Program-made: the position numbers and the translations under genes | From: Kiritimatiellia bacterium | GTDB lineage: Bacteria; Verrucomicrobiota; Kiritimatiellia; RFP12; JBMNHG01 | Assembly (NCBI GenBank): GCA_050950285.1 | Contig: JBMNHG010000003.1 | Location: 554,337 to 618,336 of the forward strand | Reading direction: 5' to 3' | Length of the DNA: 64,000 nucleotides | Notes under the pieces: model-generated | Told to the model about the DNA's origin: nothing | What the model saw: only the letters and a program-made list of their open reading frames with translations | Database searches by the model: none | In this document: positions 1-64,000 of the stretch, piece after piece | Numbering within the stretch: the first letter of the stretch is position 1 | Layout of the letters: every line of letters begins with the position of its first letter

Positions 1-1945
1 TGGCGGGATCGCCCGTGACGGCGTCCGTCACCCGGAAGCCGGGAATCGTGTTCGCCACCTTGTCGGCGGCGAGGCGGATGTTGTCATAGCGGTACTGCGT
101 CTCGCCGAACGCGTAGGCGGTCATCTGGGCATGGATGTAGATGCCGCCGATGCCCTTTGTGGCCATTGAGCCATTGAGCGGGTAGACGCCTGGAGCATAC
201 GCCAGCTCGCCATCTGCGAGGCCGCCTTTCACGCGGAAGGTGCCGGACTCGGCATCGATTTCGACGACGGTGCGATAGCACTGGTTCCCGAGGGCGTTGG
301 GGATGTAGTCGACATGGCCATCGGGATAGCCTACGAGATAGCCTCTCTCGGCGCAGACGAAGTAGAGAAGGTTGTCGACATTGCCGCTGGCGTCCGGCGC
401 GGAACGGAGGATGACGGCCGGATAGACGACGCGGTTGGCGATCACATCGTAGAGGGTGTCGGTCGGAGGATAGCCGTAGCCCATGTCGAAGGAGAAGGTC
501 CACAGGCGGCCGTTGCCGGGATTGGCCGTCGTGCCGGTGAAGGGCGTGAGGTTCGGGGCCTCGAGCTGGAGGGTGCCGCAATCGCTGTTGTGGCCGAAGA
601 GCCGCGCGTGCTGGGACGTGAAGCCCAAGCCGGGCCGGGGCTGGTCGATGCCGGACCCACGCCATCCGTATCCATTGCGGTGGACGGCCGTCGGATGCTT
701 CATGCCGCCGTTGGCGTTGAAGGCTTCCGTCGCGATCGGGGTGCCTTCGTTCGCCCATTCCTCGCTCTCGAAGTCGAGGTTGAAGGCTTCGTATTTCGCG
801 ATCAGGGTCACGAGGACGTTCGTCGAAGCCGACACGCCGGCCTCGTTCATGCCGGCGAGGGTGACGATGTAGGGCTGTGCGCGCGGAGCGAGGGTGAGAT
901 AGTCCGCGGCGGGCGTCTGGTCCTCGGGGCAGGAAACGACGAGGCTCGAGAAGACGCCGAGGTTCGGCAGGGAACCTTTGTCGATGTCGGCAACGGTGAT
1001 GGTCGCGGACTGGTCGCCGAGGCAGGGCGGCGCGCAATCTTCCGCGATCATGGTCGGCGGCGTGTTCGAGTAGACGATGCCGTACGACGTGGAGTAGAGC
1101 GTGCTGTTCGTGGACTGGAGCCAGACATGGATGTCCACGAGCCCGCTCGGGTCGGTCTCGGGGAAGGCGATGGAGCCGGGGACGTCCGCGGGGTCGTAGG
1201 CGAGCCATCCGTCGGGATCGAGGTCGGCGGGGTCGGAGGAGAGGGAAACCTGGTATCGGTCGCAATCGTCCTTCACGGGGAAGACGGCGGCGTTCAATAC
1301 GTTCGTGCAGGTGTAGGCGGCGCTGCCCGTGATCGGATTCTTCAGCACCAAGTCCGTTGCCGCCAGCCGGTATGAGATGTCCGTGAAGAACTGGTCGTTG
1401 CGGTCCGTCATGCTCACGCGCACGTAGTCGCCGCCGCCGCCTTCCTGGAGCTTGATGGTGATGGAGTTGACGCCCGGCGAGAGGTAGTCGTCGCAGACGT
1501 GTTCCTGGCCGTCGTAGTTCTGGCGGTAGATCTGGCGCCCGTTGCAGAAGACCTTGAGATGGTCGTCATGGTAGAAGCGGTAGCGGACTTCGCGGGTGTC
1601 GGCGCCCGGCACGACAAGATAGATGTGGAAGTAGGCGACGTACTGGTCGGTGTCGGGCTTCCACATGCCGCTGGCGTCGACCGTCATCTCCGTCCAGGTG
1701 TAGGTGCCGGCGGCGCCGAGGTCGACCGTCATGCCGTCGAAGGGGCGGATGTTCGCCTCGCTGCCATGGCCATGGGCCTGGAAGATGTCGGAGTCGATGT
1801 TGCAGTATGCGGTGGGGATGTTTTGCTGGAGCGTCGATCCGAGATGGAGCATGTGCCGCCAGTAGCCCTGCGGCAGGAGTTGGGCATTGGCGAAGGCCGC
1901 GAAGCCGAAGACGGCGGTGGCCACAAGAATCGGACGTACTTTCAT
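1..1945 (-). CDS. Large secreted protein, truncated at window start (signal peptide; beta-rich, PA14/glycoside-hydrolase-like sugar-binding N-terminal segment)
   Basis: Read by hand because it is absent from the ORF track (runs off the edge). ATG at 1945 with GGAGG RBS; MKVRPILVATAVFGFAAFANAQ signal peptide; FYHDDHLKVFCNG motif; open to position 1. Confidence 0.75.
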   Translation of the reverse strand, partial: MKVRPILVATAVFGFAAFANAQLLPQGYWRHMLHLGSTLQQNIPTAYCNIDSDIFQAHGHGSEANIRPFDGMTVDLGAAGTYTWTEMTVDASGMWKPDTDQYVAYFHIYLVVPGADTREVRYRFYHDDHLKVFCNGRQIYRQNYDGQEHVCDDYLSPGVNSITIKLQEGGGGDYVRVSMTDRNDQFFTDISYRLAATDLVLKNPITGSAAYTCTNVLNAAVFPVKDDCDRYQVSLSSDPADLDPDGWLAYDPADVPGSIAFPETDPSGLVDIHVWLQSTNSTLYSTSYGIVYSNTPPTMIAEDCAPPCLGDQSATITVADIDKGSLPNLGVFSSLVVSCPEDQTPAADYLTLAPRAQPYIVTLAGMNEAGVSASTNVLVTLIAKYEAFNLDFESEEWANEGTPIATEAFNANGGMKHPTAVHRNGYGWRGSGIDQPRPGLGFTSQHARLFGHNSDCGTLQLEAPNLTPFTGTTANPGNGRLWTFSFDMGYGYPPTDTLYDVIANRVVYPAVILRSAPDASGNVDNLLYFVCAERGYLVGYPDGHVDYIPNALGNQCYRTVVEIDAESGTFRVKGGLADGELAYAPGVYPLNGSMATKGIGGIYIHAQMTAYAFGETQYRYDNIRLAADKVANTIPGFRVTDAVTGDPA

Positions 1946-2138
1946 GGATGCCTCCTGGGATGATCAGACCAAGGGAAGGATACCTTGGGAAAGGCTCCAA
2001 GGCAACCCTTTTGCGTCCGGAAATGCAACGGGAAGACGCCGCGGGGAAGCCTGCCGCGCATCGCGTCGGCGGCGTGCCGCGAATTTCGCGGCGCGCCGCC
2101 CGTGCATCCGCGAAGGGTCCGCCCATCGGTGTCGCGGG

Positions 2139-3137
<999 letters not shown>

Positions 3138-3322
3138 AAAGGGAAACCTCTCGTATGCGGCGAAAAACCTTCCGGGGGCGAAGATAGCGGAATCACGCCC
3201 GCGGTTCAATGCGATTCCGGCAGGCACCCCTTCTTCGCAGGGCGATGGCGCAGGCCCGTTGCGCGGGTTTCGCTTGCCACCGGCTTCCCATTCGATTATA
3301 TACGCCACCCGAAAGGATTTCC

Positions 3323-4207
3323 ATGAAACTGATCTTCGATACCGACATCGGCAGCGACATCGACGATGCGCTGGCCCTCGCCTATCTGTTGAAGGAGCCG
3401 CAGTGCGAACTGCTGGGCGTCACGACCGTCAGCGGGGAACCCGAACGGCGCGCCGCCATGGTTTCGGCGGTTTGCCGGAACCTCGGGCGCGACGACGTCC
3501 CCGTCCACGTGGGCTGCCCCCTCCCCCTCACGATCCCCCAGCGCCAGCGAAACGCCCCCCAGGCGGCAAGGCTGGGCGCATGGAGCCATGCCACCTTCGC
3601 CCGGGAAAACACCGCGATCGAATTCCTGCGGAAGACCATCCGCGCGAACCCCGGCGATGTCACGCTCCTCTGCACGGGACCGCTCACGAACGCCGCGACG
3701 CTGTTCGCCGTCGACCCCGAAATCCCCGCGCTCCTCCAAGGGCTGGTCTTGATGTGCGGACGCTTTTTCGACGCTCTCGGAGGGGAATGGAACGCGATCC
3801 TCGATCCCTGCGCGACCGCGATCGTCTACGGCAACCACGCGCACGCCCGGCCGCCTTCGCACGTGAGCTACGGGCTGGACGTGACCATGCGGGTGACGCT
3901 CCATCGCGACGAGGCGCGCCGCCGTTTCGCGGGAATCCAGGCGCTCGCTCCCGTGGCGGACTTCGCGGAGGTCTGGTTCGAACGGAGCGAGCGCGTCGTC
4001 TTCCACGACCCCCTCGCGGCCGTCGGCGTCTTCCACCCGGACGTCTGCGACTACCGGGATTGCTTCGTGGAGGTCTCCCGGCACGAGCCCACTCTGGGAT
4101 GGACGGTCCCCACCTGGAGGGACGATCGCCCGAACGTCCATCGAATCGCCAGCGACGTTCGCCCGGAGTCGTTTTTCGACCTCTATTTTGAAACGCTTCG
4201 GCGATAA
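3323..4207 (+). CDS. Inosine/uridine-preferring nucleoside hydrolase
   Basis: N-terminal DTDIGSDIDDA motif, TGPLTN, EWN, FHDPLA. Confidence 0.92.
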   Translation: MKLIFDTDIGSDIDDALALAYLLKEPQCELLGVTTVSGEPERRAAMVSAVCRNLGRDDVPVHVGCPLPLTIPQRQRNAPQAARLGAWSHATFARENTAIEFLRKTIRANPGDVTLLCTGPLTNAATLFAVDPEIPALLQGLVLMCGRFFDALGGEWNAILDPCATAIVYGNHAHARPPSHVSYGLDVTMRVTLHRDEARRRFAGIQALAPVADFAEVWFERSERVVFHDPLAAVGVFHPDVCDYRDCFVEVSRHEPTLGWTVPTWRDDRPNVHRIASDVRPESFFDLYFETLRR

Positions 4208-4228
4208 AACCCCGGAAGGTGTGGCGCC

Positions 4229-4714
4229 ATGAGGCTGAAATTCATGTTGGCATCCGCATTCGGGCTGGGGCTTGCGCCCGTCGCCCCAGGCACCTTCGGC
4301 GCCCTGCTGGGGCTCGCCTGGCATCTTGTGCCCCTGCTGGCCGGCCTGGAGGGCCTCCCCTTGCGGCTCTGGTGCTTTCTCGGCATCGGACTGTTCACCG
4401 GGCTGCACTATTGGCTGACCCCGTGGGCGCAGGCGTATTGGAACGACGACGATCCGAAGCACTTCGTCCTCGACGAGAGCGTCGGCTATCTGGTTCTTCC
4501 CGCCTGTTGCCTGCACCCCCTCTCGCTCGACAACTGGAAGTTCGCCGTGGCCGGATTCGTGGTGGAACGGATCTTCGACATCATCAAGCCCCCCGGCGCA
4601 CGCTATTTCGACCGGAAGGTCCACACCGCCAGCGGCGTTCTGCTGGACGACGTGATCGCGGGGTTGTATGCGGTCGTGGTGATGGCGGTGGTCGCGCACT
4701 TCCGGGCGCCTTGA
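4229..4714 (+). CDS. pgpA: Phosphatidylglycerophosphatase A family
   Basis: GLAPVAPGTFG, DPKHFVLDE, RIFDIIKP, GVLLDDVIAG motifs. Confidence 0.9.
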   Translation: MRLKFMLASAFGLGLAPVAPGTFGALLGLAWHLVPLLAGLEGLPLRLWCFLGIGLFTGLHYWLTPWAQAYWNDDDPKHFVLDESVGYLVLPACCLHPLSLDNWKFAVAGFVVERIFDIIKPPGARYFDRKVHTASGVLLDDVIAGLYAVVVMAVVAHFRAP

Positions 4715-4744
4715 TGCGTGGATCGGGCCGGTCCGCCCGTGCCG

Positions 4745-7021
4745 TCACTCCACGCCCGGTGCGAGGCGGAAGGCCTCGAGGGTGAACGCTTCCGTCCCGG
4801 ACTCGAAATCGAGCTCGTTGTAGAGCGAGCGCGCCAGCGCATCGGGCGGCAGGCGGCACCGGAAGGGCGTGCCCTCCGGCGTGGCCGTGGTTGTCGCCAC
4901 CGGCTGCCGGTTGAGCGTCACCGTCACGCTCGCCGGTACCGCCGCCCGCAGGGTCGCCTCCGCGCACGGAAGTTTCCGCGCCAGATCGGTGCGGAAGATG
5001 CGGCGTATGAGATGCGCCGGCGCCTGCGGCTTGAGCCGCATCAGCGCGTAGGTGTCGTCCCGGTCGATGACCTCGGCAATCCCGGCATAGTGTCCGGCAA
5101 GGTCGGCAGGCAGGTCTGCCGCCGCCCGGCGGACGTAGGGCGGGTAGCTGGCGTGCAGGTCGTTTGCGGACAATTCGGGGTCGTTTCCATCGATGAGCAG
5201 CAGGGGTTCCGGCCAGATGTTGATCAGCAGGGCATGGACGCGCGACGCGTCGTGATTGCCGACCGCCTCCTGGATCTTGCGCGCGTAGAGTGGCTTGAAG
5301 CCTCCCCAGCCAAAGACCGAGAGGTGGCGTTCGCGCAGCAGGGCGAACATGCGCATGCTCTCGCGGTAGCGCTCGTTCATGGGGATCATGGCCAGCGAGA
5401 AGGGCGTCGTCCGTTCGTCGAGCCGGCGGAAAACCGGCGAGTCGGCGGCGCGCTCGACGGGCCGGAAGCCCCGCCGGGGAATCTGGACGTTGAGCGACTC
5501 GATGCCGGAGAGCCCCAGCAGCAGGAGCGCCAGCAGCCGGCCGACGGCCTTCCCGGTGCGCCCCCGCGCGGCCAGCGCGCGGTATAGACGGTCGAACGCC
5601 ACGCCGGCGGCGACGATCAGGAAGATCAGGACGATCACGCCGAAACGCGAGACCACGCGGAAGCTGGTGAGCATCGGCAGCCAGTGGCGGTAGGCGCTGA
5701 GGTAGAGGGTGTTGGGCGTGTGGGCGATGGCTGTCCGGATGGTCTCGCCATAGTCGCCGACGGAGAGATAGGGGCCCAGCGAGAGGAAGAAGCAGAAGAG
5801 CGCCGCCGCCAGCAGGCCGAGGAGAAAGCGGTTGTTGTCTCCCTGCGGTACGGGAAAAAGGCAGAGGAGGGAGGTCAGCAGCACGCAGAGCAGCGCCGTC
5901 ATATCCCAGGCGCGCAACAGCGGTGCCGAGGCGATGCCGATGCGGTTCTGCAGCAGCAGGGTGATCGACGCGAAACCCAGCGCCGCAAGCAGGAGCGCGG
6001 TCAGCAGCCCCTTGAACCAGCGGCCTGCCGCCGGATGGCGGTAGGCCCGCCGGCCCCATGTCGCGAGCGCCAGCAGGGCCAGCGCCAGCACGGGCAGCGT
6101 CGGGTAGAGGCTCAGCTCGTCCAGACGCGCGTTGATGCTCCAGGGGGTGTGGTGGTTGAAGGGCAGCAGATAGCTGAGCGGCTGGGCGGAGTGGACGACT
6201 ACCTCGCCGAGCGGTCGCCGCATGCCGCCGCTGGAGCGCTGCAGCAGGTAGGGGGTCAGCAACGGATGGATCAGGGCGAGGCCGGCCAGCATTCCGGTAC
6301 CGGCCGTCCGCCAGAAGCGGCGCGTGAAGAGCCGCCTCGGCGCGCCCGCCAGAAGGGCGATGACGATGAAGGGCGTGGTGAGCACCAGGAAGACGGCCTG
6401 GTAGAGCTCGCAGACGGCCTGCAGCCACCAGGCGAAGGCCAGCCCGACGGCGTCGGCCGCCCGCTGGTGTCGCAGGAAGCGCAGCAGGAAGAGGTAGAAG
6501 AGCGGCAGGGCGAAGATCAGCTGCATCTGGAACTCGACCATGTAGCTGATCCGGTGGGGCAGGGTGCAGTAGAGCAGCCCGCCGCAGAAGGCGGCGGCGC
6601 GCCCGAGCCCCAGCTCGCGCAGCAGCGCATACATGCAGGGGGCCGAGAGCGCCCAGAAGACGACCAGGACGACGTGGTAGACGAATTCAGGAGACCAGGC
6701 GGTCCAGCGGAAGAGCGCCGCCGCCAGCAGCGCCGGCGGCCACTGGAGCGCCTCGTAGTAGAGCGCGCCGGCATGGGGATAGAGGACGTTGGCCTCGCTG
6801 GACGTCAGAAAGAGGTCGCCGCGCAGGATGTTGCGCGCCATGAATTCCAGCTTCCAGGCATGGAAGGGCGGATCCCAGTGCGCCAGGAGCTCGCCGTTGA
6901 AGTGCTGTACCCACGGCCAGGTCAGCAGCAGGATGGCGCCGACTGCCGCGATAAAGAGCAGGCAGCCCGTCAGACAGGCGCGGATCAGGTCGCGGAAACG
7001 TGTGGATGTGGCGCTAGGCAT
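4745..7021 (-). CDS. Polytopic membrane protein, probable GT-C-fold (YfhO/PMT-like) glycosyltransferase
   Basis: 758 aa with many TM segments; N-terminal HWDPPFHAW/NVLYPH loop; LSLGP and FRVVSRF motifs. Confidence 0.6.
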   Translation of the reverse strand: MPSATSTRFRDLIRACLTGCLLFIAAVGAILLLTWPWVQHFNGELLAHWDPPFHAWKLEFMARNILRGDLFLTSSEANVLYPHAGALYYEALQWPPALLAAALFRWTAWSPEFVYHVVLVVFWALSAPCMYALLRELGLGRAAAFCGGLLYCTLPHRISYMVEFQMQLIFALPLFYLFLLRFLRHQRAADAVGLAFAWWLQAVCELYQAVFLVLTTPFIVIALLAGAPRRLFTRRFWRTAGTGMLAGLALIHPLLTPYLLQRSSGGMRRPLGEVVVHSAQPLSYLLPFNHHTPWSINARLDELSLYPTLPVLALALLALATWGRRAYRHPAAGRWFKGLLTALLLAALGFASITLLLQNRIGIASAPLLRAWDMTALLCVLLTSLLCLFPVPQGDNNRFLLGLLAAALFCFFLSLGPYLSVGDYGETIRTAIAHTPNTLYLSAYRHWLPMLTSFRVVSRFGVIVLIFLIVAAGVAFDRLYRALAARGRTGKAVGRLLALLLLGLSGIESLNVQIPRRGFRPVERAADSPVFRRLDERTTPFSLAMIPMNERYRESMRMFALLRERHLSVFGWGGFKPLYARKIQEAVGNHDASRVHALLINIWPEPLLLIDGNDPELSANDLHASYPPYVRRAAADLPADLAGHYAGIAEVIDRDDTYALMRLKPQAPAHLIRRIFRTDLARKLPCAEATLRAAVPASVTVTLNRQPVATTTATPEGTPFRCRLPPDALARSLYNELDFESGTEAFTLEAFRLAPGVE

Positions 7022-7155
7022 GGGCGGAGACTGCGGGTATCGCCGCCCATCTTATTCCGTCAGACGGAAATCGGACAGCGAAAAAGGAATCGGCTGGCGA
7101 CAAGGGTGGGCCAGAGGGGACCGGAAGGGAAGAGGCGCTTGCAAAACCTCTTGTC

Positions 7156-7213
7156 CCTGGGGACCGCCGTCCCCGGCGGGCCGGCTGGAGGGACGACCTC
7201 CGTGTCGTCCGGC
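7156..7213. repeat. REP-like intergenic palindromic repeat, copy 1
   Basis: 58 bp matching 45462-45519 with 2 mismatches. Confidence 0.8.
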
Positions 7214-7396
7214 TCGGTTTCGCAAGAGCCTCGGGAAATGAAATAGGGTTGCCGCCGCCGTTGGCCCGTGCTACGCTCCCCACCATGGATACAGGTTGCA
7301 TTTCCCTTGGGCCGCGGTTCCGGCGGCGCGCCGTTTTTCTCCGGGCCGTCGCCGCCTGTACTGCCGACGGCGCCGTGATCCTTCCGAGGTAGAGCC

Positions 7397-10300
7397 ATGG
7401 GACTCCTGCAGTCGATACGCCATTGGATGTTCGCGGGCGCCTGCCTGCTGGCCGGCGTGCCGCTGCTCTTCTGCCTCGGCGCCTGGGCCGGGACGTCGCC
7501 CGGCCTGCGCCGCCTCTTCCGCGCTCTCGGCGACCGGTTCCGCTCGCTTTCGCCCTCCGTCAGGGCGGTGCTCTCCGCCCTCCTGGTGGTCGCCACCCTG
7601 CACGGCGTCCCGAAGGTGCCGCCCGGCGGCAACGCCCTGTTTCACGGCCCTCCCCCGGCGGGCATGGTCTCCGGCGGCCTCCCGGCGCGGCCCGCGCGCG
7701 GCCCCTCCTCCGGCCCCCGCCTGACCGCCGGCCAGTACCGGGCCGGCGTCGCGCTCGCGCGCGTCGCCACCAACCCGTCTCCCGCCCTGGCCTCCGTCCC
7801 GTCGAACGCCGTCGTCCACGCCCCCTGGACCCGCTACGGGGTGGCCGAGGACACCTTCTGGCTCCCCGCCACCAACTGGTCCTTCACCCTCGGCACCAAC
7901 CGCGTCGGGGGGCTGCACGTCTCCAGCAGCGGCACGCTCTCCTTCGGTTGGCCCAAGGGCTCGCCCCGCGCCCGCCGGATGCCCGACGGCTCGGGCCTCG
8001 ACTTCCTCGCCCCCCTGCAGACCTCCCTCGGCATCGTCCCGCCGGCCGGACGCTTCTGGCACGCCCCGACCGCCTCCAACAGCCTGCTGCTCGCCTGGCA
8101 GGACGTCTTCGCCGGCCGCGACGCCGGCCTCCCCGTCACCTTCCAGGCCGAACTCTTCCCCTCCGGCGACTTCGTCTACCGCTACGACCTGTCCCGGCTG
8201 TCCGCCACCAACGCGCCGCCCGCCACCAACTGGGTCGTCGGCGCCCAGCACGGCGGCGGCGGCGAGACCTTCGCCTTCGGCGGCACGGGCGTCCTCGTCC
8301 ACGGCCTCGAACTCCACTGGCGCGCCTTCGGCATGCTCGATCCGGACGTCGCCGACCACGACGGCGACGGACTCTCCACCTACGACGAGGTGATGGTCCA
8401 CGGCACCGACCCCCGCCTGCCCGACACCGACCTCGACGGCGTTTTGGACGGCGCCGAAGTCGCCGCCGGAACGAGTCCGCTGCTCCGCGACACCGACGGC
8501 GACGGGCTCGTCGACGGCTCCGACCCCGACCCGCTGTCCCCGACGCCGTCCGACGACCTCGACGGCGACGGCATCCCCGACGCCTGCGAAACGGCGAAGT
8601 TCGGCGGCACCAACGCGGTGGACAGCCTCGATTTCGACCCCGGCGGAACCGGCTTCCCGCTCTCGACGAAGATCGCCGCGGGCATGGACCCCTTCGCGGA
8701 GGCTTCCGCTCCGACGAACCTCGCCTGGAACCTCGCCTCCCTCAAGCTCTTCGACGCCTTCCGGTGCGACCTCCCCGCCGACGGCACGAACCGGGTGTAC
8801 GAACGCACCTTCACGATCGACCGCAAAGGCGGCTGGCAGCAGTACTTCCTCTCCGCCTCCTCGAATGCGCCCGCAGGCTGGTCGCTCGACGGCATGGCGC
8901 TCGAGTGGGCCGACTCCGAAGGCGGAAGCGGCACCGCGACCGCCTCGCCGCCCGACGACAGCCTCTGGCTCCCCGTGTCGACGAACGCGCTGCAACTGAC
9001 GCTCGCGCTCCGCGCCACCTCGACGAATTCGACCTGCCCACAGCCGCTGTACCTGCTGGCCTGGGCGCCGGGCGTCCTCGTGGACGGCGCCGGGGCGGCG
9101 GCGGAAATCAACGGCGCGCGCTGCCAGGCCGTCGAATGGACGGGCGGCGGGACGTCGGTCGGCGTCCGCTACGACTTCTCCAACCGCCCCTGCCGCGCCG
9201 CGCCCTCCGAGATGGAGCAGGCCGCGCTCCTCGACCCCTTCCCCGGCGAAGCCCGCCTCGCCTTCACGCCGAACGACGCCTTCACGGGCGGTTCGCTCGC
9301 GGCGAAGGCGCCCGGCATCTACGACGTGCCCGGATGCACGATCGCCCCCGCGCCGCCCCCGGCGCGGCGGGGCGCCCGGGGCGCGGGCGGCAGGGACGAC
9401 CCCGGGGAAGGCCCGGTCGAACGCCTCCTCTTCTTCGATCCCCGCATCGCCTACGGCGACGGCCGCCACGGCGGATGCGGGACCACGCTCTTCTTCGACG
9501 CCGCGACGGGCGACTACGAGCCCGCTTCCGACTACCCCCTCGACAGCCGGTGCCTCCGGGAGGGCTGGCGGCAGGATGCCACGGGCGGCCACCCGTGCGA
9601 CTGCAGGGCCGAAATCGGCTACGGCGACCCGGCGCTGGCCGCGTACTTCGACGAAACCGTCGAAGACGACGGCCTTCGCGCCACCGGCACCATCTTCTTC
9701 GACGGCAGGCCGGTCTGGAGCGGGGAGGCCATCCACCGCGTCGGCGAAAGATGCCACGACCCCTTCTACGACGAATGCGGCGACTGCGCGTCCGGATGCG
9801 CCGACGGCGACTGCGACGGCCTCGAAGGCGACGGCCTCGGCTCGCTCGCCTTCCGCATCCCCCTCGGCATCCCCCGCGACGGCCAGGTCTCCGGCTTCCT
9901 CTGGTTCCGGGCGACGGAGCCGCTGCTCGTCGCGCCCGCCACCTTCAACCTGCTCGCCCGCGACGACGCCGCCGTCGCCGAAAGCGCCGCCGGCGGAACC
10001 CGCACCATCGCCTGCTCCGACGCCCGAGGCCGCACCGTCGTCGTCGAACCCATCGCCCATGGCGTCCGGATCACCGTCCGCAAGACCGCCGGCGACGAAC
10101 TGGAGCACGTCTGGGAGATCGCCAACGTCGGCGGGAGCCCGCGCCAAGTCGCGTTCAAGAAGATCAGCCGCCGGGACAACGTCATGCGCGACGTCGTCTA
10201 CTCATATCGTGGGGATGGGGAGTGGGCGTGCTTCGACAACATCGCGCAGACCTCAGAGCAAGTGCTCCGCACCGACACGCTCGACGACGGCCCCCACGGC

Positions 10301-13300
10301 GTCCTCCGCGAGGAGCGCATCGTGCGCGACGCCGCCGGCGCGATCCTCTCGCGGGACGTCGCCGAGTCCCGGCGCTTCGGCTGCGGCCGGGACGCGACGC
10401 TCCGCCAGACCTACCACGCCACGCTCGGCCTCGAGCCCGACGGCGCGCCCGGCCTGGTCGAAGACCATGCCTCCTACTGGACGGACGACGCCCACCCCCG
10501 CCGCAACGGACGCCCCCGCCTCGTTTGGGGCGAGTCGCGCCCGTGGAGCTACCAGGCCTGGGACGCCGAGGGCCGCGAAATCCTCCGCCTCGACCCGCTC
10601 GACGGCTCGGCGGCACCCCTGGATTTTGTCGATCAGTCCGATCCGACCGATCTGACCGATCTGTCCGATCACCCCGGCCTGGCCGCCATCGCCACCGTCT
10701 CCGACTACGCGCCGCTGGCGGGCGATTCCAATCCGCTCGCCGCCTTCGATTCCGTCCGCACCGAGTCGCGCCACCTCGTCCGCGACGGCGCGGCGACGTG
10801 CATCGGGCGCACGTGGCACGTCCACACCGTCGGCACGGACACGGTGGGCCGCGCCTTCGCGACCGTGAAGACGGTCCGCGCCTGTTCCCCGGACGCCGCT
10901 TTCGGCGACCCCGGCAACGCCGTCTCGACCATCACCCGCTTCGACGCCGACGCCCCCGGCATCCCGTTGCTCCTGCGCGGCCGCCCGCTCGAATCCACCG
11001 ACGAAGACGGCGTGACCACCGCCTGCGACTACGCCCTCGGCGACTACGACCCCGCCACCCGCACCTTCGCCCCCGGCGGCGCAAAAACCGCGCTCCGCAC
11101 GATCGCCCGGCGCTGGTATCGGTCCAATCCGTCCGATACGTCCGACCTGACCATCCAGGACGCCGCGCACGGCACGACGCTCTACTCCGCAACCCTCCTT
11201 CACGCCACCGGCGCCACGCTCGACTGGCAGGCGCACCTCTACGACGACAAGAACCGCCTCCGCTCCACGCTCTACTCCGACGGCTCCATCTCCACCAACG
11301 CCTACTCCTGCTGCCGCCTGCTCTGGACGCAGGATCGCGACGGCTTCAAGACCCTCCGCTCCGCCGAAACCGGCAAAGACCACCTCTATTACGCCATGGA
11401 AGAGGTGTCGCTTGCCCAGTTGCCCGGATACGGCTACGGCCATCGCACGACGATGCATTTCATGGACGCCCTCGGCAGGGAGACCAACACCGTCGTGACG
11501 GCGGTCGGCGAGCCCGGGGACGCCGTCACCCCCGATTGCGGGACGCTCGGCTTCACGGCTTCCGAAACGACGACGTACCCGGACGGCATCGGCGACCACG
11601 CCGTCCACGTCGATCGGCGCGGGGTTCGCACGGTCACGACGCGCACGTCGCACGCCGACCGCGAGGAGAGCGTCACCCTGACGTTCTCGCCGGCGAACCC
11701 CGACGTTTGCGTCGTGGCGAGCACGAACATCGCCTACCGGAACGGGCGTTCCATCGCCATCCGAAGCTGGGACGGCGGCTGGACGCGCGAAACCTCGTGG
11801 AGCGATTACGCCGCCGACGGAACACGGCGATCCTTCTCCGTCACCGAGGCGTCCGATTCACCGAACGCGGTCACGAATCAAATTTCGCACAGCGATTTCC
11901 TCGGGCGGACGGTGGCGACGCTGAGGCCCGGCGCCGCAGGCGCCTGGCTCGTCACCTCGAACGCCTACGACGGCGCGACCTCGCGCCTGGTTCGCTCGGA
12001 AACGACCGGTCAGCCTGCCACGACCTACCTCTACGACGAGCGCGGCGAGATGGCGGCGACCGTCCAAAGCGGCGTCAAGACCGCGTCTGAGACCCGCTAC
12101 GAGAACATCGCCGGGGCATGGTGGCGGGTGGACGTCCGCAGCACGTCGCGCGAGGGCGTCACCAACGCCGTCGCGACGACCCGCCGGCAGTTGACGGGGC
12201 TTTCCAACGCCCTGCGGAGCCGCACGGTGAACACCGGCCCGAACGGCTCGACGACGACGGAATCGGGCAGCTACAACCCGCAGACCTGCGAGGTGACGAC
12301 GGTTCGCGCAACCGATTCGGCGACGCCGCTTGTCACCGTCTCGAAGTTCGGGCGTTCAATTCGCCGCGAGACGCTGCGCGAAACCGTTTACAACTATTTC
12401 GATCCGCTCGGGCGCGTTGCATACTCGGAAACGCGCGACCCTGAAACGGGCGTCTATTCCCATTTCCGCTGGTCGGGACTCGACGAGTCCGACAACGAGA
12501 CCCGCTACGGCATTTATTATTACGACGACGATCTGCACGTCACTGGATCGAGAACCTTCGACGCCTTCGGCCGCGAAACGTCCCGCACCGACGCCCTCGG
12601 CAACACCGTCACCAACACCTACGACGCCCTCGGGCGTCCGGTTGCCGCCACCGGCGCGGCCTACCCCGTGGCCTACGGATACGACGCCGCCGGCCGCATG
12701 GCCGCCCTCGCCACCGCCCGCGGCAACGCCGCCGGCTTCGCCGCCCTCGCCGTCCAGCTTGCCGGAGGCGCGTCCCTCGCATCCCTTGCGTCCCCTGCGT
12801 CCCTCGATCTCACCGCCTGGAACTACGACCACGCCACGGGGCTTGCCACCAACAAGGTCTACGCCGACGGATCAGCCGTGTCCTACGCCTACACCCCCGA
12901 CGGCAAGCCGCTCCGCACGGCATGGGCGCGTGGAGCGTGGAAGGAGAACGCCTACAACCCCGACGGGCTGTTGACAGGCGTCTCGTACTCCGACGCCACG
13001 CCTGCCGCCGCGCTCGGGTACGATGCCTTCCAGCGCCCCGCCTTTGCCTCCAACGCCGTCGCGCGATACGCCTACCAGAACAGCCACCTCGGCACCGCCA
13101 CCAACGAGACGGCCATGGTTGGCGGCGACACCGCGACCTTGACCCGTACCCTGGACCATCGCCACCGCCTGGCGGAACTGCGCAGCGGCAATGCCGCTCC
13201 CGTCCATTACGGCTACGACTCCGAAAGCCGTCTTTCCACCGTCTCGAATGATGCCTTTTCGGCAAGCTACGCATATACTGATGACGCCTGGGACGCCGGA

Positions 13301-15022
13301 TACACCATCACGCAGACCAACGGGATAGTTCTCTCCCGTACCGTCATCCGCGACCGGTACCGCCGCCACCTTGTCACGATCATCACCAACAGCGTTAACG
13401 GTGTGCCATTGCAGCGGCTTGGCTACACCTACGACATTCTCGACCGAGTTATCAGGCGCAATGCCGACACCTTTGATTACAACGCCAGAAGCGAAGTCAC
13501 GGCGGCGGACATTGGAGCCACCGCCAGCCGCTACGCCTATGATCATATCGGTAATAACATCTGGACGTCATGCAACGGCGCCACTAATAATTACACGGCA
13601 AACAGTCTCAACCAGTACACCAACATCGCCAACATTGCCGGCAACACCCAGCCCGTGTACGACCTCGACGGCAACCTGCTTTCAAACGGCGACTGGTCCT
13701 ACACCTGGGATGCGGAGAACCGCCTCGTCGCCGCCTATTCCAACGGCCTGTGCGTTGTCTCCAACGCCTACGATCATCTTAGCCGCCGCGTGCTGAAATT
13801 CACGCCAACCGCCACGCACACTTGCATCTATGACGGCTGGGATTTGGTGCAAGAGACGATTCAAAATCAGCAGTCCGCAACCACAAATCATTACGTCTGG
13901 GGGCACGACTTCTCCGGTACGCTGCAGGGCGCGGGCGGCGTCGGCGGACTGTTGGCCGTCTCGCTCAATGGTGCATGGTACTTCCCATTCTATGATAATA
14001 ACGGCAACATCATAGCCTATGCTGACGAACAGAGTGCCATCGTGGCGGAATATACCCACGACGCCTTCGGCCGCACCATCGCCAAGTCCGGCACAATGGC
14101 CGATTCATTCCGTCATCGTTTCTCGACCAAGTATTACGACTCCGAGACCGGGCTCTACTACTACGGCTACCGCTTCTACGCGCCGGAACTGATGCGGTGG
14201 CTGAACCGGGATCCGATTGAGGAAAGGGGTGGTGTCAATGTTTACGCCTACTGCCGGAATTCTCCCGTCATCCTCCTTGACTGGCTTGGTCTTCTCGACA
14301 TAGATGTCATGTTCTATGGCACTGCGCTAACCGATATCCTTCCGTTCTTGGGCGGTCGTACGGTTGGCAATTACTACATGGATTTCATCGCAAACAGCCT
14401 TGGCATCGCCAATCGGTACCGGCAGAACCAAGGACAGGGGGCCTCCGGGGCGCGCACCTTTATACTGCGAACTATTGATGTGAATGGAGACATGGTTATT
14501 ACAAAGGATGAAGTACGGGATCTCAACCTGAAACTGATTGGGTACAGTTGGGGTGCCATCACAGCTATCAACATAGCCCACGATTTGAGCAAGTCGAACG
14601 AACGAGTCGAAAGCTACTACTTATGTACAAAGGTTCCTGTCAAACGACTCATCACGATAGATCCAATCACGTTTTTGAACCCTGCGAGATCAATCAAGAA
14701 CAACGTTCAAGTCTTTCGGAACTACTATCAGCAGAAGGGGGGCGAATATCGAGTGTGGCTGAGGCGCACAGATGGCATCGTCGAATTCGAGGACGGGGGC
14801 ACTGTCCTGAGTCAAGGCCTCTGCGGGGCACGCATTGGCGGCATTGACGTTGACGTTAATGCCGTGCAAGTCCGCATTGACACAGACCGCCGAGGCGTTC
14901 AGGTGAGCGACGGCATTCCTGGTGGAATGTTGTACAGTGAGATGTGGAGTTACGGTGACTTTATCAACCACGACATGGTTCCCTGGTACGTGAAGGCGGA
15001 TGTCATCAATGACTATTTCTAA
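7397..15022 (+). CDS. RHS/YD-repeat polymorphic toxin, 2541 aa: N-terminal TM segments, DxDxDG (TSP3-like) Ca-binding repeats, RHS core, C-terminal alpha/beta-hydrolase-like tip
   Basis: YD repeats; RHS-associated core FSTKYYDSETGLYYYGYRFYAPELMRWLNRDPIEERGG; PVILLDWLGL cleavage-type motif; low-GC tip with IGYSWG. Confidence 0.93.
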   Translation: MGLLQSIRHWMFAGACLLAGVPLLFCLGAWAGTSPGLRRLFRALGDRFRSLSPSVRAVLSALLVVATLHGVPKVPPGGNALFHGPPPAGMVSGGLPARPARGPSSGPRLTAGQYRAGVALARVATNPSPALASVPSNAVVHAPWTRYGVAEDTFWLPATNWSFTLGTNRVGGLHVSSSGTLSFGWPKGSPRARRMPDGSGLDFLAPLQTSLGIVPPAGRFWHAPTASNSLLLAWQDVFAGRDAGLPVTFQAELFPSGDFVYRYDLSRLSATNAPPATNWVVGAQHGGGGETFAFGGTGVLVHGLELHWRAFGMLDPDVADHDGDGLSTYDEVMVHGTDPRLPDTDLDGVLDGAEVAAGTSPLLRDTDGDGLVDGSDPDPLSPTPSDDLDGDGIPDACETAKFGGTNAVDSLDFDPGGTGFPLSTKIAAGMDPFAEASAPTNLAWNLASLKLFDAFRCDLPADGTNRVYERTFTIDRKGGWQQYFLSASSNAPAGWSLDGMALEWADSEGGSGTATASPPDDSLWLPVSTNALQLTLALRATSTNSTCPQPLYLLAWAPGVLVDGAGAAAEINGARCQAVEWTGGGTSVGVRYDFSNRPCRAAPSEMEQAALLDPFPGEARLAFTPNDAFTGGSLAAKAPGIYDVPGCTIAPAPPPARRGARGAGGRDDPGEGPVERLLFFDPRIAYGDGRHGGCGTTLFFDAATGDYEPASDYPLDSRCLREGWRQDATGGHPCDCRAEIGYGDPALAAYFDETVEDDGLRATGTIFFDGRPVWSGEAIHRVGERCHDPFYDECGDCASGCADGDCDGLEGDGLGSLAFRIPLGIPRDGQVSGFLWFRATEPLLVAPATFNLLARDDAAVAESAAGGTRTIACSDARGRTVVVEPIAHGVRITVRKTAGDELEHVWEIANVGGSPRQVAFKKISRRDNVMRDVVYSYRGDGEWACFDNIAQTSEQVLRTDTLDDGPHGVLREERIVRDAAGAILSRDVAESRRFGCGRDATLRQTYHATLGLEPDGAPGLVEDHASYWTDDAHPRRNGRPRLVWGESRPWSYQAWDAEGREILRLDPLDGSAAPLDFVDQSDPTDLTDLSDHPGLAAIATVSDYAPLAGDSNPLAAFDSVRTESRHLVRDGAATCIGRTWHVHTVGTDTVGRAFATVKTVRACSPDAAFGDPGNAVSTITRFDADAPGIPLLLRGRPLESTDEDGVTTACDYALGDYDPATRTFAPGGAKTALRTIARRWYRSNPSDTSDLTIQDAAHGTTLYSATLLHATGATLDWQAHLYDDKNRLRSTLYSDGSISTNAYSCCRLLWTQDRDGFKTLRSAETGKDHLYYAMEEVSLAQLPGYGYGHRTTMHFMDALGRETNTVVTAVGEPGDAVTPDCGTLGFTASETTTYPDGIGDHAVHVDRRGVRTVTTRTSHADREESVTLTFSPANPDVCVVASTNIAYRNGRSIAIRSWDGGWTRETSWSDYAADGTRRSFSVTEASDSPNAVTNQISHSDFLGRTVATLRPGAAGAWLVTSNAYDGATSRLVRSETTGQPATTYLYDERGEMAATVQSGVKTASETRYENIAGAWWRVDVRSTSREGVTNAVATTRRQLTGLSNALRSRTVNTGPNGSTTTESGSYNPQTCEVTTVRATDSATPLVTVSKFGRSIRRETLRETVYNYFDPLGRVAYSETRDPETGVYSHFRWSGLDESDNETRYGIYYYDDDLHVTGSRTFDAFGRETSRTDALGNTVTNTYDALGRPVAATGAAYPVAYGYDAAGRMAALATARGNAAGFAALAVQLAGGASLASLASPASLDLTAWNYDHATGLATNKVYADGSAVSYAYTPDGKPLRTAWARGAWKENAYNPDGLLTGVSYSDATPAAALGYDAFQRPAFASNAVARYAYQNSHLGTATNETAMVGGDTATLTRTLDHRHRLAELRSGNAAPVHYGYDSESRLSTVSNDAFSASYAYTDDAWDAGYTITQTNGIVLSRTVIRDRYRRHLVTIITNSVNGVPLQRLGYTYDILDRVIRRNADTFDYNARSEVTAADIGATASRYAYDHIGNNIWTSCNGATNNYTANSLNQYTNIANIAGNTQPVYDLDGNLLSNGDWSYTWDAENRLVAAYSNGLCVVSNAYDHLSRRVLKFTPTATHTCIYDGWDLVQETIQNQQSATTNHYVWGHDFSGTLQGAGGVGGLLAVSLNGAWYFPFYDNNGNIIAYADEQSAIVAEYTHDAFGRTIAKSGTMADSFRHRFSTKYYDSETGLYYYGYRFYAPELMRWLNRDPIEERGGVNVYAYCRNSPVILLDWLGLLDIDVMFYGTALTDILPFLGGRTVGNYYMDFIANSLGIANRYRQNQGQGASGARTFILRTIDVNGDMVITKDEVRDLNLKLIGYSWGAITAINIAHDLSKSNERVESYYLCTKVPVKRLITIDPITFLNPARSIKNNVQVFRNYYQQKGGEYRVWLRRTDGIVEFEDGGTVLSQGLCGARIGGIDVDVNAVQVRIDTDRRGVQVSDGIPGGMLYSEMWSYGDFINHDMVPWYVKADVINDYF

Positions 15023-15494
15023 GGCGGTCGCCTTTTTGATTGCGCCAATTTGCCTTTGGTGCCTTATGGGGTGTGTTGCTGCGCCCCGTGCCAAGGGTTC
15101 ATGGAGCGGATCAGCAAGATATGTCTCTCTCTATGACAAAGCAGGAAATACCTCAGAATGTCTTGAATTCGTTATCGCCGAGGAACAGCCAGTTGCGGAT
15201 GGCGAGTTGGTATTTGCATTGCATTACGCTGCCGATTTTCCTCTTCTAACTAAACGCAACGGTGAATGTCTCCCGATCAACACCATGCCAACGAACGTTC
15301 ACATACGTGTATTCGGGACTTTCGGCGTCCATCAGCAAATACTGATGCCACGCACTAAGGAGCACGCGTACCGCTTGCCCGGGCAGGCCTGCCTGTCATC
15401 GATCCAAGTCGACAAATGGGAACTGCTGGGAGATGAAGAGAAGTGCGGCTCGAATGGCAACCGCCAATATTTCATTCCACCAGAAACCGAATGA
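15009..15494 (+). CDS. Putative cognate immunity lipoprotein
   Basis: Overlaps the toxin stop; low GC; lipobox-like LMGC. Confidence 0.7.
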   Translation: MTISKAVAFLIAPICLWCLMGCVAAPRAKGSWSGSARYVSLYDKAGNTSECLEFVIAEEQPVADGELVFALHYAADFPLLTKRNGECLPINTMPTNVHIRVFGTFGVHQQILMPRTKEHAYRLPGQACLSSIQVDKWELLGDEEKCGSNGNRQYFIPPETE

Positions 15495-15519
15495 TGCTCA
15501 AAAACAAGAGTAGGGTGTC

Positions 15520-17493
15520 ATGCAAAAACGGATTAAAGACACTCCAGTTGGCAACAGCCACCTCGGCACCGCCACCAACGAGACGGCGACGGTCGGCGGC
15601 GACACCGCGACCCTGGCCCGCACCCTGGACCACCGCCACCGCCTGGCGGAACTGCGCAGCGGCAATGCCGCCCCCGTCCATTACGGCTATGACTCGGAAA
15701 GCCGGCACTCCGCCGTCTCCAACACCGCCTTCCGCGCCACCTATGCCTACACCTCCGACGGCTGGGATGCGGGGTATTCGGTGGCCTTGACGAATGGCGT
15801 CGTACTTGCCCGCAACCTGACCCGCGACCCCTACCGCCGCAGTCTGGTAAAAGCCATCACCAACAGCGTCAGCGGCGTGCCGTACAACCCGCTGGTCTAC
15901 ACCTACGACCTGCTTAACCGTGTCACTTCACGCAACACGGACACCTTCGATTACAACGCCAGAAGCGAAGTCACGGCGGCGGACATTGGAGCCCACACCA
16001 ACCGCTACGCCTTCGACAACATAGGCAACGCGCTGTGGGCCTCGCTTAACTCCGTCACGAACATCTACACCGCCAACGAACTGAACCAGTATTTCCTGAT
16101 TTCCAATCATGTCAATCATGTCAATCCTGTCCAAATTTCTCCCGTATACGATTTAGACGGCAATATGACGTGGGACGGGCGTTTCAACTACACGTATGAT
16201 GCGGAAAACCGCCTTGCCGCCGCCTATTCCAACGGCCTGTGCGTAGTCTTCAACGCCTACGATCATCTTAGCCGCCGCGTGTTGAAAATCTCACGCGGAG
16301 GCACGGAGACACGGGGATTTGTCTACGACGGCTGGCTGCCGGTTCTCGAAATCGTCGCCACCGCCGCGGGAGTGACCACCAACCACTACGTCTGGGGACG
16401 CGATTTGTCTGGAAGCATGCAAGGCGCGGGCGGCGTCGGCGGCTTGCTGGCGGTACAGATGGGTAGCGCATGGTACTTCCCGTTCTACGACAACAACGGG
16501 AACATCACGGCCTATGTGAACGAACAGGGCGCAATCGTGGCGGAATATACCTACGATGCCTTCGGCCGCACCATAGAGGCAACGGGTCTGCTTGCCGACG
16601 CCTTCCGCCACCGTTTCAGCACCAAGTACTACGATGCCGAAACCGGTTTCTACTACTATGGATATCGTTTCTACTCGCCAACGCTCCATCGCTGGCTCAA
16701 TCGTGATCCCATAGGAGAACAAGGCGGGTTAAATCTCTATGGCTTCGTTTACAATGCGCCAACACGTCATATTGACCGACTAGGGTTGTTAGTCCGCAGT
16801 GATATTGAGAAGGGACGTGTATTATACTCATGTAATTGTGGCTGGATTGATATTGTTCATTCCAAGGGAGCTGTGCCAAACGCCGCCGCTATATTAAGCG
16901 GTGTCGTGGGAAATCTAGGCGGAACGCCATCCGAGATAACCTTTGCCCTGACTCAAACTCTTGGAGGGCTTCAGTTTGGTTACGCAATCAACATTCCCGA
17001 AACGCCCAAGAAATTTTCTGAAAAAGATGCCATCGAAATAGCCCTTGGCATTTGGATGCATGCCAATGTTACTTTTGAACAATGGCAAGGTGGTACGGGA
17101 GCCGAGCTGTTTAAAAAGTCTTCGTTCTCCGTCGAAGACATGCCGAGTGACTATCTCGCCATGATGATGGCTGTCCGTGATCGTTATGGTCCAGGCAAAG
17201 GCATTTCTTGGTCCGAGATCAAGTCGCAATGCCATTTCCTTGATATTGAGGATTCTCTCTGGGTTTACAATTGTGGAATTGGTCCAAAAAAGAATCACTT
17301 TCAAACTCCAGAACTTTGGGAGAGCAGGCCAACGCTTGAATGGTGCTGGCCTTGTCAACGAGTAATGTCATTAACAGGTGGGCAGGTGTTTCCCAAAATA
17401 CCGGACATTTTCAGCGCTTATAATCCTGCTGCCCAAGTCGACATGTTTAAACAAACGATGAAAAAAGACATCAACCCCATTCCCGGGCTTTGA
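15520..17493 (+). CDS. Orphan RHS-core + toxin-tip cassette 1 (tip DUF4056-like)
   Basis: Nucleotide homology to the main rhs starts at 15553 (equivalent to 13079); core ends IDRLGL; distinct low-GC tip. Confidence 0.85.
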   Translation: MQKRIKDTPVGNSHLGTATNETATVGGDTATLARTLDHRHRLAELRSGNAAPVHYGYDSESRHSAVSNTAFRATYAYTSDGWDAGYSVALTNGVVLARNLTRDPYRRSLVKAITNSVSGVPYNPLVYTYDLLNRVTSRNTDTFDYNARSEVTAADIGAHTNRYAFDNIGNALWASLNSVTNIYTANELNQYFLISNHVNHVNPVQISPVYDLDGNMTWDGRFNYTYDAENRLAAAYSNGLCVVFNAYDHLSRRVLKISRGGTETRGFVYDGWLPVLEIVATAAGVTTNHYVWGRDLSGSMQGAGGVGGLLAVQMGSAWYFPFYDNNGNITAYVNEQGAIVAEYTYDAFGRTIEATGLLADAFRHRFSTKYYDAETGFYYYGYRFYSPTLHRWLNRDPIGEQGGLNLYGFVYNAPTRHIDRLGLLVRSDIEKGRVLYSCNCGWIDIVHSKGAVPNAAAILSGVVGNLGGTPSEITFALTQTLGGLQFGYAINIPETPKKFSEKDAIEIALGIWMHANVTFEQWQGGTGAELFKKSSFSVEDMPSDYLAMMMAVRDRYGPGKGISWSEIKSQCHFLDIEDSLWVYNCGIGPKKNHFQTPELWESRPTLEWCWPCQRVMSLTGGQVFPKIPDIFSAYNPAAQVDMFKQTMKKDINPIPGL

Positions 17494-17924
17494 GGTACAT
17501 CATGATCGTTCCATCTAAAAAAAATACAGTATTGCTGATCTTCATGTTGGCTGCTCTTGGCATCATTTTCTTGTTTCATGTTCGTTCGACGAATGAGGCG
17601 AGTGCAGAGGTTCTTTCACGATATGAAGAATTCCAAAGACTTCTGGAGGCAGGACAAATTGAATCCGCCTACGGATATATGACCGAAGACTATCGTAAAA
17701 AAGAGTCGCTGGAGAATTTCAGCATCGTTTTTGGTTCATTGGCTTCCGAAGAATATAAAAACAAAAAGAAAATGGGGATCAAGATTCGCGGCAACCACGC
17801 TGAAATTTGCCCCACTTCCGAAAAAAGATGGTTTGGCACGCAGTTTCTCGGCACATCTTTCATGCTGGTTAAACAGAACAACGAATGGCTTTTTACTGGC
17901 TACATGGCATCATACCTTGATTAA
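17490..17924 (+). CDS. Putative immunity protein for cassette 1 (N-terminal TM/signal)
   Basis: Overlaps the toxin stop; low GC; hydrophobic N-terminus; AYGYMTEDYRK helix typical of small NTF2-like proteins. Confidence 0.65.
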   Translation: MRYIMIVPSKKNTVLLIFMLAALGIIFLFHVRSTNEASAEVLSRYEEFQRLLEAGQIESAYGYMTEDYRKKESLENFSIVFGSLASEEYKNKKKMGIKIRGNHAEICPTSEKRWFGTQFLGTSFMLVKQNNEWLFTGYMASYLD

Positions 17925-17958
17925 TGAGGCATTACTTATTGTTGAGAGGAGAGATTTC

Positions 17959-18201
17959 ATGAAGTGGTTAGAGAAAATTCTTGCTGTTGTGTTATATGGT
18001 TTTGTCCTTGTGATTCATGGAGGTTGCGGAATGACAATGGAAAAAGGTCAAGAACCGCAGAGCACGGTTGCTTCCAATCCCGCTTTAATTGGCCTTGGCA
18101 ACATCAATTTGGCAGTCGGTGGCGCTCGCACCAAGAATCTGAACCAAAACACTTCTGCGGCCAACTCTGCTACGACGGCTTACAATGGATGGAAGAAATA
18201 G
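17959..18201 (+). CDS. Small lipoprotein-like ORF, possibly a chimeric remnant
   Basis: GAGGAG RBS; MKWLEKILAVVLYGFVLVIHGGC signal; 80 aa. Confidence 0.45.
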   Translation: MKWLEKILAVVLYGFVLVIHGGCGMTMEKGQEPQSTVASNPALIGLGNINLAVGGARTKNLNQNTSAANSATTAYNGWKK

Positions 18202-18203
18202 CA

Positions 18204-18779
18204 ATGCAAAGTAAAAACGAACAGACAATTATGTGCCTAACTGCCGCTGTTGGGGCTCTTTTTTTGGTGCCGGGATGCCTGGCGAAACAGAAGTCTTCCG
18301 TCGCGGTTGAACAGCATCGCCAAAGCATTTGTCTCAACAAAAAAACCACAAACTGGTTTCTCGACCCCTCATTGATTTACTCTGCGCTCGTTGTACGGAA
18401 CTCCGCTGATACGAACGGTTGCATTGCAGCTTTTACATACGACATGTCTATTGGAGCTCCATATGCTCATTGGATAGTCTATAAACCTCAAGAAATAGTT
18501 ATAATGGTTGAAATGACCTTAGGCGTCATGGAAGCCTTGCCAGAAGGAAGGATGGGTGAAATGACTTTGCTTTCTGTTCCAAACTCAATGAATCGTCGCA
18601 TCGTCTTTTCAGATACTTTGACCAACAAGGACATAGCTGCTGACTTTAATTATACAGAGAAAGATATTCCGAAGTGCTTGCAAAGCAATACGGAACCTCT
18701 TTCCGAAGACGACCCTTTTCAAAAGCATTCCGGTAAAAATTCTTCTGATACTGCTGCTGACATATGGCCAACGGATTAA
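18204..18779 (+). CDS. Orphan immunity-like lipoprotein
   Basis: MQSKNEQTIMCLTAAVGALFLVPGC lipoprotein-like signal; low GC. Confidence 0.6.
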   Translation: MQSKNEQTIMCLTAAVGALFLVPGCLAKQKSSVAVEQHRQSICLNKKTTNWFLDPSLIYSALVVRNSADTNGCIAAFTYDMSIGAPYAHWIVYKPQEIVIMVEMTLGVMEALPEGRMGEMTLLSVPNSMNRRIVFSDTLTNKDIAADFNYTEKDIPKCLQSNTEPLSEDDPFQKHSGKNSSDTAADIWPTD

Positions 18780-19598
18780 AACATCTGCTCACTATCGGCT
18801 CCATCGTCTGCACGAATGCCGCCTTCCGCGCCACCTACGCCTATACCTCCGACGGCTGGGATGCGGGGTATTCGGTGAACTTGACGAATGGCGTCGTACT
18901 TGCCCGCAACCTGACCCGCGACCCCTACCGCCGCCACCTTGTCACGGTCATCACCAACAGCGTCAGCGGCGTGCCGCACAATCCGCTGGCCTACACCTAC
19001 GACCTCCTCGACCGCGTCACGTCACGAAACGCCGACACCTTCGATTACAACGCCAGAAGCGAAGTCACGGCGGCCATCATCCAGCCCGCCCACACCAGCC
19101 GGTACGCCTACGACAACATAGGCAACGCGCTGTGGGCCTCGCTTAACTCCGTCACGAACATCTACACCGCCAACGAACTGAACCAGTATTTCCTGATTTC
19201 CAATCATGTCAATCATGTCAATCCTGTCCAAATTTCTCCCGTATACGATTTAGACGGCAATATGACGTGGGACGGGCGTTTCAGCTATGCGTATGATGCG
19301 GAAAACCGCCTCGTCGCCGCCTATTCCAACGGCCTGTGCGTAGTCTTCAACGCCTACGACCACCTGAGCCGCCGCGTGTTGAAAATCTCACGCGGAGGCA
19401 CGGAGACACGGGGATTTGTTTATGACGGCTGGCTGCCGGTTCTCGAAATCGTCGCCACCGCCTCGGGAGTGACCACCAACCACTACGTCTGGGGCAAAGA
19501 CCTATCCGGCACGCTCCAGGGCGCGGGCGGTGTCGGCGGACTCCTGGCGGTACAGATGGGCGACGCATGGTATTTCCCGTTCTACGATAATAACGGCA
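18764..19598 (+). CDS. Orphan RHS cassette 2, exon 1 (upstream of the group II intron)
   Basis: Near-identical to the cassette 1 core; stops at YDNNG-A where the intron begins. Confidence 0.85.
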
Positions 19599-21530
19599 GT
19601 GCGCCAAGCGAAGCTCGGCGCTTCTTGCGGGGTGGAAGTCCCCGCCGAGTAAGGACCAGCCATCCACTCGTACCGAGTGTTGGCACTATGGAAGAGGAGT
19701 CGAATCCGAATGAAGTAGTGTAAGCGTACACAGGGAACTTCGCAGGCCGCAGGGAGGATGCACCCTCCCGAAGCGGTTCAGCCCCGTTAATTGATCATGC
19801 GCAGGGCGACATGTTTGCCGACATGGAAGCCAGCAACAAGGACGCGCAACCGGCTTGCGTCCGGTGACTGCGCCGGGGTCTACGGCGCGCGGCATGCGGA
19901 GAGAGAAGCGAACGGGAACTTGGGAGACCCGCCGCCGTCCGCGTCCGCGAGGGCGCGGTAGCGGCCGCCGAGCCGGAAGGGAAGGCGGCGCGACGCGGCG
20001 GCGGGAGTCAGACCGCCCCATAGTACTCCGAGACGGGCGAGCCGGTCACACGGGGAAGGGGGCGGCGGGGCTGCGAAGCCCGCAAAGGGAACAGGAAAGA
20101 TGGACACGACAGGCTGTCAAACACTGCAAACCTCACTGCGGGGAATAGCGGATCGGGCGCGACGCGACCCGAAGGCGCGATTCCGCGACGTGTACAGGCT
20201 GCTCAACGAGGCGAACCTGCGCGAATGCTTCCGGGCGTTGCGAAGGGACGCCGCGCCGGGGATTGACCGGGTGACGTTCGACGACTACGAACGCGACCTC
20301 GACGCCAACCTCGCGGCGTTGGTCGAGCGGCTCAAGCACAAGCGGTACCACGCCCGACTGGTGCGCAGGGTGAACATTCCAAAGGGGGGCGGGAAACTGC
20401 GTCCCCTCGGAATCCCTGTGCTGGAGGACAAACTTCTGCAAATGGCCGTGGCGAAGGTGCTAACGGCGATCTACGAAGAGGACTTCCTGCCGGCGAGCCG
20501 GGGCTACCGTCCCGGCGGCGACGCCCGCGAGGCCAGCCGCGAATGGGCGGCGAGGCTCGGCGGGGGGAGCTATGCGTGGGTGGTCGATGCGGACATCAAG
20601 GGCTTCTTCGAGCACGTCGATCACGACTGGATGCTCAGGATGCTGGAGCTTCGCATCGACGACAAGCCGTTTCTGCGGCTGGTGCGCAAATGGCTCAAGG
20701 CGGGGGTGCTCGAAACGGACGGACGGGTGCTGCATCCGACGGAGGGGACGCCCCAAGGCGGGGTGGTCTCGCCGGTGCTGGCGAACGTCTACCTGCACTA
20801 CGCGCTGGATCTCTGGTTCGACCGCGTGGTCAGGAGGACGACGCCGGGCCGATGCGCGATGCTGCGCTACGCCGACGACTTCGTGGTCGCCTTCGAGCGG
20901 CGCGAGGACGCGGAACGCTTCCTTGGGGAACTGCCCGGGCGACTGGGCAAGTTCGGCCTGGAGCTGTCGGGGGAGAAGACGCGGCTGGTGCGCTTCGAGC
21001 GGGGCAACCCGTCGGGCGACAACGGCGGCTTCGACTTCCTGGGGTTCCAGTACCACTGGGAGCGTACGCGAAACGGACGCTGGAAGGTGCAGCGCCGGAC
21101 GGCTCCGAGCCGTCTCCGGCGGTCGGTGGAACGCTTCGCCGAGTGGATCAAGGCCAACCGGGGCGAACGCCTGCCCGTTCTCATGGAACGGCTGGGGCGC
21201 AAGCTCGCGGGGTACTGGCAGTACTACGGCGTGACGGGCAACGGGCGCAGCCTGTGCAAGTTCTGGAGGCAGGTGGTGGCTGGGCTCTACAAGTGGCTCA
21301 ACCGCAGAAGCCAGAAGCGGGGCTTGACCTGGGTCCGTCTCAATGCGATCCTCAAGCGCCACGGGGTGCCGGGACCGCGGATCACCGAGAGCGGGCAGAT
21401 GCTGTTTTCCTTCATGGGGGCGCGTTGAAGACCGAGTGCAAAGCGAGCAGTCCCGAAGAGCCCGGTGCGGGAATTCCGCACGCCGGGATCCGTGCGGGGG
21501 GCGCCCGGCAACGGGCGTCCCTACCGCGAT
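19599..21530 (+). mobile_element. Group II intron (RT-encoding, IIB-like, no endonuclease domain), 1932 nt
   Basis: 5' GTGCG; domain V GAGCCCGGTGCGGGAATTCCGCACGCCGGGATC; domain VI ending CCCTACCGCGAT with bulged A at -8. Removal restores GGC A|AT ATC ACG GCC TAT (GNITAY). Confidence 0.95.
20100..21428 (+). CDS. ltrA: Group II intron reverse transcriptase/maturase
   Basis: APGIDRVT, IPKGGGKLRPLGIP, DADIKGFF, GTPQGG, RYADD, FDFLGF, domain X GYWQYYG; no C-terminal HNH. Confidence 0.95.
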   Translation: MDTTGCQTLQTSLRGIADRARRDPKARFRDVYRLLNEANLRECFRALRRDAAPGIDRVTFDDYERDLDANLAALVERLKHKRYHARLVRRVNIPKGGGKLRPLGIPVLEDKLLQMAVAKVLTAIYEEDFLPASRGYRPGGDAREASREWAARLGGGSYAWVVDADIKGFFEHVDHDWMLRMLELRIDDKPFLRLVRKWLKAGVLETDGRVLHPTEGTPQGGVVSPVLANVYLHYALDLWFDRVVRRTTPGRCAMLRYADDFVVAFERREDAERFLGELPGRLGKFGLELSGEKTRLVRFERGNPSGDNGGFDFLGFQYHWERTRNGRWKVQRRTAPSRLRRSVERFAEWIKANRGERLPVLMERLGRKLAGYWQYYGVTGNGRSLCKFWRQVVAGLYKWLNRRSQKRGLTWVRLNAILKRHGVPGPRITESGQMLFSFMGAR

Positions 21531-22534
21531 ATATCACGGCCTATGTTGACGAGAACGGCACCATCGTGGCCGAGTACACATACGACGCCTTCGGCCGCAC
21601 CATCGCCGCCACTGGCTCCATGGCCGACACCTTCCGCCATCGCTTCAGCACGAAGTACTATGAAACGGAAACCGGGCTCTACTACTACGGCTACCGTTTC
21701 TACGCGCCGAAGCTGATGCGGTGGCTGAACCGGGATCCGATTGATGAGGAGGGTGGGCTAAACCTCTATGGTTTCTGCGGAAATGATAGTGTGAACCGGC
21801 TGGATGCGATGGGAATGGCAACCGTCAAGGTTTACGCATGGAAACCAACAACCCTCTGGGAGAAAATCAAGGGAGAGGGCAACTACAATATGGTCGAGAT
21901 ACATTCAGCAGAAGAAGTTCCTGTTGAATACGGTAAGTTTTCTGGGAACACTTGGGGGGCTTTCGACGATAATCATCTCGTAGTTGCCGCTTGCGATTGT
22001 GCCGACAGCATAGACATCTTTCCAACGATAATCATCCGAGCGGGATTACCGAAGCAGGGTGTTCCAGGCGCAAAATATCTTTTCCGAAGGCATCAGGCGT
22101 GTGGTGGGGAAGTTACATCAGGTGGGGGGTATGTTTTGCCTAGCGGACAACTCATTGAAGGTTCCGTTCTTGCACATGAGAGAGGGCATGCACAAGCGTT
22201 TTTCGAATTGGTGCTGCCTCGTTTTCGAAAGGCTGTGGAAAATCACTTTCCTGGAAAACTAAAGAGCAAAGATACCAAGGAGGTTCGACGGCTCTTTCTG
22301 CAAGCACGTAAAGACACGATGAAAGAGCATATTGAAATGGTTTTCAAACGTGAATTTGAATGGTATCGCCGTAACGGATTCACTATCACTGAACCTGCGT
22401 CGCCGGGAGGTTTTTATGAAGCAACACCACTAGCATCCCATAGGCTTGCCGAAATCACTCCTGCCTTCCCCCATTGGAAGTCAGCGCACGCGCTCAAGAC
22501 GGGAGCGTCGGGCCGGATTGAAAAAAAGGGCTGA
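21531..22534 (+). CDS. Orphan RHS cassette 2, exon 2: core end + HExxH metallopeptidase-like tip; C-terminus altered by the IS
   Basis: ITAYVDENG...RLDAMGM, then low-GC tip with AHERGH. The native end YEATR* is replaced by read-through into the IS from 22428. Confidence 0.85.
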
Positions 22535-24001
22535 CCTCCCGGCCGTCTGCCTGTAGCCTACAGGCATTATGAAAAAAAAAGCGACCAAGGCGCGTAAACG
22601 CGCAACCAAGAGGCCAGCGAGAACATCGTACACCACCCTGCGCCAGATCGTCCAGTGGATTCCCGCGGGATTGCCGGACAAGATCGCGCGCGACATCGGG
22701 GCGGACATCCGCGGATTCTCCTGCGCCAGCCATGTGCTGGCGCTGCTCTACGGCCATATCGCCCGCGCGGGCAGCCTGAACGAGATCTGCGACGCGGCCC
22801 GGCTGCACGAGCCGGAGCTGAACCGCATCCGGGGCGCGACGGCCCCGAAGCGCAACACCTTCTCCAACGCCAACCGGAGGCGCGACCCGGAGATCGCGGA
22901 GCGGCTCTACTGGGAGGTGTTCGAGCACCTCCGGACCATCTGCCCGTCCTTCACGCAGTACAAGAAGCACAAAGGCTTCATCTTCCGCCTGAAGCGCGGG
23001 ATATTCGCCATCGACTCGACCACGCTGAAGCTCACGCTCGACTCGATCGACTGGGCCAGGCACCGCCGGAAGAAGGCCGCCGCCAAAACCCACATGGCCC
23101 TCGACGTCGGCAGCAGGCTGCCGACGTTCGCGGTCGTGGAGGACGCCGCGCACCACGACTCGACGCGGGCGGACGCGCTGTGCGCGGGGCTGAAGGACGG
23201 CGACGTGCTGCTGGCGGACCGCGCCTACGTCGACTTCCTCTTCCTGCACGGACTCGCCGCGCGCGGCATCTTCTTCGTCCTGCGGGAGAAGGAGAACATG
23301 GACTTCGAGGTGCTGGAGGAGAGAGGGCATCCGGACCGGCGCATACTCAAGGACCAGACCATACGCCTGCGGGGCAGGCTGACGGCGGGAAAGTACCCCG
23401 GGCCCCTGCGCCGCGTCGCCGCCGTCGTCGAGGTGGACGGGCAGGATCGGGAAATGACGTTCATCACCAACCATTTCGCGTGGAGCCCCCGCACCGTCTC
23501 CGAGCTCTACCGCGCCCGGTGGGTCATCGAGTCGTTCTTCAAGGAACTCAAGCAGACGCTCCAGCTCAAGGATTTCGTCGGGTACAACGAGAACGCGGTC
23601 AAGTGGCAGGTCTGGGTCGGGCTGCTGGCGCATCTGCTGCTGCGCTTCCTCAAGCACGTCTCGGAATGGGGACTGAGCTTTTCCCGGCTCGCCGGGGTCG
23701 TCAGGTCCGCCGTCTGGATGAAGATCGACCTGCTCGACGCCCTGCGGAAGTATGGGACAGCAGGCGGCCCAAAGCGCCCTGTAATTTCCGGGAAACAGCT
23801 CTATTTCCAAGGATTCGAGCCATTCGCGAGCCGGCCCGTGGGATAGCACATGCCCCAAAACCCCTGTTTTCGGGCATCCGGGCCGATCGCGCAGGCAAAC
23901 ACGTTTTCCGGGAACGCCTTTGAAATCGCGATAAATCCCTGCAAATCAATGGGGGAAAGGGGGCAATATGCCCGTTTTCAGCCGCCTATGGGATGCTAGT
24001 G
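22428..24001 (+). mobile_element. IS4-family insertion sequence, 1574 bp
   Basis: Perfect 18-bp TIR CACTAGCATCCCATAGGC (22428-22445 / 23984-24001); 9-bp TSD AAGCAACAC (22419-22427 / 24002-24010). Confidence 0.95.
22569..23846 (+). CDS. IS4-family DDE transposase
   Basis: AIDSTT, ADRAYVD, LYRARWVIESFFKELKQ (YREK motif). Confidence 0.95.
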   Translation: MKKKATKARKRATKRPARTSYTTLRQIVQWIPAGLPDKIARDIGADIRGFSCASHVLALLYGHIARAGSLNEICDAARLHEPELNRIRGATAPKRNTFSNANRRRDPEIAERLYWEVFEHLRTICPSFTQYKKHKGFIFRLKRGIFAIDSTTLKLTLDSIDWARHRRKKAAAKTHMALDVGSRLPTFAVVEDAAHHDSTRADALCAGLKDGDVLLADRAYVDFLFLHGLAARGIFFVLREKENMDFEVLEERGHPDRRILKDQTIRLRGRLTAGKYPGPLRRVAAVVEVDGQDREMTFITNHFAWSPRTVSELYRARWVIESFFKELKQTLQLKDFVGYNENAVKWQVWVGLLAHLLLRFLKHVSEWGLSFSRLAGVVRSAVWMKIDLLDALRKYGTAGGPKRPVISGKQLYFQGFEPFASRPVG

Positions 24002-24442
24002 AAGCAACACGGTAAAATCATCAGAATTACAGCCATGTTTCTACTGCTAATCGTCACGCACATTTTGGTTTACGTCGCTGGGATTTATCGCTTTTATAAA
24101 AAAGATTTCTGCAAGTCGGAAACGGGCATGCTCCCAATAGCCTTGGCGACAAATGCGGAATTCATGGCAGCATGTGAAACAATCCGAAACTCAACAAATA
24201 CGGTTGAAGTATACAACGCTGCAACTCTTTTTGTTCCCCCTCTTTCAAAATTCCTACAGGAGCATCCCGATGGTATCCATATTGCCGTTATAATTAATTT
24301 ACTCGGATGGAAGGAACCGGTTATGGGGCATAATATGATCTACTTTTTGAAACAAGAGGACTGCCAAGTTTACTATATGAAATTTACTTCTTTGCGCCCT
24401 CACCATATAAATTCTGTTTCTATTGGCATCGGCGAGATGTGA
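23999..24442 (+). CDS. Putative immunity protein for cassette 2 (start codon now supplied by the IS end)
   Basis: The original ATG AAG CAA CAC lies at 22416; after the IS it reads GTG AAG CAA CAC GGT. N-terminal TM helix; low GC. Confidence 0.7.
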   Translation: MKQHGKIIRITAMFLLLIVTHILVYVAGIYRFYKKDFCKSETGMLPIALATNAEFMAACETIRNSTNTVEVYNAATLFVPPLSKFLQEHPDGIHIAVIINLLGWKEPVMGHNMIYFLKQEDCQVYYMKFTSLRPHHINSVSIGIGEM

Positions 24443-24557
24443 CTATAGAGTCCGGCAAGCCGTGCTGGATTGAGATTAGGGGTTCCAAGCAGATTTCGGA
24501 TTCTGGCAACTGCTGCAACTATAAGGACTCTTCACCTGACGAGCGGGGGTGGTACTG

Positions 24558-24869
24558 ATGGTCTATCGTCAAGTTCGGATGATTCTATTGGGCTTCATGT
24601 TTTGCCTGTCGGGTTGTCGCAATGAACATGCAGTACAACCCGACAAGGAAATTGGCTTGGCGGCACTGCAAGACTATTGCCTCGGCGAACGATTGACTGT
24701 CGAGGATTTTGGCCATGCCCGGGTTTACACTGATGCAAAATATGACGTTTGTGTCGAATACATAACAAAACCCAATGTCGTTCCGCGGCATGTCTTGCTT
24801 CTATTCATTAAGGATGGTCGCATTGTTGAAAAACAACGCGATATTCAAGACGTGTCGGTGCTACAATGA
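24558..24869 (+). CDS. Orphan immunity-like lipoprotein
   Basis: MVYRQVRMILLGFMFCLSGC lipobox; TGATG-coupled to an upstream stub. Confidence 0.65.
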   Translation: MVYRQVRMILLGFMFCLSGCRNEHAVQPDKEIGLAALQDYCLGERLTVEDFGHARVYTDAKYDVCVEYITKPNVVPRHVLLLFIKDGRIVEKQRDIQDVSVLQ

Positions 24870-25376
24870 CTCCAACCATGTACATGGCTTTTCGCCCGTT
24901 GCTCGTCAATAATCTTTGGGTGTCGGTCAGCGCCGTCACGAACATCTACACCGCCAACGAACTGAACCAGTATTTCCTGATTTCCAATCATGTCAATCAT
25001 GTCAATCCTGTCCAAATTTCTCCCGTATACGATTTAGACGGCAATATGACATGGGACGGGCGTTTCAGCTATGCGTATGATGCCGAGAACAGGCTTGCCG
25101 CCGCCTATTCCAACGGCCTGTGCGTAGTCTTCAACGCCTACGACCACATGAGCAGACGCGTGTTGAAAGTCACCCCAACCGCGACGCACACCTACCTCTA
25201 TGACGATTGGAATCTGGTGCAGGAAACAATTTCAACCGCATCCGGCACGACAACCAACCATTACGTTTGGGGACGTGATTTGTCTGGAAGTATGCAGGGT
25301 GCCGGCGGCGTCGGCGGCTTGCTGGCGGTACAGACGGGCGGCATGTGGTACTTCCCCTTCTATGATAACAACGGAA
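24866..25376 (+). pseudogene. Orphan RHS cassette 3 fragment (5' exon of the second intron; rest of core and tip deleted)
   Basis: Homology to cassettes 1/2 from about 24932; ends at YDNNG-A. Confidence 0.85.
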
Positions 25377-26073
25377 GTGCGCCAAGCGAAGCTCGGCGCT
25401 TCTTGCGGGGTGGAAGTCCCCGCCGAGTAAGGACCAGCCATCCACTCGTACCGAGTGTTGGCACTATGGAAGAGGAGTCGAATCCGAATGAAGTAGTGTA
25501 AGCGTACACAGGGAACTTCGCAGGCCGCAGGGAGGATGCACCCTCCCGAAGCGGTTCAGCCCCGTTAATTGATCATGCGCAGGGCGACATGTTTTCCGTC
25601 ATGGAAGCCAGCAACAAGGACGCGCAACCGGCTTGCGTCCGGTGACTGCGCCGGGGTCTACGGCGCGCGGCATGCGGAGAGAGAAGCGAACGGGAACTTG
25701 GGAGACCCGCCGCCGTCCGCGTCCGCGAGGGCGCGGTAGCGGCCGCCGAGCCGGAAGGGAAGGCGGCGCGACGCGGCGGCGGGAGTCAGACCGTCCCATA
25801 GTACTCCGGGACGGGCGAGCCGATCACACGGGGAAGGGGGCGGCGGGGCTGCGAAGCCCGCAAAGGGAACAGGAAAGATGGACACGACAGGCTGTCAAAC
25901 ACTGCAAACCTCACTGCGGGGAATAGCGGGTCGGAAGTCGGGCGCGGTTCCCTGTCAGGGGAACGCGACGGCGACCGAGTGCAAAGCGAGCAGTCCCGAA
26001 GAGCCCGGTGCGGGAATTCCGCACGCCGGGATCCGTGCGGGGGGCGCCCGGCAACGGGCGTCCCTGCCGCGAT
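25377..26073 (+). mobile_element. ORF-less group II intron derivative, 697 nt
   Basis: Near-identical to 19599-21530 except that 1278 nt of the RT ORF (20152-21429) are replaced by a 43-nt hairpin (25930-25972). Domain V is intact; ends CCCTGCCGCGAT. Confidence 0.93.
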
Positions 26074-26141
26074 ACGGCGTACTTGGAAATGCTCAGGATA
26101 CGAGAAGGACCCCTGCCTACCTCCTCCGAAGGAGTTCTGAT

Positions 26142-26579
26142 ATGACTTCGCATTGTTTTTCGGTTGTCCAGCTGGCGAGTTCGTTGCCCATGATACTACT
26201 CCTGTTCAGCTCTTTGGGGTGCAAGAGCAGGGAGTACATCGCGCGAGAGCCTGCCGTCCATGAAATGTTGCGGGAAATGCGTGTTCCTGCGATTGACATG
26301 CGAGAAGCGCATCTTCAGGATGTGGTCGAGTATCTCAACGCCGCGCTAAATGAATACGGTCTAGGCGAAGCAAGAAAAGAAACGATCATCGTATTCGAGT
26401 GTCCCGCGCACTTGTCTCGGCGAAAACTGAATCCCGTCCCAATTGCCAAGGACAAATCGATTGACACTGGGATGACGAAGATCGTGAGTGTCATGGATAT
26501 TGCAGATGAAGTCTGCTCGCGCGCAAACGTCAACCTCGTCATCAAGAGCAACCGCGCAATCTTCACCGGCAAGCGATGA
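26142..26579 (+). CDS. Orphan immunity-like lipoprotein with an STN/secretin-N-like domain
   Basis: GGAG RBS; LLLFSSLGC lipobox; VPAIDMREAHLQDVVEYL...VSVMDIADEVCSRANVNLVI pattern. Confidence 0.55.
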   Translation: MTSHCFSVVQLASSLPMILLLFSSLGCKSREYIAREPAVHEMLREMRVPAIDMREAHLQDVVEYLNAALNEYGLGEARKETIIVFECPAHLSRRKLNPVPIAKDKSIDTGMTKIVSVMDIADEVCSRANVNLVIKSNRAIFTGKR

Positions 26580-26927
26580 AAATCACCTGCGGCTACGCCT
26601 GAGACCCCGTCGGCAGCCGCACGAGCGCGACCGGGTACGACGAAAACGGCGCGCCGTTTTTGGCGGGGTCTACGCTTTTCACCGGTCACGCGGGTGCATG
26701 TCGCTTCGGTTCCTTGCTTGTTTCCACCAGGAAGGAAGTGCACATCACTGCGTGACTTTTCCAAAACCCAGTCGTTGCGCCCGCCAGTCGCGCACGGTTG
26801 CGCATTGACGCTCCGGCGATGATGTGGTTAACTTGACTCTTTATGCCTGCAAAGAGCCCCATGTTCAACCGGCAGCCGGACCGACTGAAGCGGATCGGCT
26901 TGTTGGACCGTGCCAGCGAGAAGCGGG

Positions 26928-28769
26928 ATGCCCGTGATTGAAAGGACACGCGGGCGCTGGATAGGACGGTTGTCGGGCTGGATCGGGGTTGTCGGGGCCC
27001 TGCTGTTCCTGGCGCTGTCTCTGGTCAAGGGCGACTGGCCCTTCGAGCCCTCCCGCGGCGGCGGCTGGCCGGTGCCGCTCTCGGTGAAGGCGTGCCTCCC
27101 GCGCAGCCTGCTGGCGCTGGTCGTCGGCTTGGCGCTGGCCTGGATGCCCGGCCTGGAACCGTGGCGGAAGCGGGTGGGCCAGTGGCTCTTCCACTCTCCG
27201 CGCCGGCGTATCCAATGGGTGTTTGGCGTGGCGGCGTTTCTCCTCTACGCGGGCATCGCCTGGTTCCGCTTCAAGGGGCTTCCCTACCTCGACGACGATG
27301 TCGCCGCGCTCTTCCAAGCCCGCATCTTCGCCTCGGGCCGCATTGTCCTGCCGCTTCCCGAACACGGCCAATTCTTCGACCAGTTCGGCTTGCTGGGGAC
27401 GATTCATGGACATCCCTTCGTCTGCACCATGTATCCGCCGGGCCTCTCGTTGCTGTTGCTGCCCGGCGTGCTGGCCGGCGTGCCCTGGCTGATGGTGCCG
27501 ATAACCGGCGGGCTGCTGGTCGCGGCGACCATCGCGCTGGGCGCCGAGTTGCTCGGCGAACGGGCCGGGCGCCTGGCCGGTCTCTTCATGCTCGGCTCGC
27601 CGTTCATCGGCATCCTTGCCGGCACGCACCTCTCGCACATTCCGACGGCCCTGCTCCTGGTCGTCTGCTGGCTGGCCGCCGTGCGGCTGCTGCGCACGGG
27701 GCTGACGCGCCACGGGGTCGTGGCCGGCGCCGCCTGGGGCGCCGCCTGCCTCTTCCGTCCGCTGACGGCGCTGGTCGTGGGGGCTGTCATCGCCCTGGGG
27801 GTGATGGTGCAATGGCGGCGCGCGCTGGCCGCCTGGCGCGGCGTGCTGGCAGCGTTGCTGCTGGCCGGGGCGGGCGTCGCGCTTCTGGCCCTCTGGCAGC
27901 ATGCGACCGTCGGCGATGCGCTGACCCCCGGGCATGTCATCGGCATGCGCCGCTACGGCAGCATGGGCTTTGTGCGCTTTACCGACAAGCTGGAGCATAC
28001 GCCGGAGATCGCCTGGCATCACACCCTCGCCCGCATGCGGGCGGTCAACGACCGCCTGCTGGGGTGGCCGCTGCCGGCCTTTGCGCTGGTGCTCTGGGCT
28101 CTTCTTGTGCGGCGTGCGCGGCCGGCTGGCTTCTGGCTGTTTTCCGGCTGGCTCGCCCTGCTGGCCATCTACGCCTTCTACTGGTACTACGAGGAGTACT
28201 GGCCGGCGCGCTACACGACGGCCGGCATCCCGCTGCTGCTGATCCTGGCGGCGCGCGGCTGGACGCTGCTGCGCGGGAATGCGGGCGGAACCGGCAAGAC
28301 GGCGCGCCGGGCACGGCCCGTGGCGCACGCCGTGCTCGCGGTCGGGCTCGCCTATGCCGCCCTGGTCGCCTGGCCCTGGGAGTGGAACTGGCTGGGCTGC
28401 CAGCCCGGCGACATGGAGCATGTGCTGCCCAGGGCGCTGGAGGCCTTCGGGATCGACCGCGGCATCGTCTTCATGCGGTGTAAAGGACGCATCCTCAAGC
28501 AGGGCGACGCGTACAACGACTATTACGCCGCCGGCTTCATCCGCAACGACCTTCACATGGACGGACCGCTGGTCTTCGCGCGCAACCAGCGCAGGGACAA
28601 CGAACTGCTGATGAACGACCCCTCCCGCGGCCCCTTCTATCTCTACACCTTCCACCGCGCCACCCACCAGGCCACCCTGGATCAATACGTGCTCGTCGAC
28701 GGCTCCTGGCAGCTCGAGCGAATGGGGCAATATCCCGCCGAGGGATGCTGTCCGTGCGGCATGCCCTAG
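26928..28769 (+). CDS. GT-C (ArnT/PMT-like) membrane glycosyltransferase
   Basis: YLDDDVAALFQARIFASG acidic loop, MYPPGLSLLL, many TM helices. Confidence 0.7.
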   Translation: MPVIERTRGRWIGRLSGWIGVVGALLFLALSLVKGDWPFEPSRGGGWPVPLSVKACLPRSLLALVVGLALAWMPGLEPWRKRVGQWLFHSPRRRIQWVFGVAAFLLYAGIAWFRFKGLPYLDDDVAALFQARIFASGRIVLPLPEHGQFFDQFGLLGTIHGHPFVCTMYPPGLSLLLLPGVLAGVPWLMVPITGGLLVAATIALGAELLGERAGRLAGLFMLGSPFIGILAGTHLSHIPTALLLVVCWLAAVRLLRTGLTRHGVVAGAAWGAACLFRPLTALVVGAVIALGVMVQWRRALAAWRGVLAALLLAGAGVALLALWQHATVGDALTPGHVIGMRRYGSMGFVRFTDKLEHTPEIAWHHTLARMRAVNDRLLGWPLPAFALVLWALLVRRARPAGFWLFSGWLALLAIYAFYWYYEEYWPARYTTAGIPLLLILAARGWTLLRGNAGGTGKTARRARPVAHAVLAVGLAYAALVAWPWEWNWLGCQPGDMEHVLPRALEAFGIDRGIVFMRCKGRILKQGDAYNDYYAAGFIRNDLHMDGPLVFARNQRRDNELLMNDPSRGPFYLYTFHRATHQATLDQYVLVDGSWQLERMGQYPAEGCCPCGMP

Positions 28770-28794
28770 CCGGACCGGGGGCGGCGGCCTCGGT

Positions 28795-29763
28795 TCAGAG
28801 GACCAAGCGTGGCAGGTGCCTCAGCTCGATGCCGACAAAGACGTCGAGCCAGGGGAGCTTGACCATCAGCGAGAGGACCAGCACGGCGACGAAGGCGGCG
28901 CACCAGGCCATCAGCCCCCGCTCGCGGTAGAGCTTCTCGGGCTTCTGGGCCGCCGAGTCCTCCTTGCAGGCGATCGCGAGATACTTGCAGAAGAGGGCGA
29001 TCAGGAACGGCACGGACAGCAGCAGCTCGATCTTGTACTTGAGCAGGAAGATGCCGACGAAGAAGGTCGAGCACATCGCGTAGCAGGCCGTCGAGACCAG
29101 CAGCGAGGCCTCCGTGTAGTACTTGAACGACTTGCGGTAGTTCCCCGCCAGCGCGGGGTCGCCGATCATGCGGTACTCCGAGAAGCGCTTGGCCGCCATC
29201 AGGAAGGCGCCGCCCATCCAGTAGCCGAGCAGGATGCTGACGGGCGGCAGCCGGTCCGCCGTCACGACGAACCACCCCAGCAGCATGCGGATCATGTTGT
29301 TGACCGACTCCGACAGGACGTCGAGGAAGGGCACGTCCTTGGTGCGCATGGGCTCCACGTTGTAGACGATGCCCATGGCCAGCAGCCAGGCGAGCGTCAG
29401 GGCGAAGTAGATGTTGATGCTCAGGGAGAGGGCCAGGCCCGCCACGGCCAGCGCGGCATATTCGGCCATGACGCAGCCGAACTTCACGTTGGACACGACC
29501 ACGGGGCGGTGCTTCTTGGTGGGGTGGAAGCGGTCGAAGCGCGCATCGAGCCACTCGTTGACCACGTAGTTGGCCGAGGAGGCCAGGCTCGTGGCCAGCA
29601 GCGCGACGGCCAGATCGATCCAGAGGCGGGCATCGAGCCCGGGCCGGGGCTTGAGCATCAGCAGCGCGACGGCGAAGCCGGGCAGGATGAAGAGGTTTTT
29701 GATCCAGTGGTCAAGCCGTGCGATGCGCACGTAGTCCATGAACGTGGCTTTGGGTTGTGTCAA
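28795..29763 (-). CDS. UbiA-family prenyltransferase, decaprenyl-phosphate phosphoribosyltransferase-like
   Basis: RLDHWIKN, NYVVNEWLDARFDRFHPTKKHRP, AAKRFSE; TTG start with GGAG RBS. Confidence 0.85.
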   Translation of the reverse strand: MTQPKATFMDYVRIARLDHWIKNLFILPGFAVALLMLKPRPGLDARLWIDLAVALLATSLASSANYVVNEWLDARFDRFHPTKKHRPVVVSNVKFGCVMAEYAALAVAGLALSLSINIYFALTLAWLLAMGIVYNVEPMRTKDVPFLDVLSESVNNMIRMLLGWFVVTADRLPPVSILLGYWMGGAFLMAAKRFSEYRMIGDPALAGNYRKSFKYYTEASLLVSTACYAMCSTFFVGIFLLKYKIELLLSVPFLIALFCKYLAIACKEDSAAQKPEKLYRERGLMAWCAAFVAVLVLSLMVKLPWLDVFVGIELRHLPRLVL

Positions 29764-29960
29764 GACAGGATCTCCGGTGTCGTGGCGTGCGGATCCCTCG
29801 TTTCGTGAGAGGGCGGCGGAGACGTTCGGCAGGCGGCCCGCCGCTCCATCGCAGCCGGTGGATTCGGCAAACGGTGGCAAAACAGGCGCACCCAGTCAAG
29901 CCGGGACTTGTGTCGCGCCCTGTGCCATCGCGTACACGGGGGGGTGTGGGGAAAACAGAA

Positions 29961-29994
29961 AACGGCGCGCCGCGAAAATCGCGGCGCGCCGCTT
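29961..29994 (-). terminator. Probable intrinsic terminator after groEL
   Basis: GGCGCGCCGCG-loop-CGCGGCGCGCC stem followed by TTTTCTGTTTT on the minus strand. Confidence 0.65.
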
Positions 29995-30022
29995 GGGTGT
30001 GTAGAGCCGGTGGGCAAGGGGA

Positions 30023-31657
<1,635 letters not shown>

Positions 31658-31694
31658 TGCTGTTTCTCCTTAATCGAAAGCGGGTGGGTTGGAA

Positions 31695-31982
31695 TCAGGC
31701 GATCACGCCGAGCAGGTCCTCTTCGCGGACGAGCTGGTATTCCTTGTCGCCGATCTTGACTTCCGTGCCGCCGTACTTGGGCATGAGCACACGGTCGCCG
31801 ACCTTGACGTCGAAGGCGATTTCCTTGCCGTCCTTGTCGAGCTTCTTGCCGACGGCGACGACGATGCCTTCCATGGGTTTTTCCTTGGCGGTGTCGGGGA
31901 TGTAGATGCCGCCCTTGAGTTCGTCCTTGGCTTCTGCGGGCTCGATGAGAACACGCGCTCCGAGGGGTTTGATCTTAGCCAT
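31695..31982 (-). CDS. groES: Co-chaperonin GroES
   Basis: [21 protein letters not shown]. Confidence 0.99.
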
Positions 31983-32079
31983 TATCGGTTATCCTTTCAG
32001 GTTGTGGTACGGGTTGGGGATATCGGGAAGAGGGGGGGTGGCGGCGCGCCGCGCGGCGCGCCGCGGAGGGGGTGGCCGG

Positions 32080-33978
<1,899 letters not shown>

Positions 33979-34020
33979 TGCTACATAAACTCCGTTGACT
34001 GCTATACAAACTCCGTTGAC
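33979..34020. repeat. 21-bp tandem duplication in the dnaK leader
   Basis: TGCTACATAAACTCCGTTGAC / TGCTATACAAACTCCGTTGAC. Confidence 0.85.
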
Positions 34021-34029
34021 TCCTCGTAA

Positions 34030-34046
34030 AGCACCCATCGTGCCAA
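34030..34046 (-). promoter_or_regulatory. Putative sigma-54 (-24/-12) promoter of dnaK-groES-groEL
   Basis: TTGGCACGATGGGTGCT, GG-N10-GC spacing. Confidence 0.7.
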
Positions 34047-34146
34047 GGCTGGCCACGCGTGTTTCGCGGAGTCAATAACATGTTTTCGCACAACGAGTTG
34101 TCGCGATCATAGGAACCCGGACGGGAAAAGGGGGGCCGGGCTGGAA

Positions 34147-34195
34147 TGTCACAAGTGGGACAGTTTTCCGGGAAAGAATGTCACACTTTGCGCCA
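34147..34195. promoter_or_regulatory. Putative tandem enhancer (bEBP) sites
   Basis: TGTCACAAGTGGGACA and TGTCACACTTTGCGCCA, 32 bp apart and about 100-150 bp upstream of the sigma-54 motif. Confidence 0.5.
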
Positions 34196-34277
34196 GGAGG
34201 ATGGCGCGTCATGGGGAGGATTGCGGTTGTTGCGGGCCGCCCCGCGCTTGTTCCGGCGTCCGGTTTGCTCGGCGTGG

Positions 34278-35006
34278 CTAGTCGGCGAGGTAGCTGGTGC
34301 AGGGGATGACGCGTTCGGCGAGGTCGGCGGGGTCCATCTCCAACGCCTCGTGGAGGGGGGTGGCCCGGGAAAGGTCGAGGGATCCGGAGCGTACGCGGCG
34401 GAGGGATTCCATGCAGGCGCCGCAGCCGAGTTTCCGGCCGAGGTCGTGGCAGAGGGTGCGCACGTAGGTGCCCTTCGAGCAGAGCACTTCGAACGACACG
34501 CGAGGGGGGTCCACGGCGGTGGGGAGGAAGCGATACACGTGGATGAAGCGCGGCTCGCGCGCGACGGACTCGCCTTGGCGCGCGAGCTTGTAGAGCCGGA
34601 CGCCGCGAATCTTCACGGCGGAGGCCATCGGCGGCGTCTGGTACTGGTCGCCGCGGAAGGAGTCCATGGCGGCGGCGAGGGATTCCGGGGTGACGGCGTC
34701 GAAGGGCTTTTCGGCGACGGTTTCGCCCTCGATATCCTGGGTGGTGGTCTCTCGTCCGAGGAGGAGCGTGCCGGTGTAGAGCTTGTCGCCGCCCATCACG
34801 CGGTCCGAAAGCGAGGTGCCTCGTCCGAGGAGGATCACGAGCAGCCCGGTGGCGTTGGGGTCGAGGGTGCCGCCGTGGCCGACCTTCCGCTGGCGGAGGT
34901 GGCGGCGGATCACGGCCACGACATCGTGCGAGGTGAAGTCGGTGGGCTTGTCGATGAGCAGCAGGCCGTCGATGTCCGGGGCGGGTGCGTACTTCGGCTT
35001 CGGCAT
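34278..35006 (-). CDS. truB: tRNA pseudouridine(55) synthase
   Basis: KVGHGGTLDP, CSKGTYVRTL. Confidence 0.97.
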   Translation of the reverse strand: MPKPKYAPAPDIDGLLLIDKPTDFTSHDVVAVIRRHLRQRKVGHGGTLDPNATGLLVILLGRGTSLSDRVMGGDKLYTGTLLLGRETTTQDIEGETVAEKPFDAVTPESLAAAMDSFRGDQYQTPPMASAVKIRGVRLYKLARQGESVAREPRFIHVYRFLPTAVDPPRVSFEVLCSKGTYVRTLCHDLGRKLGCGACMESLRRVRSGSLDLSRATPLHEALEMDPADLAERVIPCTSYLAD

Positions 35007-35008
35007 GG

Positions 35009-35428
35009 CTAGGGCTGCGGGTCGGTCGATTCGCCGGATGCGCCGGCGTCGGGGGCGGGCGTGGGTGCGTCTGCCTCTTCGGCCTCCATCCGGATGAGGA
35101 GATTCAGGACGCGATCGCCCTTTTCGACGGATTCATCGAGGCGGAAGTGGAGGACGGGCGTGTACTTGAGCGTCATGGTGCGGTTCACGAGGCGCTGGAA
35201 GTCGCGGCGGTGGTCGGCAAGGGCGCGCAGGTAGCGTCCTTTTTCCTCCTCGCCGCCGAAGACGGAGACGTACACGGTGGCGTTGCGCAAGTCGCTGGAG
35301 GTGACCACGCGGGTGATCGAGAGGGCGGCGAGATTCAGCCCCTCGCCGCCGAGTATGCGGAAGCAGGCCTCGCCGATTTCGCGGCGCATCAGCGCATTCA
35401 CGCGCTCGAGACGGTTGACGGCGGCCAT
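35009..35428 (-). CDS. rbfA: Ribosome-binding factor A
   Basis: RLERVN, SSDLRNATVYVS, LKYTPVLHF; downstream of infB. Confidence 0.95.
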   Translation of the reverse strand: MAAVNRLERVNALMRREIGEACFRILGGEGLNLAALSITRVVTSSDLRNATVYVSVFGGEEEKGRYLRALADHRRDFQRLVNRTMTLKYTPVLHFRLDESVEKGDRVLNLLIRMEAEEADAPTPAPDAGASGESTDPQP

Positions 35429-35433
35429 GGCGT

Positions 35434-38160
35434 TTACAGCGTGCGCTCGAGTTCGACCAACGAGTAGCATTCGACGGTATCGCCCTCGGCGAAGGCGTCG
35501 AAGCCGTCGAAACGGATGCCGCACTCTTGGAGATCCTTCACCTCCTGCACTTCGTCCTGGAAGTGGTGGAGGGAGAGGATGCGGCCGTCGAAGATCTTCT
35601 CCCGGCCGCGAAGCACGCGCACCCGGGCGTCGGAGGTGCGGATGACGCCGTCGGTGAGCTGGCAGCCCGCGACCTTGCCCTTCTTGCCGCTCATGCCGAA
35701 GACCATGCGGATCTCGGCGTGGCCGCGCACGACCTCCTTGTACTCGGGCGGGAGGAGGTTGAGCATCTCCTTCTTCACGTTGTCGAGCAGGTCGTAGATG
35801 ATGCGGTAGGTCTGGATGCGGACGTGGTCGTGTCGCGCCTGGGCCAGCACTCCGCTCTCGTGGCCCACCTGGAAGCCGACGATGAGGGCGTTTCCCGCGG
35901 CGGCGCGCTGGATGTCGTTGTTGTTGATGTTCCCGATGGCGGAGTAGATCACCTTGAGGCCCACCTTCTCGCTGCGGATGTCCTTGAGCGAGTCGACGAT
36001 GGCCTCGACGGAGCCTTGGGTGTCGGCCTTCACCACGAGGGCGAGTTCGGGCTTGTCGGCTTCGGCGGTCATCTGGAGCATGGCGTCCAGGGACACGGTC
36101 TTTGGCGCGGCGAGTTCGATTTCCTTTCGCTCCTCCCTGGCCTGCGCGGCGAGTTCGCGGGCGCGCTTTTCGTTGAGCATCACGCGGAAGGCGGCGCCGG
36201 GCTCGGGTACGCCGGAAAGGCCCATCACGCGCACGGCGATGCCGGGTCCGGCGGACTTGACCCTGCGGCCGCGGTCGCTGGTGAGGCCTCGGACGCGTCC
36301 GAAGTGTTCGCCGCAGAGCACGACGTCGCCCACCTCAAGGGTGCCGCCCATCACGAGGAGGGAGGCGGTGGGGCCGCGGCCGAGTTCGAGCTGGGATTCG
36401 ATCACGTAGCCGTCGGCGCGGCGCGAGGGGTTGGCGCGGAGTTCGAGGATGTCCGCCTGGAGGAGGATCATCTCGAGCAGGTTGTCAATTCCTTGGCCGG
36501 TCTGGGCGCTGACCTCGGCGCACACGATGTCGCCGCCCCAGGTGTCGGGGGTGAGGCCTTCGCCTTGGAGCTGCTGGCGGACGCGGTCGGGCTGGGCCTC
36601 CGGCTTGTCGCACTTGTTGATGGCCACCATGATCTGCACGTTGGCCTGGCGGGCGTGGCGGATGGCCTCGCGGGTCTGCGGCATGATGCCGTCGTCCGCG
36701 GCGATGATGATCACGGCGATGTCGGTGAGGTTGGCGCCTCGGGCGCGCATGGCGGAGAAGGCGGCGTGGCCGGGGGTATCGAGGAAGGTGATCTTCCGGC
36801 CTTGCAGCTCCACGGTGTAGGCGCCGATGTGCTGGGTGATGCCTCCGGCCTCGCCTTCCGTGACGGAGGTCTTGCGGATGCGGTCGAGGAGGGAGGTCTT
36901 GCCATGGTCGACGTGGCCGAGGAAGGTGACGATCGGCGGGCGCGGCCGCATCTGCTCCGGGGCGTCCTCGGGGATGTCGTCGTCGGCATCGGCGGATTTC
37001 AGCACGGGGCGTCGTTCGTTGGAACGGCGCTGGCGATCGAGCTCCACCTTGTAGCCGTACTTGTCGGCGAGGCGGCCGGCCATTTCCAGTTCGATGCGCT
37101 GGTTGATGGAGGCGAGCATGTTCCACTGCATGAGATCCGCGATGAGCTTGTTCGGGCGGAGGCCCATGAGTTCGGCGAGGTCTTTGATGGAGATCGGGCC
37201 GCGAAGGGAGAGCACGCGTTCGGCGGAAACGGGCGCGGCGGGCGCCTTCGGGGCGGTGTCGCCGTAGTTTGCGATGGTGGAGAAGCTGCGGTGGCCGGAT
37301 TGCGTCCGGACGGCACGTGGATCGGGGCGCTGCTGGCCCGGACGGCCTGGAGCCGCACCCTTGCCGCCGCGCTTCCCGGGGCGGGCGGGAGCCTGCGGCG
37401 CGCTGCGGCCCAAGGTCCCGCGGGTGCCGGAACGCTGCCCGCCGCGGTCGGACGAAGCGCCGGCGGAGGCGCCGGGACGGGTCTGCTTCGTTCCCTGGCG
37501 CATCGTTGGCGCGGGGCGGGAACCCCGGCCCATGTAGGCCTCCTCGAGTTCCTCGTCCTCGTCCCTCTCCGCCCGATGGAACTTCTTGCGGGGCCGGTCG
37601 TCCTCCACCATCTCGTCGTCGTCCTCTTCTTCCACCTCCTCCTGGTCGTCGGCATCCTCCACCGGCTCCGGCAGGGTGTCGCGAAGGGAGGGCGGGACGC
37701 CGGGTCCGGACTGCACGGCGGCGGTGAGTTCCGCGGCCAGGGCGGCGGCGGCGGCCTCTTCCGGCGTGAGCGCCTTTTCGGCGGCACGGTCTTCTGTCCC
37801 GGCTTCGGCCGGGGAGGCGGAAGGCGGGGGAACTTCGGCTTCGGCTTCGCCCTTCGCGTCCTTCTCGAGTCGGCGCGAGAAGTCGATGGCGGCCTGGAGC
37901 TTCCGATGCTCCTCTTCCATGCCTGCGGAACGCAGGGCCTCGGCCTTGGCGCGCTTGGCGGCCAACGCCTCCTTGCGCTTCGCCTCGGCGGAGGCCAGGC
38001 TGACGGGGGATTCCTTCTTCAGGCTGGCGCGAATCTGTGCGGCCGCAGCCGGTTCCAGCGTGGAAAGCGCCGTCCGGGCGTCCAGATCCAGAGCCTCGGC
38101 GTGGCGAATCACTTCGCGGACGCTGATGTTCAGAGACTTGGCAAGTTCAACTACTCTCAT
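35434..38160 (-). CDS. infB: Translation initiation factor IF-2
   Basis: [22 protein letters not shown]. Confidence 0.99.
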
Positions 38161-38249
38161 GGGTTCTTTTCCGATGCCGCCGTGTCAAATCCGCGTCATG
38201 CCGTCGGGGCCGACGCGCGCCTTTTAAAGGGGGAAACGGGATAAATGGT

Positions 38250-39539
38250 CTAGTGGTCCGAGGCGGCCGCCGCCGCGTTCCAGATGCGGTGCGCGACAGG
38301 CTCGTCGAAGCCGGTCGCCTCCTGGATGTAGGGGATCTCCGCCGCGAGGATGCCGTCGGGCGTGAGGAAGCCGTTCTTCACCAGCACCCGCGCCTCGTCG
38401 GTGGTGATGCCCGGAATGCTGGCCAAACGCTGCACGGTCTGGGCGACCTGCTCTTCGAAGGGCACGTCCGCGCCCGTGCGGCGCACATCGAGCCGGTAGC
38501 CCGTGAGCTTCTCGGTGAGGCGGATGTTCTGGCCGCGCCTGCCGATGGCGAGGGAGTACTGGTCTTCCTCCACGTTCACGATCATCACGCCCGGCCGGTT
38601 GGGATCTTCCTCGACCGACTCCAGGCGCGCCGGGGCCAGCGCCTGCGCGACGAAGATGCGGGGGTCTTCGTTCCAGCGCACGATGTCGATCTTCTCGCCG
38701 TCCAGTTCGCGCACGATGTTGCGGACCCGGGCCCCGCGCATGCCCACGCAGGCGCCCACGGGATCGACCTTGTCGTCATGCGTGAACACGGCCACCTTCG
38801 CGCGGTAGCCGGGGTCGCGCGCCACGGCGCGGATCTCGACGATGCCCTCGTACACTTCGGACACTTCGCTGCGGAAAAGCTCTTTCAGGAACTCGCCGCA
38901 GGTGCGCGAAAGAAGGATGGCCGGGCCGCTCTGCGGCTCCCTTTCCTCCCGTCCCTGCTCGCCTTTGCCACGCCCGCCGCGGACGGCCTTGAGGTACGCG
39001 CGCACCTGGTCGCCCACCTGGAAGTCGTCGCCCGCGATCCGGTCGCGCGAGGACAGCAGCGCCTCCGCGTTGTCGCCCAGATCCACGATCACGTCGCGGC
39101 GGTTGATCGCGCGCACGGTTCCGGTCACGATCGTCCCGACGCGGTCCTGGTAGTCTTCGAAGACCTTCTGGTTCACCGCCTCGCGGATCTTCTGCAGGAT
39201 CATCTGGCGCACCGACTGCGCGCCGATGCGCCCCAGGCGTTCGAACGGGATGGGCACGTCGATTTCATCGCCCACCTTCGCGTCTTTGGCCAAAAGGCGC
39301 GCGCGCCGCTGCGGGATGGTGCCGGGGGTGCGCTCGAAGGTCTCGGTGACCCGGGCGCGGTCGATGATGCGCATGTTCAGGCTTTTCGGGTCGACCTCCA
39401 CGCGGACGGCTTCGGAAATCCCGGCACTCTTCTTCGCGACCGCCTGCAGCGCGTCGCCGATCACCTGGATGATCACGGCGCGATCCACGCCGCGTTCGCG
39501 TTCCAGATAGTTTACAACTGCAAGCAGTTCACTGTTCAT
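38250..39539 (-). CDS. nusA: Transcription factor NusA
   Basis: S1 and KH domains; DPVGACVGMRG; AIGRRGQN. Confidence 0.98.
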   Translation of the reverse strand: MNSELLAVVNYLERERGVDRAVIIQVIGDALQAVAKKSAGISEAVRVEVDPKSLNMRIIDRARVTETFERTPGTIPQRRARLLAKDAKVGDEIDVPIPFERLGRIGAQSVRQMILQKIREAVNQKVFEDYQDRVGTIVTGTVRAINRRDVIVDLGDNAEALLSSRDRIAGDDFQVGDQVRAYLKAVRGGRGKGEQGREEREPQSGPAILLSRTCGEFLKELFRSEVSEVYEGIVEIRAVARDPGYRAKVAVFTHDDKVDPVGACVGMRGARVRNIVRELDGEKIDIVRWNEDPRIFVAQALAPARLESVEEDPNRPGVMIVNVEEDQYSLAIGRRGQNIRLTEKLTGYRLDVRRTGADVPFEEQVAQTVQRLASIPGITTDEARVLVKNGFLTPDGILAAEIPYIQEATGFDEPVAHRIWNAAAAASDH

Positions 39540-39600
39540 CCATGCCTACCTTTCCCGCCCCGCCTCGCGGCGAGGATCCATGCAACCAAAAACACAGAAC

Positions 39601-39628
39601 AAAAAAAGAGCGGGCCGAGGCCCCGCTC
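39601..39628 (-). promoter_or_regulatory. rimP/nusA-leader-like attenuator hairpin
   Basis: GAGCGGG-GCCTCGG-CCCGCTC followed by T7, between the promoter and nusA. Confidence 0.7.
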
Positions 39629-39678
39629 CCCGATCCGGCGCGCCGGACGTCGGATAAACCGATTGAAACGACACCGTT

Positions 39679-39707
39679 ACCGTATCCGACCCTCCCCCAA
39701 ATGTCAA
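39679..39707 (-). promoter_or_regulatory. Putative sigma-70 promoter of the nusA operon
   Basis: TTGACA-17 nt-TACGGT. Confidence 0.6.
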
Positions 39708-39853
39708 GTGCAACCCCGTCCGATTTTCATCCGGATTGCGGGCCAGGGGGACGGTCGCGGCGGGGGTCCATGTCCGAGTGCGAAGAGACGGGGGCGGGCG
39801 GAATGACCGCCCCGCCCCCGTCTGGTGTCAAGAGCCGTCGCGGGACGGTGTGT

Positions 39854-42800
39854 TTATCGGAGGATCAACATCGTTCCGGAGCTGCTCTGGTTCTCGTAGC
39901 AACCGAGATCGGCGGCGCTGAAGGCCGTGCGCGGGTTGCCGTCGAGGTCGAATTCGCCGTAGACGTGGACGGTGTCGGCGGCGTTGCGGGCCGGGCTGCT
40001 CATGCGGATGCCGGCATCGAAGGCGGGATCCGACCAGAGGACGGGGGCTTCGGCCGTGCCGACGCTTGCGCAGCAGGGGGTCGGCGGCGATGGGATCGTC
40101 CGCGAAGACGACGCGGCCGGCTTCGCCGACGGGCGTTTCGTGGACGATGTTGTTCGAGAGGGTGATGACCCCTGTTTCCGCGTGGGGGGCGCCGGGGTAG
40201 TTCGTGGCGATGGGGCCGTTCCCGAAGAAGATCGAGTTGTACATCGTGGCCGCGTTGCGGGCGACGTAGTTCCCGGCGTTGCGGACGAAGGTGCAGTTCG
40301 AGAAGCGCGGGGTGAAGGAATATCCGCTGACCATCCCGTAGCGCGGCGCGTTGTCGGCGAAGAGGCAGTTCTGGATGGGCAGCGTGCCGTCGACATACTC
40401 GATGCCGAGGAGGACGTTGCCGGTGTTGCCGAGGAAGCGGCAGCGGTCGATGCGGACCTCCGGGATCGAGTTGATGCCGGCGGAGCCCGTCCCGTAGAAG
40501 TAGACCGCGGAGCCGGCCATGGAGTCGTGCACGTTGCCTGGGTAATGTTGGGGGTTTTGGCCCGTCGGGGCGAACAGCCGGGGTGTCGTTTGCGGCGAAG
40601 GTGCAGTTCGTGACGAAGAGCGACCCGCCGGCGCGGTAGATGGCCAGGGTGCCGAGCGACGAGACGCAGTTCGTGAAGAGACAGGAGCTCACGCGGACTT
40701 GCGAGCCGTCGCGCTGCTGCGTGGTCGAGTCGACCTGCAGGGCGGAGAGGCGCTGGATGCCGTCGAAGACGCAGCCGTCGATGTCCGCGTCGCAGGCGTC
40801 GCGGACGGAGACGCCGCCGGCGAAGGAGAGGCGGTAGTTGTTCCCGCCGGCGAGGGATTGGGTGAAGCGGCAGTTGCGGATGGCGGCGGCGGCGGAGTCG
40901 ACGAGTACGGCGGCCTCCTTCGAATCGCGGAAGGCGACGTTCGCCACGAGGCCGGTGTAGGCGCCGTCGCCGTAGCTGTAGGTCAGCAGGTTCAACACGC
41001 CGTTGGTGCCGTCGATGATGACGGTGGACGGGTCGGCATCGCCGCCGCCGCTCCAGCCGCGGACGGCCACGCCGAAGGGCTCAAGCGGGAAGACTTCACC
41101 GGTTTCTTCGGAGTAGACGCCGGGGAGGACGCGCACTTCATCGCCCTTCGAGAGGCGGGAGATGGCGTGGCCGATGGTTGCGAAGGGGGCGTTGGCAAGG
41201 CCGGTGCCTGTGGCGTCGGAGCCGTTCGTGGAGTCTGCGTACAAATAGCCGGGATAGGCCACAATCGTCAGGACGACCTGAGGCGCGTCCGTCTCGGTGA
41301 AGTCAAAATCGCCGGTGAGGGTGATTTCGTTCACGCCGGTGCCACCCACGATGTGGAGGGCTCCGGAGGAGATGGCGGCGCCGGCGGGGATGAGGGCGTC
41401 ACCCTGCCAGGCGATGGTGCTGGTACCGGTGCCCAGGACGGAGCCGACGCCGATGGAAATGGCGTCCGGGGCCACGGTGTCGGCGAGGCCGATGGAGACA
41501 GGGATGTCCAGCGTTGCGCCTTCGCGGACGTTGATGGTGGTGGAGCCGCCGACCGTGAGGGAGAGGTCGCCGAGGGTGAAGTCGAAGGAGGCCGGGGCGA
41601 CACCGGCGGGGTTGGCGGCGTCGGCAAAGGCGACGCGTGCGGACGCGGGGGCGTCGGCGGCGACGGTCACCACGAGGTTGTTCGTGGTGGCGGCGTCGGC
41701 GAAGACGAGCGTGTTGGTGCCGGAGAGTCCCGTACCGTAGGAGACCGCCGCGGTCACGGGGTAGGTGGCCGCAGGCGGATCAATCGAGACGGGGAGGACG
41801 GTCGTGCTGCCGCGGAAGGCCGATCCCTTGCCGGGGAGCGGGAGGAAGAACATGGGGATTGCCGAGGCGTGGAAGGTGGATTCGTAGCAGCCGAGGTCGG
41901 CGGCGGCGATGCCGTCGTCGTTGTTGTCGGCGATGCGCGCGTGGCCGTCGAGATCCCAGGCGGAACGGTAGGCGTCGGAGGAAGCGGCGTCGATGGCGGG
42001 CGAGTAGGGGCGGGGGCGGGCATCGAACGCGGGGTTGTCCCACGCCACGGAGGGGTTCTCGAGGATGGGATCGGCCACGACCACGGTGCCGAGGTCGATT
42101 TCGGTGAAGCCGCCGCCGAGGGCGGTGTTGCCGAGGATGCAGCGGGAGAGTCTCACCTTGGCGGCGCCGCCGGCCGCGGAGAGGGGGCCATCGTTCACGA
42201 AGATCGAGTTGTAGAAGCAGCATTCGAAGTTGCTGTTGTCGCCGGCGTAGAGGCCGGTGCCGTTGCCCGCGAAGGTGCAGTTGCGGAAGTACGGGCTGAA
42301 GCTGTAGCCGCGGAGCATGGAGGTCGTGGGGACGTTGCCGGCGAGGAGGCAGCTCGTGAAGTGGAGGGTGGAGTGGTCGCCCGCGATCACGTGGTTGCCG
42401 GTGTTGCCGAGGAAGCGGCAGCGGTCCGCGTCGAGGCGGTTCCTCGTGCCGTGGGTGCCGATTTCAACCCAGATGCACGAGGCGGCGTAGGAGTCGTGGA
42501 TGTGGTTCTTCTTCTGCGTGGTGTTGGTTCGGAAGACGCAGTTGGTGAGATTCCAGGCGTACCACGAGGCGGGGAAGGTGGCGACGGCGCCGTAGAAGGA
42601 CGAGTTGTTTTCGAAGAGGCAGTCCACGAGGGTCACGCGGCGGTCGCCGGAGGTCGCGAGCGAGAGTTGCGTGGCGTAGGCGGCGGCGCGGCGGGTCATG
42701 TTCGTGAAGACGCATCCGACGGCTTCGACGCGGCTGTTCTCGCGCGCCCACAAGCCGCCCGGATTCGTTTCGGAGGCGGTGGACTGGGTGAAGGCGCAAT

Positions 42801-45192
42801 TGGTCGCGGCGCAGTCGGCGCCGAAGAGGTAGAGCGCGGCGTTTTTGCTGTTGCGGAGGGCGAGGTTCGCGAGGGAGCCGCGTTCGCCGGCGGCGTAGGC
42901 CACCACGGAATCCGCCGCGTTCCCGGCGTCGAGGATCGTCGTGTCCGGCGAGGCGCCCTCGATGTGGACGGCTCCGGGCTCGAGCGGGAAGGCTTCGCCG
43001 GTGGCGGAGGAGTAGGTGCCGGGAGCCAGGCGCACGGTGCCGTCCGCGAGCTTGGAGAGGGCGGCGGTGGCGGTGCGGAAGGGCATGCCGCCCGCAAGGC
43101 CCGTGGCGGTGGCGTCGTTGCCGTTCACGGCGTCGGCGTGGAGCGTGCCGTCGTGGCCGACGATCGTGAGGGTCAGGGACGGCGCCCCGGACTCGACGAA
43201 CGTTCCGGCGGAGAGGGAGAGGTCGACGGTGTTCACGCCGAACCCGCCGACGATGTGGAGCGCCCCCGGCGTGGCCGAGGTGTTCGTGGCGATGGTCGCG
43301 CCGCCCTGCCACGCGGCGGCGGAGGAGCCGTCTCCGGCGGTGACGCCCGTGGTGACCGTGATGGCGCTGGGGGTGACCGCCCCCGCGGCGGAAAGCGAGA
43401 CCGTGAGGTCGAGGGTGTCGCCCTCCTTGAGATAGAAGTGGCTGCCGCCGGTGGTCAGCGTGAGATCCGCGGCGATCACGTCGTAGAAGGCGGGGAGGAC
43501 GCCCTGCGAGGTGCCGGACTCGGCGATCGCGATGCGCAGCGTGCCGTCCGGGGCGTCGGAATTGACGGTGAACTGGAGGTTCGCGGAGGCGGAGCCATCC
43601 GCAAAGGAGAGCGTGGCGCTGCCGGTGATGCCGTCGGGGTAGGTGACGGCGGCCGTGACGGGGCCGGCGATGGAGGCTCCCGGGTCGATGGAGACGGGGA
43701 TCGTGATCGTCTGGCCGCGGATGGCGTATTTGAGGCCGGGGACGGGAACGAGGAAGGTGGGCGAGACGGCGGCGTGGAAGAGCGACTCGTAGCAGCCGTA
43801 GTCCGCAACGGCGGTGCCGTCGGCGTCGTTGTCGGCAACGCGGGCGTTGCCGTCGAGGTCGATGGCGCCGGCCACGGCCGCGGCGGCCGAGGCGTCGATG
43901 CCGGGCGAGTAGGGCAGGGGACGGGGGTCGAAGGCGTCGTCGTCATAGGCCACGGCGACGTTCCCGAGGGCGGGGTCTTCGGTGGAATAGGCCGAGTTCG
44001 CGTTGACGCCGACGCCGAGGGTGCAGTCGTGGACGATGGAGTCGAGGATGGTCAGGTTGTCGGCATAGGAGGTCCAGCCCACGCTTTGCTGGAGGTTGGG
44101 CACGCCGTCGAGGATGGAGTTGCGGATCTGGGTGACGGCGTTGCGCCCGGCGAAGCCGCCGCCGCCGCCGAGGATGGTGCAGTTCCAGATTTGGACGGCG
44201 ATGGCGTGGCCGCCGATCGTGTAGCCGGTGGTGTTGTTGTCCGCGAAGAGGGAGTTCGTGATGCGCACGAGGTTGGCGTTGTTCAGGCCGAAGAGCGAGC
44301 GGCCCCCGTTGCCGAGGAAGCGGCAGCGGTCGAAGGTGAAGTGGGTGGCGGATTTGCTGTTGTGGGCGCCGCGGGTCCAGAAGACGGAGCCGCCGAAGGC
44401 GTCGTGCTGCCCCCCGGTGCTTGTGATGGCGTTGTTGCGGAAGACCGTGTTGTTGACCTTCGCGTCCACCTTGCACCCGGTGCCTTCGACGATGTTGCCG
44501 AACTTCACGGTGTTGTCCGCGACGAGGCAGTCGTCCATGCGCACGGTGAAGAAGTCCGTCTGCGGCGTGCCGTAGTCCAGAATCATGGCGTCGCGGCTCA
44601 TGCTGGCGAACGCGCAGTCCTTGAAGACCATCGTGCAGGAGTAGCGCGCCCGGATGGCGCCCACGTTGAAGTTGGCGGGGTCGTTGTAGTTCCCTGTCCC
44701 GCTGGCGGCGGCGGATTGCGTGAAAAGCACGTTCGTGGCGGCGATGGAGGCGGTTTCCATCAGGACAAGCGCGTGCGACGTGTCGCGCAGCACGCAGTCT
44801 GCGACGGCAAAGGCGACTCCGCTGGAGACATCGAACAGGTTCGCCGCGGAGTTGCCGCCGGTGATGACGCGGGCGGTGCGGTCGGGGACGCCCCCGCCCG
44901 CGGACCAGCCGACGATCGAGAGGTTGGCGGTGACGGCGATGGGGAAGGTCTCGCCGGAGGCGATGTCGTACGAGCCCTCGCCCACGTGCACCGTTCCCCC
45001 CGCGCCTGCGGCGGCGACGGCCTTGGCAAGCGTGCGGTAGGGGCTTGCCGCGGAGCCGTCGCCCAGATCGCTCCCCGTGCCCGACACATAGACGTCCGCG
45101 GCCGAGGCCGTGAAGGCGGCGAGAGAAATCAGCGCGATGGAAGCAAGGAAAATGCGCTTTACGGAAACGGCGGGATTCGTCGATCGGTTCAT
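39854..45192 (-). pseudogene. Large secreted protein with three DUF1565/right-handed beta-helix modules, broken by two frameshifts (about 40550 and about 40075)
   Basis: GGAGG RBS; signal peptide; repeated YVS..GSD..GS...PY.T, DRCRFLGN and DLDG..R...D.GCYE motifs. The coding signal continues through three frames to GTMLILR*. Confidence 0.75.
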
Positions 45193-45461
45193 ACGGAGAC
45201 CTCCAGGATGTGACAGTACGGAAGCCGATGGAATCGCTTCCTGTAGACACTTGCGCGAATGCACGCAACATGCAGGCGCACGGTGTCATGCAGAGAATCA
45301 TATCATGTGGGATGTTCGTGGCACAAGTTAAACTTCGTGATTCCGAATTGCGCGCGCGGCAACCTCGAGATGCCCCTGGGGACCGCCGTGTCGCCGGCGT
45401 GTGACCCGATCGCCCCGATTGACGTCGAATCCCGATCCCGCCTGCCGGAGGGGGTGGCCTT

Positions 45462-45519
45462 CCTGGGGACCGCCGTCCCCGGCGGGCCGGATGGAGGGAC
45501 GGCCTCCGTGTCGTCCGGC
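45462..45519. repeat. REP-like intergenic repeat, copy 2 (partial extra copy at 45374-45400)
   Basis: Matches 7156-7213. Confidence 0.8.
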
Positions 45520-45573
45520 CTTCCAGCGGCACAATGACAATCCGCTTTCCCCGACGGGGGGCTTTGTGGCATC

Positions 45574-46770
45574 ATGACGCGCATGGCACGTTTTCGGTTG
45601 GCTCTGGTCCTGTTGTTGCTCGCGGGGTGCGGCGTCGCATCGGCGGGGGATGCCGCGCGCTTCCTTTTGGAGCATGCGCGCACGCGTGCGAGGTATGGCC
45701 CGTTCGAGGCGCGCGAGGGCGAGGTGGCGAAGATTGGCGGCGCGGACTACCGCATCGGCATCGAGGGGACCTCGCAGCTTGTCTTCGTGCCGCTCGCCGC
45801 GCCGGGACGCACATACGGGCCGCTCGATTTCGTGGCCGGGCGCATGGTGGAGATTGGCGACGCCTTCTACACGCTGGTGGATCCCGTGGATCCCGGCGCT
45901 GCGGCCTTCCCCGGGGGGACGGCGGCGGTGCGCCGGACTGGCACGGGCGACTCGCGGCCCCCGCCTGTCCCGCCGCCGGTGGTGTCGGAGGTGGACGCGC
46001 TGTCCGGTTCCTCCCGGACCGTTCCCAAGCGTCCCATGCTGCCGCCGCCCGATCCGGGGCTGCGGACCTGTCTCGGCGTCGAACCCTTCCATCGGATCCC
46101 CTACAAATGGAAGATTGGCGGGAAAGAGGCGAAGACCGCCGATCTCGACTTCTCCTCCATCGGGGCCAACTCCACCTGGAACGGGTGGACGCTCGATCTC
46201 GCCTTTCTTTTCGATGCAAAGGCCGGGGGGATCGTTCCCGACGGGCTTGCCTTGGGCGCGGCGTCCGTGGACGACGGATCCGGCTGGCGCATCGGCGGCG
46301 GCTACGAGCATCCGCTTCTCCGGGACGGCCCGTGGGAGGTCACGGGCGGCATCCGCCTGTACTACATGAGCCTGGACGTCGATCTTTCCAGTCGCACATT
46401 GGATGTGGATCCGTCCCTTGCGTCCACGAACGCCTTGGGCGAGGTCGTCGCGGGCGTGGCCGTGTACAAGGACTCGAAGGTTTCCACGACCTTCTCCGAA
46501 TGGGGGGTCTGGCTCGACTTCGGGGCGAGCTGGCGCTACGGGGAGTGGCTCTTCAAGGCGGGAATCTCCATCGCGCCGGCGACCGAAGCCACCTTGGACG
46601 CGGGACTTCCGGGGCCGGGCGACTTCACCTACTCCGTCGACCCCCGGCGGCGCCTGCCCCTCGAAGGATCCGTCGGCGTCGAGTGGGGACGCGGCCGCTG
46701 GCGGTACTTCGGCACGGCGGTCCTGGGATCCGACACCTCGTTGCGTCTCGGGGCCCTGTACGTCTTTTGA
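45574..46770 (+). CDS. Exported protein, probable outer-membrane beta-barrel C-terminal domain
   Basis: Signal peptide, Pro-rich linker, amphipathic strands, ends LRLGALYVF. Confidence 0.6.
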
Positions 46771-46836
46771 GACGCTTCCGGGGGAGGGGGCCGAGGGCCC
46801 CCCGGTTTTCCGAGGGGGATTTTTGTCAATTCGTGC

Positions 46837-46866
46837 TTGCCAACCCCCCGGTCCCTCTGCTACATT
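46837..46866 (+). promoter_or_regulatory. Putative promoter of the str operon
   Basis: TTGCCA-18 nt-TACATT with extended TG. Confidence 0.5.
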
Positions 46867-46901
46867 CACACCCTTTTGTCAATTTGGAAGGATTGTCATT
46901 C

Positions 46902-47309
46902 ATGCCTACCATCAACCAACTCGTGCGCAAGGGGCGTTCGCCCCAGTCGCGGAAGAGCAAGTCGCCCGCGCTGAAGGGCTGCCCCCAGCGCCGCGGGGTC
47001 TGTCTGCTTGTAAAGACCCAGACGCCCAAGAAGCCGAACTCGGCCCTGCGCAAGGTGGCGCGCGTGCGCCTGACCACCGGCCACGAAGTGACGGCCTACA
47101 TCCCTGGCGAAGGCCACAATCTCCAGGAGCACAGCGTCGTGCTCGTCCGCGGGGGTCGCGTGTCCGACCTTCCGGGTGTCCGCTACCACGTCGTGCGCGG
47201 TACGCTGGACGCCCTGGGCGGAGCGGGTCCGAGCAACACCAACAAGCTCAACCGCAACCGCAGCCGTTCGAAATATGGCGTGAAGAAGGAAAAGAAAGCC
47301 GGCAAGTAA
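46902..47309 (+). CDS. rpsL: 30S protein S12
   Basis: [20 protein letters not shown]. Confidence 0.99.
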
Positions 47310-47328
47310 AAGGCTTCAGAGGCGAATC

Positions 47329-47799
47329 ATGGGTAGAAGGCGCAATGCGACGAAGCGGGTTCTGAACCCCGATCCGAAATACAAGAGCGAGCTCGTGGAG
47401 CGCGTCGTGAACGGCGTGATGAAGCAGGGCCGCAAGACGACCGCGCAGCGTATCGTGTACGGCGCGATGGCCGAACTCGCCGAACAGACCGGCAAGGATC
47501 CGATCGAGGTCCTCGATGCCGCCATCAACAACATGAAGCCGAAGGTGGAGGTCAAGTCCCGTCGCGTGGGCGGCACGACCTACCAGGTGCCCGTGGAGAT
47601 CCGCCCGGCCCGCCAGCTCGCCCTGGCCCTCCGCTGGATGCTGCAGTACGCCTCCGGGCGCCGGGGCTCCGGCATGCCCAAGGCGGTGGCGCTCGAGCTT
47701 CTCGACGCCTACAACAACCAGGGCAACGTGATCAAGAAGCGCGACGAGACCCACAAGATGGCCCAGGCCAACCGGGCCTTCGCGCACTACGCCTGGTAG
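47329..47799 (+). CDS. rpsG: 30S protein S7
   Basis: SRRVGGTTYQVP, HKMAQANRAFAH. Confidence 0.99.
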   Translation: MGRRRNATKRVLNPDPKYKSELVERVVNGVMKQGRKTTAQRIVYGAMAELAEQTGKDPIEVLDAAINNMKPKVEVKSRRVGGTTYQVPVEIRPARQLALALRWMLQYASGRRGSGMPKAVALELLDAYNNQGNVIKKRDETHKMAQANRAFAHYAW

Positions 47800-47882
47800 G
47801 CCGGCGCACACCCCCTGCGCGGGTTCCCCCCTACAATTTACCTTAAGCGCCGCGACCGGCGGTGCCAAGCGAGTTTTTCCCC

Positions 47883-50009
47883 ATGGCCGACAGCAAGAGC
47901 AAGGACAGGAAGGCGGTCGGATCCGGCAACGGATCGGGCCTCCGCCCGGCTTCGTTGTCGGACGTGCGCAACATCGGGATCGTCGCGCACATCGACGCGG
48001 GCAAGACCACCACCTCGGAACGCATCCTCTTCCACGCCGGCCAGACGCATCGCCTGGGCAACGTGGACGAAGGCACGACCGTGACGGATTGGATGGCGCA
48101 GGAGCGCGAGCGCGGCATCACGATCACCAGCGCCGCCATCACCTGCTCCTGGCGCGGCGTGCAAATCAACATCATCGACACCCCCGGCCACGTCGATTTC
48201 ACCATCGAGGTGGAGCGGTCGCTCTACGTGCTGGATGGCGCCGTGTGCGTCTTCTGCGCGGTGGGCGGCGTGCAGCCGCAGACGGAGACCGTCTGGCACC
48301 AGGCCGACCGCTACCGCATCCCCCGCCTGGCGTTCGTGAACAAGATGGATCGCATGGGCGCGGACTTCCCCGCAGTGGTGGGGGAGATACGGGAGAAGTT
48401 CGGCGCGAACCCCGTCCCCATAGCCCTTCCGTGGGGGGCGGCGGAGTCCTTCCGCGGCGTGGTCGACCTGGTGGCGATGGAGGCATGCACCTTCGACCCG
48501 CAAGGATGCGGCGAATCCGCGATGAAGCGCGAGGCGGTCCCCGCCGTCCTGGCCTCTGCGGCGGCAACCGCCCGCGCCACCCTGTGCGAGGCCGTCGCCG
48601 AGGCCGACGAAGAGGCGCTGGCCGCCTACCTGGAAAATCCGGACCTTCCGCCGGAGCTGCTTCGCAAGGCCCTTCGCGCGGCCACCCTCGCCGGTTCGGT
48701 CGTTCCCGTGCTGTGCGGCACGTCGCTCCACAACAAGGGCGTGCAGCTGCTCTTGGACGCCATCGTGGACTACCTCCCTTCGCCCCTGGACCGCCCGCCG
48801 GTGAGCGGAGACGACCTCCGCGGCGGGCGGACGGAGCGCAAGGCGGAAGACGACGGCCCGCTGGCCGCGCTGGTCTTCAAGGTCTCCACCGATCCCTACG
48901 TGGGCCGCCTCTTCTTCGTGCGCGTCTACTCCGGCGTGCTCCGGAAGGGACAGAACGTCTACAACCTGCGCATCCGCCGCCGCGAGCGCGTGATGCGCCT
49001 CGTGCGGATCAGCGCCGACTCCCTGCAGGACGTCGAGGCGATCTACGCAGGCGATATCGGGGCGGTCGTGGGCTTCAAGGACGCGACCACCGGCGACACC
49101 CTCTGCGTGGAAAACCAGCCGGTGGCGCTGCAGCGGCTCACCACCCCGGACCCCGTGATGTTCATGGCCGTCGAGGCGCGTTCGCGCGCGGACAAGGACA
49201 AGCTTGCCGGCGCACTCGCCGCACTCGCCGCCGAAGACCCCACCTGCCAGACCCGCGAGGATCCCGAAAGCGGGCAGACCATTTTGAGCGGGATGGGCGA
49301 GTTGCACCTGGAGATCCTGGTCGACCGCCTGCGCCGCGAGTTCAACGTCGACGCCAAGGTCGGCAAGCCCATGGTCTCCTACGCCGAGACCGTTACCGGG
49401 ATGGGCTCCGGCGAAGCCACTTTCGACCGCGAGATCGCCGGGAAGCGCAACTATGCGCGGGTCGCCCTCGAAGTCACCCCCCTGCCTCGCGGGCAGGGAC
49501 GCCATGTCGATCTCTCCCCCGTGCGCGGCAAGCTGCTTCCGGAGTTCGAGAAGGCCGTGGAGATGGGAATCGACGATGGCATCCTCACCGGGATCCTGGC
49601 CCATTGCCCGATGACGGACCTGCAGGTGCGTGTGACCTGCGCCGAGGACCTGGAAGACGGGAGCGCCACCGAGGTGGCGTTCCGCAACGCGGCCGTGATG
49701 GCCTTCCGCGAAGGAGCGAAGGCCGCGGGACCGGAGCTGCTCGAGCCGATCATGGCGCTGGACATTGTGACGCCCCCCGAGCATGTGGGGGAGATCATGG
49801 GCGACCTCAACGGTCGTCGTGGAAACGTACGGGAGATGACCATGCGAGGCGACATGCAGATCGTCCGCGCCCGCGTGCCTCTCGCCGAATTGTTCGGCTA
49901 CGCCTCCGCCAGCAGGTCGCTGTCACGGGGACGGGCCAGTTACTCGATGGAGCCGGACCAATTCGCGGTCGTGCCGCGCAATGTCCGGGAGCACATACTG
50001 AACCAGTAG
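47883..50009 (+). CDS. fusA: Elongation factor G (divergent domain IV)
   Basis: [29 protein letters not shown]. Confidence 0.95.
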
Positions 50010-50018
50010 GACAGAAGC

Positions 50019-50327
50019 ATGCAAAGTCAGTGTATCCGCATTCGACTGCAGGCATACGACCACCGGGTCCTTGACCAGGCCGTGACGGACATCGTCGACA
50101 CGGCGCGCGGGACCGGTGCGCGCGTGGTGGGGCCGATTCCCATGCCCACGCGCATCGAACGCTGGACTGTGAACCGCAGCCCCCACGTCGACAAGAAATC
50201 CATGGACCAGTTCGAGATGCGCACCCACAAGCGCCTTCTCGAGATCGTAGGGCCCACCGCCAAGACGGTCGACGAGCTGAAGAAGCTCAATCTTCCCGCG
50301 GGCGTGGACATCGGCATCCGGATCTAG
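50019..50327 (+). CDS. rpsJ: 30S protein S10
   Basis: RSPHVDKKS; position in operon. Confidence 0.99.
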
Positions 50328-50362
50328 GTGCCCTACGGGCGCCCCAACAAACGGGGAATACC

Positions 50363-51007
50363 ATGCAAGGTTTGATTGGAAGAAAAATTGGAATGACGCA
50401 GGTCTGGGACGACCAGGGGCGCCGCGTGGCGGTGACCGTGATCGAAGCCGGCCCGTGTCCCGTAGTCCAGGTCAAGACCCCCGCGCAGGACGGCTACTCC
50501 GCCGCGCAGGTCGGCTTCCTGGCCCAGAAGCCGCAGCGTCTCCCGAAGGCCGTTCGCGCCCGTTACGAGAAGGCCGGCGTGCCCCCCTGCCGCGAACTCC
50601 GCGAGCTCCCGGTGGCGGCGGACGAGTCCGTGAAGGTCGGCGACACCCTCACCGTGAAGCTGTTTGAAGGCGTGAGCCTCGTCGACGTGACCGCCACCAG
50701 CAAAGGTCGCGGCTTCGCCGGCGTCGTGCGGCGCTACCGCATGAGCGGCGGCGTGATGACCCACGGCGGGCACTCCAAGCGCCGCATCGGCGGCATCGGC
50801 GCCTGCGACCTGCCCGGCTGGGTGGAGAAAGGCAAGCGCATGCCCGGCCACATGGGCAACGTCCAGGTCACGACGCGCAACCTCGCCGTGGTCCAGGTCC
50901 GTCCGGACGACAATCTCCTGCTCGTCCGCGGCGCCGTCCCCGGCGCGAACGGCGGCATCGTGATCATCCGCAAGGCCCTGAAACTCCAGAACGCCAAGGC
51001 CCGGTAA
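50363..51007 (+). CDS. rplC: 50S protein L3
   Basis: GRKIGMTQ, KRMPGHMG. Confidence 0.99.
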   Translation: MQGLIGRKIGMTQVWDDQGRRVAVTVIEAGPCPVVQVKTPAQDGYSAAQVGFLAQKPQRLPKAVRARYEKAGVPPCRELRELPVAADESVKVGDTLTVKLFEGVSLVDVTATSKGRGFAGVVRRYRMSGGVMTHGGHSKRRIGGIGACDLPGWVEKGKRMPGHMGNVQVTTRNLAVVQVRPDDNLLLVRGAVPGANGGIVIIRKALKLQNAKAR

Positions 51008-51025
51008 GGGATCGACGAGGAAACC

Positions 51026-51670
51026 ATGAGCACCATCAAGAAATTTTCCATCTCCGGCGAGAGCGCGGGCGAACTCGAGTTCGACGCCTCCCTCCTGGTG
51101 CTGGACAAGGGCGCCCAGGCCGTGAAGGACACGCTGGACGCCCGCGCGGCCAACCAGCGCGCCGGCACCGCCTCGACCCTGGGCAAGGGCGAGGTCCGCG
51201 GCTCCAACAAGAAACTCTGGCGCCAGAAGGGAACCGGCAGGGCCCGCACGGGCCTCCGCCAGTCCCCCCTGTGGCGCGGCGGCGGCGTGGCCCACGGCCC
51301 GCGCCCGCGCGTCTACGCCCGCAAGATCAACAGGAAGGTCGCCCTCCTCGCCTTCCGCCGTGCGTTGTCCGAGCGCCTGAACGACGGCGGGCTCGTCGTG
51401 ATCGAATCCTTTGACCCGGCCGAGGCCAAGACCAAGCTCGTCGCCGCCGTCCTGGCGAAGATGGGCCTGGACAAGGGCACCTGCCTGATCGTGGACGAGC
51501 AGCCGAGCGACAAGCTCCTTCTGGCGGCGCGCAACCTTCCGAAGGTTGATGTTGCCAAGGCGGCCTCCGTTGATGTATACTGCTTGCTCCGTTTTCGCAC
51601 CGTGGTGGCCACGGAGGCAGGTTACAAGGCCCTGATCGCTCGACTGGCGAAACAGGAGGGCGAAGCATGA
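51026..51670 (+). CDS. rplD: 50S protein L4
   Basis: RQKGTGRAR. Confidence 0.99.
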   Translation: MSTIKKFSISGESAGELEFDASLLVLDKGAQAVKDTLDARAANQRAGTASTLGKGEVRGSNKKLWRQKGTGRARTGLRQSPLWRGGGVAHGPRPRVYARKINRKVALLAFRRALSERLNDGGLVVIESFDPAEAKTKLVAAVLAKMGLDKGTCLIVDEQPSDKLLLAARNLPKVDVAKAASVDVYCLLRFRTVVATEAGYKALIARLAKQEGEA

Positions 51671-51945
51671 AGCAGACGGATGTCATCCGCAGGGTCCTGG
51701 TGACCGAGAAGGGCACGGCGCTGGCCGAGCTCAACCAGTATATGCTGGAAGTGGCGCGCGGCGCCAGCAAGCCGCAGATCCGCCAGGCCGTCGAGGACCA
51801 GTTCGGGGTTCACGTGCTGGCGGTGAACACGCAGCGATACAAGGGCGAAACGCGCGTGCTGCGCGATCGCCGCAAGGTGCGCGACGGAGGCTGGAAGCGC
51901 GCCATCGTCACGCTCAAGGCGGGCGAACGCATTGATCTGATCTAG
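51667..51945 (+). CDS. rplW: 50S protein L23
   Basis: VTEK, WKRAIVTL. Confidence 0.97.
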   Translation: MKQTDVIRRVLVTEKGTALAELNQYMLEVARGASKPQIRQAVEDQFGVHVLAVNTQRYKGETRVLRDRRKVRDGGWKRAIVTLKAGERIDLI

Positions 51946-51963
51946 CGCAGGCAAGGTGATTGT

Positions 51964-52788
51964 ATGGGTTTGAAGAGTTATAAGCCGAGGTCCGACGGCA
52001 CGCGGTTCCGTGTGTCCTCGACCTTCGAAGACATCACGGAGGCACGCCCCAAGCGCAGCCTTACCGAGCCGCTGCCGGAGCATGCGGGCCGCAACAACGC
52101 CGGCCGCATCACGACCCGCCATCGCGGCGGCGGCGTGAAGCGGCGCTACCGCAAGGTGGATTTCCGCCGCGACAAGCTGGGCATCCCCGCCCGCGTCGCC
52201 GCCATCGCCTACGATCCGAACCGCTCCGCCAACCTCGCGCTCCTGAACTATGTGGACGGCGAAAAGCGCTACATCCTGGCCCCCGAAGGGCTGAAGGTGG
52301 GCGCGCTCGTGATGTCCGGTCCGGATGCCGAGCCGAGCGTGGGCAATGCGCTCCCCATCGACCGCATCCCGCTGGGCCTTCCGGTGCACAACATCGAGAT
52401 GGTTCCCGGCCGCGGCGGCATGCTCGTGCGTTCCGCAGGCCTCTCCGCCCAGATCATGGGCCGCGAGGGCGGGTACGCCACGATCAAGATGCCGTCCGGC
52501 GAAATCCGCCGCGTCCCGTCCGCCTGCATGGCGACGATCGGCGCCGTGGGCAACGCCGAATGGAGCGGCATCAAGCTCGGCAAGGCCGGCCGCAAGCGCC
52601 TGATGGGCATCCGCCCGACGGTCCGCGGCGTGGCCATGAACCCGGTGGACCACCCGATGGGCGGCGGCGAAGGCCGCACCTCCGGCGGCGGGGATCCCCG
52701 TTCGCCGTGGGGCCAGCTGGCGAAGGGCGGCAAGACGCGCAATCCTCGCAAGACCTCTTCGAAGTTTATTGTCAAGCGGAGAAAATAA
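51964..52788 (+). CDS. rplB: 50S protein L2
   Basis: [14 protein letters not shown]. Confidence 0.99.
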
Positions 52789-52791
52789 GCC

Positions 52792-53079
52792 ATGGCACGC
52801 TCGATCAAGAAGGGCCCCTACGTGGAGGCCAAGCTCCTCAAGAAGGTGGAGCAGATGAACGAGTCCGGGCGGAAACAGCCGATCAAGACCTGGTCGCGCC
52901 GCTCGATGATCTTGCCGGAATTCGTGGGTCTCACCTTCGCGATCCACAACGGCCGGCAGCACGTACCGATCTTTATCACGGAGAACATGGTGGGACACCG
53001 CCTGGGCGAATTCGCGCAGACGCGTACCTTCCGGTCTCATAGCAGCAGCGCCGACAAGGCGGCGCCCGGGCGTCGATAA
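52792..53079 (+). CDS. rpsS: 30S protein S19
   Basis: MVGHRLGEF. Confidence 0.99.
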
Positions 53080-53094
53080 CCGGAGCTTGTGGAA

Positions 53095-53433
53095 ATGGAA
53101 GTCAAAGCGATTACGCGCAATGTGCGCCTGTCGGCCAAGAAGGGCCGCCCGATCGCCCGAAAGGTGCAGGGGCTGCCCGTGGCCAAAGCTCTCGAAATCA
53201 CGGAATTCAGTCCGTGCAAGGCCGCGTTTCATCTCGGCAAAACGCTCAAGTCGGCCGTGGCGAACGCCCGCAACAACGCCGGTCTTGACGTGGATGGCAT
53301 GACAGTGAAGCTGGCGGTCTTCGACGAAGGCCAGCGTCTCCGTCGGTTCTGGCCGAGCGCCCGTGGCAGCGCCCTCCCGATCAAACGTCGTCTGTGCCAT
53401 GTGACCGTGGTTCTCACGGACGATCGCGCCTAG
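53095..53433 (+). CDS. rplV: 50S protein L22
   Basis: LKSAVANA; position in operon. Confidence 0.97.
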   Translation: MEVKAITRNVRLSAKKGRPIARKVQGLPVAKALEITEFSPCKAAFHLGKTLKSAVANARNNAGLDVDGMTVKLAVFDEGQRLRRFWPSARGSALPIKRRLCHVTVVLTDDRA

Positions 53434-53450
53434 GAAGGAACGGAACGGAT

Positions 53451-54128
53451 ATGGGACAGAAAGTCAATCCGATCGGATTTCGCATCGCCCTCGACAAGCA
53501 GTGGCGTTCGCGTTGGTTCAGCACCAAGAAGAACTTCGGCGGGCAATTGGCCGAAGACCTGATGATTCGTGAAACGGTCGAGAAGAAGCTCGAAGGCGCA
53601 GGCATCGCCAAGGTCGTGATCGAACGCTACGCCAACCGCGTCCGCGTGAACATCTTCAGCGCCCGCCCCGGCATCATCATCGGCCGCAAGGGGGCGGACA
53701 TCGAGAAGATCCGCGCCGAGCTCTCCAAGAAGACCGGCAAGGAAATCTACCCGGAGATCCACGAGGTTCGCGACCCCGACGCCAACGCCCAGTTGGTGGC
53801 CAAGGGCATCGCCGCCCAGATCGTCCGTCGCGTGGCCCTGAAGCGCGCCCTGAAGCGCGCCCAGAAGATCGCCATCGACCAGGGTGTCGACGGCATCAAG
53901 ATCCGCTGCTGCGGGCGCATCAACAACGCCGAGCTTTCCCGCGTCGAGTGGGGCATGGAGGGCAAGGTCCCCCTGCACACGCTGCGCGCCAACATCGATT
54001 ATGGTTTCGCGGAGGCCGACACCACCGCCGGAAAGATCGGCGTGAAGGTGTGGATCTGCAAGCGCGAGGACTTCCAGCCCGCGCGTACCGGCTCTTCGAG
54101 GAGGAAGAACAATGCCCCTAATGCCTAA
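53451..54128 (+). CDS. rpsC: 30S protein S3
   Basis: [19 protein letters not shown]. Confidence 0.99.
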
Positions 54129-54525
54129 CAGGGTCAAGTACCGCAAGCAGTCGAAAGGCAATCGTGCGGGCTTTGCGACCTCCGGCGCCGAGCTGGCGTT
54201 CGGCGAATATGGCTTGAAGGCCCTGGAGCGCGGATGGCTCAAGAACACCCAGATCGAGGCGTGCCGCGTCGCGATCAACCGCTACATGAAGCGCAAGGGG
54301 AAGCTCTGGATCCGCGTGTTCCCGGACAAGCCCGTCACCAAGAAGCCCATCGAAGTCCGCATGGGCGGCGGCAAGGGCAACGTCGAGTACTGGGTGGCCG
54401 TCGTGCTTCCCGGGAAGATACTGTTTGAAGTCGCCGGCGTTCCGGATGCCGTGGCGCGCGAGTGCCTCCGTCTTGCCGACACGAAGTTGGGGATTCGGAC
54501 GAAGTTGGTCACGCGCGCCCGGTAA
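54112..54525 (+). CDS. rplP: 50S protein L16
   Basis: RMGGGKG. Confidence 0.99.
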
Positions 54526-54566
54526 CCGAGGCGCTCGCCGGCCTCGCCCGGCAGGAGCAATCCGAA

Positions 54567-54761
54567 ATGAAGGCAAGTGTAATTCGAGAACTGGGCGCCG
54601 AGGAGCTGGCGCAGAAGATCCGCGAGACCGAGGTGGAACTTCGTGACCTGCGGCTGAAGAACGCGGGGCACCTCGCGGAACACCCCTGTCGAATCCGCGG
54701 CTTGCGCCGCGACATCGCGCGCATGCGCACCATCCAGAACGAACGGGAGGCTGCGAAATAA
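54567..54761 (+). CDS. rpmC: 50S protein L29
   Basis: RRDIARMRT; position in operon. Confidence 0.95.
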
Positions 54762-54763
54762 CC

Positions 54764-55039
54764 ATGGCCGAAACCGAAGTCAAGAGCCGCGGCTCCCGAA
54801 AAGTCCGCACCGGAGTGGTCGTGCGCCGCAGTGGCGACAAGACCGTGCTCGTCAAGTCCGAACGCCGCAAGCCCCACCCGCTGTATGGCAAGGTTGTGAA
54901 GATCGAGAAGGCCTACCACGTCCACGACGAGGAAAACAGGGCCCAGGTGGGCGATCGGGTGACGATCGTCGAATGCCGCCCCCTCAGCCGTACGAAACGC
55001 TGGCGCCTCGCCCCCACGGAAGGAGAGCAGAAGGCATGA
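54764..55039 (+). CDS. rpsQ: 30S protein S17
   Basis: [17 protein letters not shown]. Confidence 0.98.
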
Positions 55040-55401
55040 TCCGGGAACAAACCCAACTCGTCGTCGCCGACAACTCCGGCGCCAAGGTGGCCCGTTGCTT
55101 CCGCGTTTTGGGCCAAAGCAAGGAGTTCGCCCACATTGGCGACCTGGTCAAGGTCTCCATCCGCGAGGCCATGCCGGCCAGTTCCGTGAAGAAGGGCCAG
55201 GTCTGCCTGGCCGTGATCGTGCGCACCGCGCATCCGATCAAGCGCCCCGACGGTTCGAGCGTCCGGTTCGACCAGAACGCCTGCGTGATCGTCGATCCGA
55301 AGTTGAACCCGCTCGGCAGCCGCATCTTCGGGCCTGTCGCCCGAGAGCTCCGGGACCGTAATTACATGAAGGTGGTCTCGCTGGCCCCCGAAGTGGTGTG
55401 A
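55036..55401 (+). CDS. rplN: 50S protein L14
   Basis: [14 protein letters not shown]. Confidence 0.99.
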
Positions 55402-55452
55402 GTGACCTGCGCGCCGCCCCGCGCGGCGCACGCAACGATTTGAAAGAAAGCC

Positions 55453-55773
55453 ATGAGCGTCGCACGCATCAAGAAAAACGACACCGTCATCGTCATCGCC
55501 GGTGAATACGCCGGGCAGACCGGAAGGGTCCTGCGCGTCGATCCCAAGGCAGGCAAGGCCTTTGTGGAAGGTATAAACATGATCAAGAAGGCCGTGCGCC
55601 GCCAGCAGGGCGACGTGCAGGGCAAGAACTTCGACGAGCGCGAGGCGCCCGTGGAACTTTCGAACCTCATGCCTTACGACCCGGATCTGAAGAGGGGCGT
55701 CCGCATCGAGCGCGTGCGCCAGGCCGGCCGCGGCGTCCGCAAGGCGAAGCGTACCGGCCGCATCATGGATTGA
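55453..55773 (+). CDS. rplX: 50S protein L24
   Basis: KOW motif, VEGIN. Confidence 0.97.
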   Translation: MSVARIKKNDTVIVIAGEYAGQTGRVLRVDPKAGKAFVEGINMIKKAVRRQQGDVQGKNFDEREAPVELSNLMPYDPDLKRGVRIERVRQAGRGVRKAKRTGRIMD

Positions 55774-55790
55774 TTGGAGTAGAGGATACC

Positions 55791-56333
55791 ATGGCCAATC
55801 TCAAGGAAACCTATAAGACGAAGGTTGCTCCTGCGCTGATGGCGAAGCTGGGGATCAAAAACCCCATGCTCGCCCCCAGGCTGGGCAAGATCGTCCTCAA
55901 CATGGGCTTCGGCATCGTCGAAAAGGACGTGCAGAAGAAGCTTTTGGAGGATCTCGCCGCCATTTCCGGCCAGCAGCCCACGCTCTGCAAAGCCCGCAAG
56001 AGCATTTCGAACTTCAAGCTCCGCGAAGGCATGGTCGTCGGCGCGAAGGTGACCCTCCGCGGCGAACGCATGTACGACTTCTTCGAGCGACTGGTCAACA
56101 ACACGCTTCCCCGCATCCGCGACTTCCAGGGTGTTCCCAACCGCGGGTTCGACGGGCGCGGGAACTACACCTTCGGCCTGAAGGAGCAGGCCATTTTCCC
56201 CGAGATCGACGCCGCCGCGATCTCGCAGGAGCAGGGCATGGACATCACGCTGTGCACGACGGCCTCCGAGGACAAAACCGCCCGTGAACTCCTCGTGCAG
56301 CTGGGCATGCCCTTCCAGGGCTCGAACAAGTAA
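55791..56333 (+). CDS. rplE: 50S protein L5
   Basis: LPRIRDFQG, FDGRGNY. Confidence 0.99.
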   Translation: MANLKETYKTKVAPALMAKLGIKNPMLAPRLGKIVLNMGFGIVEKDVQKKLLEDLAAISGQQPTLCKARKSISNFKLREGMVVGAKVTLRGERMYDFFERLVNNTLPRIRDFQGVPNRGFDGRGNYTFGLKEQAIFPEIDAAAISQEQGMDITLCTTASEDKTARELLVQLGMPFQGSNK

Positions 56334-56345
56334 GGAGACAGTGCC

Positions 56346-56531
56346 GTGGCCAAGACCTGCCTGAGAGTCAAAGCAAAGCGCGAGCCCAAATTCTCGTCTC
56401 GCCGCACCACGCGGTGCAACCGTTGCGGGCGTCCCCGTGCGTACATCCGCAAGTTCCAAGTCTGCCGAATCTGCTTCCGCGAACTGGCGCTCTCCGGCCA
56501 GATTCCGGGCGTGACCAAGGCGAGCTGGTAA
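56346..56531 (+). CDS. rpsZ: 30S protein S14, zinc-binding type Z
   Basis: 61 aa; CNRC...CRIC. Confidence 0.97.
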
Positions 56532-56546
56532 GGAAGGATGGTTGAA

Positions 56547-56945
56547 ATGAGTTGGTCCGATCCGATCGCCGATATGCTCACGCGCATCCGCAACGCCCAG
56601 AACGCGGGCCTTGCGGACGTCGAAATGCCCGCCTCCCGCATGAAGGAGGAGATCGCGCGCATCCTGAAGGCCGAGGGCTACATCCTCGCCTATTCCACCG
56701 AGGCCGAAGGCGCCCGCCGCACGTTGCGCCTGACCCTCAAGTACGACGCCGGGGAACAGCCCGCCATCCGCGGCCTGCGCCGCGTCAGCAAGGCCGGCCT
56801 CCGCCGGTTCTGCGGCTGCCGCGAAATCCCGCGCGTCCTGGGCGGCATGGGTATTGCCGTCATCAGCACCCCCGCTGGCGTCATGACCGGCGCCGAAGCC
56901 GGCAAGAAGAGGCTTGGCGGCGAAATCATCTGTGAAATCTGGTGA
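56547..56945 (+). CDS. rpsH: 30S protein S8
   Basis: DPIADMLTRIRNA. Confidence 0.99.
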   Translation: MSWSDPIADMLTRIRNAQNAGLADVEMPASRMKEEIARILKAEGYILAYSTEAEGARRTLRLTLKYDAGEQPAIRGLRRVSKAGLRRFCGCREIPRVLGGMGIAVISTPAGVMTGAEAGKKRLGGEIICEIW

Positions 56946-56954
56946 GGTAACACG

Positions 56955-57497
56955 ATGTCCAGAATCGGCAAGCAACCCATCGACCTCCCCGCTGGCGTCA
57001 AGGTCGACATCCAAGGGGCGACCATCACCGCCACAGGGAAGAACGGCACCCTTTCGCGTACCCTTCCCGACGGCATCTCCGCCGAAATCGCCGACGGCAA
57101 GGTCACGGTCTCCCGTTCGAACGACTCCCGCGAGCAGAAGAGCCTCCATGGCCTCTCTCGCACCCTTGTGAACAACATGGTCGTCGGCGTCGACCAGGGC
57201 TACTCCAAGGATCTCGTCATCGAGGGAACCGGCTTCAAGGCCCAGGTCCAGGGGCAGAAGCTTGTCCTGTGGCTCGGCTTCGCCTCTCCGAAGGAGTTCG
57301 CCATCCCCGAAGGCCTCACCGTGAAGGTCGACGAGAAGAGCCAGACGCGCGTGACCGTCTCCGGCCCCGACAAGCAAGTCGTTGGCGATGCGGCCGCCCG
57401 CATCCGCGGCTTCTATCCGGTCGAGCCCTACAAGGGCAAGGGCATCCACTACGCCGGCGAGAAGATCCGCCGCAAGCAGGGCAAGAAGGTCGCCTGA
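56955..57497 (+). CDS. rplF: 50S protein L6
   Basis: MSRIGK, EPYKGKGI. Confidence 0.99.
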   Translation: MSRIGKQPIDLPAGVKVDIQGATITATGKNGTLSRTLPDGISAEIADGKVTVSRSNDSREQKSLHGLSRTLVNNMVVGVDQGYSKDLVIEGTGFKAQVQGQKLVLWLGFASPKEFAIPEGLTVKVDEKSQTRVTVSGPDKQVVGDAAARIRGFYPVEPYKGKGIHYAGEKIRRKQGKKVA

Positions 57498-57526
57498 TCC
57501 GCGACTTCCAAACATCGAGTTTCACC

Positions 57527-57916
57527 ATGAGTGCAAGAAATCGCATCGAACAGCGCCGGTTGCGCCACAGGCGCATCCGCCAGCGCGTGAAGGGCACCGC
57601 TGCCCGTCCGCGCATGGCCATCTATGTCTCGAACAAGCACCTTTACGTGCAGTTCATCGACGACGATGCCTCCACCACCCTCGCGGCGGCCTGCTCCGGC
57701 AAGGAGCTTCCGGGTTGCAACATCGAGGTCGCGAAGGCTGTCGGCGAGAACGCCGCCAAGGCCGCCCTGGAGAAGGGCATCCAAACGGTGGTCGTCGACC
57801 GCGGCGGATTCCTTTTCCATGGCCGCGTGAAGCAGATTGTGGATGCGGCCGTGGCCGCAGGTCTTAAGGTCTCCGCGGCCGCCAAGGCCGACGATGCGAC
57901 GGAGGAGGTCAAGTGA
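57527..57916 (+). CDS. rplR: 50S protein L18
   Basis: [18 protein letters not shown]. Confidence 0.98.
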
Positions 57917-58422
57917 GCGCCGAACTGCAGCAGAAGAAGGGGTCGCGCTTCAGCGACGCGGCCAAGAAGGATGATTTCGACGAGCGCACGGTGTTCGTAA
58001 ACCGCTGCTCGAAGGTCGTCAAAGGCGGTCGCCGTTTCAGCTTCAGCGCCATCGTCGTGGTGGGTGACCGCGCCGGCAAGGTCGGCCTCGGCTTCGGGAA
58101 GGCCAACGAGGTGGGCGAGGCCATCCGCAAGGGCGGCGAAGCCGCACGTCGCGCCATGACCCCCATTACGCTCAAGGGCCAGACGATTCCCCATGAGGTC
58201 TCGGGCTTCTGTGACGGCGGGCACGTGCTGCTCAAACCCGCACCCGAAGGCACCGGCGTCATCGCCGGCGGCGGCATGCGCCCCGTGCTCGAGGCGGCCG
58301 GCATCAGCAACGTGGTTGGCAAGTCCCTCGGCAGCAACAATCGCCTAAATGTCGTGAAGGCGACTCTCGCCGCCCTCGCGAAACTCCGCTCTGCCGAAGA
58401 AATCGCGGCGGCCCGCGCCTAG
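57913..58422 (+). CDS. rpsE: 30S protein S5
   Basis: [11 protein letters not shown]. Confidence 0.99.
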
Positions 58423-58485
58423 CGTCGGGCCCCCGTCGCGGCCGGGCGCCTCGCGCCCTCCGGCCGTGCGAATCGAGGTATCACC

Positions 58486-58926
58486 ATGGATCTTCATTCC
58501 CTCTCCAATGTCCCCGGCGCGCGCAGCCGCCGGAAACGCCTCGGCCGCGGCACCGGTTCCGGCCTGGGCAAGACCTCGGGCCGCGGCCACAAGGGCCAGT
58601 ATGCCCGCAAGGGCCACAAGCACAAGCTCGGCTTCGAGGGCGGCCAGATGCCGCTCGTCCGCAGGCTTCCCAAGCGCGGCTTCAAGAACCCCGCCGCCGT
58701 CGTCTACGCCCCCGTGAACGTCGCCGCCCTCAACGTCTTCGAAGACGGCGCCGAGGTCACCCGCGAAGCCCTCGTCTTGCTCGGCCTTGCCGATCGCGGC
58801 CTCGCCGGCGTCAAAATCCTCGGCAACGGCGAGATCACGAAAAAGCTCACCGTCAAGGCCCAGGCCTTCAGCGCCTCCGCCAAGGCCAAGATCGAGGCCG
58901 CCGGCGGAACGTGTGAAATCGCCTGA
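58486..58926 (+). CDS. rplO: 50S protein L15
   Basis: GFEGGQMPL. Confidence 0.99.
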
Positions 58927-58946
58927 TCGAAAGCAGGGGAACCACC

Positions 58947-60356
58947 ATGCTGGCAGCTTTCCGCAACACCCTTCGAATCCCGGAACTCCGGAAAAAGATC
59001 CTCTTCACCCTCGGCATGATTTTCCTCTGCCGGCTGGTGTCGATGATTCCCACCCCGGGTGTCGACCTGAACGCACTCTCCGCTTCGTTGAAGGCGCGCT
59101 CCGCCAGGGGCGGCGGGTTCGCGGACATGTTCAACCTGTTCAGCGGCGGCGCCCTCAACAGCTTCTCCATCGGCATCCTCGGCATCTGGCCATACATCAG
59201 CGCGCAGATCATCCTGCAGCTGATGACGGCCATCGTCCCCTCCCTCGGCCGCATGGTCCGGGAGGGGGAATCCGGCCGCGTGAAGTTCAACCAGATCACC
59301 CGCTACCTGGCCATGGCCATCTGCGCCATCCAAGGCTTCTTCCTCGCCCGTGCGATGCAGAACCCGAGATTCCTCTTCGGAGCGGATATCGGCAGCATCG
59401 TGCCCACCACGGGAGTGGCCGGCTTCCTCTTCCCGATCCTCGCCGTGATCTTCATCGTCACCGCCAGCCTCCTCATGATCTGGCTCGGCGAGCAAATCAC
59501 CGCCCGCGGCATCGGCAACGGCATCTCGCTGATCATCATGGTGAACATCACCAGCCGCCTGCCCCAGGCCGTCCTCGCCATGTGGCGGAAGTACTTCCTT
59601 GGACAGGAGATGGACGGCAGCCAGGCGCAGGGCGTCCACGTCGGCATCTTCGGGTTTCTCATCCTCCTGCTCCTCGGCTTCCTCGTGATCGCCGGCACCG
59701 TGATGCTCACCCAGGGCGTCCGCAAGATCCCCATCCATTCCGCCCGCCGCCAGGTCGGAGGCCGCACCTACGGCGGCCAGGCCACCTACATGCCCCTCCG
59801 CGTGAACTACTCCGGCGTCATGCCCATCATCTTCGCCGGTCCCCTCCTCCAGTTCCCCGCCGCCATCTTCAAGCGCATCCCCGAACGCATCACGTGGCTT
59901 GGCTGGCTCCGCAAGATCGGCGATCTCCTCACCCCCGTCGGCAACCAGAACCCCACCTTCTACTTGGTGTGCTTCTCGCTCCTGATCTTCTTCTTCAGCT
60001 TCTTCTGGGTGGCCACCCAGTTCAACGCCGTGCAGATTTCCGAGGATCTCAAGCGCGGGAACGCCTACATCCCGGGCATCCGCCCCGGCCGCGCCACCGC
60101 CGAGTACCTCGATGGCGTGATGACCCGCGTCACGCTCATCGGCGCCGTCGGCCTGGTGATCGTCGCCATCCTCCCGCAGATTCTCCAGGCCGCGCTGGAT
60201 GTCGACTGGGTCATCGCCTCGTTCTTCGGCGGCACCTCTTTGCTGATTATCGTAGGCGTCGCCCTGGACACCTTGCGCCAGATGGAGTCGTTCCTCCTGA
60301 TGCGCCACTACGACGGCTTCCTCAAGCACGGCCGCCTCAAGGGCCGCGGCCGATAG
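58947..60356 (+). CDS. secY: Preprotein translocase SecY
   Basis: GIGNGISL, IPGIRPG, GGTSLLI. Confidence 0.99.
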   Translation: MLAAFRNTLRIPELRKKILFTLGMIFLCRLVSMIPTPGVDLNALSASLKARSARGGGFADMFNLFSGGALNSFSIGILGIWPYISAQIILQLMTAIVPSLGRMVREGESGRVKFNQITRYLAMAICAIQGFFLARAMQNPRFLFGADIGSIVPTTGVAGFLFPILAVIFIVTASLLMIWLGEQITARGIGNGISLIIMVNITSRLPQAVLAMWRKYFLGQEMDGSQAQGVHVGIFGFLILLLLGFLVIAGTVMLTQGVRKIPIHSARRQVGGRTYGGQATYMPLRVNYSGVMPIIFAGPLLQFPAAIFKRIPERITWLGWLRKIGDLLTPVGNQNPTFYLVCFSLLIFFFSFFWVATQFNAVQISEDLKRGNAYIPGIRPGRATAEYLDGVMTRVTLIGAVGLVIVAILPQILQAALDVDWVIASFFGGTSLLIIVGVALDTLRQMESFLLMRHYDGFLKHGRLKGRGR

Positions 60357-60516
60357 TTCCACTTCGCCTCCCCGCGGAGGCGGCGGGCGTGGAGGCAGGG
60401 GCAACGACGAACCGGCATCTTCCGCCCGTCTTGCGCCCCATGCGCATCGTGCCGGAACCCCTTCCGCTCGGTTTTCTCTCTTCCGTTCTCCTCCCCAGGC
60501 CACTGCAGGACACACC

Positions 60517-61161
60517 ATGGACATCATCATCCTTCTTGGAGCTCCCGGATCGGGCAAGGGTACGGCTGCGGAACGCATCGCGCCCCGCTTGAACCTTCGC
60601 CCCGTCTCCAGCGGCGCCCTTCTCCGGGCCGCCGCCGCCGCCGGCACTGCCGCCGGGCTCGAGGCCAAGTCCTACATGGAGAGCGGCACGCTCGTGCCGG
60701 ACGCGCTCGTCGGTCGCGTAATCTGCGAACAGCTCGCCGCAGGCGGCGCCGAAACCCGCTGGCTCCTCGATGGATTCCCCCGCACCGTCGTCCAGGCCCA
60801 AATGCTCGAGGATGCCGCGAAAGCCGCCGGAGGGCGCGTCCTCAAGGCATTCCTGCTCGAAGTCCCGGAAGACGTGATCGTGAAACGCCTCGCAGGCCGC
60901 CGCGTCTGCCCCGCATGCAACGCCACGTATCACATCGAAGGGCTTCCCCCCAAGACCGAGGGCGTCTGCGACCACTGCGGCACCGGGCTCGTCATCCGCC
61001 CGGACGACAACGAAGCCACCGTCCGGAACCGCCTGTCCGTCTATGCCACCTCCACGGCCCCGCTCGCGGACTGGTACGAGGAGCGGGGCCTCCTGGTTCG
61101 CATCGACGGCATGGGTGGCGCCGCAAAGGTCGCCGACCGCCTGGTCGCCGCCCTCTCCTGA
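60517..61161 (+). CDS. adk: Adenylate kinase (Zn-finger LID)
   Basis: GAPGSGKGT, LDGFPRT, CPAC...CDHC. Confidence 0.98.
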   Translation: MDIIILLGAPGSGKGTAAERIAPRLNLRPVSSGALLRAAAAAGTAAGLEAKSYMESGTLVPDALVGRVICEQLAAGGAETRWLLDGFPRTVVQAQMLEDAAKAAGGRVLKAFLLEVPEDVIVKRLAGRRVCPACNATYHIEGLPPKTEGVCDHCGTGLVIRPDDNEATVRNRLSVYATSTAPLADWYEERGLLVRIDGMGGAAKVADRLVAALS

Positions 61162-61207
61162 TCCGCCGGAACGCCCCTTTTTTTTCAACACCCCCCCCCT
61201 TCGCCCC

Positions 61208-61957
61208 GTGAAGCCCCTGTACAAAAGCGATGCCGAGATCGAAAAGATGCGCGTGAGCGGACACATGTCCGCCCAGGTGCTTTCCGCCCTCGCCGCCGCC
61301 GTGGCTCCGGGGATGACCACGGGAGACCTCGACACGCTCGCCCGGAAGCTCATCAAAGACATCGGAGGCGTCCCGTCCTTCCTCGGCTACTTCGGCTATC
61401 CCGGCGCGCTGTGCGTCTCCCTGAACGAAGTGGTGATCCATGGCATCCCCGGCAGCCGCGTGATTCGGTCGGGCGACATCGTGAGCCTCGACATCGGCGT
61501 CCTGCACGACGGCTTCCACGGCGACAACGCCCTGACCGTGGCGGTCGGCGAAGTCGACGGCGAGTCCAGGCGCCTGCTGGATCTCACGCGGCGCGCCCTC
61601 GATGCCGGCATCGCGGCGGCGCGCCCGGGCGCCCGCCTCTCCGACGTCTCCCACGCGATCCAGACCGTGGCGGACGAAGGCAACCTCGGCATCGTGCGCG
61701 AGTACGTCGGCCACGGCATCGGCCGGAGCATGCACGAAGAACCCCAGGTGCCCAACTATGGGCCCGCCGGCAAAGGCCCCCTGCTCAAGGCGGGGTTGGT
61801 CTTCTGCATCGAGCCCATGCTCAACTTGGGCGGCGCCGCCGTGCGCGTGCTGGACGACGGCTGGACCGTCGTGACACGCGACCGCTCGCGCTCCGCCCAC
61901 TTCGAGAGAATGATCGCGATTCGCGAAGATCGCACGGAGATCCTGACCCCTTGGTAG
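61208..61957 (+). CDS. map: Methionine aminopeptidase type I
   Basis: HGIP, GHGIG, HEEP, IEPM, SAHFE; GTG start. Confidence 0.97.
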
Positions 61958-61986
61958 GAAAACGTGTGCCACCTGAATTTTTTCGA

Positions 61987-62016
61987 TGGACGACAGTAGG
62001 CCGAATCGCGTATACT
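61987..62016 (+). promoter_or_regulatory. Putative promoter of the rpmJ-alpha operon
   Basis: TGGACG-18 nt-TATACT in an AT-richer spacer. Confidence 0.5.
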
Positions 62017-62049
62017 ACCGTTCTTTTTGCGAAACTAAGGAAAACAATC

Positions 62050-62163
62050 ATGAAGGTGCGCAGTTCGGTGCGTCGGATGTGTGAGCGTTGCAAAGTTGTG
62101 CGCCGCGCGGGTGTCGTGCGGGTGATTTGCACGAACCCTCGTCACAAGCAACGCCAAGGTTAA
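62050..62163 (+). CDS. rpmJ: 50S protein L36
   Basis: MKVRSSV...NPRHKQRQG. Confidence 0.98.
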
Positions 62164-62177
62164 GAAGGAACAAGACC

Positions 62178-62561
62178 ATGCCGAGATTGATGGGTATGGA
62201 CATTCCGGGAAAGAAGCACGTCGCGTACGCGCTCCGGTATATCCATGGTATCGGCCCCAAGCGGGCCAAAGACACTTGCGAGGCGTGCAAGGTCGACCCG
62301 GCGAAGATCGCCGACGAACTTACGCCGGAAGAGATCCGCCTGTTGACGGCCTACATCCAGGACAACTATCGCGTGGAGGGCGACCTCCGCCGCGAGGTGT
62401 CCGGGAACATCCGCCGTTTGATCAGCATCGGTTCCTACCGTGGCGCCCGCCATCGTCGCGGACTTCCCGTCCGCGGCCAGCGTACGCGTACCAATGCCCG
62501 CACCCGCAAGGGAGTGAAGCATACGGTGGGTTCGATGCGCAAGGCGGCCACCAAGAAATAG
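62178..62561 (+). CDS. rpsM: 30S protein S13
   Basis: GLPVRGQRTRTNAR. Confidence 0.99.
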   Translation: MPRLMGMDIPGKKHVAYALRYIHGIGPKRAKDTCEACKVDPAKIADELTPEEIRLLTAYIQDNYRVEGDLRREVSGNIRRLISIGSYRGARHRRGLPVRGQRTRTNARTRKGVKHTVGSMRKAATKK

Positions 62562-62636
62562 TAAAACATGGGACGGATATCCCGCATGCGCTTGCCTATG
62601 GCGTGCGGCCGTCCCCAAGCGAGGCGTTAAAAAGGC

Positions 62637-63140
62637 ATGAGCGACGAAGCGATCAAAGAAGAGGCGCGCGAAGACGCGCCTGCCGCCGCCGAACAGGCTG
62701 CGGCTCCCGCCATGAGCGAGGCGCAGGCGATTCTCGCCGAGGCCGACCCCAAGGCGGCTCCGGTGGACACGAAGAAAAAGGGCCGCGGCAGGTCGATCCC
62801 CGCGGGCATCGCCTTCATCCGCGCATCGTTCAACAACACGAAAGTCAGCATCACGGACGCCCGAGGCGGCGTGATCGCCTGGAGTTCCGGCGGCCGGGCC
62901 GGCTTCAAGGGCTCCCGCAAGAGCACGGCGTTCGCCGCCACGATGGTGGCGCAGGACGCCGCGCGCCAGGCGGTCGCCAAGGGCATGAGCGAGGCCGAAG
63001 TGCGCATCGAGGGCGCCGGCGCAGGCCGCGAGTCCGCCGTGCGCGCCATCCAGTCCGCCGGCATCCAAGTGAGTGTGATCAAGGACTGCACGCCGATCCC
63101 CCACAATGGCTGCCGTCCGCGCAAGAGGAGGAGGGTCTGA
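62637..63140 (+). CDS. rpsK: 30S protein S11 (long N-terminal extension)
   Basis: ASFNNT, TPIPHNGCRP. Confidence 0.98.
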   Translation: MSDEAIKEEAREDAPAAAEQAAAPAMSEAQAILAEADPKAAPVDTKKKGRGRSIPAGIAFIRASFNNTKVSITDARGGVIAWSSGGRAGFKGSRKSTAFAATMVAQDAARQAVAKGMSEAEVRIEGAGAGRESAVRAIQSAGIQVSVIKDCTPIPHNGCRPRKRRRV

Positions 63141-63142
63141 TC

Positions 63143-63772
63143 ATGGGCCGTTATGTTGGTCCCGTCTGCCGCCAGTGCCGCCGCGAGGGGAAGAAGTTGT
63201 TCCTCAAGGGCGCGCGTTGCTACATGGCCAAGTGCCCGATCGAGCAGGGTCGTCCCGCTCCCGGCATGCATGTGGCCCGCCGTGTCCGCAAGCTTTCCCA
63301 GTACGCCACCCAGTTGCGCGAGAAGCAGGCCCTCCGCCGCCAGTTCGGCATGCAGGAAGGCCAGTTCCATCGCTTCTTCGAGAAGGCTCTCCGCCGTCCC
63401 GGCATCACCGGCGAGGTTCTGCTCCAGATGTGCGAGACCCGCCTGGACAACGTCGTCTATCGCCTGGGCTTCGCACCCTCGCGCCGCGCCGCCCGCCAGT
63501 TCGTTCGCCACAATCACGTGGCGGTGAACGGCCGTACCACCAACATCCCCTCGATGGAGATGAAGGTCGGCGACGTGATCGAGGTCCGCGACCGTCCCCG
63601 CAGCCGCGACATCGCGACCCATGCCCTCGAGGCCGCCACGCGCCAGCAGATGCCCGAATGGCTCTCGCTCGACCGCCAGGCCTTCCGCGCCGAGGTGCTC
63701 AGCATCCCGACCCGCGAGCAGATCGCGCCGATCGTGGATGAACAGGCCATCGTGGAATTGTACTCCCGCTAG
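63143..63772 (+). CDS. rpsD: 30S protein S4
   Basis: CRQCRREG, QLREKQ, RLDNVVYR. Confidence 0.99.
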   Translation: MGRYVGPVCRQCRREGKKLFLKGARCYMAKCPIEQGRPAPGMHVARRVRKLSQYATQLREKQALRRQFGMQEGQFHRFFEKALRRPGITGEVLLQMCETRLDNVVYRLGFAPSRRAARQFVRHNHVAVNGRTTNIPSMEMKVGDVIEVRDRPRSRDIATHALEAATRQQMPEWLSLDRQAFRAEVLSIPTREQIAPIVDEQAIVELYSR

Positions 63773-63853
63773 TATCCCGCATGCGCCCGGCCCGCACTGT
63801 CGCGGGCCTCGACGCACGCATGCGCTCCCGTTTGAAAGAAGGACGATTTCGTC

Positions 63854-64000
63854 ATGCCGATTCGCCTCAGCCGTTTTGAAATGCCCAAGCGCGTCATCAA
63901 GGACGAAGCTACGGCCACGCCGACATACGCTCGCTTCGTGGCGGAGCCGTTCGAGGTGGGCTATGCCCTCACCCTCGGGAACTCCCTGCGCCGGGTGCTC
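63854..64000 (+). CDS. rpoA: RNA polymerase alpha subunit (partial)
   Basis: AEPFEVGYALTLGNSLRRVL; follows rpsD. Confidence 0.95.
   Translation, partial: MPIRLSRFEMPKRVIKDEATATPTYARFVAEPFEVGYALTLGNSLRRVL

Follow-up and report, generated by a model that had tools for sequence, protein, structure and literature searches.

Two related group II introns in orphan RHS cassettes

Why should two related group II introns interrupt two toxin cassettes at exactly the same nucleotide? Bacterial group II introns are described, in part of the text of PMC4424553, as avoiding coding genes and favoring other mobile DNA or intergenic sites. The locus that raises this question lies in a window (the whole stretch of DNA analyzed, 64,000 nt) from a Kiritimatiellia bacterium (GTDB taxonomy Verrucomicrobiota; Kiritimatiellia; RFP12; JBMNHG01), covering positions 554,337 to 618,336 of the forward strand of contig JBMNHG010000003.1 in assembly GCA_050950285.1. 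All window features described below lie on the forward strand.

The genes that host the introns are composed of YD repeats, an RHS core, and a variable tip. The main RHS gene (7397 to 15022) is full-length, encodes 2,541 aa without an intron, and matches Pfam RHS_repeat (PF05593), TIGR01643, and TIGR03696 (aa 2222 to 2299). It is followed by an orphan RHS cassette without an intron, cassette 1 (15520 to 17493; 657 aa; TIGR03696, 77.2 bits), and by the two split cassettes A and B, with the gene of an IS4-type DDE transposase (22569 to 23846; PF01609, 2.6e-27) between them.

The 5' exon of cassette A (18764 to 19598), delimited by tblastn, the sequence itself, and our list of sites, aligns to aa 1950 to 2203 of the main RHS protein. 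The 3' exon (21531 to 22534), which carries the remaining RHS core and the C-terminal tip, aligns by tblastn to aa 2205 to 2346; it is open from 21533 to 22534 and matches TIGR03696 with 80.8 bits at its residues 17 to 95. As exon 1 ends at aa 2203 and exon 2 starts at aa 2205, intron A splits exactly one codon, and its removal in silico leaves the exons contiguous and in frame. The restored frame runs into a tip with an HExxH motif (HERGH, 22175 to 22189), for which no Pfam or PDB relative was found. The unspliced ORF, 18764 to 19723, reaches a stop inside the intron. Contigs from public runs yielded no RNA evidence of use for this cassette.

The 5' exon of cassette B (24866 to 25376) corresponds to aa 2053 to 2203 of the main RHS protein by tblastn and, in the alignment with cassette A, ends in FPFYDNNG plus A. 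The sequence upstream of both introns ends in TAYGATAAYAACGGMA, encoding FPFYDNNG and the first A of an Asn codon, and both therefore share one insertion nucleotide, FPFYDNNG|N, in two diverged orphan cassettes. The initial annotation had noted the same nucleotide of YDNNG|N for two related introns, a frame restored into the HExxH tip by excision of the first, and an unspliced reading that stops at 19723; Rfam family RF02005, the sequence, the exon alignments, and the ORF bear out all three observations.

The 3' flank of intron B (26074 to 26579), delimited by sequence, leads into a small gene whose start is at 26143. By tblastn, this flank shows no homology to RHS, and its NCBIfam match is weak and below the cutoff. 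In our own reading of the sequence, the product of this small gene starts with a lipoprotein-like signal.

Intron structure and the encoded reverse transcriptase

Intron A is full length (19599 to 21530, 1,932 nt), as supported by RF02005, folds, and EBS covariation, and intron B is internally deleted (25377 to 26073, 697 nt), as supported by RF02005, blastn, and a fold. The RF02005 model (group-II-D1D4-6, gathering score of 49) is matched over its full span of 1 to 225 in both, with 106.1 bits at 19635 to 19888 in intron A and 105.9 bits at 25413 to 25666 in intron B, indicating a D1-D4 ribozyme structure. It was the sole match in an Rfam scan at E values up to 1, in which the D5/D6 family was unmatched. 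The 5' boundary is GTGCG (RNA GUGCG) at 19599 and 25377, and the 3' boundary is CCGCGAT, ending at 21530 and 26073; the group II form of 5' GUGYG and 3' AY is found in A, B, and the other genomic copies.

The centroid fold of intron A has a D5-like hairpin with a 2-nt bulge (21458 to 21490) and a D6-like hairpin with a bulged UA (about 21494 to 21527), where the bulged A, the candidate branch point, is 21523, 8 nt from the 3' end. By our reading of the fold, the D5 triad has its G opposite an A instead of a U. Introns A and B are 99.1% identical, and their 5' exons are 68% identical over the last 200 nt. Intron B retains intron nucleotides 1 to 558 and the last 101 nt, keeping D1-D3; its RT ORF is deleted, and a G at 26066 replaces the bulged A of D6.

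Intron A encodes an RT/maturase of 442 aa (20100 to 21428) with a YADD motif. The protein matches TIGR04416 with 343.9 bits (cutoff of 300) over aa 38 to 403, RVT_1 with 8.1e-33, and GIIM with 2.8e-4, the last being below its cutoff, and the intron thus contains the RT and maturase (X) domains of a mobile group II intron. RVT_1 and GIIM were the only domains that Pfam gave in the 442 residues, and an HNH endonuclease domain was not among them. By this lack, intron A fits the En-minus classes, which the consulted part of PMC4424553 gives as C, D, E, and F, with priming at replication forks. Among proteins of solved structure, RTs of group II introns come closest (about 1e-39), and the nearest plasmid-borne RTs are about 42 to 44% identical. 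Class C (IIC) introns insert after terminator hairpins or attC sites, work without an EBS2, and have a shorter D5. We rejected this class on the basis of the coding YD insertions, the candidate EBS2, and the full-length D5-like hairpin with its 2-nt bulge.

Copies and sites across the genome

The intron is found in 11 genomic places, of which eight are full length, one is internally deleted, one is cut by a contig end, and one is a fragment of 387 nt. The first 550 nt are 91.7 to 99.8% identical. Eight of the nine readable 5' junctions follow the YD-repeat codon string GAY AAY NNN GGN A|: four at the core motif FP(F/L)YDNNG and four at RYA(F/Y)DNIG|N, while the ninth follows another intron copy. 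Two 3' exons derive from a third YD site. The 5' flanks of sites of the same type are 68 to 95% identical, and those of different types are unalignable. Every occupied site has codon phase 1 and the sense orientation.

The string stands at three positions in every cassette, which puts about 85 motif-matching sites on offer in the genome, 77 of them empty (core type, 4 occupied and 34 empty; RYA(F/Y)DNIG, 4 and 24; VYDLDG type, 0 and 19). In the window, one core-type site of the main gene, 14006|14007, is empty although it is identical over 13 nt (GATAATAACGGCA) to the occupied site of cassette A, 5.6 kb downstream. The VYDLDG|N site of the main gene (about 13676|13677) is empty as well. Cassette 1 has empty sites at 16027|16028 (RYAFDNIG|N) and 16501|16502 (FPFYDNNG|N), and the 5' exon of cassette A has two at 19124|19125 and 19259|19260, in addition to the occupied site 19598|19599. 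So many empty sites, including the identical one of the main gene, imply that homing is rare or counter-selected. At all four resolved loci, a full-length gene comes first and the introns lie in the final segments with RHS homology that follow it; every resolved insertion is in a distal orphan cassette, and none is in a full-length gene. These distal cassettes are probably silent, so that insertions there would be tolerated.

Non-cognate exons and the state of the copies

Three copies are flanked by RHS exons that do not belong together. The copy on C6 has a core 5' exon and an NALWTSLN (type-2) 3' exon, the copy at C8:817490 has the reverse, a type-2 5' exon and a core 3' exon, and the copy at C2:688273 has an RYAFDNIG (type-2) 5' exon and the 3' exon NLLTNGVWSYTWD, which is of the VYDLDG type. 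None of these combinations occurs at any intron-less site in the genome. EBS1 pairs with the present exon at four of six positions in C6 and at five of six in C8:817490. Judged from the sequences, the pairs are best explained by deletion between intron copies, which would always have been in frame. The intron copies appear to have served as recombination homology, in agreement with the suggestion of the initial annotation that they add homology for cassette rearrangement.

It may be instead that the homing is real and the rearrangement is not, with the non-cognate pairs arising from assembly errors through the approximately 99%-identical 1.9-kb repeat. C6 and C8:817490 are indeed reciprocal chimeras, exact in their exon types, and each lies within about 20 kb of a contig end. 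However, C2:688273 has no reciprocal partner in the assembly, and the 3' flanks of copy B and C8:823032 are not RHS sequence. RHS genes of 7 kb that share about 90% identity are also kept apart in the assembly, which has 12 contigs, and this suggests that long reads are behind it. We regard assembly error as unlikely.

A further reading takes the copies as decaying relics of a past burst, lying in pseudogenized cassettes and neither splicing nor moving now. The absence of the RT gene and branch A from copy B, the RT ORF being split between frames in two copies, the truncated or foreign exons of several copies, and the 77 empty sites would all agree with decay. Yet the RT ORF is uninterrupted in six copies (442 aa, 98 to 100% identical), identity over the first 550 nt reaches 99.8%, and the D5-like and D6-like hairpins and the candidate branch A are intact in the fold of copy A, making relics quite improbable. 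In one more copy, the RT ORF is cut by the contig end.

Target recognition and relatives in other genomes

EBS1 of intron A is UGCCGA (19816 to 19821), and the EBS2 candidate is an internal loop (19787 to 19798). Over 17 unique exon/loop (intron/target) combinations, EBS1-IBS1 pairing averages 5.29 of 6 positions, versus 4.30 in shuffles, with two to five pair types at every position; the observed average is reached by 0 of 5,000 shuffles. The loop of copy B, UUCCGU, is the full complement of its own exon ACGGAA, and other combinations are UGCCUA/UAGGCA, UGGGGU/CCCCA, and CGAGGA/UCCUCG. In the EBS2 model, 4.19 of 7 positions are paired, versus 3.37 in shuffles (0 of 3,000 reach the observed value), but another register exceeds the shuffles just as clearly, leaving the EBS2 assignment tentative; the pairing with the exon is seen through EBS1.

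With the first 23 nt of the intron, we located 30 loci of relatives. At 11 of these (six site types), the upstream sequence ends in a YD-type or RHS-core motif, with RHS homology confirmed by blastx for seven and by Pfam for one, and the other 19 are not at YD motifs. The relatives occupy other YD motifs as well as the RHS core motif YYGFRY|YDP, and those at further YD motifs carry matching EBS1 loops. In one complete relative, the restored junction reads through a 31-letter protein string. Two genomes of the same order have introns that are 83 to 94% identical over the aligned part of a 502-base 5' query and are located at non-RHS sequences, and their EBS1 loops are altered to match those sites. 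These insertions are, as far as the loops tell, retargeting and not non-specificity.

What the intron recognizes is the D-N-x-G|N codon string at three YD positions per cassette and not the core as such. The initial annotation had inferred a lineage specialized on the RHS core. Its RHS homing is supported by eight of nine junctions and the EBS1 covariation, and its target has to be widened to the three YD positions; among close homologs, the flanking exons show YD and RHS-core motifs in part, and some copies depart to non-RHS sites with a retargeted EBS1, so that the observation which the initial annotation named as refuting, close homologs at unrelated sites, is made in part. We found no published RHS-targeting intron in the literature.

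A single ancestral entry, copied along with the cassettes and evened out by gene conversion without any RHS-directed homing, would suit a genome in which RHS cassettes are massively duplicated, and the mosaic SNPs among the intron copies indicate that conversion between them occurs. Such passenger duplication is nevertheless very unlikely, since two occupied positions lie 474 nt apart in the repeat unit, with 3' exons from the third position too, EBS1 tracks the local exon (the first two combinations above), and relatives elsewhere sit at further YD motifs with a matching EBS1. The covariation of the EBS1 loop with the 5' exon points to RNA-guided homing and away from passenger duplication.

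We consider it likely that an En-minus intron family homed to the YD codon string of RHS genes and that deletions between introns followed. The EBS1 loop, and probably also the EBS2 internal loop, would pair with the sense-strand codons GAY AAY NNN GGN A|A. The predicted target string (GAYAAYNNNGGNA), Asp-Asn-x-Gly plus the first A of Asn, recurs in the RHS YD repeats, and the intron would have spread to at least 8 sites by retrohoming primed at replication forks. As every insertion has the sense orientation and codon phase 1, the RHS frame would be recovered by splicing. Crossover between directly repeated copies may then have deleted the intervening DNA, leaving single introns between exons of different YD positions or different cassettes. 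Since all sites share one phase, splicing would keep each of these deletion products in frame.

Comparison with known systems

RmInt1 of Sinorhizobium meliloti is an En-minus intron that homes into the multi-copy ISRm2011-2. Like introns of this type, the present family has an RT/maturase without an endonuclease domain, an EBS-IBS-guided target choice, and many near-identical copies per genome, some truncated or ORF-less. It differs in its target, which is no insertion sequence, terminator, or intergenic site but a conserved codon motif within a family of protein-coding toxin genes, entered in frame at three positions. The group II introns of Thermosynechococcus elongatus proliferated to many sites with diverging EBS. 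The RHS intron family resembles them in its within-genome expansion and in EBS changes that follow new targets, but the sites it occupies are paralogs of a single protein motif within a single gene family, and retargeting to unrelated sites is seen in other genomes only.

RHS genes reportedly diversify as their C termini are displaced and as they recombine with orphan tips (compare Jackson et al. 2009). The genome fits this account in having a main gene and then arrays of orphan cassettes, each of core and tip, with homology in the core. The known model recombines on the RHS core, whereas here the 1.9-kb intron offers a second, longer, and more uniform homology, positioned such that its recombination products need splicing of the intron to stay in frame.

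C.te.I1 of Clostridium tetani, as described in part of PMC3919590, has no RT gene and no EBS2, repeats only D5/D6, and splices alternatively; in this type, one D1-D4 precedes several D5/D6 repeats, each with its own 3' exon behind it, and the isoforms have been observed in RNA. In both cases, intron sequences are repeated in an array of secreted or surface-protein genes with varied C-terminal exons downstream, but here whole mobile introns with RT genes are repeated. We rejected a C.te.I1-type intron on the grounds that the repeats are whole introns and that copy B keeps D1-D3. By analogy with this precedent, the introns could serve the host by joining an RHS shell to alternative tips in RNA, be it by trans-splicing or by alternative 5' or 3' splice sites. 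Such a use might be suggested by the IBS2-IBS1 string of 13 nt that the main gene and cassette A have in common, by the single codon phase at all sites, and by the arrays with several intron copies and different 3' exons after them. It is extremely improbable, as the copies look like mobile introns of the usual kind, complete with RT genes, and several of the 3' exons do not encode toxin tips. We know of no precedent for a 5' splice site several kilobases from the intron.

It is also rather doubtful that the introns are in-frame joints that shuffle RHS toxin cassettes, by crossover or by splicing. A crossover between intron copies would then connect an RHS shell with another core-tip module, with the frame restored only by splicing, and the identical IBS string upstream or the 3' part of a downstream intron, when used in splicing, would give the same joining. 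If true, a group II intron would be mediating exon shuffling in a bacterium, or the alternative splicing of its toxin tips.

Implications

The intron lineage described here has probably adopted as its homing site a codon motif that is conserved in a multi-copy toxin family. RHS genes present it with dozens of targets per genome, and the orphan cassettes among them, being probably silent, may act as intron refuges. For annotation, intron-split RHS cassettes will be called truncated genes. The family provides a clear natural case in which the covariation of EBS and target can be read across genomes. Introns of identical phase in a modular gene family are the arrangement that the exon-shuffling idea requires, and three copies already resemble the products of exon shuffling. 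Intron-promoted in-frame domain exchange and the splicing-dependent recruitment of toxin tips thereby become questions that may be tested in bacteria.

Two group II introns interrupt orphan RHS cassettes

The full-length RHS gene (7397-15022, 2541 aa) and the orphan cassette at 15520-17493 both carry the core domain TIGR03696. Further downstream, cassettes A and B each contain an intron, which direct reading of the sequence places at 19599 (GTGCG) to 21530 (...CCGCGAT) for intron A and at 25377-26073 for intron B. Both elements are group II introns, and the Rfam search matches RF02005 (group-II-D1D4-6) over the whole model with 106.1 bits at 19635-19888 and 105.9 bits at 25413-25666 (gathering score, 49). 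The tblastn alignment assigns the sequence preceding intron A to residues 1950-2203 of the main protein and the following sequence to residues 2205-2346, so that a single Asn codon is split by the intron after its first base. The 5' exon of cassette B corresponds to residues 2053-2203, and its 3' flank is non-RHS. The RF02005 matches, the boundaries and the exon alignment thus bear out the initial annotation, which had both introns start after the same nucleotide of the RHS core motif. The two introns are 99.1% identical, and the last 200 nt of their 5' exons 68%.

The claim that removing intron A restores the frame to an HExxH tip also stands: exon 2 is open from 21533 to 22534, with a TIGR03696 match of 80.8 bits and HERGH at 22175-22189, and the frame without splicing meets a stop at 19723. 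The tip falls into no Pfam family, and its PDB matches stay at chance level (E 0.13). The promoter and terminator scan from the main gene to the cassettes found terminator-like sites at chance level (16 versus 13.4 +/- 4.5 expected). The best promoter-like matches of the region lie on the minus strand within a short repetitive segment (CAATCATGTCAATCATGTCAATCCTGTC, read as NHVNHVNPV) common to three cassettes (19196-19228, 16099-16131, and 24980-25012), which resembles a variable insert of the RHS repeat, since DNA contigs of the public run X1 diverge exactly at 19201-19232. Between the cassette A tip and cassette B lies an IS4-type DDE transposase gene (22569-23846; PF01609, 2.6e-27), followed by small ORFs at 23993-24442 and 24549-24869, the latter opening with a lipoprotein-like signal on reading of the sequence.

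The ORF at 20100-21428 of intron A encodes a group II reverse transcriptase (RT)/maturase (TIGR04416, 343.9 bits, cut-off 300, plus RVT_1 and GIIM matches), for which the Pfam and NCBIfam profile search shows no domains beyond RVT_1 and GIIM. With only 442 aa, the protein is too short for an endonuclease (En) domain, and the element is En-minus. Its nearest solved proteins in the PDB search are generic group II RTs only (about 1e-39), and plasmid-borne RTs reach about 44% identity at most. In the fold, the last 85 nt of the intron form a hairpin resembling D5, with a bulge of 2 nt, and a D6 in which UA is bulged; the A of the latter is 21523, 8 nt before the intron end. No Rfam match covers the D5/D6 family, RF02005 being the sole Rfam family up to E 1. 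Copy B retains intron nucleotides 1-558 and the final 101 nt (blastn) and has lost the RT gene, and its branch position (26066) is a G, versus the bulged A in copy A. In place of the RT region it has some 40 nt of unrelated filler (25935-25972). Despite this loss and the G at 26066, the EBS1 of copy B pairs with its own exon at 6/6 positions. The anatomy appears to be that of an ordinary group II retroelement, the sequence features tested fitting this membership.

Insertion sites within the RHS repeats of the genome

In the source genome, intron A has blastn matches at 11 places. Eight of these are full-length, and the others are copy B, a copy that runs off a contig end, and a fragment of 387 nt. 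The RT ORF is uninterrupted in six copies (98 to 100% identical), split between frames in two, and cut by the contig end in one; no further group II RT families were found in this genome. The fragment (C3:185471-185854, intron nucleotides 20-406, 90% identical, minus strand) lies away from RHS homology and is an old remnant whose original target is unreadable.

Nine 5' junctions are readable. Four lie at the core site FP(F/L)YDNNG|N (type 1, with the bar marking the insertion point), four at RYA(F/Y)DNIG|N (type 2), 474 nt upstream of type 1 within the repeat unit, and one at the 3' end of another intron. The 3' exon is of type 1 (NI(T/I)AY...) in three copies, of type 2 (NALWTSLN...) in two, and of type 3 (VYDLDG|NLL(T/S)NG.WSYTWD) in two; one copy is followed by another intron copy and two by non-RHS sequence. 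The RHS core proposed initially as the target therefore holds for four insertions, but a core-only target is ruled out by the four at RYA(F/Y)DNIG|N and by the two 3' exons from the VYDLDG|N site. All three site types share the DNA form GAY NNN NNN GGN A|A and the codon phase. In a protein-motif census of the genome, 4 sites of type 1 are occupied and 34 empty, 4 of type 2 are occupied and 24 empty, and all 19 of type 3 are empty (0 occupied). A looser DNA pattern has 145 matches, occupied only at the 8 RHS sites.

At least 11 full-length RHS genes were found by tblastn, each trailed by an array of orphan cassettes. These genes are about 2300 to 2540 aa long and 64 to 97% identical to that of the window, a very large repertoire for a 4.05-Mb genome. 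At the four resolved loci (on contigs C2, C3, C6, and C8), the introns sit within the last RHS-homologous segments of the array, 4.6 to 22 kb beyond the end of the full-length gene, and the full-length genes contain none. In the main gene of the window, a site whose 13 nt match the occupied cassette A site exactly carries no intron. We infer that insertions into expressed genes seldom occur or are eliminated, and that the orphans tolerate them. GC skew proved too noisy to orient the loci with respect to replication.

Two copies on C8 (821093-823031 and 823032-824963) abut directly in head-to-tail order (...CCGCGAT|GTGCGCC...). The upstream copy is 96.8% identical to intron A and has a split RT frame; the downstream copy is 99.1% identical, and its RT is intact. 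A metagenome contig pair (L046/L049) and another genome of the class (L069) show this tandem junction too, a recurrence more suggestive of repeated insertion where the 5' junction was already occupied than of chance. At the copy C2:684460, only about 35 nt of RHS sequence are left in the 5' exon and the next upstream RHS homology ends 1.7 kb away (C2:682702-684425); other DNA appears to have been inserted just upstream of this intron.

Target recognition

EBS1 is carried in the intron hairpin GACAUG-[UUUGCCGA]-CAUGG (19810-19825), whose six EBS1 bases vary in step with the exon. The EBS1/IBS1 pairs are UGCCGA/CGGCA in copy A, UUCCGU/ACGGAA in copy B, UGCCUA/UAGGCA in C2:688273 and the C7 copy, and, with wobbles, UGCCGA/UUGGUA in C8:821093; those among relatives include UGGGGU/CCCCA, UACCGA/UCGGUA, CGAGGA/UCCUCG, and UCCCGA/CGGGA. 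Across 17 unique combinations, a mean of 5.29 of the 6 positions are paired, versus 4.30 in shuffles, a mean reached by 0 of 5000 shuffles; this test is inflated by relatedness, and the many distinct pair types (2 to 5 per EBS1 position) are independent of it. As candidate EBS2 we take an internal loop of 12 nt at 19787-19798, which is single-stranded in the Rfam consensus as well as in the fold. Its motif AAUUG(A)UC lies opposite GA|YAA(U) at -13 to -8. Relatives have AAAGC(A)UC opposite GA|GCUUU and AAGCG(A)UC opposite GA|CGC(U). The model pairs 4.19 of 7 positions versus 3.37 in shuffles (0 of 3000 reach 4.19), although the assignment is tentative because a second register scores about as well. 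Intron copies are 91.7 to 99.8% identical and same-type flanks 68 to 95%; the pattern points to homing, not passive copying.

Relatives in other genomes and metagenomes

A search of 60 other genomes of the same order with a 502-base query gave close relatives in two, 83 to 94% identical over the aligned part of the query. All 10 readable 5' flanks in these two genomes are non-RHS: TTTGTCGGTA| in four, CGTCCTCG| in three, and GTCCCYA|-like in three, one of the last being 25 nt past an RHS core fragment. The sole other genome of the genus searched (92% complete, 170 contigs) has no intron match. Among 400 further genomes of the same class, 10 contain relatives (9 newly found, 71 to 87% identity), with flanks that include one YD-repeat-like, two adjoining RHS cores, one tandem, and one that is transposase-like on our own reading.

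A pattern scan with the first 23 nt of the intron yielded 12 loci in six assemblies titled Kiritimatiellia, Lentisphaerae or Chthoniobacteraceae MAGs and 18 loci in metagenomes. The 5' flank is YD-type or RHS-core (FDYDVFG|, FTFDADG|, TPTYDADG|, YVYDANG|, LDYDSFG|, YYGFRY|) in 11/30 loci, with RHS homology detected in seven by blastx and in one by Pfam RHS_repeat. It equals the two strings of G034, a genome with a related intron, in 10/30, is of the type of another such genome, G040, in 2/30, is another intron in tandem in 2/30, and differs in 5/30, among them one IS66 transposase and one DUF4838 protein. In a third, G061, both junctions were recovered; the joined exons read the RHS core motif, and the phase is 1 here too. 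A 23-nt string (TTTGTCGCGAGCTTTGTCGGTA|A...), the occupied target of the related intron of G034, has two empty copies in the source genome (C3:798503 and C8:831831); this target is a conserved repeat, present there and unused by the resident intron.

The flanks across relatives make RHS genes a recurrent but not exclusive home of the intron clade. An RHS-specialised lineage, as first proposed, agrees with 8/9 5' junctions of the source genome and with the 11/30 scanned loci, but relatives also occupy non-RHS sites, including every readable flank in the two genomes of the same order with close relatives.

Exon pairs and probable rearrangement

Cognate exons flank copies A, C2:684460, and C7, and RHS exons of unlike positions flank three others: type 1 with type 2 in C6, type 2 with type 1 in C8:817490, and type 2 with type 3 in C2:688273 (5' with 3'). 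These three combinations are absent from all intron-less sites of the genome. Each such pair would remain if the DNA separating two introns, directly repeated in one array, were deleted, and, as all sites are in phase 1, the products would stay in frame after splicing. The SNPs are mosaic among the copies, which fits exchange between them. For C6 and C8:817490, whose pairs are reciprocal and both near contig ends, misassembly is a real alternative explanation. The suggestion that intron copies supply homology for cassette rearrangement hence keeps the three non-cognate pairs and the mosaic SNPs in its favour, with two of the pairs possibly assembly errors.

Public sequencing runs

At least half of the window's words occur in each of fourteen DNA runs, which have the labels anaerobic digester, bioreactor, biogas fermenter or wastewater; six RNA runs contain 7 to 13%. 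Three RNA runs and one DNA run were compared as contigs. The RNA-run contigs cover only unspliced intron relatives, 92 to 95% identical, and the exons of cassette A lie outside their coverage; one relative is in the context ...YDLHG| and one follows CGTCCTCG|. The former (run X17, record 27) is a 1984-nt contig with a complete unspliced relative (108 differences) between ...TACGACCTCCACGGCA| and |ACCGCGTCGTCGCCGACGAG, a YDLHG|NRVVADE context, and may be a transcript or contaminating DNA. Joints of 19598 to 21531 in X1 DNA were rejected as an empty allele, being intron-less paralogues; one, C2:241395, matches the 13-nt recognition string and the 3' flank exactly.

Relation to known systems

According to PMC4424553, classes C-F have no En domain and use replication forks to prime reverse transcription, and most bacterial group II introns lie outside housekeeping genes. 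The RHS intron differs from class C in its behaviour. C.te.I1 comes closest as a concept: within an array of surface-protein genes, its repeated D5/D6 units yield alternative C-termini through splicing (PMC3919590). The repeats of the RHS intron are whole mobile introns. The literature searched, with subscription journals outside its scope, has no report of a group II intron targeting Rhs/YD genes, the matches on intron and RHS terms being RNA helicases (RHs) or incidental co-mentions. PMC4487195 refers to an rhs-like ORF of a chloroplast that contains an intron of 267 bp, its type unstated there.

The initial interpretation is largely right when restated for a retargetable intron clade. In this genome, the lineage would recognise the codon string for D-N-x-G|N, which YD repeats offer at three positions in one phase. 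It persists in the distal orphan cassettes and is the probable agent of deletions between cassettes. The case should interest researchers of group II introns and polymorphic toxins.

What the first reader, a model, noticed from the sequence alone, without database searches (positions are those of the whole stretch)
19810..25604. EBS1 loop co-varies with each intron's own 5' exon (compensatory change)
Seen: in otherwise near-identical domain I sequences, one stem-loop differs. Copy 1 has CATG-TTTGCCGA-CATG (TGCCG at 19816-19820), complementary to its exon end ...ACGGCA (5 bp). Copy 2 has CATG-TTTTCCGT-CATG (TTCCGT at 25594-25599), perfectly complementary to its exon end ...ACGGAA (6 bp). The exon difference is the synonymous Gly codon GGC vs GGA. 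Known: EBS1-IBS1 pairing sets target specificity. Inference: the two introns are retargeted to synonymous variants of the same RHS codon, so the ORF-less copy was selected for function or inserted independently rather than passively duplicated.
Basis: partly seen in the sequence, partly recalled or inferred. Interest (0 to 1): 0.85.

Follow-up and report, generated by a model that had tools for sequence, protein, structure and literature searches.

The report
Group II intron EBS1 tracks exon
Two copies of a self-splicing mobile intron inside bacterial RHS toxin genes differ in the small loop that pairs with the upstream exon, and each loop fits its own exon, which is a clear new example of a well-known targeting rule rather than a new mechanism.

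Summary
Window 19599-21530 (W1, 1932 nt, carries its reverse-transcriptase gene) and 25377-26073 (W2, 697 nt, no ORF) are group II introns (Rfam RF02005, 106 bits each). Their first 553 nt differ at 5 positions. Two of these (19817 G/T, 19821 A/T) lie in one hairpin loop, and both make W2 complementary to its own exon end (6 of 6 pairs; W1 has 5 of 6).

The loop is EBS1. Across 25 copies from this genome, relatives and metagenomes, 126 of 150 loop-exon cells pair, against a shuffle mean of 95.5, and 0 of 20000 shuffles reach that. All 6 pairs show compensatory changes.

- W2 was not passively duplicated. The exon next to it is 65% identical between the copies; the intron is 99% identical.
- Covariation is not strict. 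Two other copies at GGA-type exons keep a G·A mismatch.
- "Selected for function" is doubtful now. W2 alone has G in place of the bulged branch-point A, and its 3' flank is not RHS.

EBS divergence between related intron copies, ORF-less ones included, is already described (PMC2882425). This is a new member of a known kind. The wider picture is the more interesting part: about 10 copies sitting in YD-repeat motifs of orphan RHS modules, with recombinant junctions.

The parts
18764..19598 (+). 5' exon of W1: an orphan RHS/YD-repeat module ORF ending ...WYFPFYDNNG (site A)
   Evidence: ORF list, translation, paralog BLAST
19593..19598 (+). IBS1 of W1, ACGGCA
   Evidence: Pairs 5 of 6 with EBS1
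19588..19591 (+). Candidate IBS2 of W1, TAAT (exon -11..-8)
   Evidence: Pairs with ATTG at 19790-19793. The helix is 64.7% paired across 20 copies, which is weak support.
19599..21530 (+). Intron W1, 1932 nt, GTGCG...CGAT, full length
   Evidence: Rfam RF02005 at 106.1 bits. The boundaries restore the reading frame G|N-ITAYVDENG.
19790..19793 (+). Candidate EBS2 (ATTG) in the internal loop 5' of the EBS1 hairpin
   Evidence: Alignment A1 columns 212-215
19810..19825 (+). EBS1 hairpin of W1: stem CATG/CATG, loop TTTGCCGA, EBS1 = 19816-19821 (TGCCGA)
   Evidence: The stem has compensatory changes in 2 of 20 sequences.
20100..21428 (+). Intron-encoded protein, 442 aa, with RT and maturase (X) domains and no endonuclease domain found
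   Evidence: Pfam RVT_1 at 114 bits; GIIM at 21.2 bits, below its cut-off of 23. Matches to group II RTs in the PDB at 1e-39.
21458..21490 (+). Domain V of W1
   Evidence: Fold. The identical W2 sequence aligns to the RF00029 domain V consensus.
21493..21528 (+). Domain VI of W1, with a bulged UA. The presumed branch-point A is at 21523, 7 nt before the 3' end.
   Evidence: Fold. The sequence is identical in 9 of 10 copies.
21531..22534 (+). 3' exon of W1: the end of the RHS core (…DPIDEEGGLNLY…) plus a C-terminal domain
24866..25376 (+). 5' exon fragment of W2: a 170-codon RHS remnant ending ...WYFPFYDNNG. IBS1 ACGGAA is at 25371-25376.
25377..26073 (+). Intron W2, 697 nt, ORF-less
   Evidence: Rfam RF02005 at 105.9 bits, alignment
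25588..25603 (+). EBS1 hairpin of W2, loop TTTTCCGT, EBS1 = 25594-25599 (TTCCGT)
25930..25973 (+). W2-specific segment that replaces the ORF in domain IV. It is predicted to form a hairpin.
   Evidence: It occurs once in the genome.
26066..26066 (+). G at the position of the bulged branch-point A
   Evidence: W2 is the only one of 10 copies with this letter, and it changes the predicted domain VI bulge. Contigs of runs X1 and X2 that carry W2's unique 3' flank cover it with no differing letter.
14001..14006 (+). Unoccupied site A in the main RHS gene, IBS1 ACGGCA
   Evidence: C3:568342
16496..16501 (+). Unoccupied site A in the second module, IBS1 ACGGGA
   Evidence: C3:570837
19119..19124 (+). 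Unoccupied site B (…YDNIG|N), IBS1 TAGGCA, 474 nt upstream of W1

Best explanation
The variable loop is EBS1 of a multi-copy group II intron whose protein lacks an endonuclease domain. The intron lives in the conserved ...(Y/F)DxxG|N motif of RHS/YD-repeat genes.

EBS1 (6 nt) pairs with the last 6 nt of the 5' exon (IBS1). This pairing is used for splicing and, in reverse, to choose the DNA insertion site. W2 is an ORF-less derivative. It depends on the protein made by sibling copies, 6 of which have an intact 442-aa ORF.

Most likely, a W2 ancestor carrying EBS1 UUCCGU, two changes away from the majority UGCCGA, reverse-spliced into a GGA variant of site A. Only a matching RNA inserts efficiently, so the match was selected at the insertion step. 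Later the copy lost its branch-point A, and recombination with another copy or a deletion cost it its RHS 3' exon. It is probably now immobile and decaying.

Shown here: the intron's identity, the EBS1 assignment, the covariation, the non-passive origin, the branch-site change, and sequence exchange between copies.

Inferred: the order of events, mobilisation in trans, and selection at insertion rather than afterwards.
For: - Two RF02005 hits of 106 bits each, with the loop in a terminal hairpin of domain I.
- Across 25 copies, 126 of 150 EBS1-IBS1 cells pair, against a shuffle mean of 95.5; 0 of 20000 shuffles reach that.
- On alignment A1 (20 sequences), all 6 pairs have changes on both sides and 85.8% of cells pair. 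With the partner slid by 1-3 columns, the whole tested structure pairs at 28-43%, against 83.5% in register.
- Relatives with quite different exons match: UGGGGU/GCCCCA, CGAGGA/UCCUCG, UACCGA/UCGGUA, UAACGG/CCGUUG.
- Identity between W1 and W2 is 137 of 210 in exon -210..-1 and 548 of 553 in the intron.
- An empty site, C2:228226, has the same 30 nt as W2's exon, including ACGGAA|A.
- Six intact IEP ORFs are present in the genome.
- W2 keeps domain IV up to about 54 nt past the IEP start codon.
- The head-to-tail pair C8b-C8c fits homing into an occupied site, as reported for RmInt2 (PMC4615759, passage read).
- T. elongatus introns form families defined by their EBS sequences, and the ORF-less members sit at well-matched sites (PMC2882425, passages read).
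Against: - C6 and C2a sit at GGA-type exons with a G.A mismatch at -2, and C8a has a mismatch at -5. Either homing tolerates mismatches or EBS1 is overwritten by gene conversion.
- Within this genome alone the shuffle test is weak: 641 of 20000 shuffles for 8 distinct pairs, and 1690 of 20000 without the tandem copy.
- W2 is a single copy, so nothing shows that the UUCCGU lineage ever moved.
- W2 lacks the branch A needed for lariat formation.
- Most perfect sites are empty: 15 of 16 ACGGCA sites and 30 of 34 site-B homologs. Homing is therefore inefficient.
- W2's candidate EBS2 pairs no better than that of other copies (A.C at -8).
- The T at 25595 was not seen in the public contigs laid.
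Confidence: 0.55

Rival explanations
1. Compensation after insertion. An intron with the majority EBS1 (UGCCGA) came to lie next to an ACGGAA exon, by homing with mismatches, by intron-intron recombination, or by gene conversion of the exon. Selection for splicing of the host RHS module then fixed G->U and A->U in EBS1.
For: - C6 shows the supposed intermediate state, UGCCGA next to ACGGAA.
- Both W2 changes restore or extend pairing.
- Copies and exons are mosaics.
Against: - W2's host is a 170-codon remnant without an RHS 3' exon, so there is no visible gene whose splicing could be selected.
- C6 and C2a have intact IEPs and RHS 3' exons, yet they have not compensated.
- W2 has since lost its branch A.
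Confidence: 0.2
2. Chance. The two loop differences are neutral substitutions in a decaying copy and happen to be complementary to the exon.
For: - W2 carries other private changes (intron nt 418, the branch site, a rebuilt domain IV).
- The own-genome shuffle test is weak.
Against: - Two of five differences in 553 nt fall in 6 nt, and both are the one base that gives a Watson-Crick pair (my estimate is about 1e-4).
- All four departures from the majority allele in exon-flanked copies of this genome improve pairing.
- Family-wide covariation is strong.
Confidence: 0.08
3. Assembly artefact or strain mixture. The W2 loop letters could come from a mis-assembled repeat or from another strain's copy, and may not be linked to this exon.
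For: - At 25595, every contig laid from the three runs that showed a change there (X1, X2, X15) read G, and none read T.
- The intron is a repeat of about 10 copies.
Against: - The tool says that contigs drop rare variants.
- The genome is in 12 contigs, with all copies resolved in distinct flanks.
- W2's other private letter (26066 G) and its 3' junction are carried by contigs of runs X1 and X2 with no differing letter.
- Random errors would not be expected to create two complementary bases.
Confidence: 0.07

Closest known systems
Thermosynechococcus elongatus group II intron families F1-F6 (Mohr, Ghanem and Lambowitz 2010, PMC2882425; passages read)
   Same: - Many closely related copies in one genome, divided by their EBS sequences into groups that sit at matching IBS sites.
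- ORF-less derivatives sit at well-matched sites and are mobilised by sibling IEPs.
- Some copies sit at poorly matched sites.
   Different: - Here the divergence is micro-scale, 1-2 nt within one target motif, not six distinct target families.
- Only one ORF-less copy is present in this genome.
- The IEP lacks an En domain.
- The targets lie inside protein-coding YD repeats rather than mostly in intergenic DNA.
- Nothing has been tested experimentally.
RmInt1 / RmInt2 / Sr.md.I1 of Sinorhizobium (PMC4615759; passages read)
   Same: - En-less IEP of about 420-440 aa.
- Related introns with shifted target requirements; homing despite EBS2/IBS2 mismatches.
- Head-to-tail double insertion, explained there by EBS3 U pairing with the intron's first G. 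Here 3' exons start with A, and the tandem C8b-C8c exists.
   Different: - The class D C-terminal motif quoted in that paper (LX3AX3PXLF[V/A]HW) is not visible at the end of this IEP, which ends ...SGQMLFSFMGAR.
- Those targets are IS elements, not RHS genes.
Retargeted group II introns (targetrons). The principle is recalled; only the title and abstract of PMC4075523 were seen in a search listing.
   Same: Changing EBS1/EBS2 to match a new IBS redirects insertion. W2 against W1 is a natural two-nucleotide version of this.
   Different: This case is natural, not engineered, and the retargeting has not been shown experimentally.
Rhs main gene plus orphan toxin-module arrays. General knowledge; PMC3150448 and PMC3482391 were seen only in search listings.
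   Same: The window holds a long RHS gene followed by shorter core-fragment-plus-C-terminal modules.
   Different: Here several module junctions are occupied by a group II intron. I found no paper reporting that.

Membership tests
Group II intron (ribozyme) | 5' GUGYG and 3' AY termini at boundaries that restore the host reading frame | tested here: met
   The termini are GTGCG...CGAT in W1 and W2. Joining the W1 exons gives ...YDNNG-N-ITAYVDENG... in frame.
Group II intron (ribozyme) | Domain I-IV secondary structure | tested here: met
   RF02005 group-II-D1D4-6 scores 106.1 and 105.9 bits against a gathering score of 49, over the full model 1-225.
Group II intron (ribozyme) | Domain V, a 34-nt catalytic hairpin | tested here: inconclusive
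   The predicted fold gives the expected bulged hairpin with AGC. RF00029 matched W2 only, at 30.5 bits against a gathering score of 40, and placed its domain VI part in the downstream flank. W1 gave no RF00029 hit at E<=1.
Group II intron (ribozyme) | Domain VI with a bulged branch-point A 7-8 nt from the 3' end | tested here: met
   W1 and 8 other copies have a bulged UA with 7 nt following the A. W2 does not meet this: it has G at 26066.
Group II intron (ribozyme) | EBS1-IBS1 pairing between a domain-I loop and the end of the 5' exon | tested here: met
   126 of 150 cells pair across 25 copies, and 0 of 20000 shuffles reach that. All 6 pairs have changes on both sides.
Group II intron (ribozyme) | EBS2-IBS2 pairing | tested here: inconclusive
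   Candidate columns 212-216 pair with exon -8..-12 in 64.7% of cells. Three of 5 pairs have changes on both sides, and many copies pair at only 3 positions.
Group II intron (retroelement) | Intron-encoded RT with maturase domain X inside domain IV | tested here: met
   RVT_1 scores 114 bits. GIIM scores 21.2 bits, just under its cut-off of 23. The best PDB matches are group II RTs at 1e-39. The ORF is intact in 6 copies and frameshifted in C8a and C8b.
Group II intron (retroelement) | Splicing and retrohoming activity | not testable with these tools
   The RNA runs laid held only short contigs, mostly 90-95% alike, and no exon-exon joint.
En-minus bacterial classes (C, D, E, F; PMC4424553, passage read) | IEP without a D/En (HNH) domain | tested here: met
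   The IEP is 442 aa, and only RVT_1 and GIIM were found. The exact class was not determined. The class D motif is not visible. Use of EBS2 and homing into a defined coding motif, rather than insertion after terminator motifs or into attC sites, argue against class C; this is inference.
Actively mobile ORF-less derivative driven in trans (as in T. elongatus) | Sibling copies with an intact IEP in the same genome | tested here: met
   Six intact 442-aa ORFs.
Actively mobile ORF-less derivative driven in trans (as in T. elongatus) | Intact ribozyme, including the branch site | tested here: not met
   W2 has G in place of the bulged A; it is the only one of 10 copies to do so.
Actively mobile ORF-less derivative driven in trans (as in T. 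elongatus) | Several copies of the ORF-less form at matching sites | tested here: not met
   The W2-specific domain IV segment occurs once in the genome. The ORF-less relatives in G086 and G040 are only 77% identical to W2, and G086's EBS1 does not match its flank.

The most novel reading that the evidence does not exclude
The intron copies may act as portable homology that reshuffles RHS toxin modules.

- C8a joins a site-B 5' exon to a site-A 3' exon, which is a deletion-type junction.
- C6 joins a site-A 5' exon to a site-B 3' exon followed by a second B-to-A interval, which is a duplication-type junction.
- W2, C8c and C12p join the intron to non-RHS DNA.
- The RHS homology of W2's module starts at the site-B junction.

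Together with pervasive exchange between copies, this suggests that a group II intron lineage specialised on the YDxxG|N motif drives rearrangement, and possibly toxin-tip exchange, in orphan RHS arrays. Micro-variation in EBS1 would let copies persist at codon variants of the motif.
Probability: 0.3. Interest if true: 0.6.

Novelty: new member of a known kind. Interest (0 to 1): 0.4.

Why it matters
The finding gives a clean natural example of how one or two substitutions in EBS1 move a group II intron between synonymous codon variants of a repeated protein motif. It also shows the limits of that rule: mismatched copies persist, most perfect sites stay empty, and the best-matched copy has a broken branch site.

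The wider setting may be of more use than the two-copy comparison. An En-less intron family is specialised on YD-repeat (RHS) genes in this genome, and similar copies occur in contigs whose record titles name Kiritimatiellia, Lentisphaerae and Chthoniobacteraceae bacteria. The family includes ORF-less derivatives, head-to-tail pairs and junctions that look like intron-intron recombination. Bacterial group II introns are usually described as lying outside housekeeping genes, and ORF-less ones as rare (PMC4424553, passages read). A lineage that lives inside toxin-gene repeats could therefore bear on how polymorphic toxin loci rearrange.

Tried and rejected
- **Transcript evidence for splicing.** One search for sequencing runs and one lay of runs X1, X2, X15 and X16 on 24400-26700. 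All were assembled contigs. The RNA runs gave only short pieces, mostly 90-95% alike, and no exon-exon joint, so nothing can be said about splicing. The three "joints" listed are short skips with "between: not known" and sides of 35 nt or less; I did not use them.
- **W2's EBS1 letters outside this assembly.** At 25595 the contigs read G in the three runs that showed a change there (X1, X2, X15), and none listed T. The tool warns that rare variants are dropped, so I do not count this as absence.
- **RF00029 (domains V-VI).** It hit only W2, below the gathering score, with domain VI mis-placed in the flank. It was not used as support for the 3' end.
- **EBS2.** I tried several registers by eye. 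Only 19790-19793 against exon -11..-8 is consistent across copies, and it is weak. C2a, L012, L052 and L057 pair poorly there.
- **Intron class.** The PDB sequence search does not discriminate (IIC, IIB and IIA RTs all score about 1e-36 to 1e-40). The class D motif is absent. The class remains undetermined.
- **Literature.** Searches for group II introns together with Rhs, YD repeat, Rhs element, H-rpt, polymorphic toxin or RHS repeat. Among the papers listed, the only ones holding "group II intron" together with "rhs" were on plant and algal organelle topics, where the match to "rhs" is unrelated to bacterial RHS. This covers only the held open-access library.
- **Idea dropped.** I considered RT template switching as the origin of the tandem pair C8b-C8c. 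Homing into an occupied site through EBS3 U pairing with the intron's G1 is already documented for RmInt2 and needs fewer assumptions.
- **Rows left out:**
  - Seven 5' intron fragments without an EBS1 hairpin (L024, L030, L031, L056, L058, L060, L063) were left out of the EBS1 counts, as were contig-end copies too short to reach EBS1.
  - Sequences identical over -16..+300 were counted once in alignment A1.
  - L034, L045 and L046 (divergent hairpins) and L062 (only 12 nt of exon) are in the count but not in A1.

Full report
**1. What is at the coordinates**

The window holds two group II introns on the + strand. Rfam RF02005 (group-II-D1D4-6) matches 19635-19888 and 25413-25666 at 106.1 and 105.9 bits, against a gathering score of 49.

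- W1 runs from GTGCG at 19599 to ...CCGCGAT at 21530 (1932 nt). Joining its exons restores ...WYFPFYDNNG-N-ITAYVDENG.... It carries a 442-aa ORF (20100-21428) with RVT_1 at 114 bits and GIIM at 21.2 bits, just under that family's cut-off of 23. No endonuclease domain was found. The best PDB sequence matches are group II intron RTs at 1e-39.
- W2 runs from 25377 to 26073 (697 nt). It is the same intron without the ORF. Nucleotides 1-553 and the last 101 nt align to W1, and about 44 W2-specific nt (25930-25973) replace the ORF and are predicted to form a hairpin.

**2. The observation**

W1 has CATG-TTTGCCGA-CATG (19810-25) after an exon ending ACGGCA. W2 has CATG-TTTTCCGT-CATG (25588-603) after an exon ending ACGGAA.

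Over intron nt 1-553 the copies differ at 5 positions (548 of 553 identical), and two of them (19817 G/T, 19821 A/T) are in this loop. W1 pairs 5 of 6 with its exon (A.A at -6). W2 pairs 6 of 6, all Watson-Crick. The exon difference is GGC against GGA, both Gly.

**3. Is the loop EBS1?**

In the RF02005 alignment the loop is the terminal loop of a hairpin inside the large domain-I multiloop. Rfam does not label it, so I tested it by covariation.

The genome holds 9 full copies, one copy cut by a contig end, and one internal fragment. Related copies came from relatives G034 and G040, from 13 genome contigs and from 20 metagenome contigs.

For the 25 copies that have both a 5' flank and the hairpin, loop positions 3-8 pair with exon -1..-6 in 126 of 150 cells. 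The shuffle mean is 95.5, and 0 of 20000 shuffles reach the observed value. For the 22 distinct pairs the figures are 109 of 132 and again 0 of 20000. The count includes clear misses: two introns that directly follow another intron (C8c 2 of 6, L046 0 of 6) and L047 (3 of 6).

Targets differ widely and the loop follows them:

| EBS1 | IBS1 | Copy |
|---|---|---|
| UGGGGU | GCCCCA | L012 |
| CGAGGA | UCCUCG | L053 |
| UACCGA | UCGGUA | L051 |
| UAACGG | CCGUUG | L045 |
| UGCCAU | AUGGCA | L062 |

On MAFFT alignment A1 (20 sequences) the EBS1-IBS1 helix has changes on both sides in all 6 pairs and 85.8% of cells paired. The whole tested structure pairs at 83.5%, against 28-43% when the partner is slid by 1-3 columns, and 0 of 500 shuffles reach any of the five measures. 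The hairpin stem itself shows compensatory changes. The loop is EBS1.

A candidate EBS2 (19790-19793, ATTG) pairs with exon -11..-8. It is weakly supported (64.7% of cells) and is the same in W1 and W2.

**4. How far does the covariation go inside this genome?**

| Copy | EBS1 / IBS1 | Pairing |
|---|---|---|
| W1 | UGCCGA / ACGGCA | 5 of 6 |
| W2 | UUCCGU / ACGGAA | 6 of 6 |
| C6 | UGCCGA / ACGGAA | 4 of 6 (G.A at -2) |
| C2a | UGCCGU / AUGGAA | 5 of 6 (G.A at -2) |
| C8a | UGCCGA / UAGGCA | 5 of 6 (G.A at -5) |
| C8b | UGCCGA / UUGGUA | 6 of 6 (two G.U) |
| C2b, C7 | UGCCUA / UAGGCA | 6 of 6 |
| C8c | UGCCUA, directly behind C8b | not applicable |

Every departure from the majority allele in an exon-flanked copy improves pairing with that copy's own exon: W2 at two positions, C2a, and C2b=C7. 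Three copies nevertheless keep a mismatch. The own-genome shuffle test is weak: 641 of 20000 shuffles for 8 distinct pairs, and 1690 of 20000 without the tandem copy. In the metagenome set one allele, UGCCAU, sits at three exon variants with 0-1 mismatch (L044, L048/L055, L062). The family therefore tolerates single mismatches.

**5. Passive duplication or not?**

Identity between the two loci:

- 228 of 240 in exon -450..-211
- 137 of 210 in exon -210..-1
- 548 of 553 in intron 1-553
- 100 of 101 in the last 101 nt

The 3' flanks are unrelated. A single duplication of exon plus intron is excluded.

The intron copies are mosaics of each other. Among 37 informative sites in the 8 full-length copies, 294 of 666 site pairs show all four gametes. 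Independent insertion and concerted evolution therefore cannot be told apart by sequence alone.

An empty site, C2:228226, has the same last 30 nt as W2's exon, followed by A. It shows what the pre-insertion site would look like.

**6. State of W2**

Features that look functional:

- 5' GTGCG.
- Domain V is identical to the other copies.
- Domain IV is retained to about 54 nt past the IEP start codon.
- EBS1 pairs 6 of 6.
- Six sibling copies have an intact IEP ORF: W1, C8c, C2a, C2b, C6 and C7. C8a and C8b are frameshifted.

Features that do not:

- The last 110 nt are identical in the 9 other copies. W2's only change there is A to G at 26066, which is the bulged A of the predicted domain VI, 7 nt before the 3' end. 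The predicted bulge changes shape as a result.
- Contigs of runs X1 and X2 that carry W2's unique 3' flank cover this position with no differing letter, so the change is not an error peculiar to this assembly.
- W2's 5' exon is a 170-codon ORF whose RHS similarity begins at the position of the second insertion site (site B).
- The 3' flank has no similarity to RHS paralogs. By my reading of the sequence, it leads into a small gene with a lipoprotein-type signal peptide.

From recalled knowledge, branch-site mutants can still splice by hydrolysis but cannot form the lariat used for full reverse splicing. W2 is therefore probably immobile now.

**7. The setting**

The window is an RHS array:

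- A 2541-aa RHS gene (7397-15022), with an empty site A at 14006.
- A second module, with an empty site A at 16501.
- A third module (18764-19598 | W1 | 21531-22534).
- An IS4-type transposase gene (22569-23846).
- The remnant that carries W2.

Genome-wide, BLAST finds 29 homologs of site A (...FYDNNG|N). Three are occupied, and C2a adds a fourth, whose remnant was too short to be found. IBS1 is ACGGCA in 16, ACGGGA in 6 and ACGGAA in 3 of them. There are 34 homologs of site B (...YAFDNIG|N), of which 4 are occupied. Most perfect targets are empty, including site B at 19119-19124, 474 nt upstream of W1.

In the related contigs, many copies also sit after ...(Y/F)DxxG codons, or in one case after YGFRY. 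Some of those record titles name Kiritimatiellia, Lentisphaerae and Chthoniobacteraceae MAGs.

Several copies have flanks that do not belong together:

- C8a joins a site-B 5' exon to a site-A 3' exon, as in a deletion.
- C6 joins a site-A 5' exon to a site-B 3' exon followed by a second B-to-A interval and an empty site A, as in a duplication.
- W2, C8c and C12p are followed by non-RHS DNA.

These junctions are what unequal recombination between intron copies would produce. That is inference.

**8. Mechanism and rivals**

Best reading (0.55): EBS1-IBS1 pairing selects the insertion site. A trans-mobilised ORF-less RNA with a two-nucleotide EBS1 variant inserted into a GGA variant of site A, and it later decayed.

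Rivals:

- Compensation after insertion under selection for splicing (0.2). This is weakened because W2 has no intact host gene and because C6 and C2a remain uncompensated.
- Chance (0.08).
- Assembly artefact (0.07). This stays open because the laid contigs did not show T at 25595, although that tool drops rare variants.

**9. Comparison with what is known**

- Families of near-identical introns that differ in their EBS sequences and sit at matching sites, with mobile ORF-less members driven by sibling IEPs, are described for T. elongatus (PMC2882425, passages read).
- Target divergence among En-less relatives, and head-to-tail double insertions, are described for RmInt1/RmInt2 (PMC4615759, passages read).
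- ORF-less bacterial introns are called rare and nearly always sit beside related IEP-encoding copies (PMC4424553, passages read).

The finding is a new member of a known kind. In two searches of the held library I found no paper on group II introns inside RHS/YD-repeat coding sequence. This says nothing about subscription journals.

**10. Verdict**

The EBS1 assignment is confirmed. "Retargeting" is plausible but not strict. "Selected for function" is not supported for W2's present state. Interest is moderate (0.4), mainly because of the RHS-specialised intron family and the recombinant junctions.

Noticed in passing
G000:C8:821093-824963 (loci L009 and L004); also L046/L049 and L066: Two full introns lie head to tail with no exon between them (C8b, then C8c). 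In metagenome loci L046 and L049 an intron directly follows the 3' end of another. In G086 (L066) an ORF-less intron is directly followed by GTGCGCC. This fits homing into an occupied site, as reported for RmInt2 (PMC4615759).
   Followed up: partly
G000:C8:817490-819422 (C8a) and G000:C6:16155-18086 (C6): C8a has a site-B 5' exon and a site-A 3' exon. C6 has a site-A 5' exon and a site-B 3' exon, followed by a repeated B-to-A interval. These look like the deletion and duplication products of recombination between intron copies at the two sites.
   Followed up: partly
window 26066: W2 has G where the other 9 copies have the bulged branch-point A of domain VI. It is W2's only change in the last 110 nt.
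   Followed up: yes
L066 (G086:C66:185-874) and L074 (G040:C96:6649-7034): Other genomes of the order hold ORF-less relatives, 77% identical to W2. Their domain IV deletions start and end at the same places as in W2 (after ...CTGCGGGGAATAGC/GGC, resuming at ...CGAGTGCAAAGCGAG), but the filler differs. Both keep the branch A. This could mean recurrent deletion at one boundary or an old ORF-less lineage.
   Followed up: partly
window 14001-14006, 16496-16501, 19119-19124: Unoccupied insertion sites with perfect or near-perfect IBS1 lie in the same array and orientation as W1. Genome-wide, 15 of 16 ACGGCA site-A homologs and 30 of 34 site-B homologs are empty.
   Followed up: yes
window 22569-23846: An IS4-type DDE transposase gene (DDE_Tnp_1, 96 bits) lies between the W1 module and the W2 remnant. 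Two small ORFs of unknown family follow it (23993-24442 and 24549-24869).
   Followed up: no
window 21830-22534: The C-terminal domain after the RHS core in W1's 3' exon has no Pfam match. It contains an HExxH-like motif (LAHERGHAQ), read by eye, so it may be a metallopeptidase-type toxin tip.
   Followed up: no
L026, L027, L030, L038, L053, L056, L058 (G034 and metagenome contigs); G000:C8:824964 onward: Several relatives sit after a repeated ...CGTCCTCGTCCTCG sequence. L053's EBS1 (CGAGGA) matches it, while L047's does not. The same 12-mer, TCCTCGTCCTCG, starts the 3' flank of C8c in this genome. Some of these loci (L030, L038, L056, L058) are 5' intron fragments followed by unrelated sequence.
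   Followed up: no
G000:C3:185471-185873: An internal intron fragment, 90% identical over intron nt 20-406. Its EBS1 hairpin stem is GCCA/TGGC and its EBS1 is TGCCGT, as in metagenome loci L059 and L061. It is a remnant of a second subfamily.
   Followed up: no
G000:C8 copies C8a and C8b: Single-base insertions, at about intron nt 1103 in C8a and 1130 in C8b, frameshift the reverse-transcriptase ORF.
   Followed up: partly

What the first reader, a model, noticed from the sequence alone, without database searches (positions are those of the whole stretch)
25377..26073. Streamlined ORF-less mini-intron: RT ORF replaced by a tidy 43-nt hairpin
Seen: 1278 nt of the RT ORF are replaced by GTCGGAAGTCGGGCGCGGTTCCCTGTCAGGGGAACGCGACGGC (25930-25972), which folds as CGCG.TTCCC/GGGAACGCG closed by GGTCG/CGACC. 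The RT start region (first ~17 codons) and domains I-III and V are kept. Known: the maturase binds domain IVa around its start codon, and ORF-less introns can be served in trans. Inference: a non-autonomous, MITE-like partner that depends on the RT encoded about 5 kb upstream.
Basis: partly seen in the sequence, partly recalled or inferred. Interest (0 to 1): 0.75.

Follow-up and report, generated by a model that had tools for sequence, protein, structure and literature searches.

The report
ORF-less group II mini-intron, probably stranded
This is a real, shortened self-splicing intron that has lost its own reverse-transcriptase gene and must borrow the enzyme from full-length sister copies; such helper-dependent introns are already known in bacteria, and this copy also carries a change that probably stops it from moving.

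Summary
Window 25377-26073 is a 697-nt ORF-less copy of a 1932-nt group II intron (window 19599-21530). It is 98.9% (5' 558 nt) and 99% (3' 101 nt) identical to that copy. The RT ORF loop of domain IV is replaced by a hairpin.

The genome holds 8 full copies, one copy cut by a contig end, one fragment, and only this one mini. All sit at YD-repeat codons of RHS genes.

For function:
- DI-DIII, DIVa and DV are unchanged.
- EBS1 (UUCCGU) pairs 6/6 with its own exon.
- At least 4 intact RT genes are available in trans.

Against current mobility:
- It is single copy.
- The conserved bulged branch-site A of DVI is G.
- The 3' flank is not RHS.

ORF-less relatives with the same deletion site occur in three other genomes and one metagenome contig. 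One of these genomes has two copies sharing this hairpin's base.

Verdict: a non-autonomous intron of the kind described in Thermosynechococcus (PMC2882425). It is a new member of a known kind and probably immobile now.

The parts
19599..21530 (+). Full-length sister intron (1932 nt), interrupting an RHS gene at ...YDNNG|NITAYVDENG
   Evidence: RF02005 scores 106.1 bits at 19635-19888. The 3' exon carries the Rhs_assc_core domain, TIGR03696, 80.8 bits.
20100..21428 (+). RT/maturase ORF (442 aa, no endonuclease domain found), the candidate trans-acting helper
   Evidence: TIGR04416 at 343.9 bits against a cut-off of 300. Pfam finds RVT_1 and GIIM only. Four copies in the genome have the same 442-aa ORF.
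24914..25376 (+). 5' exon: an orphan RHS core fragment. Its homology runs from homing site B to homing site A. The ORF starts at ATG 24866.
   Evidence: About 40 rows of homologous RHS-module segments in the genome. The homology begins at the NLW just after site B. Weak RHS_repeat hit.
25371..25376 (+). IBS1 (ACGGAA), the last 6 nt of the 5' exon
   Evidence: Complementary 6/6 to EBS1 at 25594-25599.
25377..26073 (+). The ORF-less mini-intron (697 nt; GUGCG...AU)
   Evidence: Whole-intron minimum free energy -339 kcal/mol, z = -3.34 on 20 shuffles.
25382..25701 (+). Domain I (closing helix CCAAG/CUUGG in the minimum-energy fold)
   Evidence: RF02005 match at 25413-25666.
25594..25599 (+). EBS1 (UUCCGU) in the terminal loop of the CAUG/CAUG hairpin. 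It differs from the full copy's UGCCGA at 25595 and 25599.
   Evidence: The loop position matches the RF02005 consensus hairpin.
25706..25843 (+). Domains II (25706-25783) and III (25791-25843). The mini-specific C>U at 25794 turns a C-G pair into U.G.
25844..25998 (+). Domain IV (closing helix CGGGGCUGC/GCAGUCCCG). The DIVa arm is 25857-25920, with the RT start codon at 25878-25880 inside the GAUGG/CUGUC stem.
   Evidence: 25824-25929 is identical to the full copy.
25926..25982 (+). DIVb stub hairpin that replaces the RT ORF loop. The sequence absent from full copies is 25935-25972.
   Evidence: The same base architecture occurs in two loci of genome G034.
26001..26034 (+). Domain V, identical to the full copy
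26037..26070 (+). Domain VI. The 2-nt bulge at 26065-26066 reads UG instead of the family's UA, so the branch-site A is replaced by G at 26066.
   Evidence: Consensus fold of 11 family sequences: A in 9, G in the mini and in one decayed fragment. A in all 14 other sequences that cover this position in the alignment.
26074..26579 (+). 3' flank: not RHS. AAGGAG at 26129-26134 and ATG at 26142 start a 145-aa ORF with a signal-peptide-like N-terminus.
   Evidence: No other copy in the genome.

Best explanation
Window 25377-26073 is a natural ORF-less (non-autonomous) member of a group II intron family that homes into YD-repeat codons of RHS toxin genes.

The ribozyme parts (DI-DIII, the DIVa arm with the RT start region, DV) are kept almost letter for letter. 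The ORF loop of DIVb is reduced to a stable hairpin. With no RT/maturase of its own, it can only be folded, spliced or moved by the protein of the full-length copies in the same genome (inferred).

Its EBS1 is tuned to its own 5' exon, so it was inserted or maintained as a working intron (inferred from covariation).

Today it is most likely stranded:
- It is single copy.
- Its branch-site adenosine is G, which should block lariat formation and complete reverse splicing and leave at best hydrolytic splicing. This follows from established group II chemistry.
- Its 3' exon was replaced by unrelated DNA, probably by recombination between intron copies (inferred).

The base of the stub is shared with ORF-less copies in another genome, so the hairpin form is probably an older lineage. 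Its ribozyme parts would be kept similar to the local full-length introns by recombination (inferred, moderately supported).
For: Identity and deletion map.

Copy census, G000: 8 full copies, 1 copy cut by a contig end, 1 fragment, 1 mini.

Helpers:
- Four copies have the 442-aa ORF with 0-5 differences.
- One more (C2:684460) has an in-frame ATG two codons downstream (my reading).
- One (C7:30361) has ACG where the others have ATG.
- Two are frameshifted.
- The RT matches TIGR04416 at 343.9 bits.

EBS1/IBS1:
- Mini: UUCCGU with ACGGAA, 6/6.
- The sister copy at 19599: UGCCGA with ACGGCA, 5/6.
- Other copies: 4-6/6.
- The EBS1 variant UGCCUA sits at UAGGCA exons.

Differences from the bulk of the family in 659 aligned ribozyme positions:
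- Intron position 219, G>U, unique to the mini.
- Position 223, A>U, shared only with C2:684460 and G040:C33.
- Position 418, C>U, unique; it keeps the pair as U.G.
- The branch-site change A>G (intron position 690), unique among the aligned copies that retain most of the ribozyme.

DVI structure: a UA bulge flanked by helices, with two compensatory pairs.

ORF-less relatives with the same deletion site:
- G300:C66:185-874, complete, 690 nt.
- Metagenome contig L044.
- G040:C96, 5'-truncated.
- G034:C27 and G034:C199, which share GGGTCGGAAGTC...GACCGAG with the mini and have different 3' flanks.

Stub comparison: mini versus G034 scores above all but 2 of 2000 shuffles.

Co-resident cognate RT genes are present in G034 and G040.

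DV-DVI identity: mini to G000 full 99%; G034 ORF-less to G034 full 98%; mini to G034 ORF-less 93%.

Chimeric flanks occur only across introns. Uninterrupted sites are always A-A (18 of the 20 loci I picked) or B-B (24 of 27 rows).

Precedent: ORF-less TeI3 introns with a DIVb deletion, mobilised in trans (PMC2882425, passages read). Hydrolytic splicing without a branch A, and lariat-dependent full reverse splicing (PMC3280974, abstract and introduction passage read).
Against: - No RNA evidence. Laying 2 DNA and 2 RNA runs gave no exon-exon joint, and the RNA contigs that fit came from diverged relatives.
- The host 'gene' is an orphan RHS fragment with a foreign 3' flank, so there is no obvious selection for splicing.
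- The remnant reading frame from the RT ATG (25878) stays open through DV, DVI and the 3' splice site to 26579. Ribosomes could therefore disturb folding.
- The branch-site assignment rests on a consensus fold and position (8 nt from the 3' end), not on experiment.
- Common descent of the G000 and G034 stubs rests on about 12 + 7 shared nucleotides. The distal hairpins are not alignable.
- The ribozyme tree places ORF-less copies with their co-resident full copies. That also fits independent local deletions. The AU test does not reject one clade either (p = 0.17).
- The hairpin's excess stability is modest (6 of 200 shuffles as good).
Confidence: 0.65

Rival explanations
1. One reading: an actively mobile, MITE-like parasite of the autonomous intron, currently spreading with the RT supplied in trans.
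For: - The core is intact and DIVa is kept.
- EBS1-IBS1 pairing is perfect.
- At least 4 intact RT genes are available.
- Two hairpin-stub copies sit at different loci in G034.
- ORF-less TeI3 introns outnumber their helpers in T. elongatus (PMC2882425).
Against: - One copy against 8 full copies in a 99.35%-complete, 12-contig genome.
- The branch-site A is G.
- An empty paralogous target with an identical 40-nt 5' exon (G000:C2:228226) is not invaded.
- The exact 44-nt filler occurs in no other species genome scanned.
Confidence: 0.12
2. An inert relic: a dead intron copy in a broken RHS orphan, neither spliced nor mobile, whose tidy look only reflects its youth.
For: - Single copy.
- Branch-site change. 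The same A>G is seen in a visibly decayed fragment, G040:C120.
- Foreign 3' flank, and the host fragment lies between an IS4-family transposase (22569-23846) and non-RHS DNA.
- Degenerate remnants of the family exist elsewhere: G040:C127 lacks DV, and G000:C3:185471-185854 is a fragment.
Against: - The two EBS1 changes both create Watson-Crick pairs with its own exon. By my own arithmetic, two of four changes falling in 6 of 659 positions and hitting the right bases is about 1 in 10,000.
- The only other change in a helix keeps the pair.
- The stub is a structured hairpin whose base architecture is kept in G034 with a compensatory G-C to A-U change.
- Introns without a branch A can still splice by hydrolysis (PMC3280974).
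Confidence: 0.25
3. Each ORF-less copy, this one included, arose locally and independently from a resident full-length intron. The RT ORF would be lost at the base of the DIVb stem, for example by RT template jumping or slipped recombination. On this view no old ORF-less lineage exists.
For: - In the ribozyme tree the mini nests among G000 full copies, and G040:C96 is sister to the G040 full copy (95/96 support). At least 2 origins are forced by well-supported branches.
- The deletion borders coincide with the conserved UCGG/CCGA stem in all five ORF-less forms.
- The stubs differ: one long hairpin form and three different short loops.
Against: - The mini and the two G034 copies share the non-parental insertion GTCGGAAGTC and an A>G just before it. 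These are absent from all full copies in 4 genomes. Stub similarity beats all but 2 of 2000 shuffles.
- A simple jump does not create 38 new nucleotides.
- The AU test does not reject a single clade (p = 0.17).
Confidence: 0.3
4. Assembly artefact: a collapsed or mis-joined repeat.
For: - The intron is an 8-copy repeat.
- Contigs of two public DNA runs, as laid, did not cover 25935-25972. Such contigs drop rare variants, so this is weak.
Against: - The stub is unique, structured sequence, not a junction of two repeat pieces.
- The 3' flank contigs of two runs start at 26036 and carry G26066 with no differences.
- Independent assemblies of other genomes show the same kind of element.
Confidence: 0.02

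Closest known systems
ORF-less TeI3 group II introns of Thermosynechococcus elongatus (Mohr, Ghanem & Lambowitz 2010, PMC2882425; passages read)
   Same: - Deletion of the ORF inside DIVb, with the DIVa region kept.
- Related ORF-bearing introns in the same genome can supply the protein.
- Good EBS/IBS pairing with the flanking exon.
- EBS divergence between copies.
   Different: - TeI3 has 17 copies with one shared break-point and was shown to be mobilised in trans. Here there is one copy in this genome and nothing has been shown experimentally.
- TeI3 helpers carry D/En domains. This RT has none detectable.
- This copy has G at the branch site.
- Here ORF-less copies resemble the local full copies more than each other.
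The 'ORF-less' category of the bacterial group II intron database (Simon et al. 2008, seen only as a reference entry; category described in PMC8919778, passages read)
   Same: A complete six-domain ribozyme without an IEP, in a bacterial genome.
   Different: I could not compare sequences with that database. The structural class of this intron (A-F, CL, ML) was not determined here. The only assignment is Rfam RF02005.
Group II introns lacking a branch-point A that splice by hydrolysis (summarised in PMC3280974, introduction passage read)
   Same: No adenosine at the bulged position of DVI.
   Different: In those subclasses the loss is a family trait. Here it is a private substitution of one copy, while 9 of 11 aligned relatives keep A.
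MITEs and other non-autonomous partners of autonomous mobile elements
   Same: Internal deletion of the coding part, retention of the parts the trans-acting protein needs, and coexistence with autonomous copies.
   Different: No amplification in this genome. Mobility would run through RNA and reverse splicing, not a transposase.

Membership tests
Group II intron ribozyme | 5' GUGYG and 3' AY boundaries | tested here: met
   GUGCG at 25377-25381 and ...GAU at 26071-26073. The boundaries match the in-frame exon junction deduced from uninterrupted paralogous sites.
Group II intron ribozyme | Domain I fold recognised by a curated covariance model | tested here: met
   RF02005 at 105.9 bits against a gathering score of 49, full model length.
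Group II intron ribozyme | Domain V (about 34-nt hairpin with the AGC triad) | tested here: inconclusive
   RF00029 scores 30.5 bits, below its gathering score of 40, E = 6.4e-4. The DV part aligns well and the AGC is present. The sequence is identical to the full copies.
Group II intron ribozyme | Domain VI with a bulged branch-point adenosine 7-8 nt from the 3' end | tested here: not met
   The helix and bulge are present, but the bulged base at 26066 is G. It is A in 9 of 11 aligned relatives.
Group II intron ribozyme | EBS1-IBS1 pairing with the 5' exon | tested here: met
   UUCCGU (25594-25599) pairs with ACGGAA (25371-25376), 6/6. It covaries among copies. EBS2 and EBS3 were not identified.
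Natural ORF-less (non-autonomous) group II introns, TeI3-like | ORF lost from the DIVb loop with the DIVa region kept | tested here: met
   Similarity of the stub to the ORF's last codons is only suggestive (41 of 2000 shuffles as good).
Natural ORF-less (non-autonomous) group II introns, TeI3-like | A closely related IEP-encoding intron in the same genome | tested here: met
   8 full copies, at least 4 with an intact 442-aa RT ORF.
Natural ORF-less (non-autonomous) group II introns, TeI3-like | Splicing or mobility promoted in trans by that IEP | not testable with these tools
   Needs expression and mobility assays. The laid public reads gave no verdict.
MITE-like amplified non-autonomous element | Multiple dispersed copies of the short form | tested here: not met
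   1 copy in G000. 2 hairpin-stub copies in G034. 0 exact filler matches in genome contigs.

The most novel reading that the evidence does not exclude
The hairpin-stub mini-intron belongs to an old non-autonomous lineage. It rides on the RHS-homing autonomous introns and is repeatedly homogenised with them by recombination in each host genome. The intron copies, mini included, are the breakpoints at which RHS toxin-gene modules are duplicated, deleted and re-joined. All homing sites share one codon phase, so splicing of the chimeras would stay in frame. This would be a bacterial case of intron-mediated exon shuffling in polymorphic toxin genes.
Probability: 0.3. Interest if true: 0.65.

Novelty: new member of a known kind. 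Interest (0 to 1): 0.36.

Why it matters
In itself the element adds one more natural ORF-less bacterial group II intron with resident helper copies, in a little-studied lineage. The taxonomy of the window's genome is not given. The only titled relative contig is a Kiritimatiellia MAG, and the runs holding the locus are labelled digester or bioreactor metagenomes.

It is a compact natural experiment. The same ribozyme occurs with and without the ORF in one genome. The mini has a retuned EBS1 and a private branch-site change. So trans-maturase action, hydrolytic versus branching splicing, and the cost of the ORF for mobility could all be tested with one pair of constructs.

The wider context is the more interesting lead. 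An intron family specialised on a repeated protein-coding motif of RHS toxin genes, with chimeric exon flanks found only across introns, suggests that these introns drive rearrangement of toxin modules.

Tried and rejected
- **Public reads.** 14 DNA runs hold half or more of the sampled words. I laid 2 DNA and 2 RNA runs. There was no exon-exon joint. The RNA contigs were 90-95% alike and ran on into unlike sequence, so they come from relatives. The stub 25935-25972 and the mini's EBS1 letters were not covered by the Logan contigs. My arithmetic on table 2 shows that the depth in that bin comes from the edges alone. These contigs drop minor variants, so this gives no verdict on presence, expression or splicing.
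- **Exact 44-nt filler in genome contigs:** 0 hits.
- **Exact 17-mer GCGGGTCGGAAGTCGGG.** It recurs twice in G000, inside a 4.7-kb duplicated GC-rich coding repeat, with no similarity beyond it. I take this as chance.
- **Stub as a diverged remnant of the ORF end.** Local alignment score is 21 for the mini, with 41 of 2000 shuffles as good. For the G034 stub 372 of 2000 shuffles are as good. Suggestive at most.
- **EBS2 and EBS3.** I looked by eye for complements of exon positions -7 to -13. One candidate (UGUUG at about intron position 80) lies in a stem of the RF02005 consensus. The internal loop before the EBS1 hairpin gave no convincing pairing. Left unassigned.
- **Structural class of the intron.** Not determined. 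The only papers naming RF02005 (two copies of the Rfam 15 article) just list it in a table.
- **Ancestral state of the 3' flank.** The only same-genus genome (G001, 92% complete) has no match to 26074-28800 and none to the intron.
- **One origin of all ORF-less copies.** The tree needs 3 changes (at least 2 forced by supported branches), but the AU test does not reject one clade (p = 0.17). Two short rows (G034_C27, G034_C240) were dropped before the tree.
- **Literature on group II introns in Rhs/YD-repeat genes.** In one search with min_terms 2, none of the 15 papers listed (of 89) held 'group II intron' together with 'YD repeat', and the five that held 'group II intron' with 'Rhs' were, by title, on plant RNA helicases or chloroplast genomes. 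This is no proof that nothing is in print. Subscription journals are not covered.

Full report
**What is there.** Rfam finds two copies of the same group II intron domain I in the window, at 19635-19888 (106.1 bits) and 25413-25666 (105.9 bits), both RF02005 with a gathering score of 49.
- The first belongs to a 1932-nt intron (19599-21530). It encodes a 442-aa RT/maturase at 20100-21428. NCBIfam TIGR04416 scores 343.9 bits against a cut-off of 300. Pfam finds RVT_1 and GIIM and no endonuclease domain.
- The second is the reported element, 25377-26073, 697 nt, GUGCG...GAU.

BLAST and global alignment show mini 1-558 matching full 1-558 at 552/558, and mini 597-697 matching full 1832-1932 at 100/101. 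The host flanks are 72% identical on the 5' side and unrelated on the 3' side. Between the two blocks, 1273 nt of the full copy (the RT ORF after codon 17-19) are replaced by 38 nt (25935-25972).

**Copy census.** The window lies in a 4.05-Mb genome of 12 contigs, 99.35% complete. BLAST with the full intron finds 8 full-length copies (96.8-100% identical), one copy cut by a contig end, one 384-nt fragment at 90%, and the mini as the only short form.
- All full copies read identically at both deletion borders, as do full copies from three other genomes. None contains the filler.
- Four copies carry the 442-aa ORF with 0-5 amino-acid differences.
- One more (C2:684460) has an in-frame ATG two codons downstream (my reading).
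- One (C7:30361) has ACG in place of the ATG.
- Two are frameshifted.

Helper protein is therefore available in trans from several loci, not only from the copy upstream.

**Anatomy of the mini.** The minimum-energy fold gives the expected six-domain layout (-339 kcal/mol, z = -3.34 on 20 shuffles; helices listed):
- DI 25382-25701.
- DII 25706-25783.
- DIII 25791-25843.
- DIV 25844-25998, with two arms.
- DV about 26001-26034.
- DVI 26037-26070.

The first DIV arm (25857-25920) holds the RT start codon inside a GAUGG/CUGUC stem and is identical to the full copy. The second arm (25926-25982) is the stub. It is an interrupted hairpin of -29.7 kcal/mol, z = -2.24, with 6 of 200 shuffles as stable. 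Its two outer helices (GCG/UGC, UCGG/CCGA) are the ones that close the ORF loop in the full-length introns. DV is aligned by RF00029 at 30.5 bits, below that family's gathering score of 40, and is identical to the full copies.

**What the mini changed.** I aligned 659 ribozyme positions against all 8 full copies and relatives from other genomes. The mini departs from the bulk at four places.
- **Two lie in the 6-nt EBS1 loop.** G>U at 25595 is unique. A>U at 25599 is shared only with C2:684460 and G040:C33. Together they turn UGCCGA into UUCCGU, which pairs 6/6 with the mini's own exon end ACGGAA. The sister copy pairs 5/6 with ACGGCA, and a third variant, UGCCUA, sits at UAGGCA exons with 6/6. 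The loop is the terminal loop of the hairpin that the RF02005 consensus also shows. By my own arithmetic such a hit by chance is about 1 in 10,000.
- **The third change** (C>U at 25794) keeps a DIII pair as U.G.
- **The fourth is A>G at 26066.** In a consensus fold of 11 family sequences, DVI has a conserved two-base bulge UA, 8 nt from the 3' end, flanked by helices with two compensatory pairs. The A is kept in 9 of 11. The exceptions are the mini and a decayed fragment, G040:C120. This is the position and shape of the branch-point adenosine.

By established group II chemistry, loss of that A prevents branching. Splicing can then proceed only by hydrolysis, and the linear product cannot complete reverse splicing, which is the normal route of retrohoming in bacteria (PMC3280974, abstract and introduction passage).

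**Relatives without ORF.** Searches of 61 and then 319 genomes of the same order, plus one pattern scan each of genome contigs and metagenome contigs, found further ORF-less forms. All have the ORF removed at the same stem.
- A complete 690-nt copy, G300:C66:185-874.
- A metagenome contig, L044, cut at intron position 34 by the contig end.
- A 5'-truncated copy, G040:C96. The genome-contig scan found the same short stub in a contig titled as a Kiritimatiellia MAG.
- Two copies in G034 (C27 and C199), both starting at contig ends.

The first three have short loops (UCGG-GUGAUAA-CCGA and the like). The two G034 copies share the mini's non-parental junction GGGTCGGAAGTC and the closing ...GAC(G)ACCGAG. 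They fold into the same first three helices, with a G-C to A-U compensatory change, but have a different distal hairpin (-29.1 kcal/mol, z = -3.77). Their 3' flanks diverge after 15 nt, so they are two loci. The stub similarity between the mini and G034 beats all but 2 of 2000 shuffles. G034 and G040 also hold cognate RT genes, 83-88% identical. In G300 (81% complete) none was found with this query.

**Lineage or repeated local loss?**
- In DV-DVI the mini is 99% identical to G000 full copies. The G034 ORF-less copy is 98% identical to a G034 full copy. The two ORF-less copies are 93% identical to each other.
- In a tree of the ribozyme parts the mini sits among G000 full copies. G040:C96 is sister to the G040 full copy (95/96 support), and G300 pairs with L044. 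Supported branches force at least two origins of the ORF-less state, yet an AU test does not reject a single clade (p = 0.17; two short rows dropped).
- The shared non-parental junction argues that at least the hairpin form is one lineage whose ribozyme parts are homogenised with local full copies. The short-loop forms may be independent losses.

I rate lineage plus homogenisation somewhat above independent origin for the hairpin form, without decisive evidence.

**Host context.** All copies sit after the first base of an Asn codon in YD-repeat motifs of RHS-type genes:
- Site A: ...FP(F/L)YDNNG|NI(T/I)AY...
- Site B: ...YAFDNIG|NALWTSLNAV...
- Site C: ...YDLDG|NMLTNG...

The genome has many uninterrupted sites, and these are always self-consistent.
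- 18 of the 20 site-A paralogues I picked from the hits continue with the A-type 3' sequence. One of the 20 bears an intron and one alignment stops short of the site.
- 24 of 27 site-B 5' flanks continue with the B-type 3' sequence. The other 3 bear introns.
- 24 of 27 B-type 3' flanks are preceded by the B-type 5' sequence. Two are preceded by an intron, and one is the mini's orphan.

Chimeric flanks occur only across an intron:
- C6:16155 is 5'A-3'B, with a tandem duplicate of the B-to-A segment around it.
- C8:817490 is the reciprocal, 5'B-3'A.
- C2:688273 is 5'B-3'C.

Two of the chimeras also have the poorer EBS1 matches: 4/6 for C6:16155 and 5/6 for C8:817490. Recombination between intron copies is the simplest reading.

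The mini fits this pattern.
- Its 5' exon (24914-25376) is an orphan B-to-A segment. It follows an IS4-family transposase gene (22569-23846) and two small AT-rich ORFs.
- Its 3' flank shares only the first two bases with the expected RHS continuation. That continuation is seen at the paralogue G000:C2:228226, whose last 40 exon bases are identical to the mini's.
- The flank leads into an unrelated 145-aa ORF with its own AAGGAG and ATG at 26142.

So no intact host gene depends on this intron's removal.

**Assessment.** The element is certainly an ORF-less derivative and therefore non-autonomous. The retuned EBS1, the pair-preserving change and the structured stub argue that it lived as a working intron. 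Several things argue that it is not spreading now:
- It is single copy.
- An identical paralogous target is empty.
- The branch-site base is G.
- The exon context is rearranged.

Whether it still splices by hydrolysis with borrowed maturase is open. The public reads I could lay gave no verdict.

**Comparison with what is known.** Natural ORF-less bacterial group II introns served in trans are established.
- The 17 TeI3 introns of T. elongatus have one DIVb deletion with ORF remnants on both sides and good EBS/IBS pairings, and they were mobilised by IEPs of related introns (PMC2882425, passages read).
- 'ORF-less' is a standing category of the bacterial intron database (PMC8919778, passages read).

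This element works like those and meets their structural criteria. It fails the branch-A criterion of a canonical lariat-forming intron and the copy-number criterion of a MITE-like element. It is a new member of a known kind. The wider setting, an intron family homing into RHS YD-repeat codons with chimeric exon flanks, seems less ordinary. One literature search listed no paper on group II introns in Rhs or YD-repeat genes, which is weak evidence of novelty.

Noticed in passing
window 19599 and 25377; G000:C2:684460, C2:688273, C6:16155, C7:30361, C8:817490, C8:821093: The intron family homes into protein-coding YD-repeat motifs of RHS genes ((Y/F)DN(N/I)G|N), always after the first base of an Asn codon. 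Dozens of uninterrupted sites of the same kinds remain in the genome.
   Followed up: partly
G000:C6:15591-18551; G000:C8:817400-819480; G000:C2:688183-690294: Chimeric exon flanks (5'A-3'B with a tandem duplicate of the 460-nt B-to-A segment, the reciprocal 5'B-3'A, and 5'B-3'C) occur only across introns. All sites share one codon phase, so splicing would stay in frame. This looks like recombination between intron copies reshuffling RHS modules.
   Followed up: partly
G000:C8:821093-824963: Two full-length introns lie head to tail with no base between them. The first is 96.8% identical with a frameshifted ORF. The second is 99.1% identical with an intact ORF, followed by non-RHS DNA. In the ribozyme tree the first copy groups with the intron of genome G040 (93/100 support), so G000 holds two sublineages.
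   Followed up: no
window 24866-24930: The RHS homology of the orphan fragment that carries the mini begins at ...VN|NLW, the position of homing site B. The fragment is therefore exactly the segment between two intron sites. Upstream lie two small AT-rich ORFs (23993-24442, 24549-24869), possibly immunity-type genes.
   Followed up: no
window 25878-26579: The remnant reading frame from the RT start codon has lost the family's stop codon (TTGAAGA became ACGGCGA). It stays open through the stub, DV, DVI and the 3' splice site, in frame with both the spliced exon frame and the downstream ORF (ATG 26142).
   Followed up: no
L039 1517-1829 (G040:C127): A 313-nt remnant keeps only the first 124 nt and last 50 nt of the intron around about 139 nt of unrelated hairpin-rich sequence. 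It lacks DV. It and G040:C96 are flanked by GGGGTCTGTCCC-type short repeats.
   Followed up: no
G000:C3:185471-185854 (minus strand): A 384-nt fragment matches intron positions 20-406 at 90% identity. It is an older decayed insertion outside the RHS sites.
   Followed up: no
window 22569-23846: An IS4-family transposase gene (DDE_Tnp_1, E = 2.6e-27) sits between the intron-bearing RHS gene and the orphan fragment. The 150 nt after it (23850-24003) recur at 97-100% identity at several genome sites.
   Followed up: no
window 26001-26034 and family members: In DV the base opposite the G of the AGC triad is A (GGGAUC) where the RF00029 consensus has U (GGUUC). This holds in all family members aligned and may be why RF00029 stays below its gathering score.
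   Followed up: no
G000:C3:222152-222168 and 670788-670804: The 17-mer GCGGGTCGGAAGTCGGG at the 5' side of the stub recurs exactly in a 4.7-kb duplicated GC-rich coding region. There is no similarity beyond it, so it is probably chance.
   Followed up: yes
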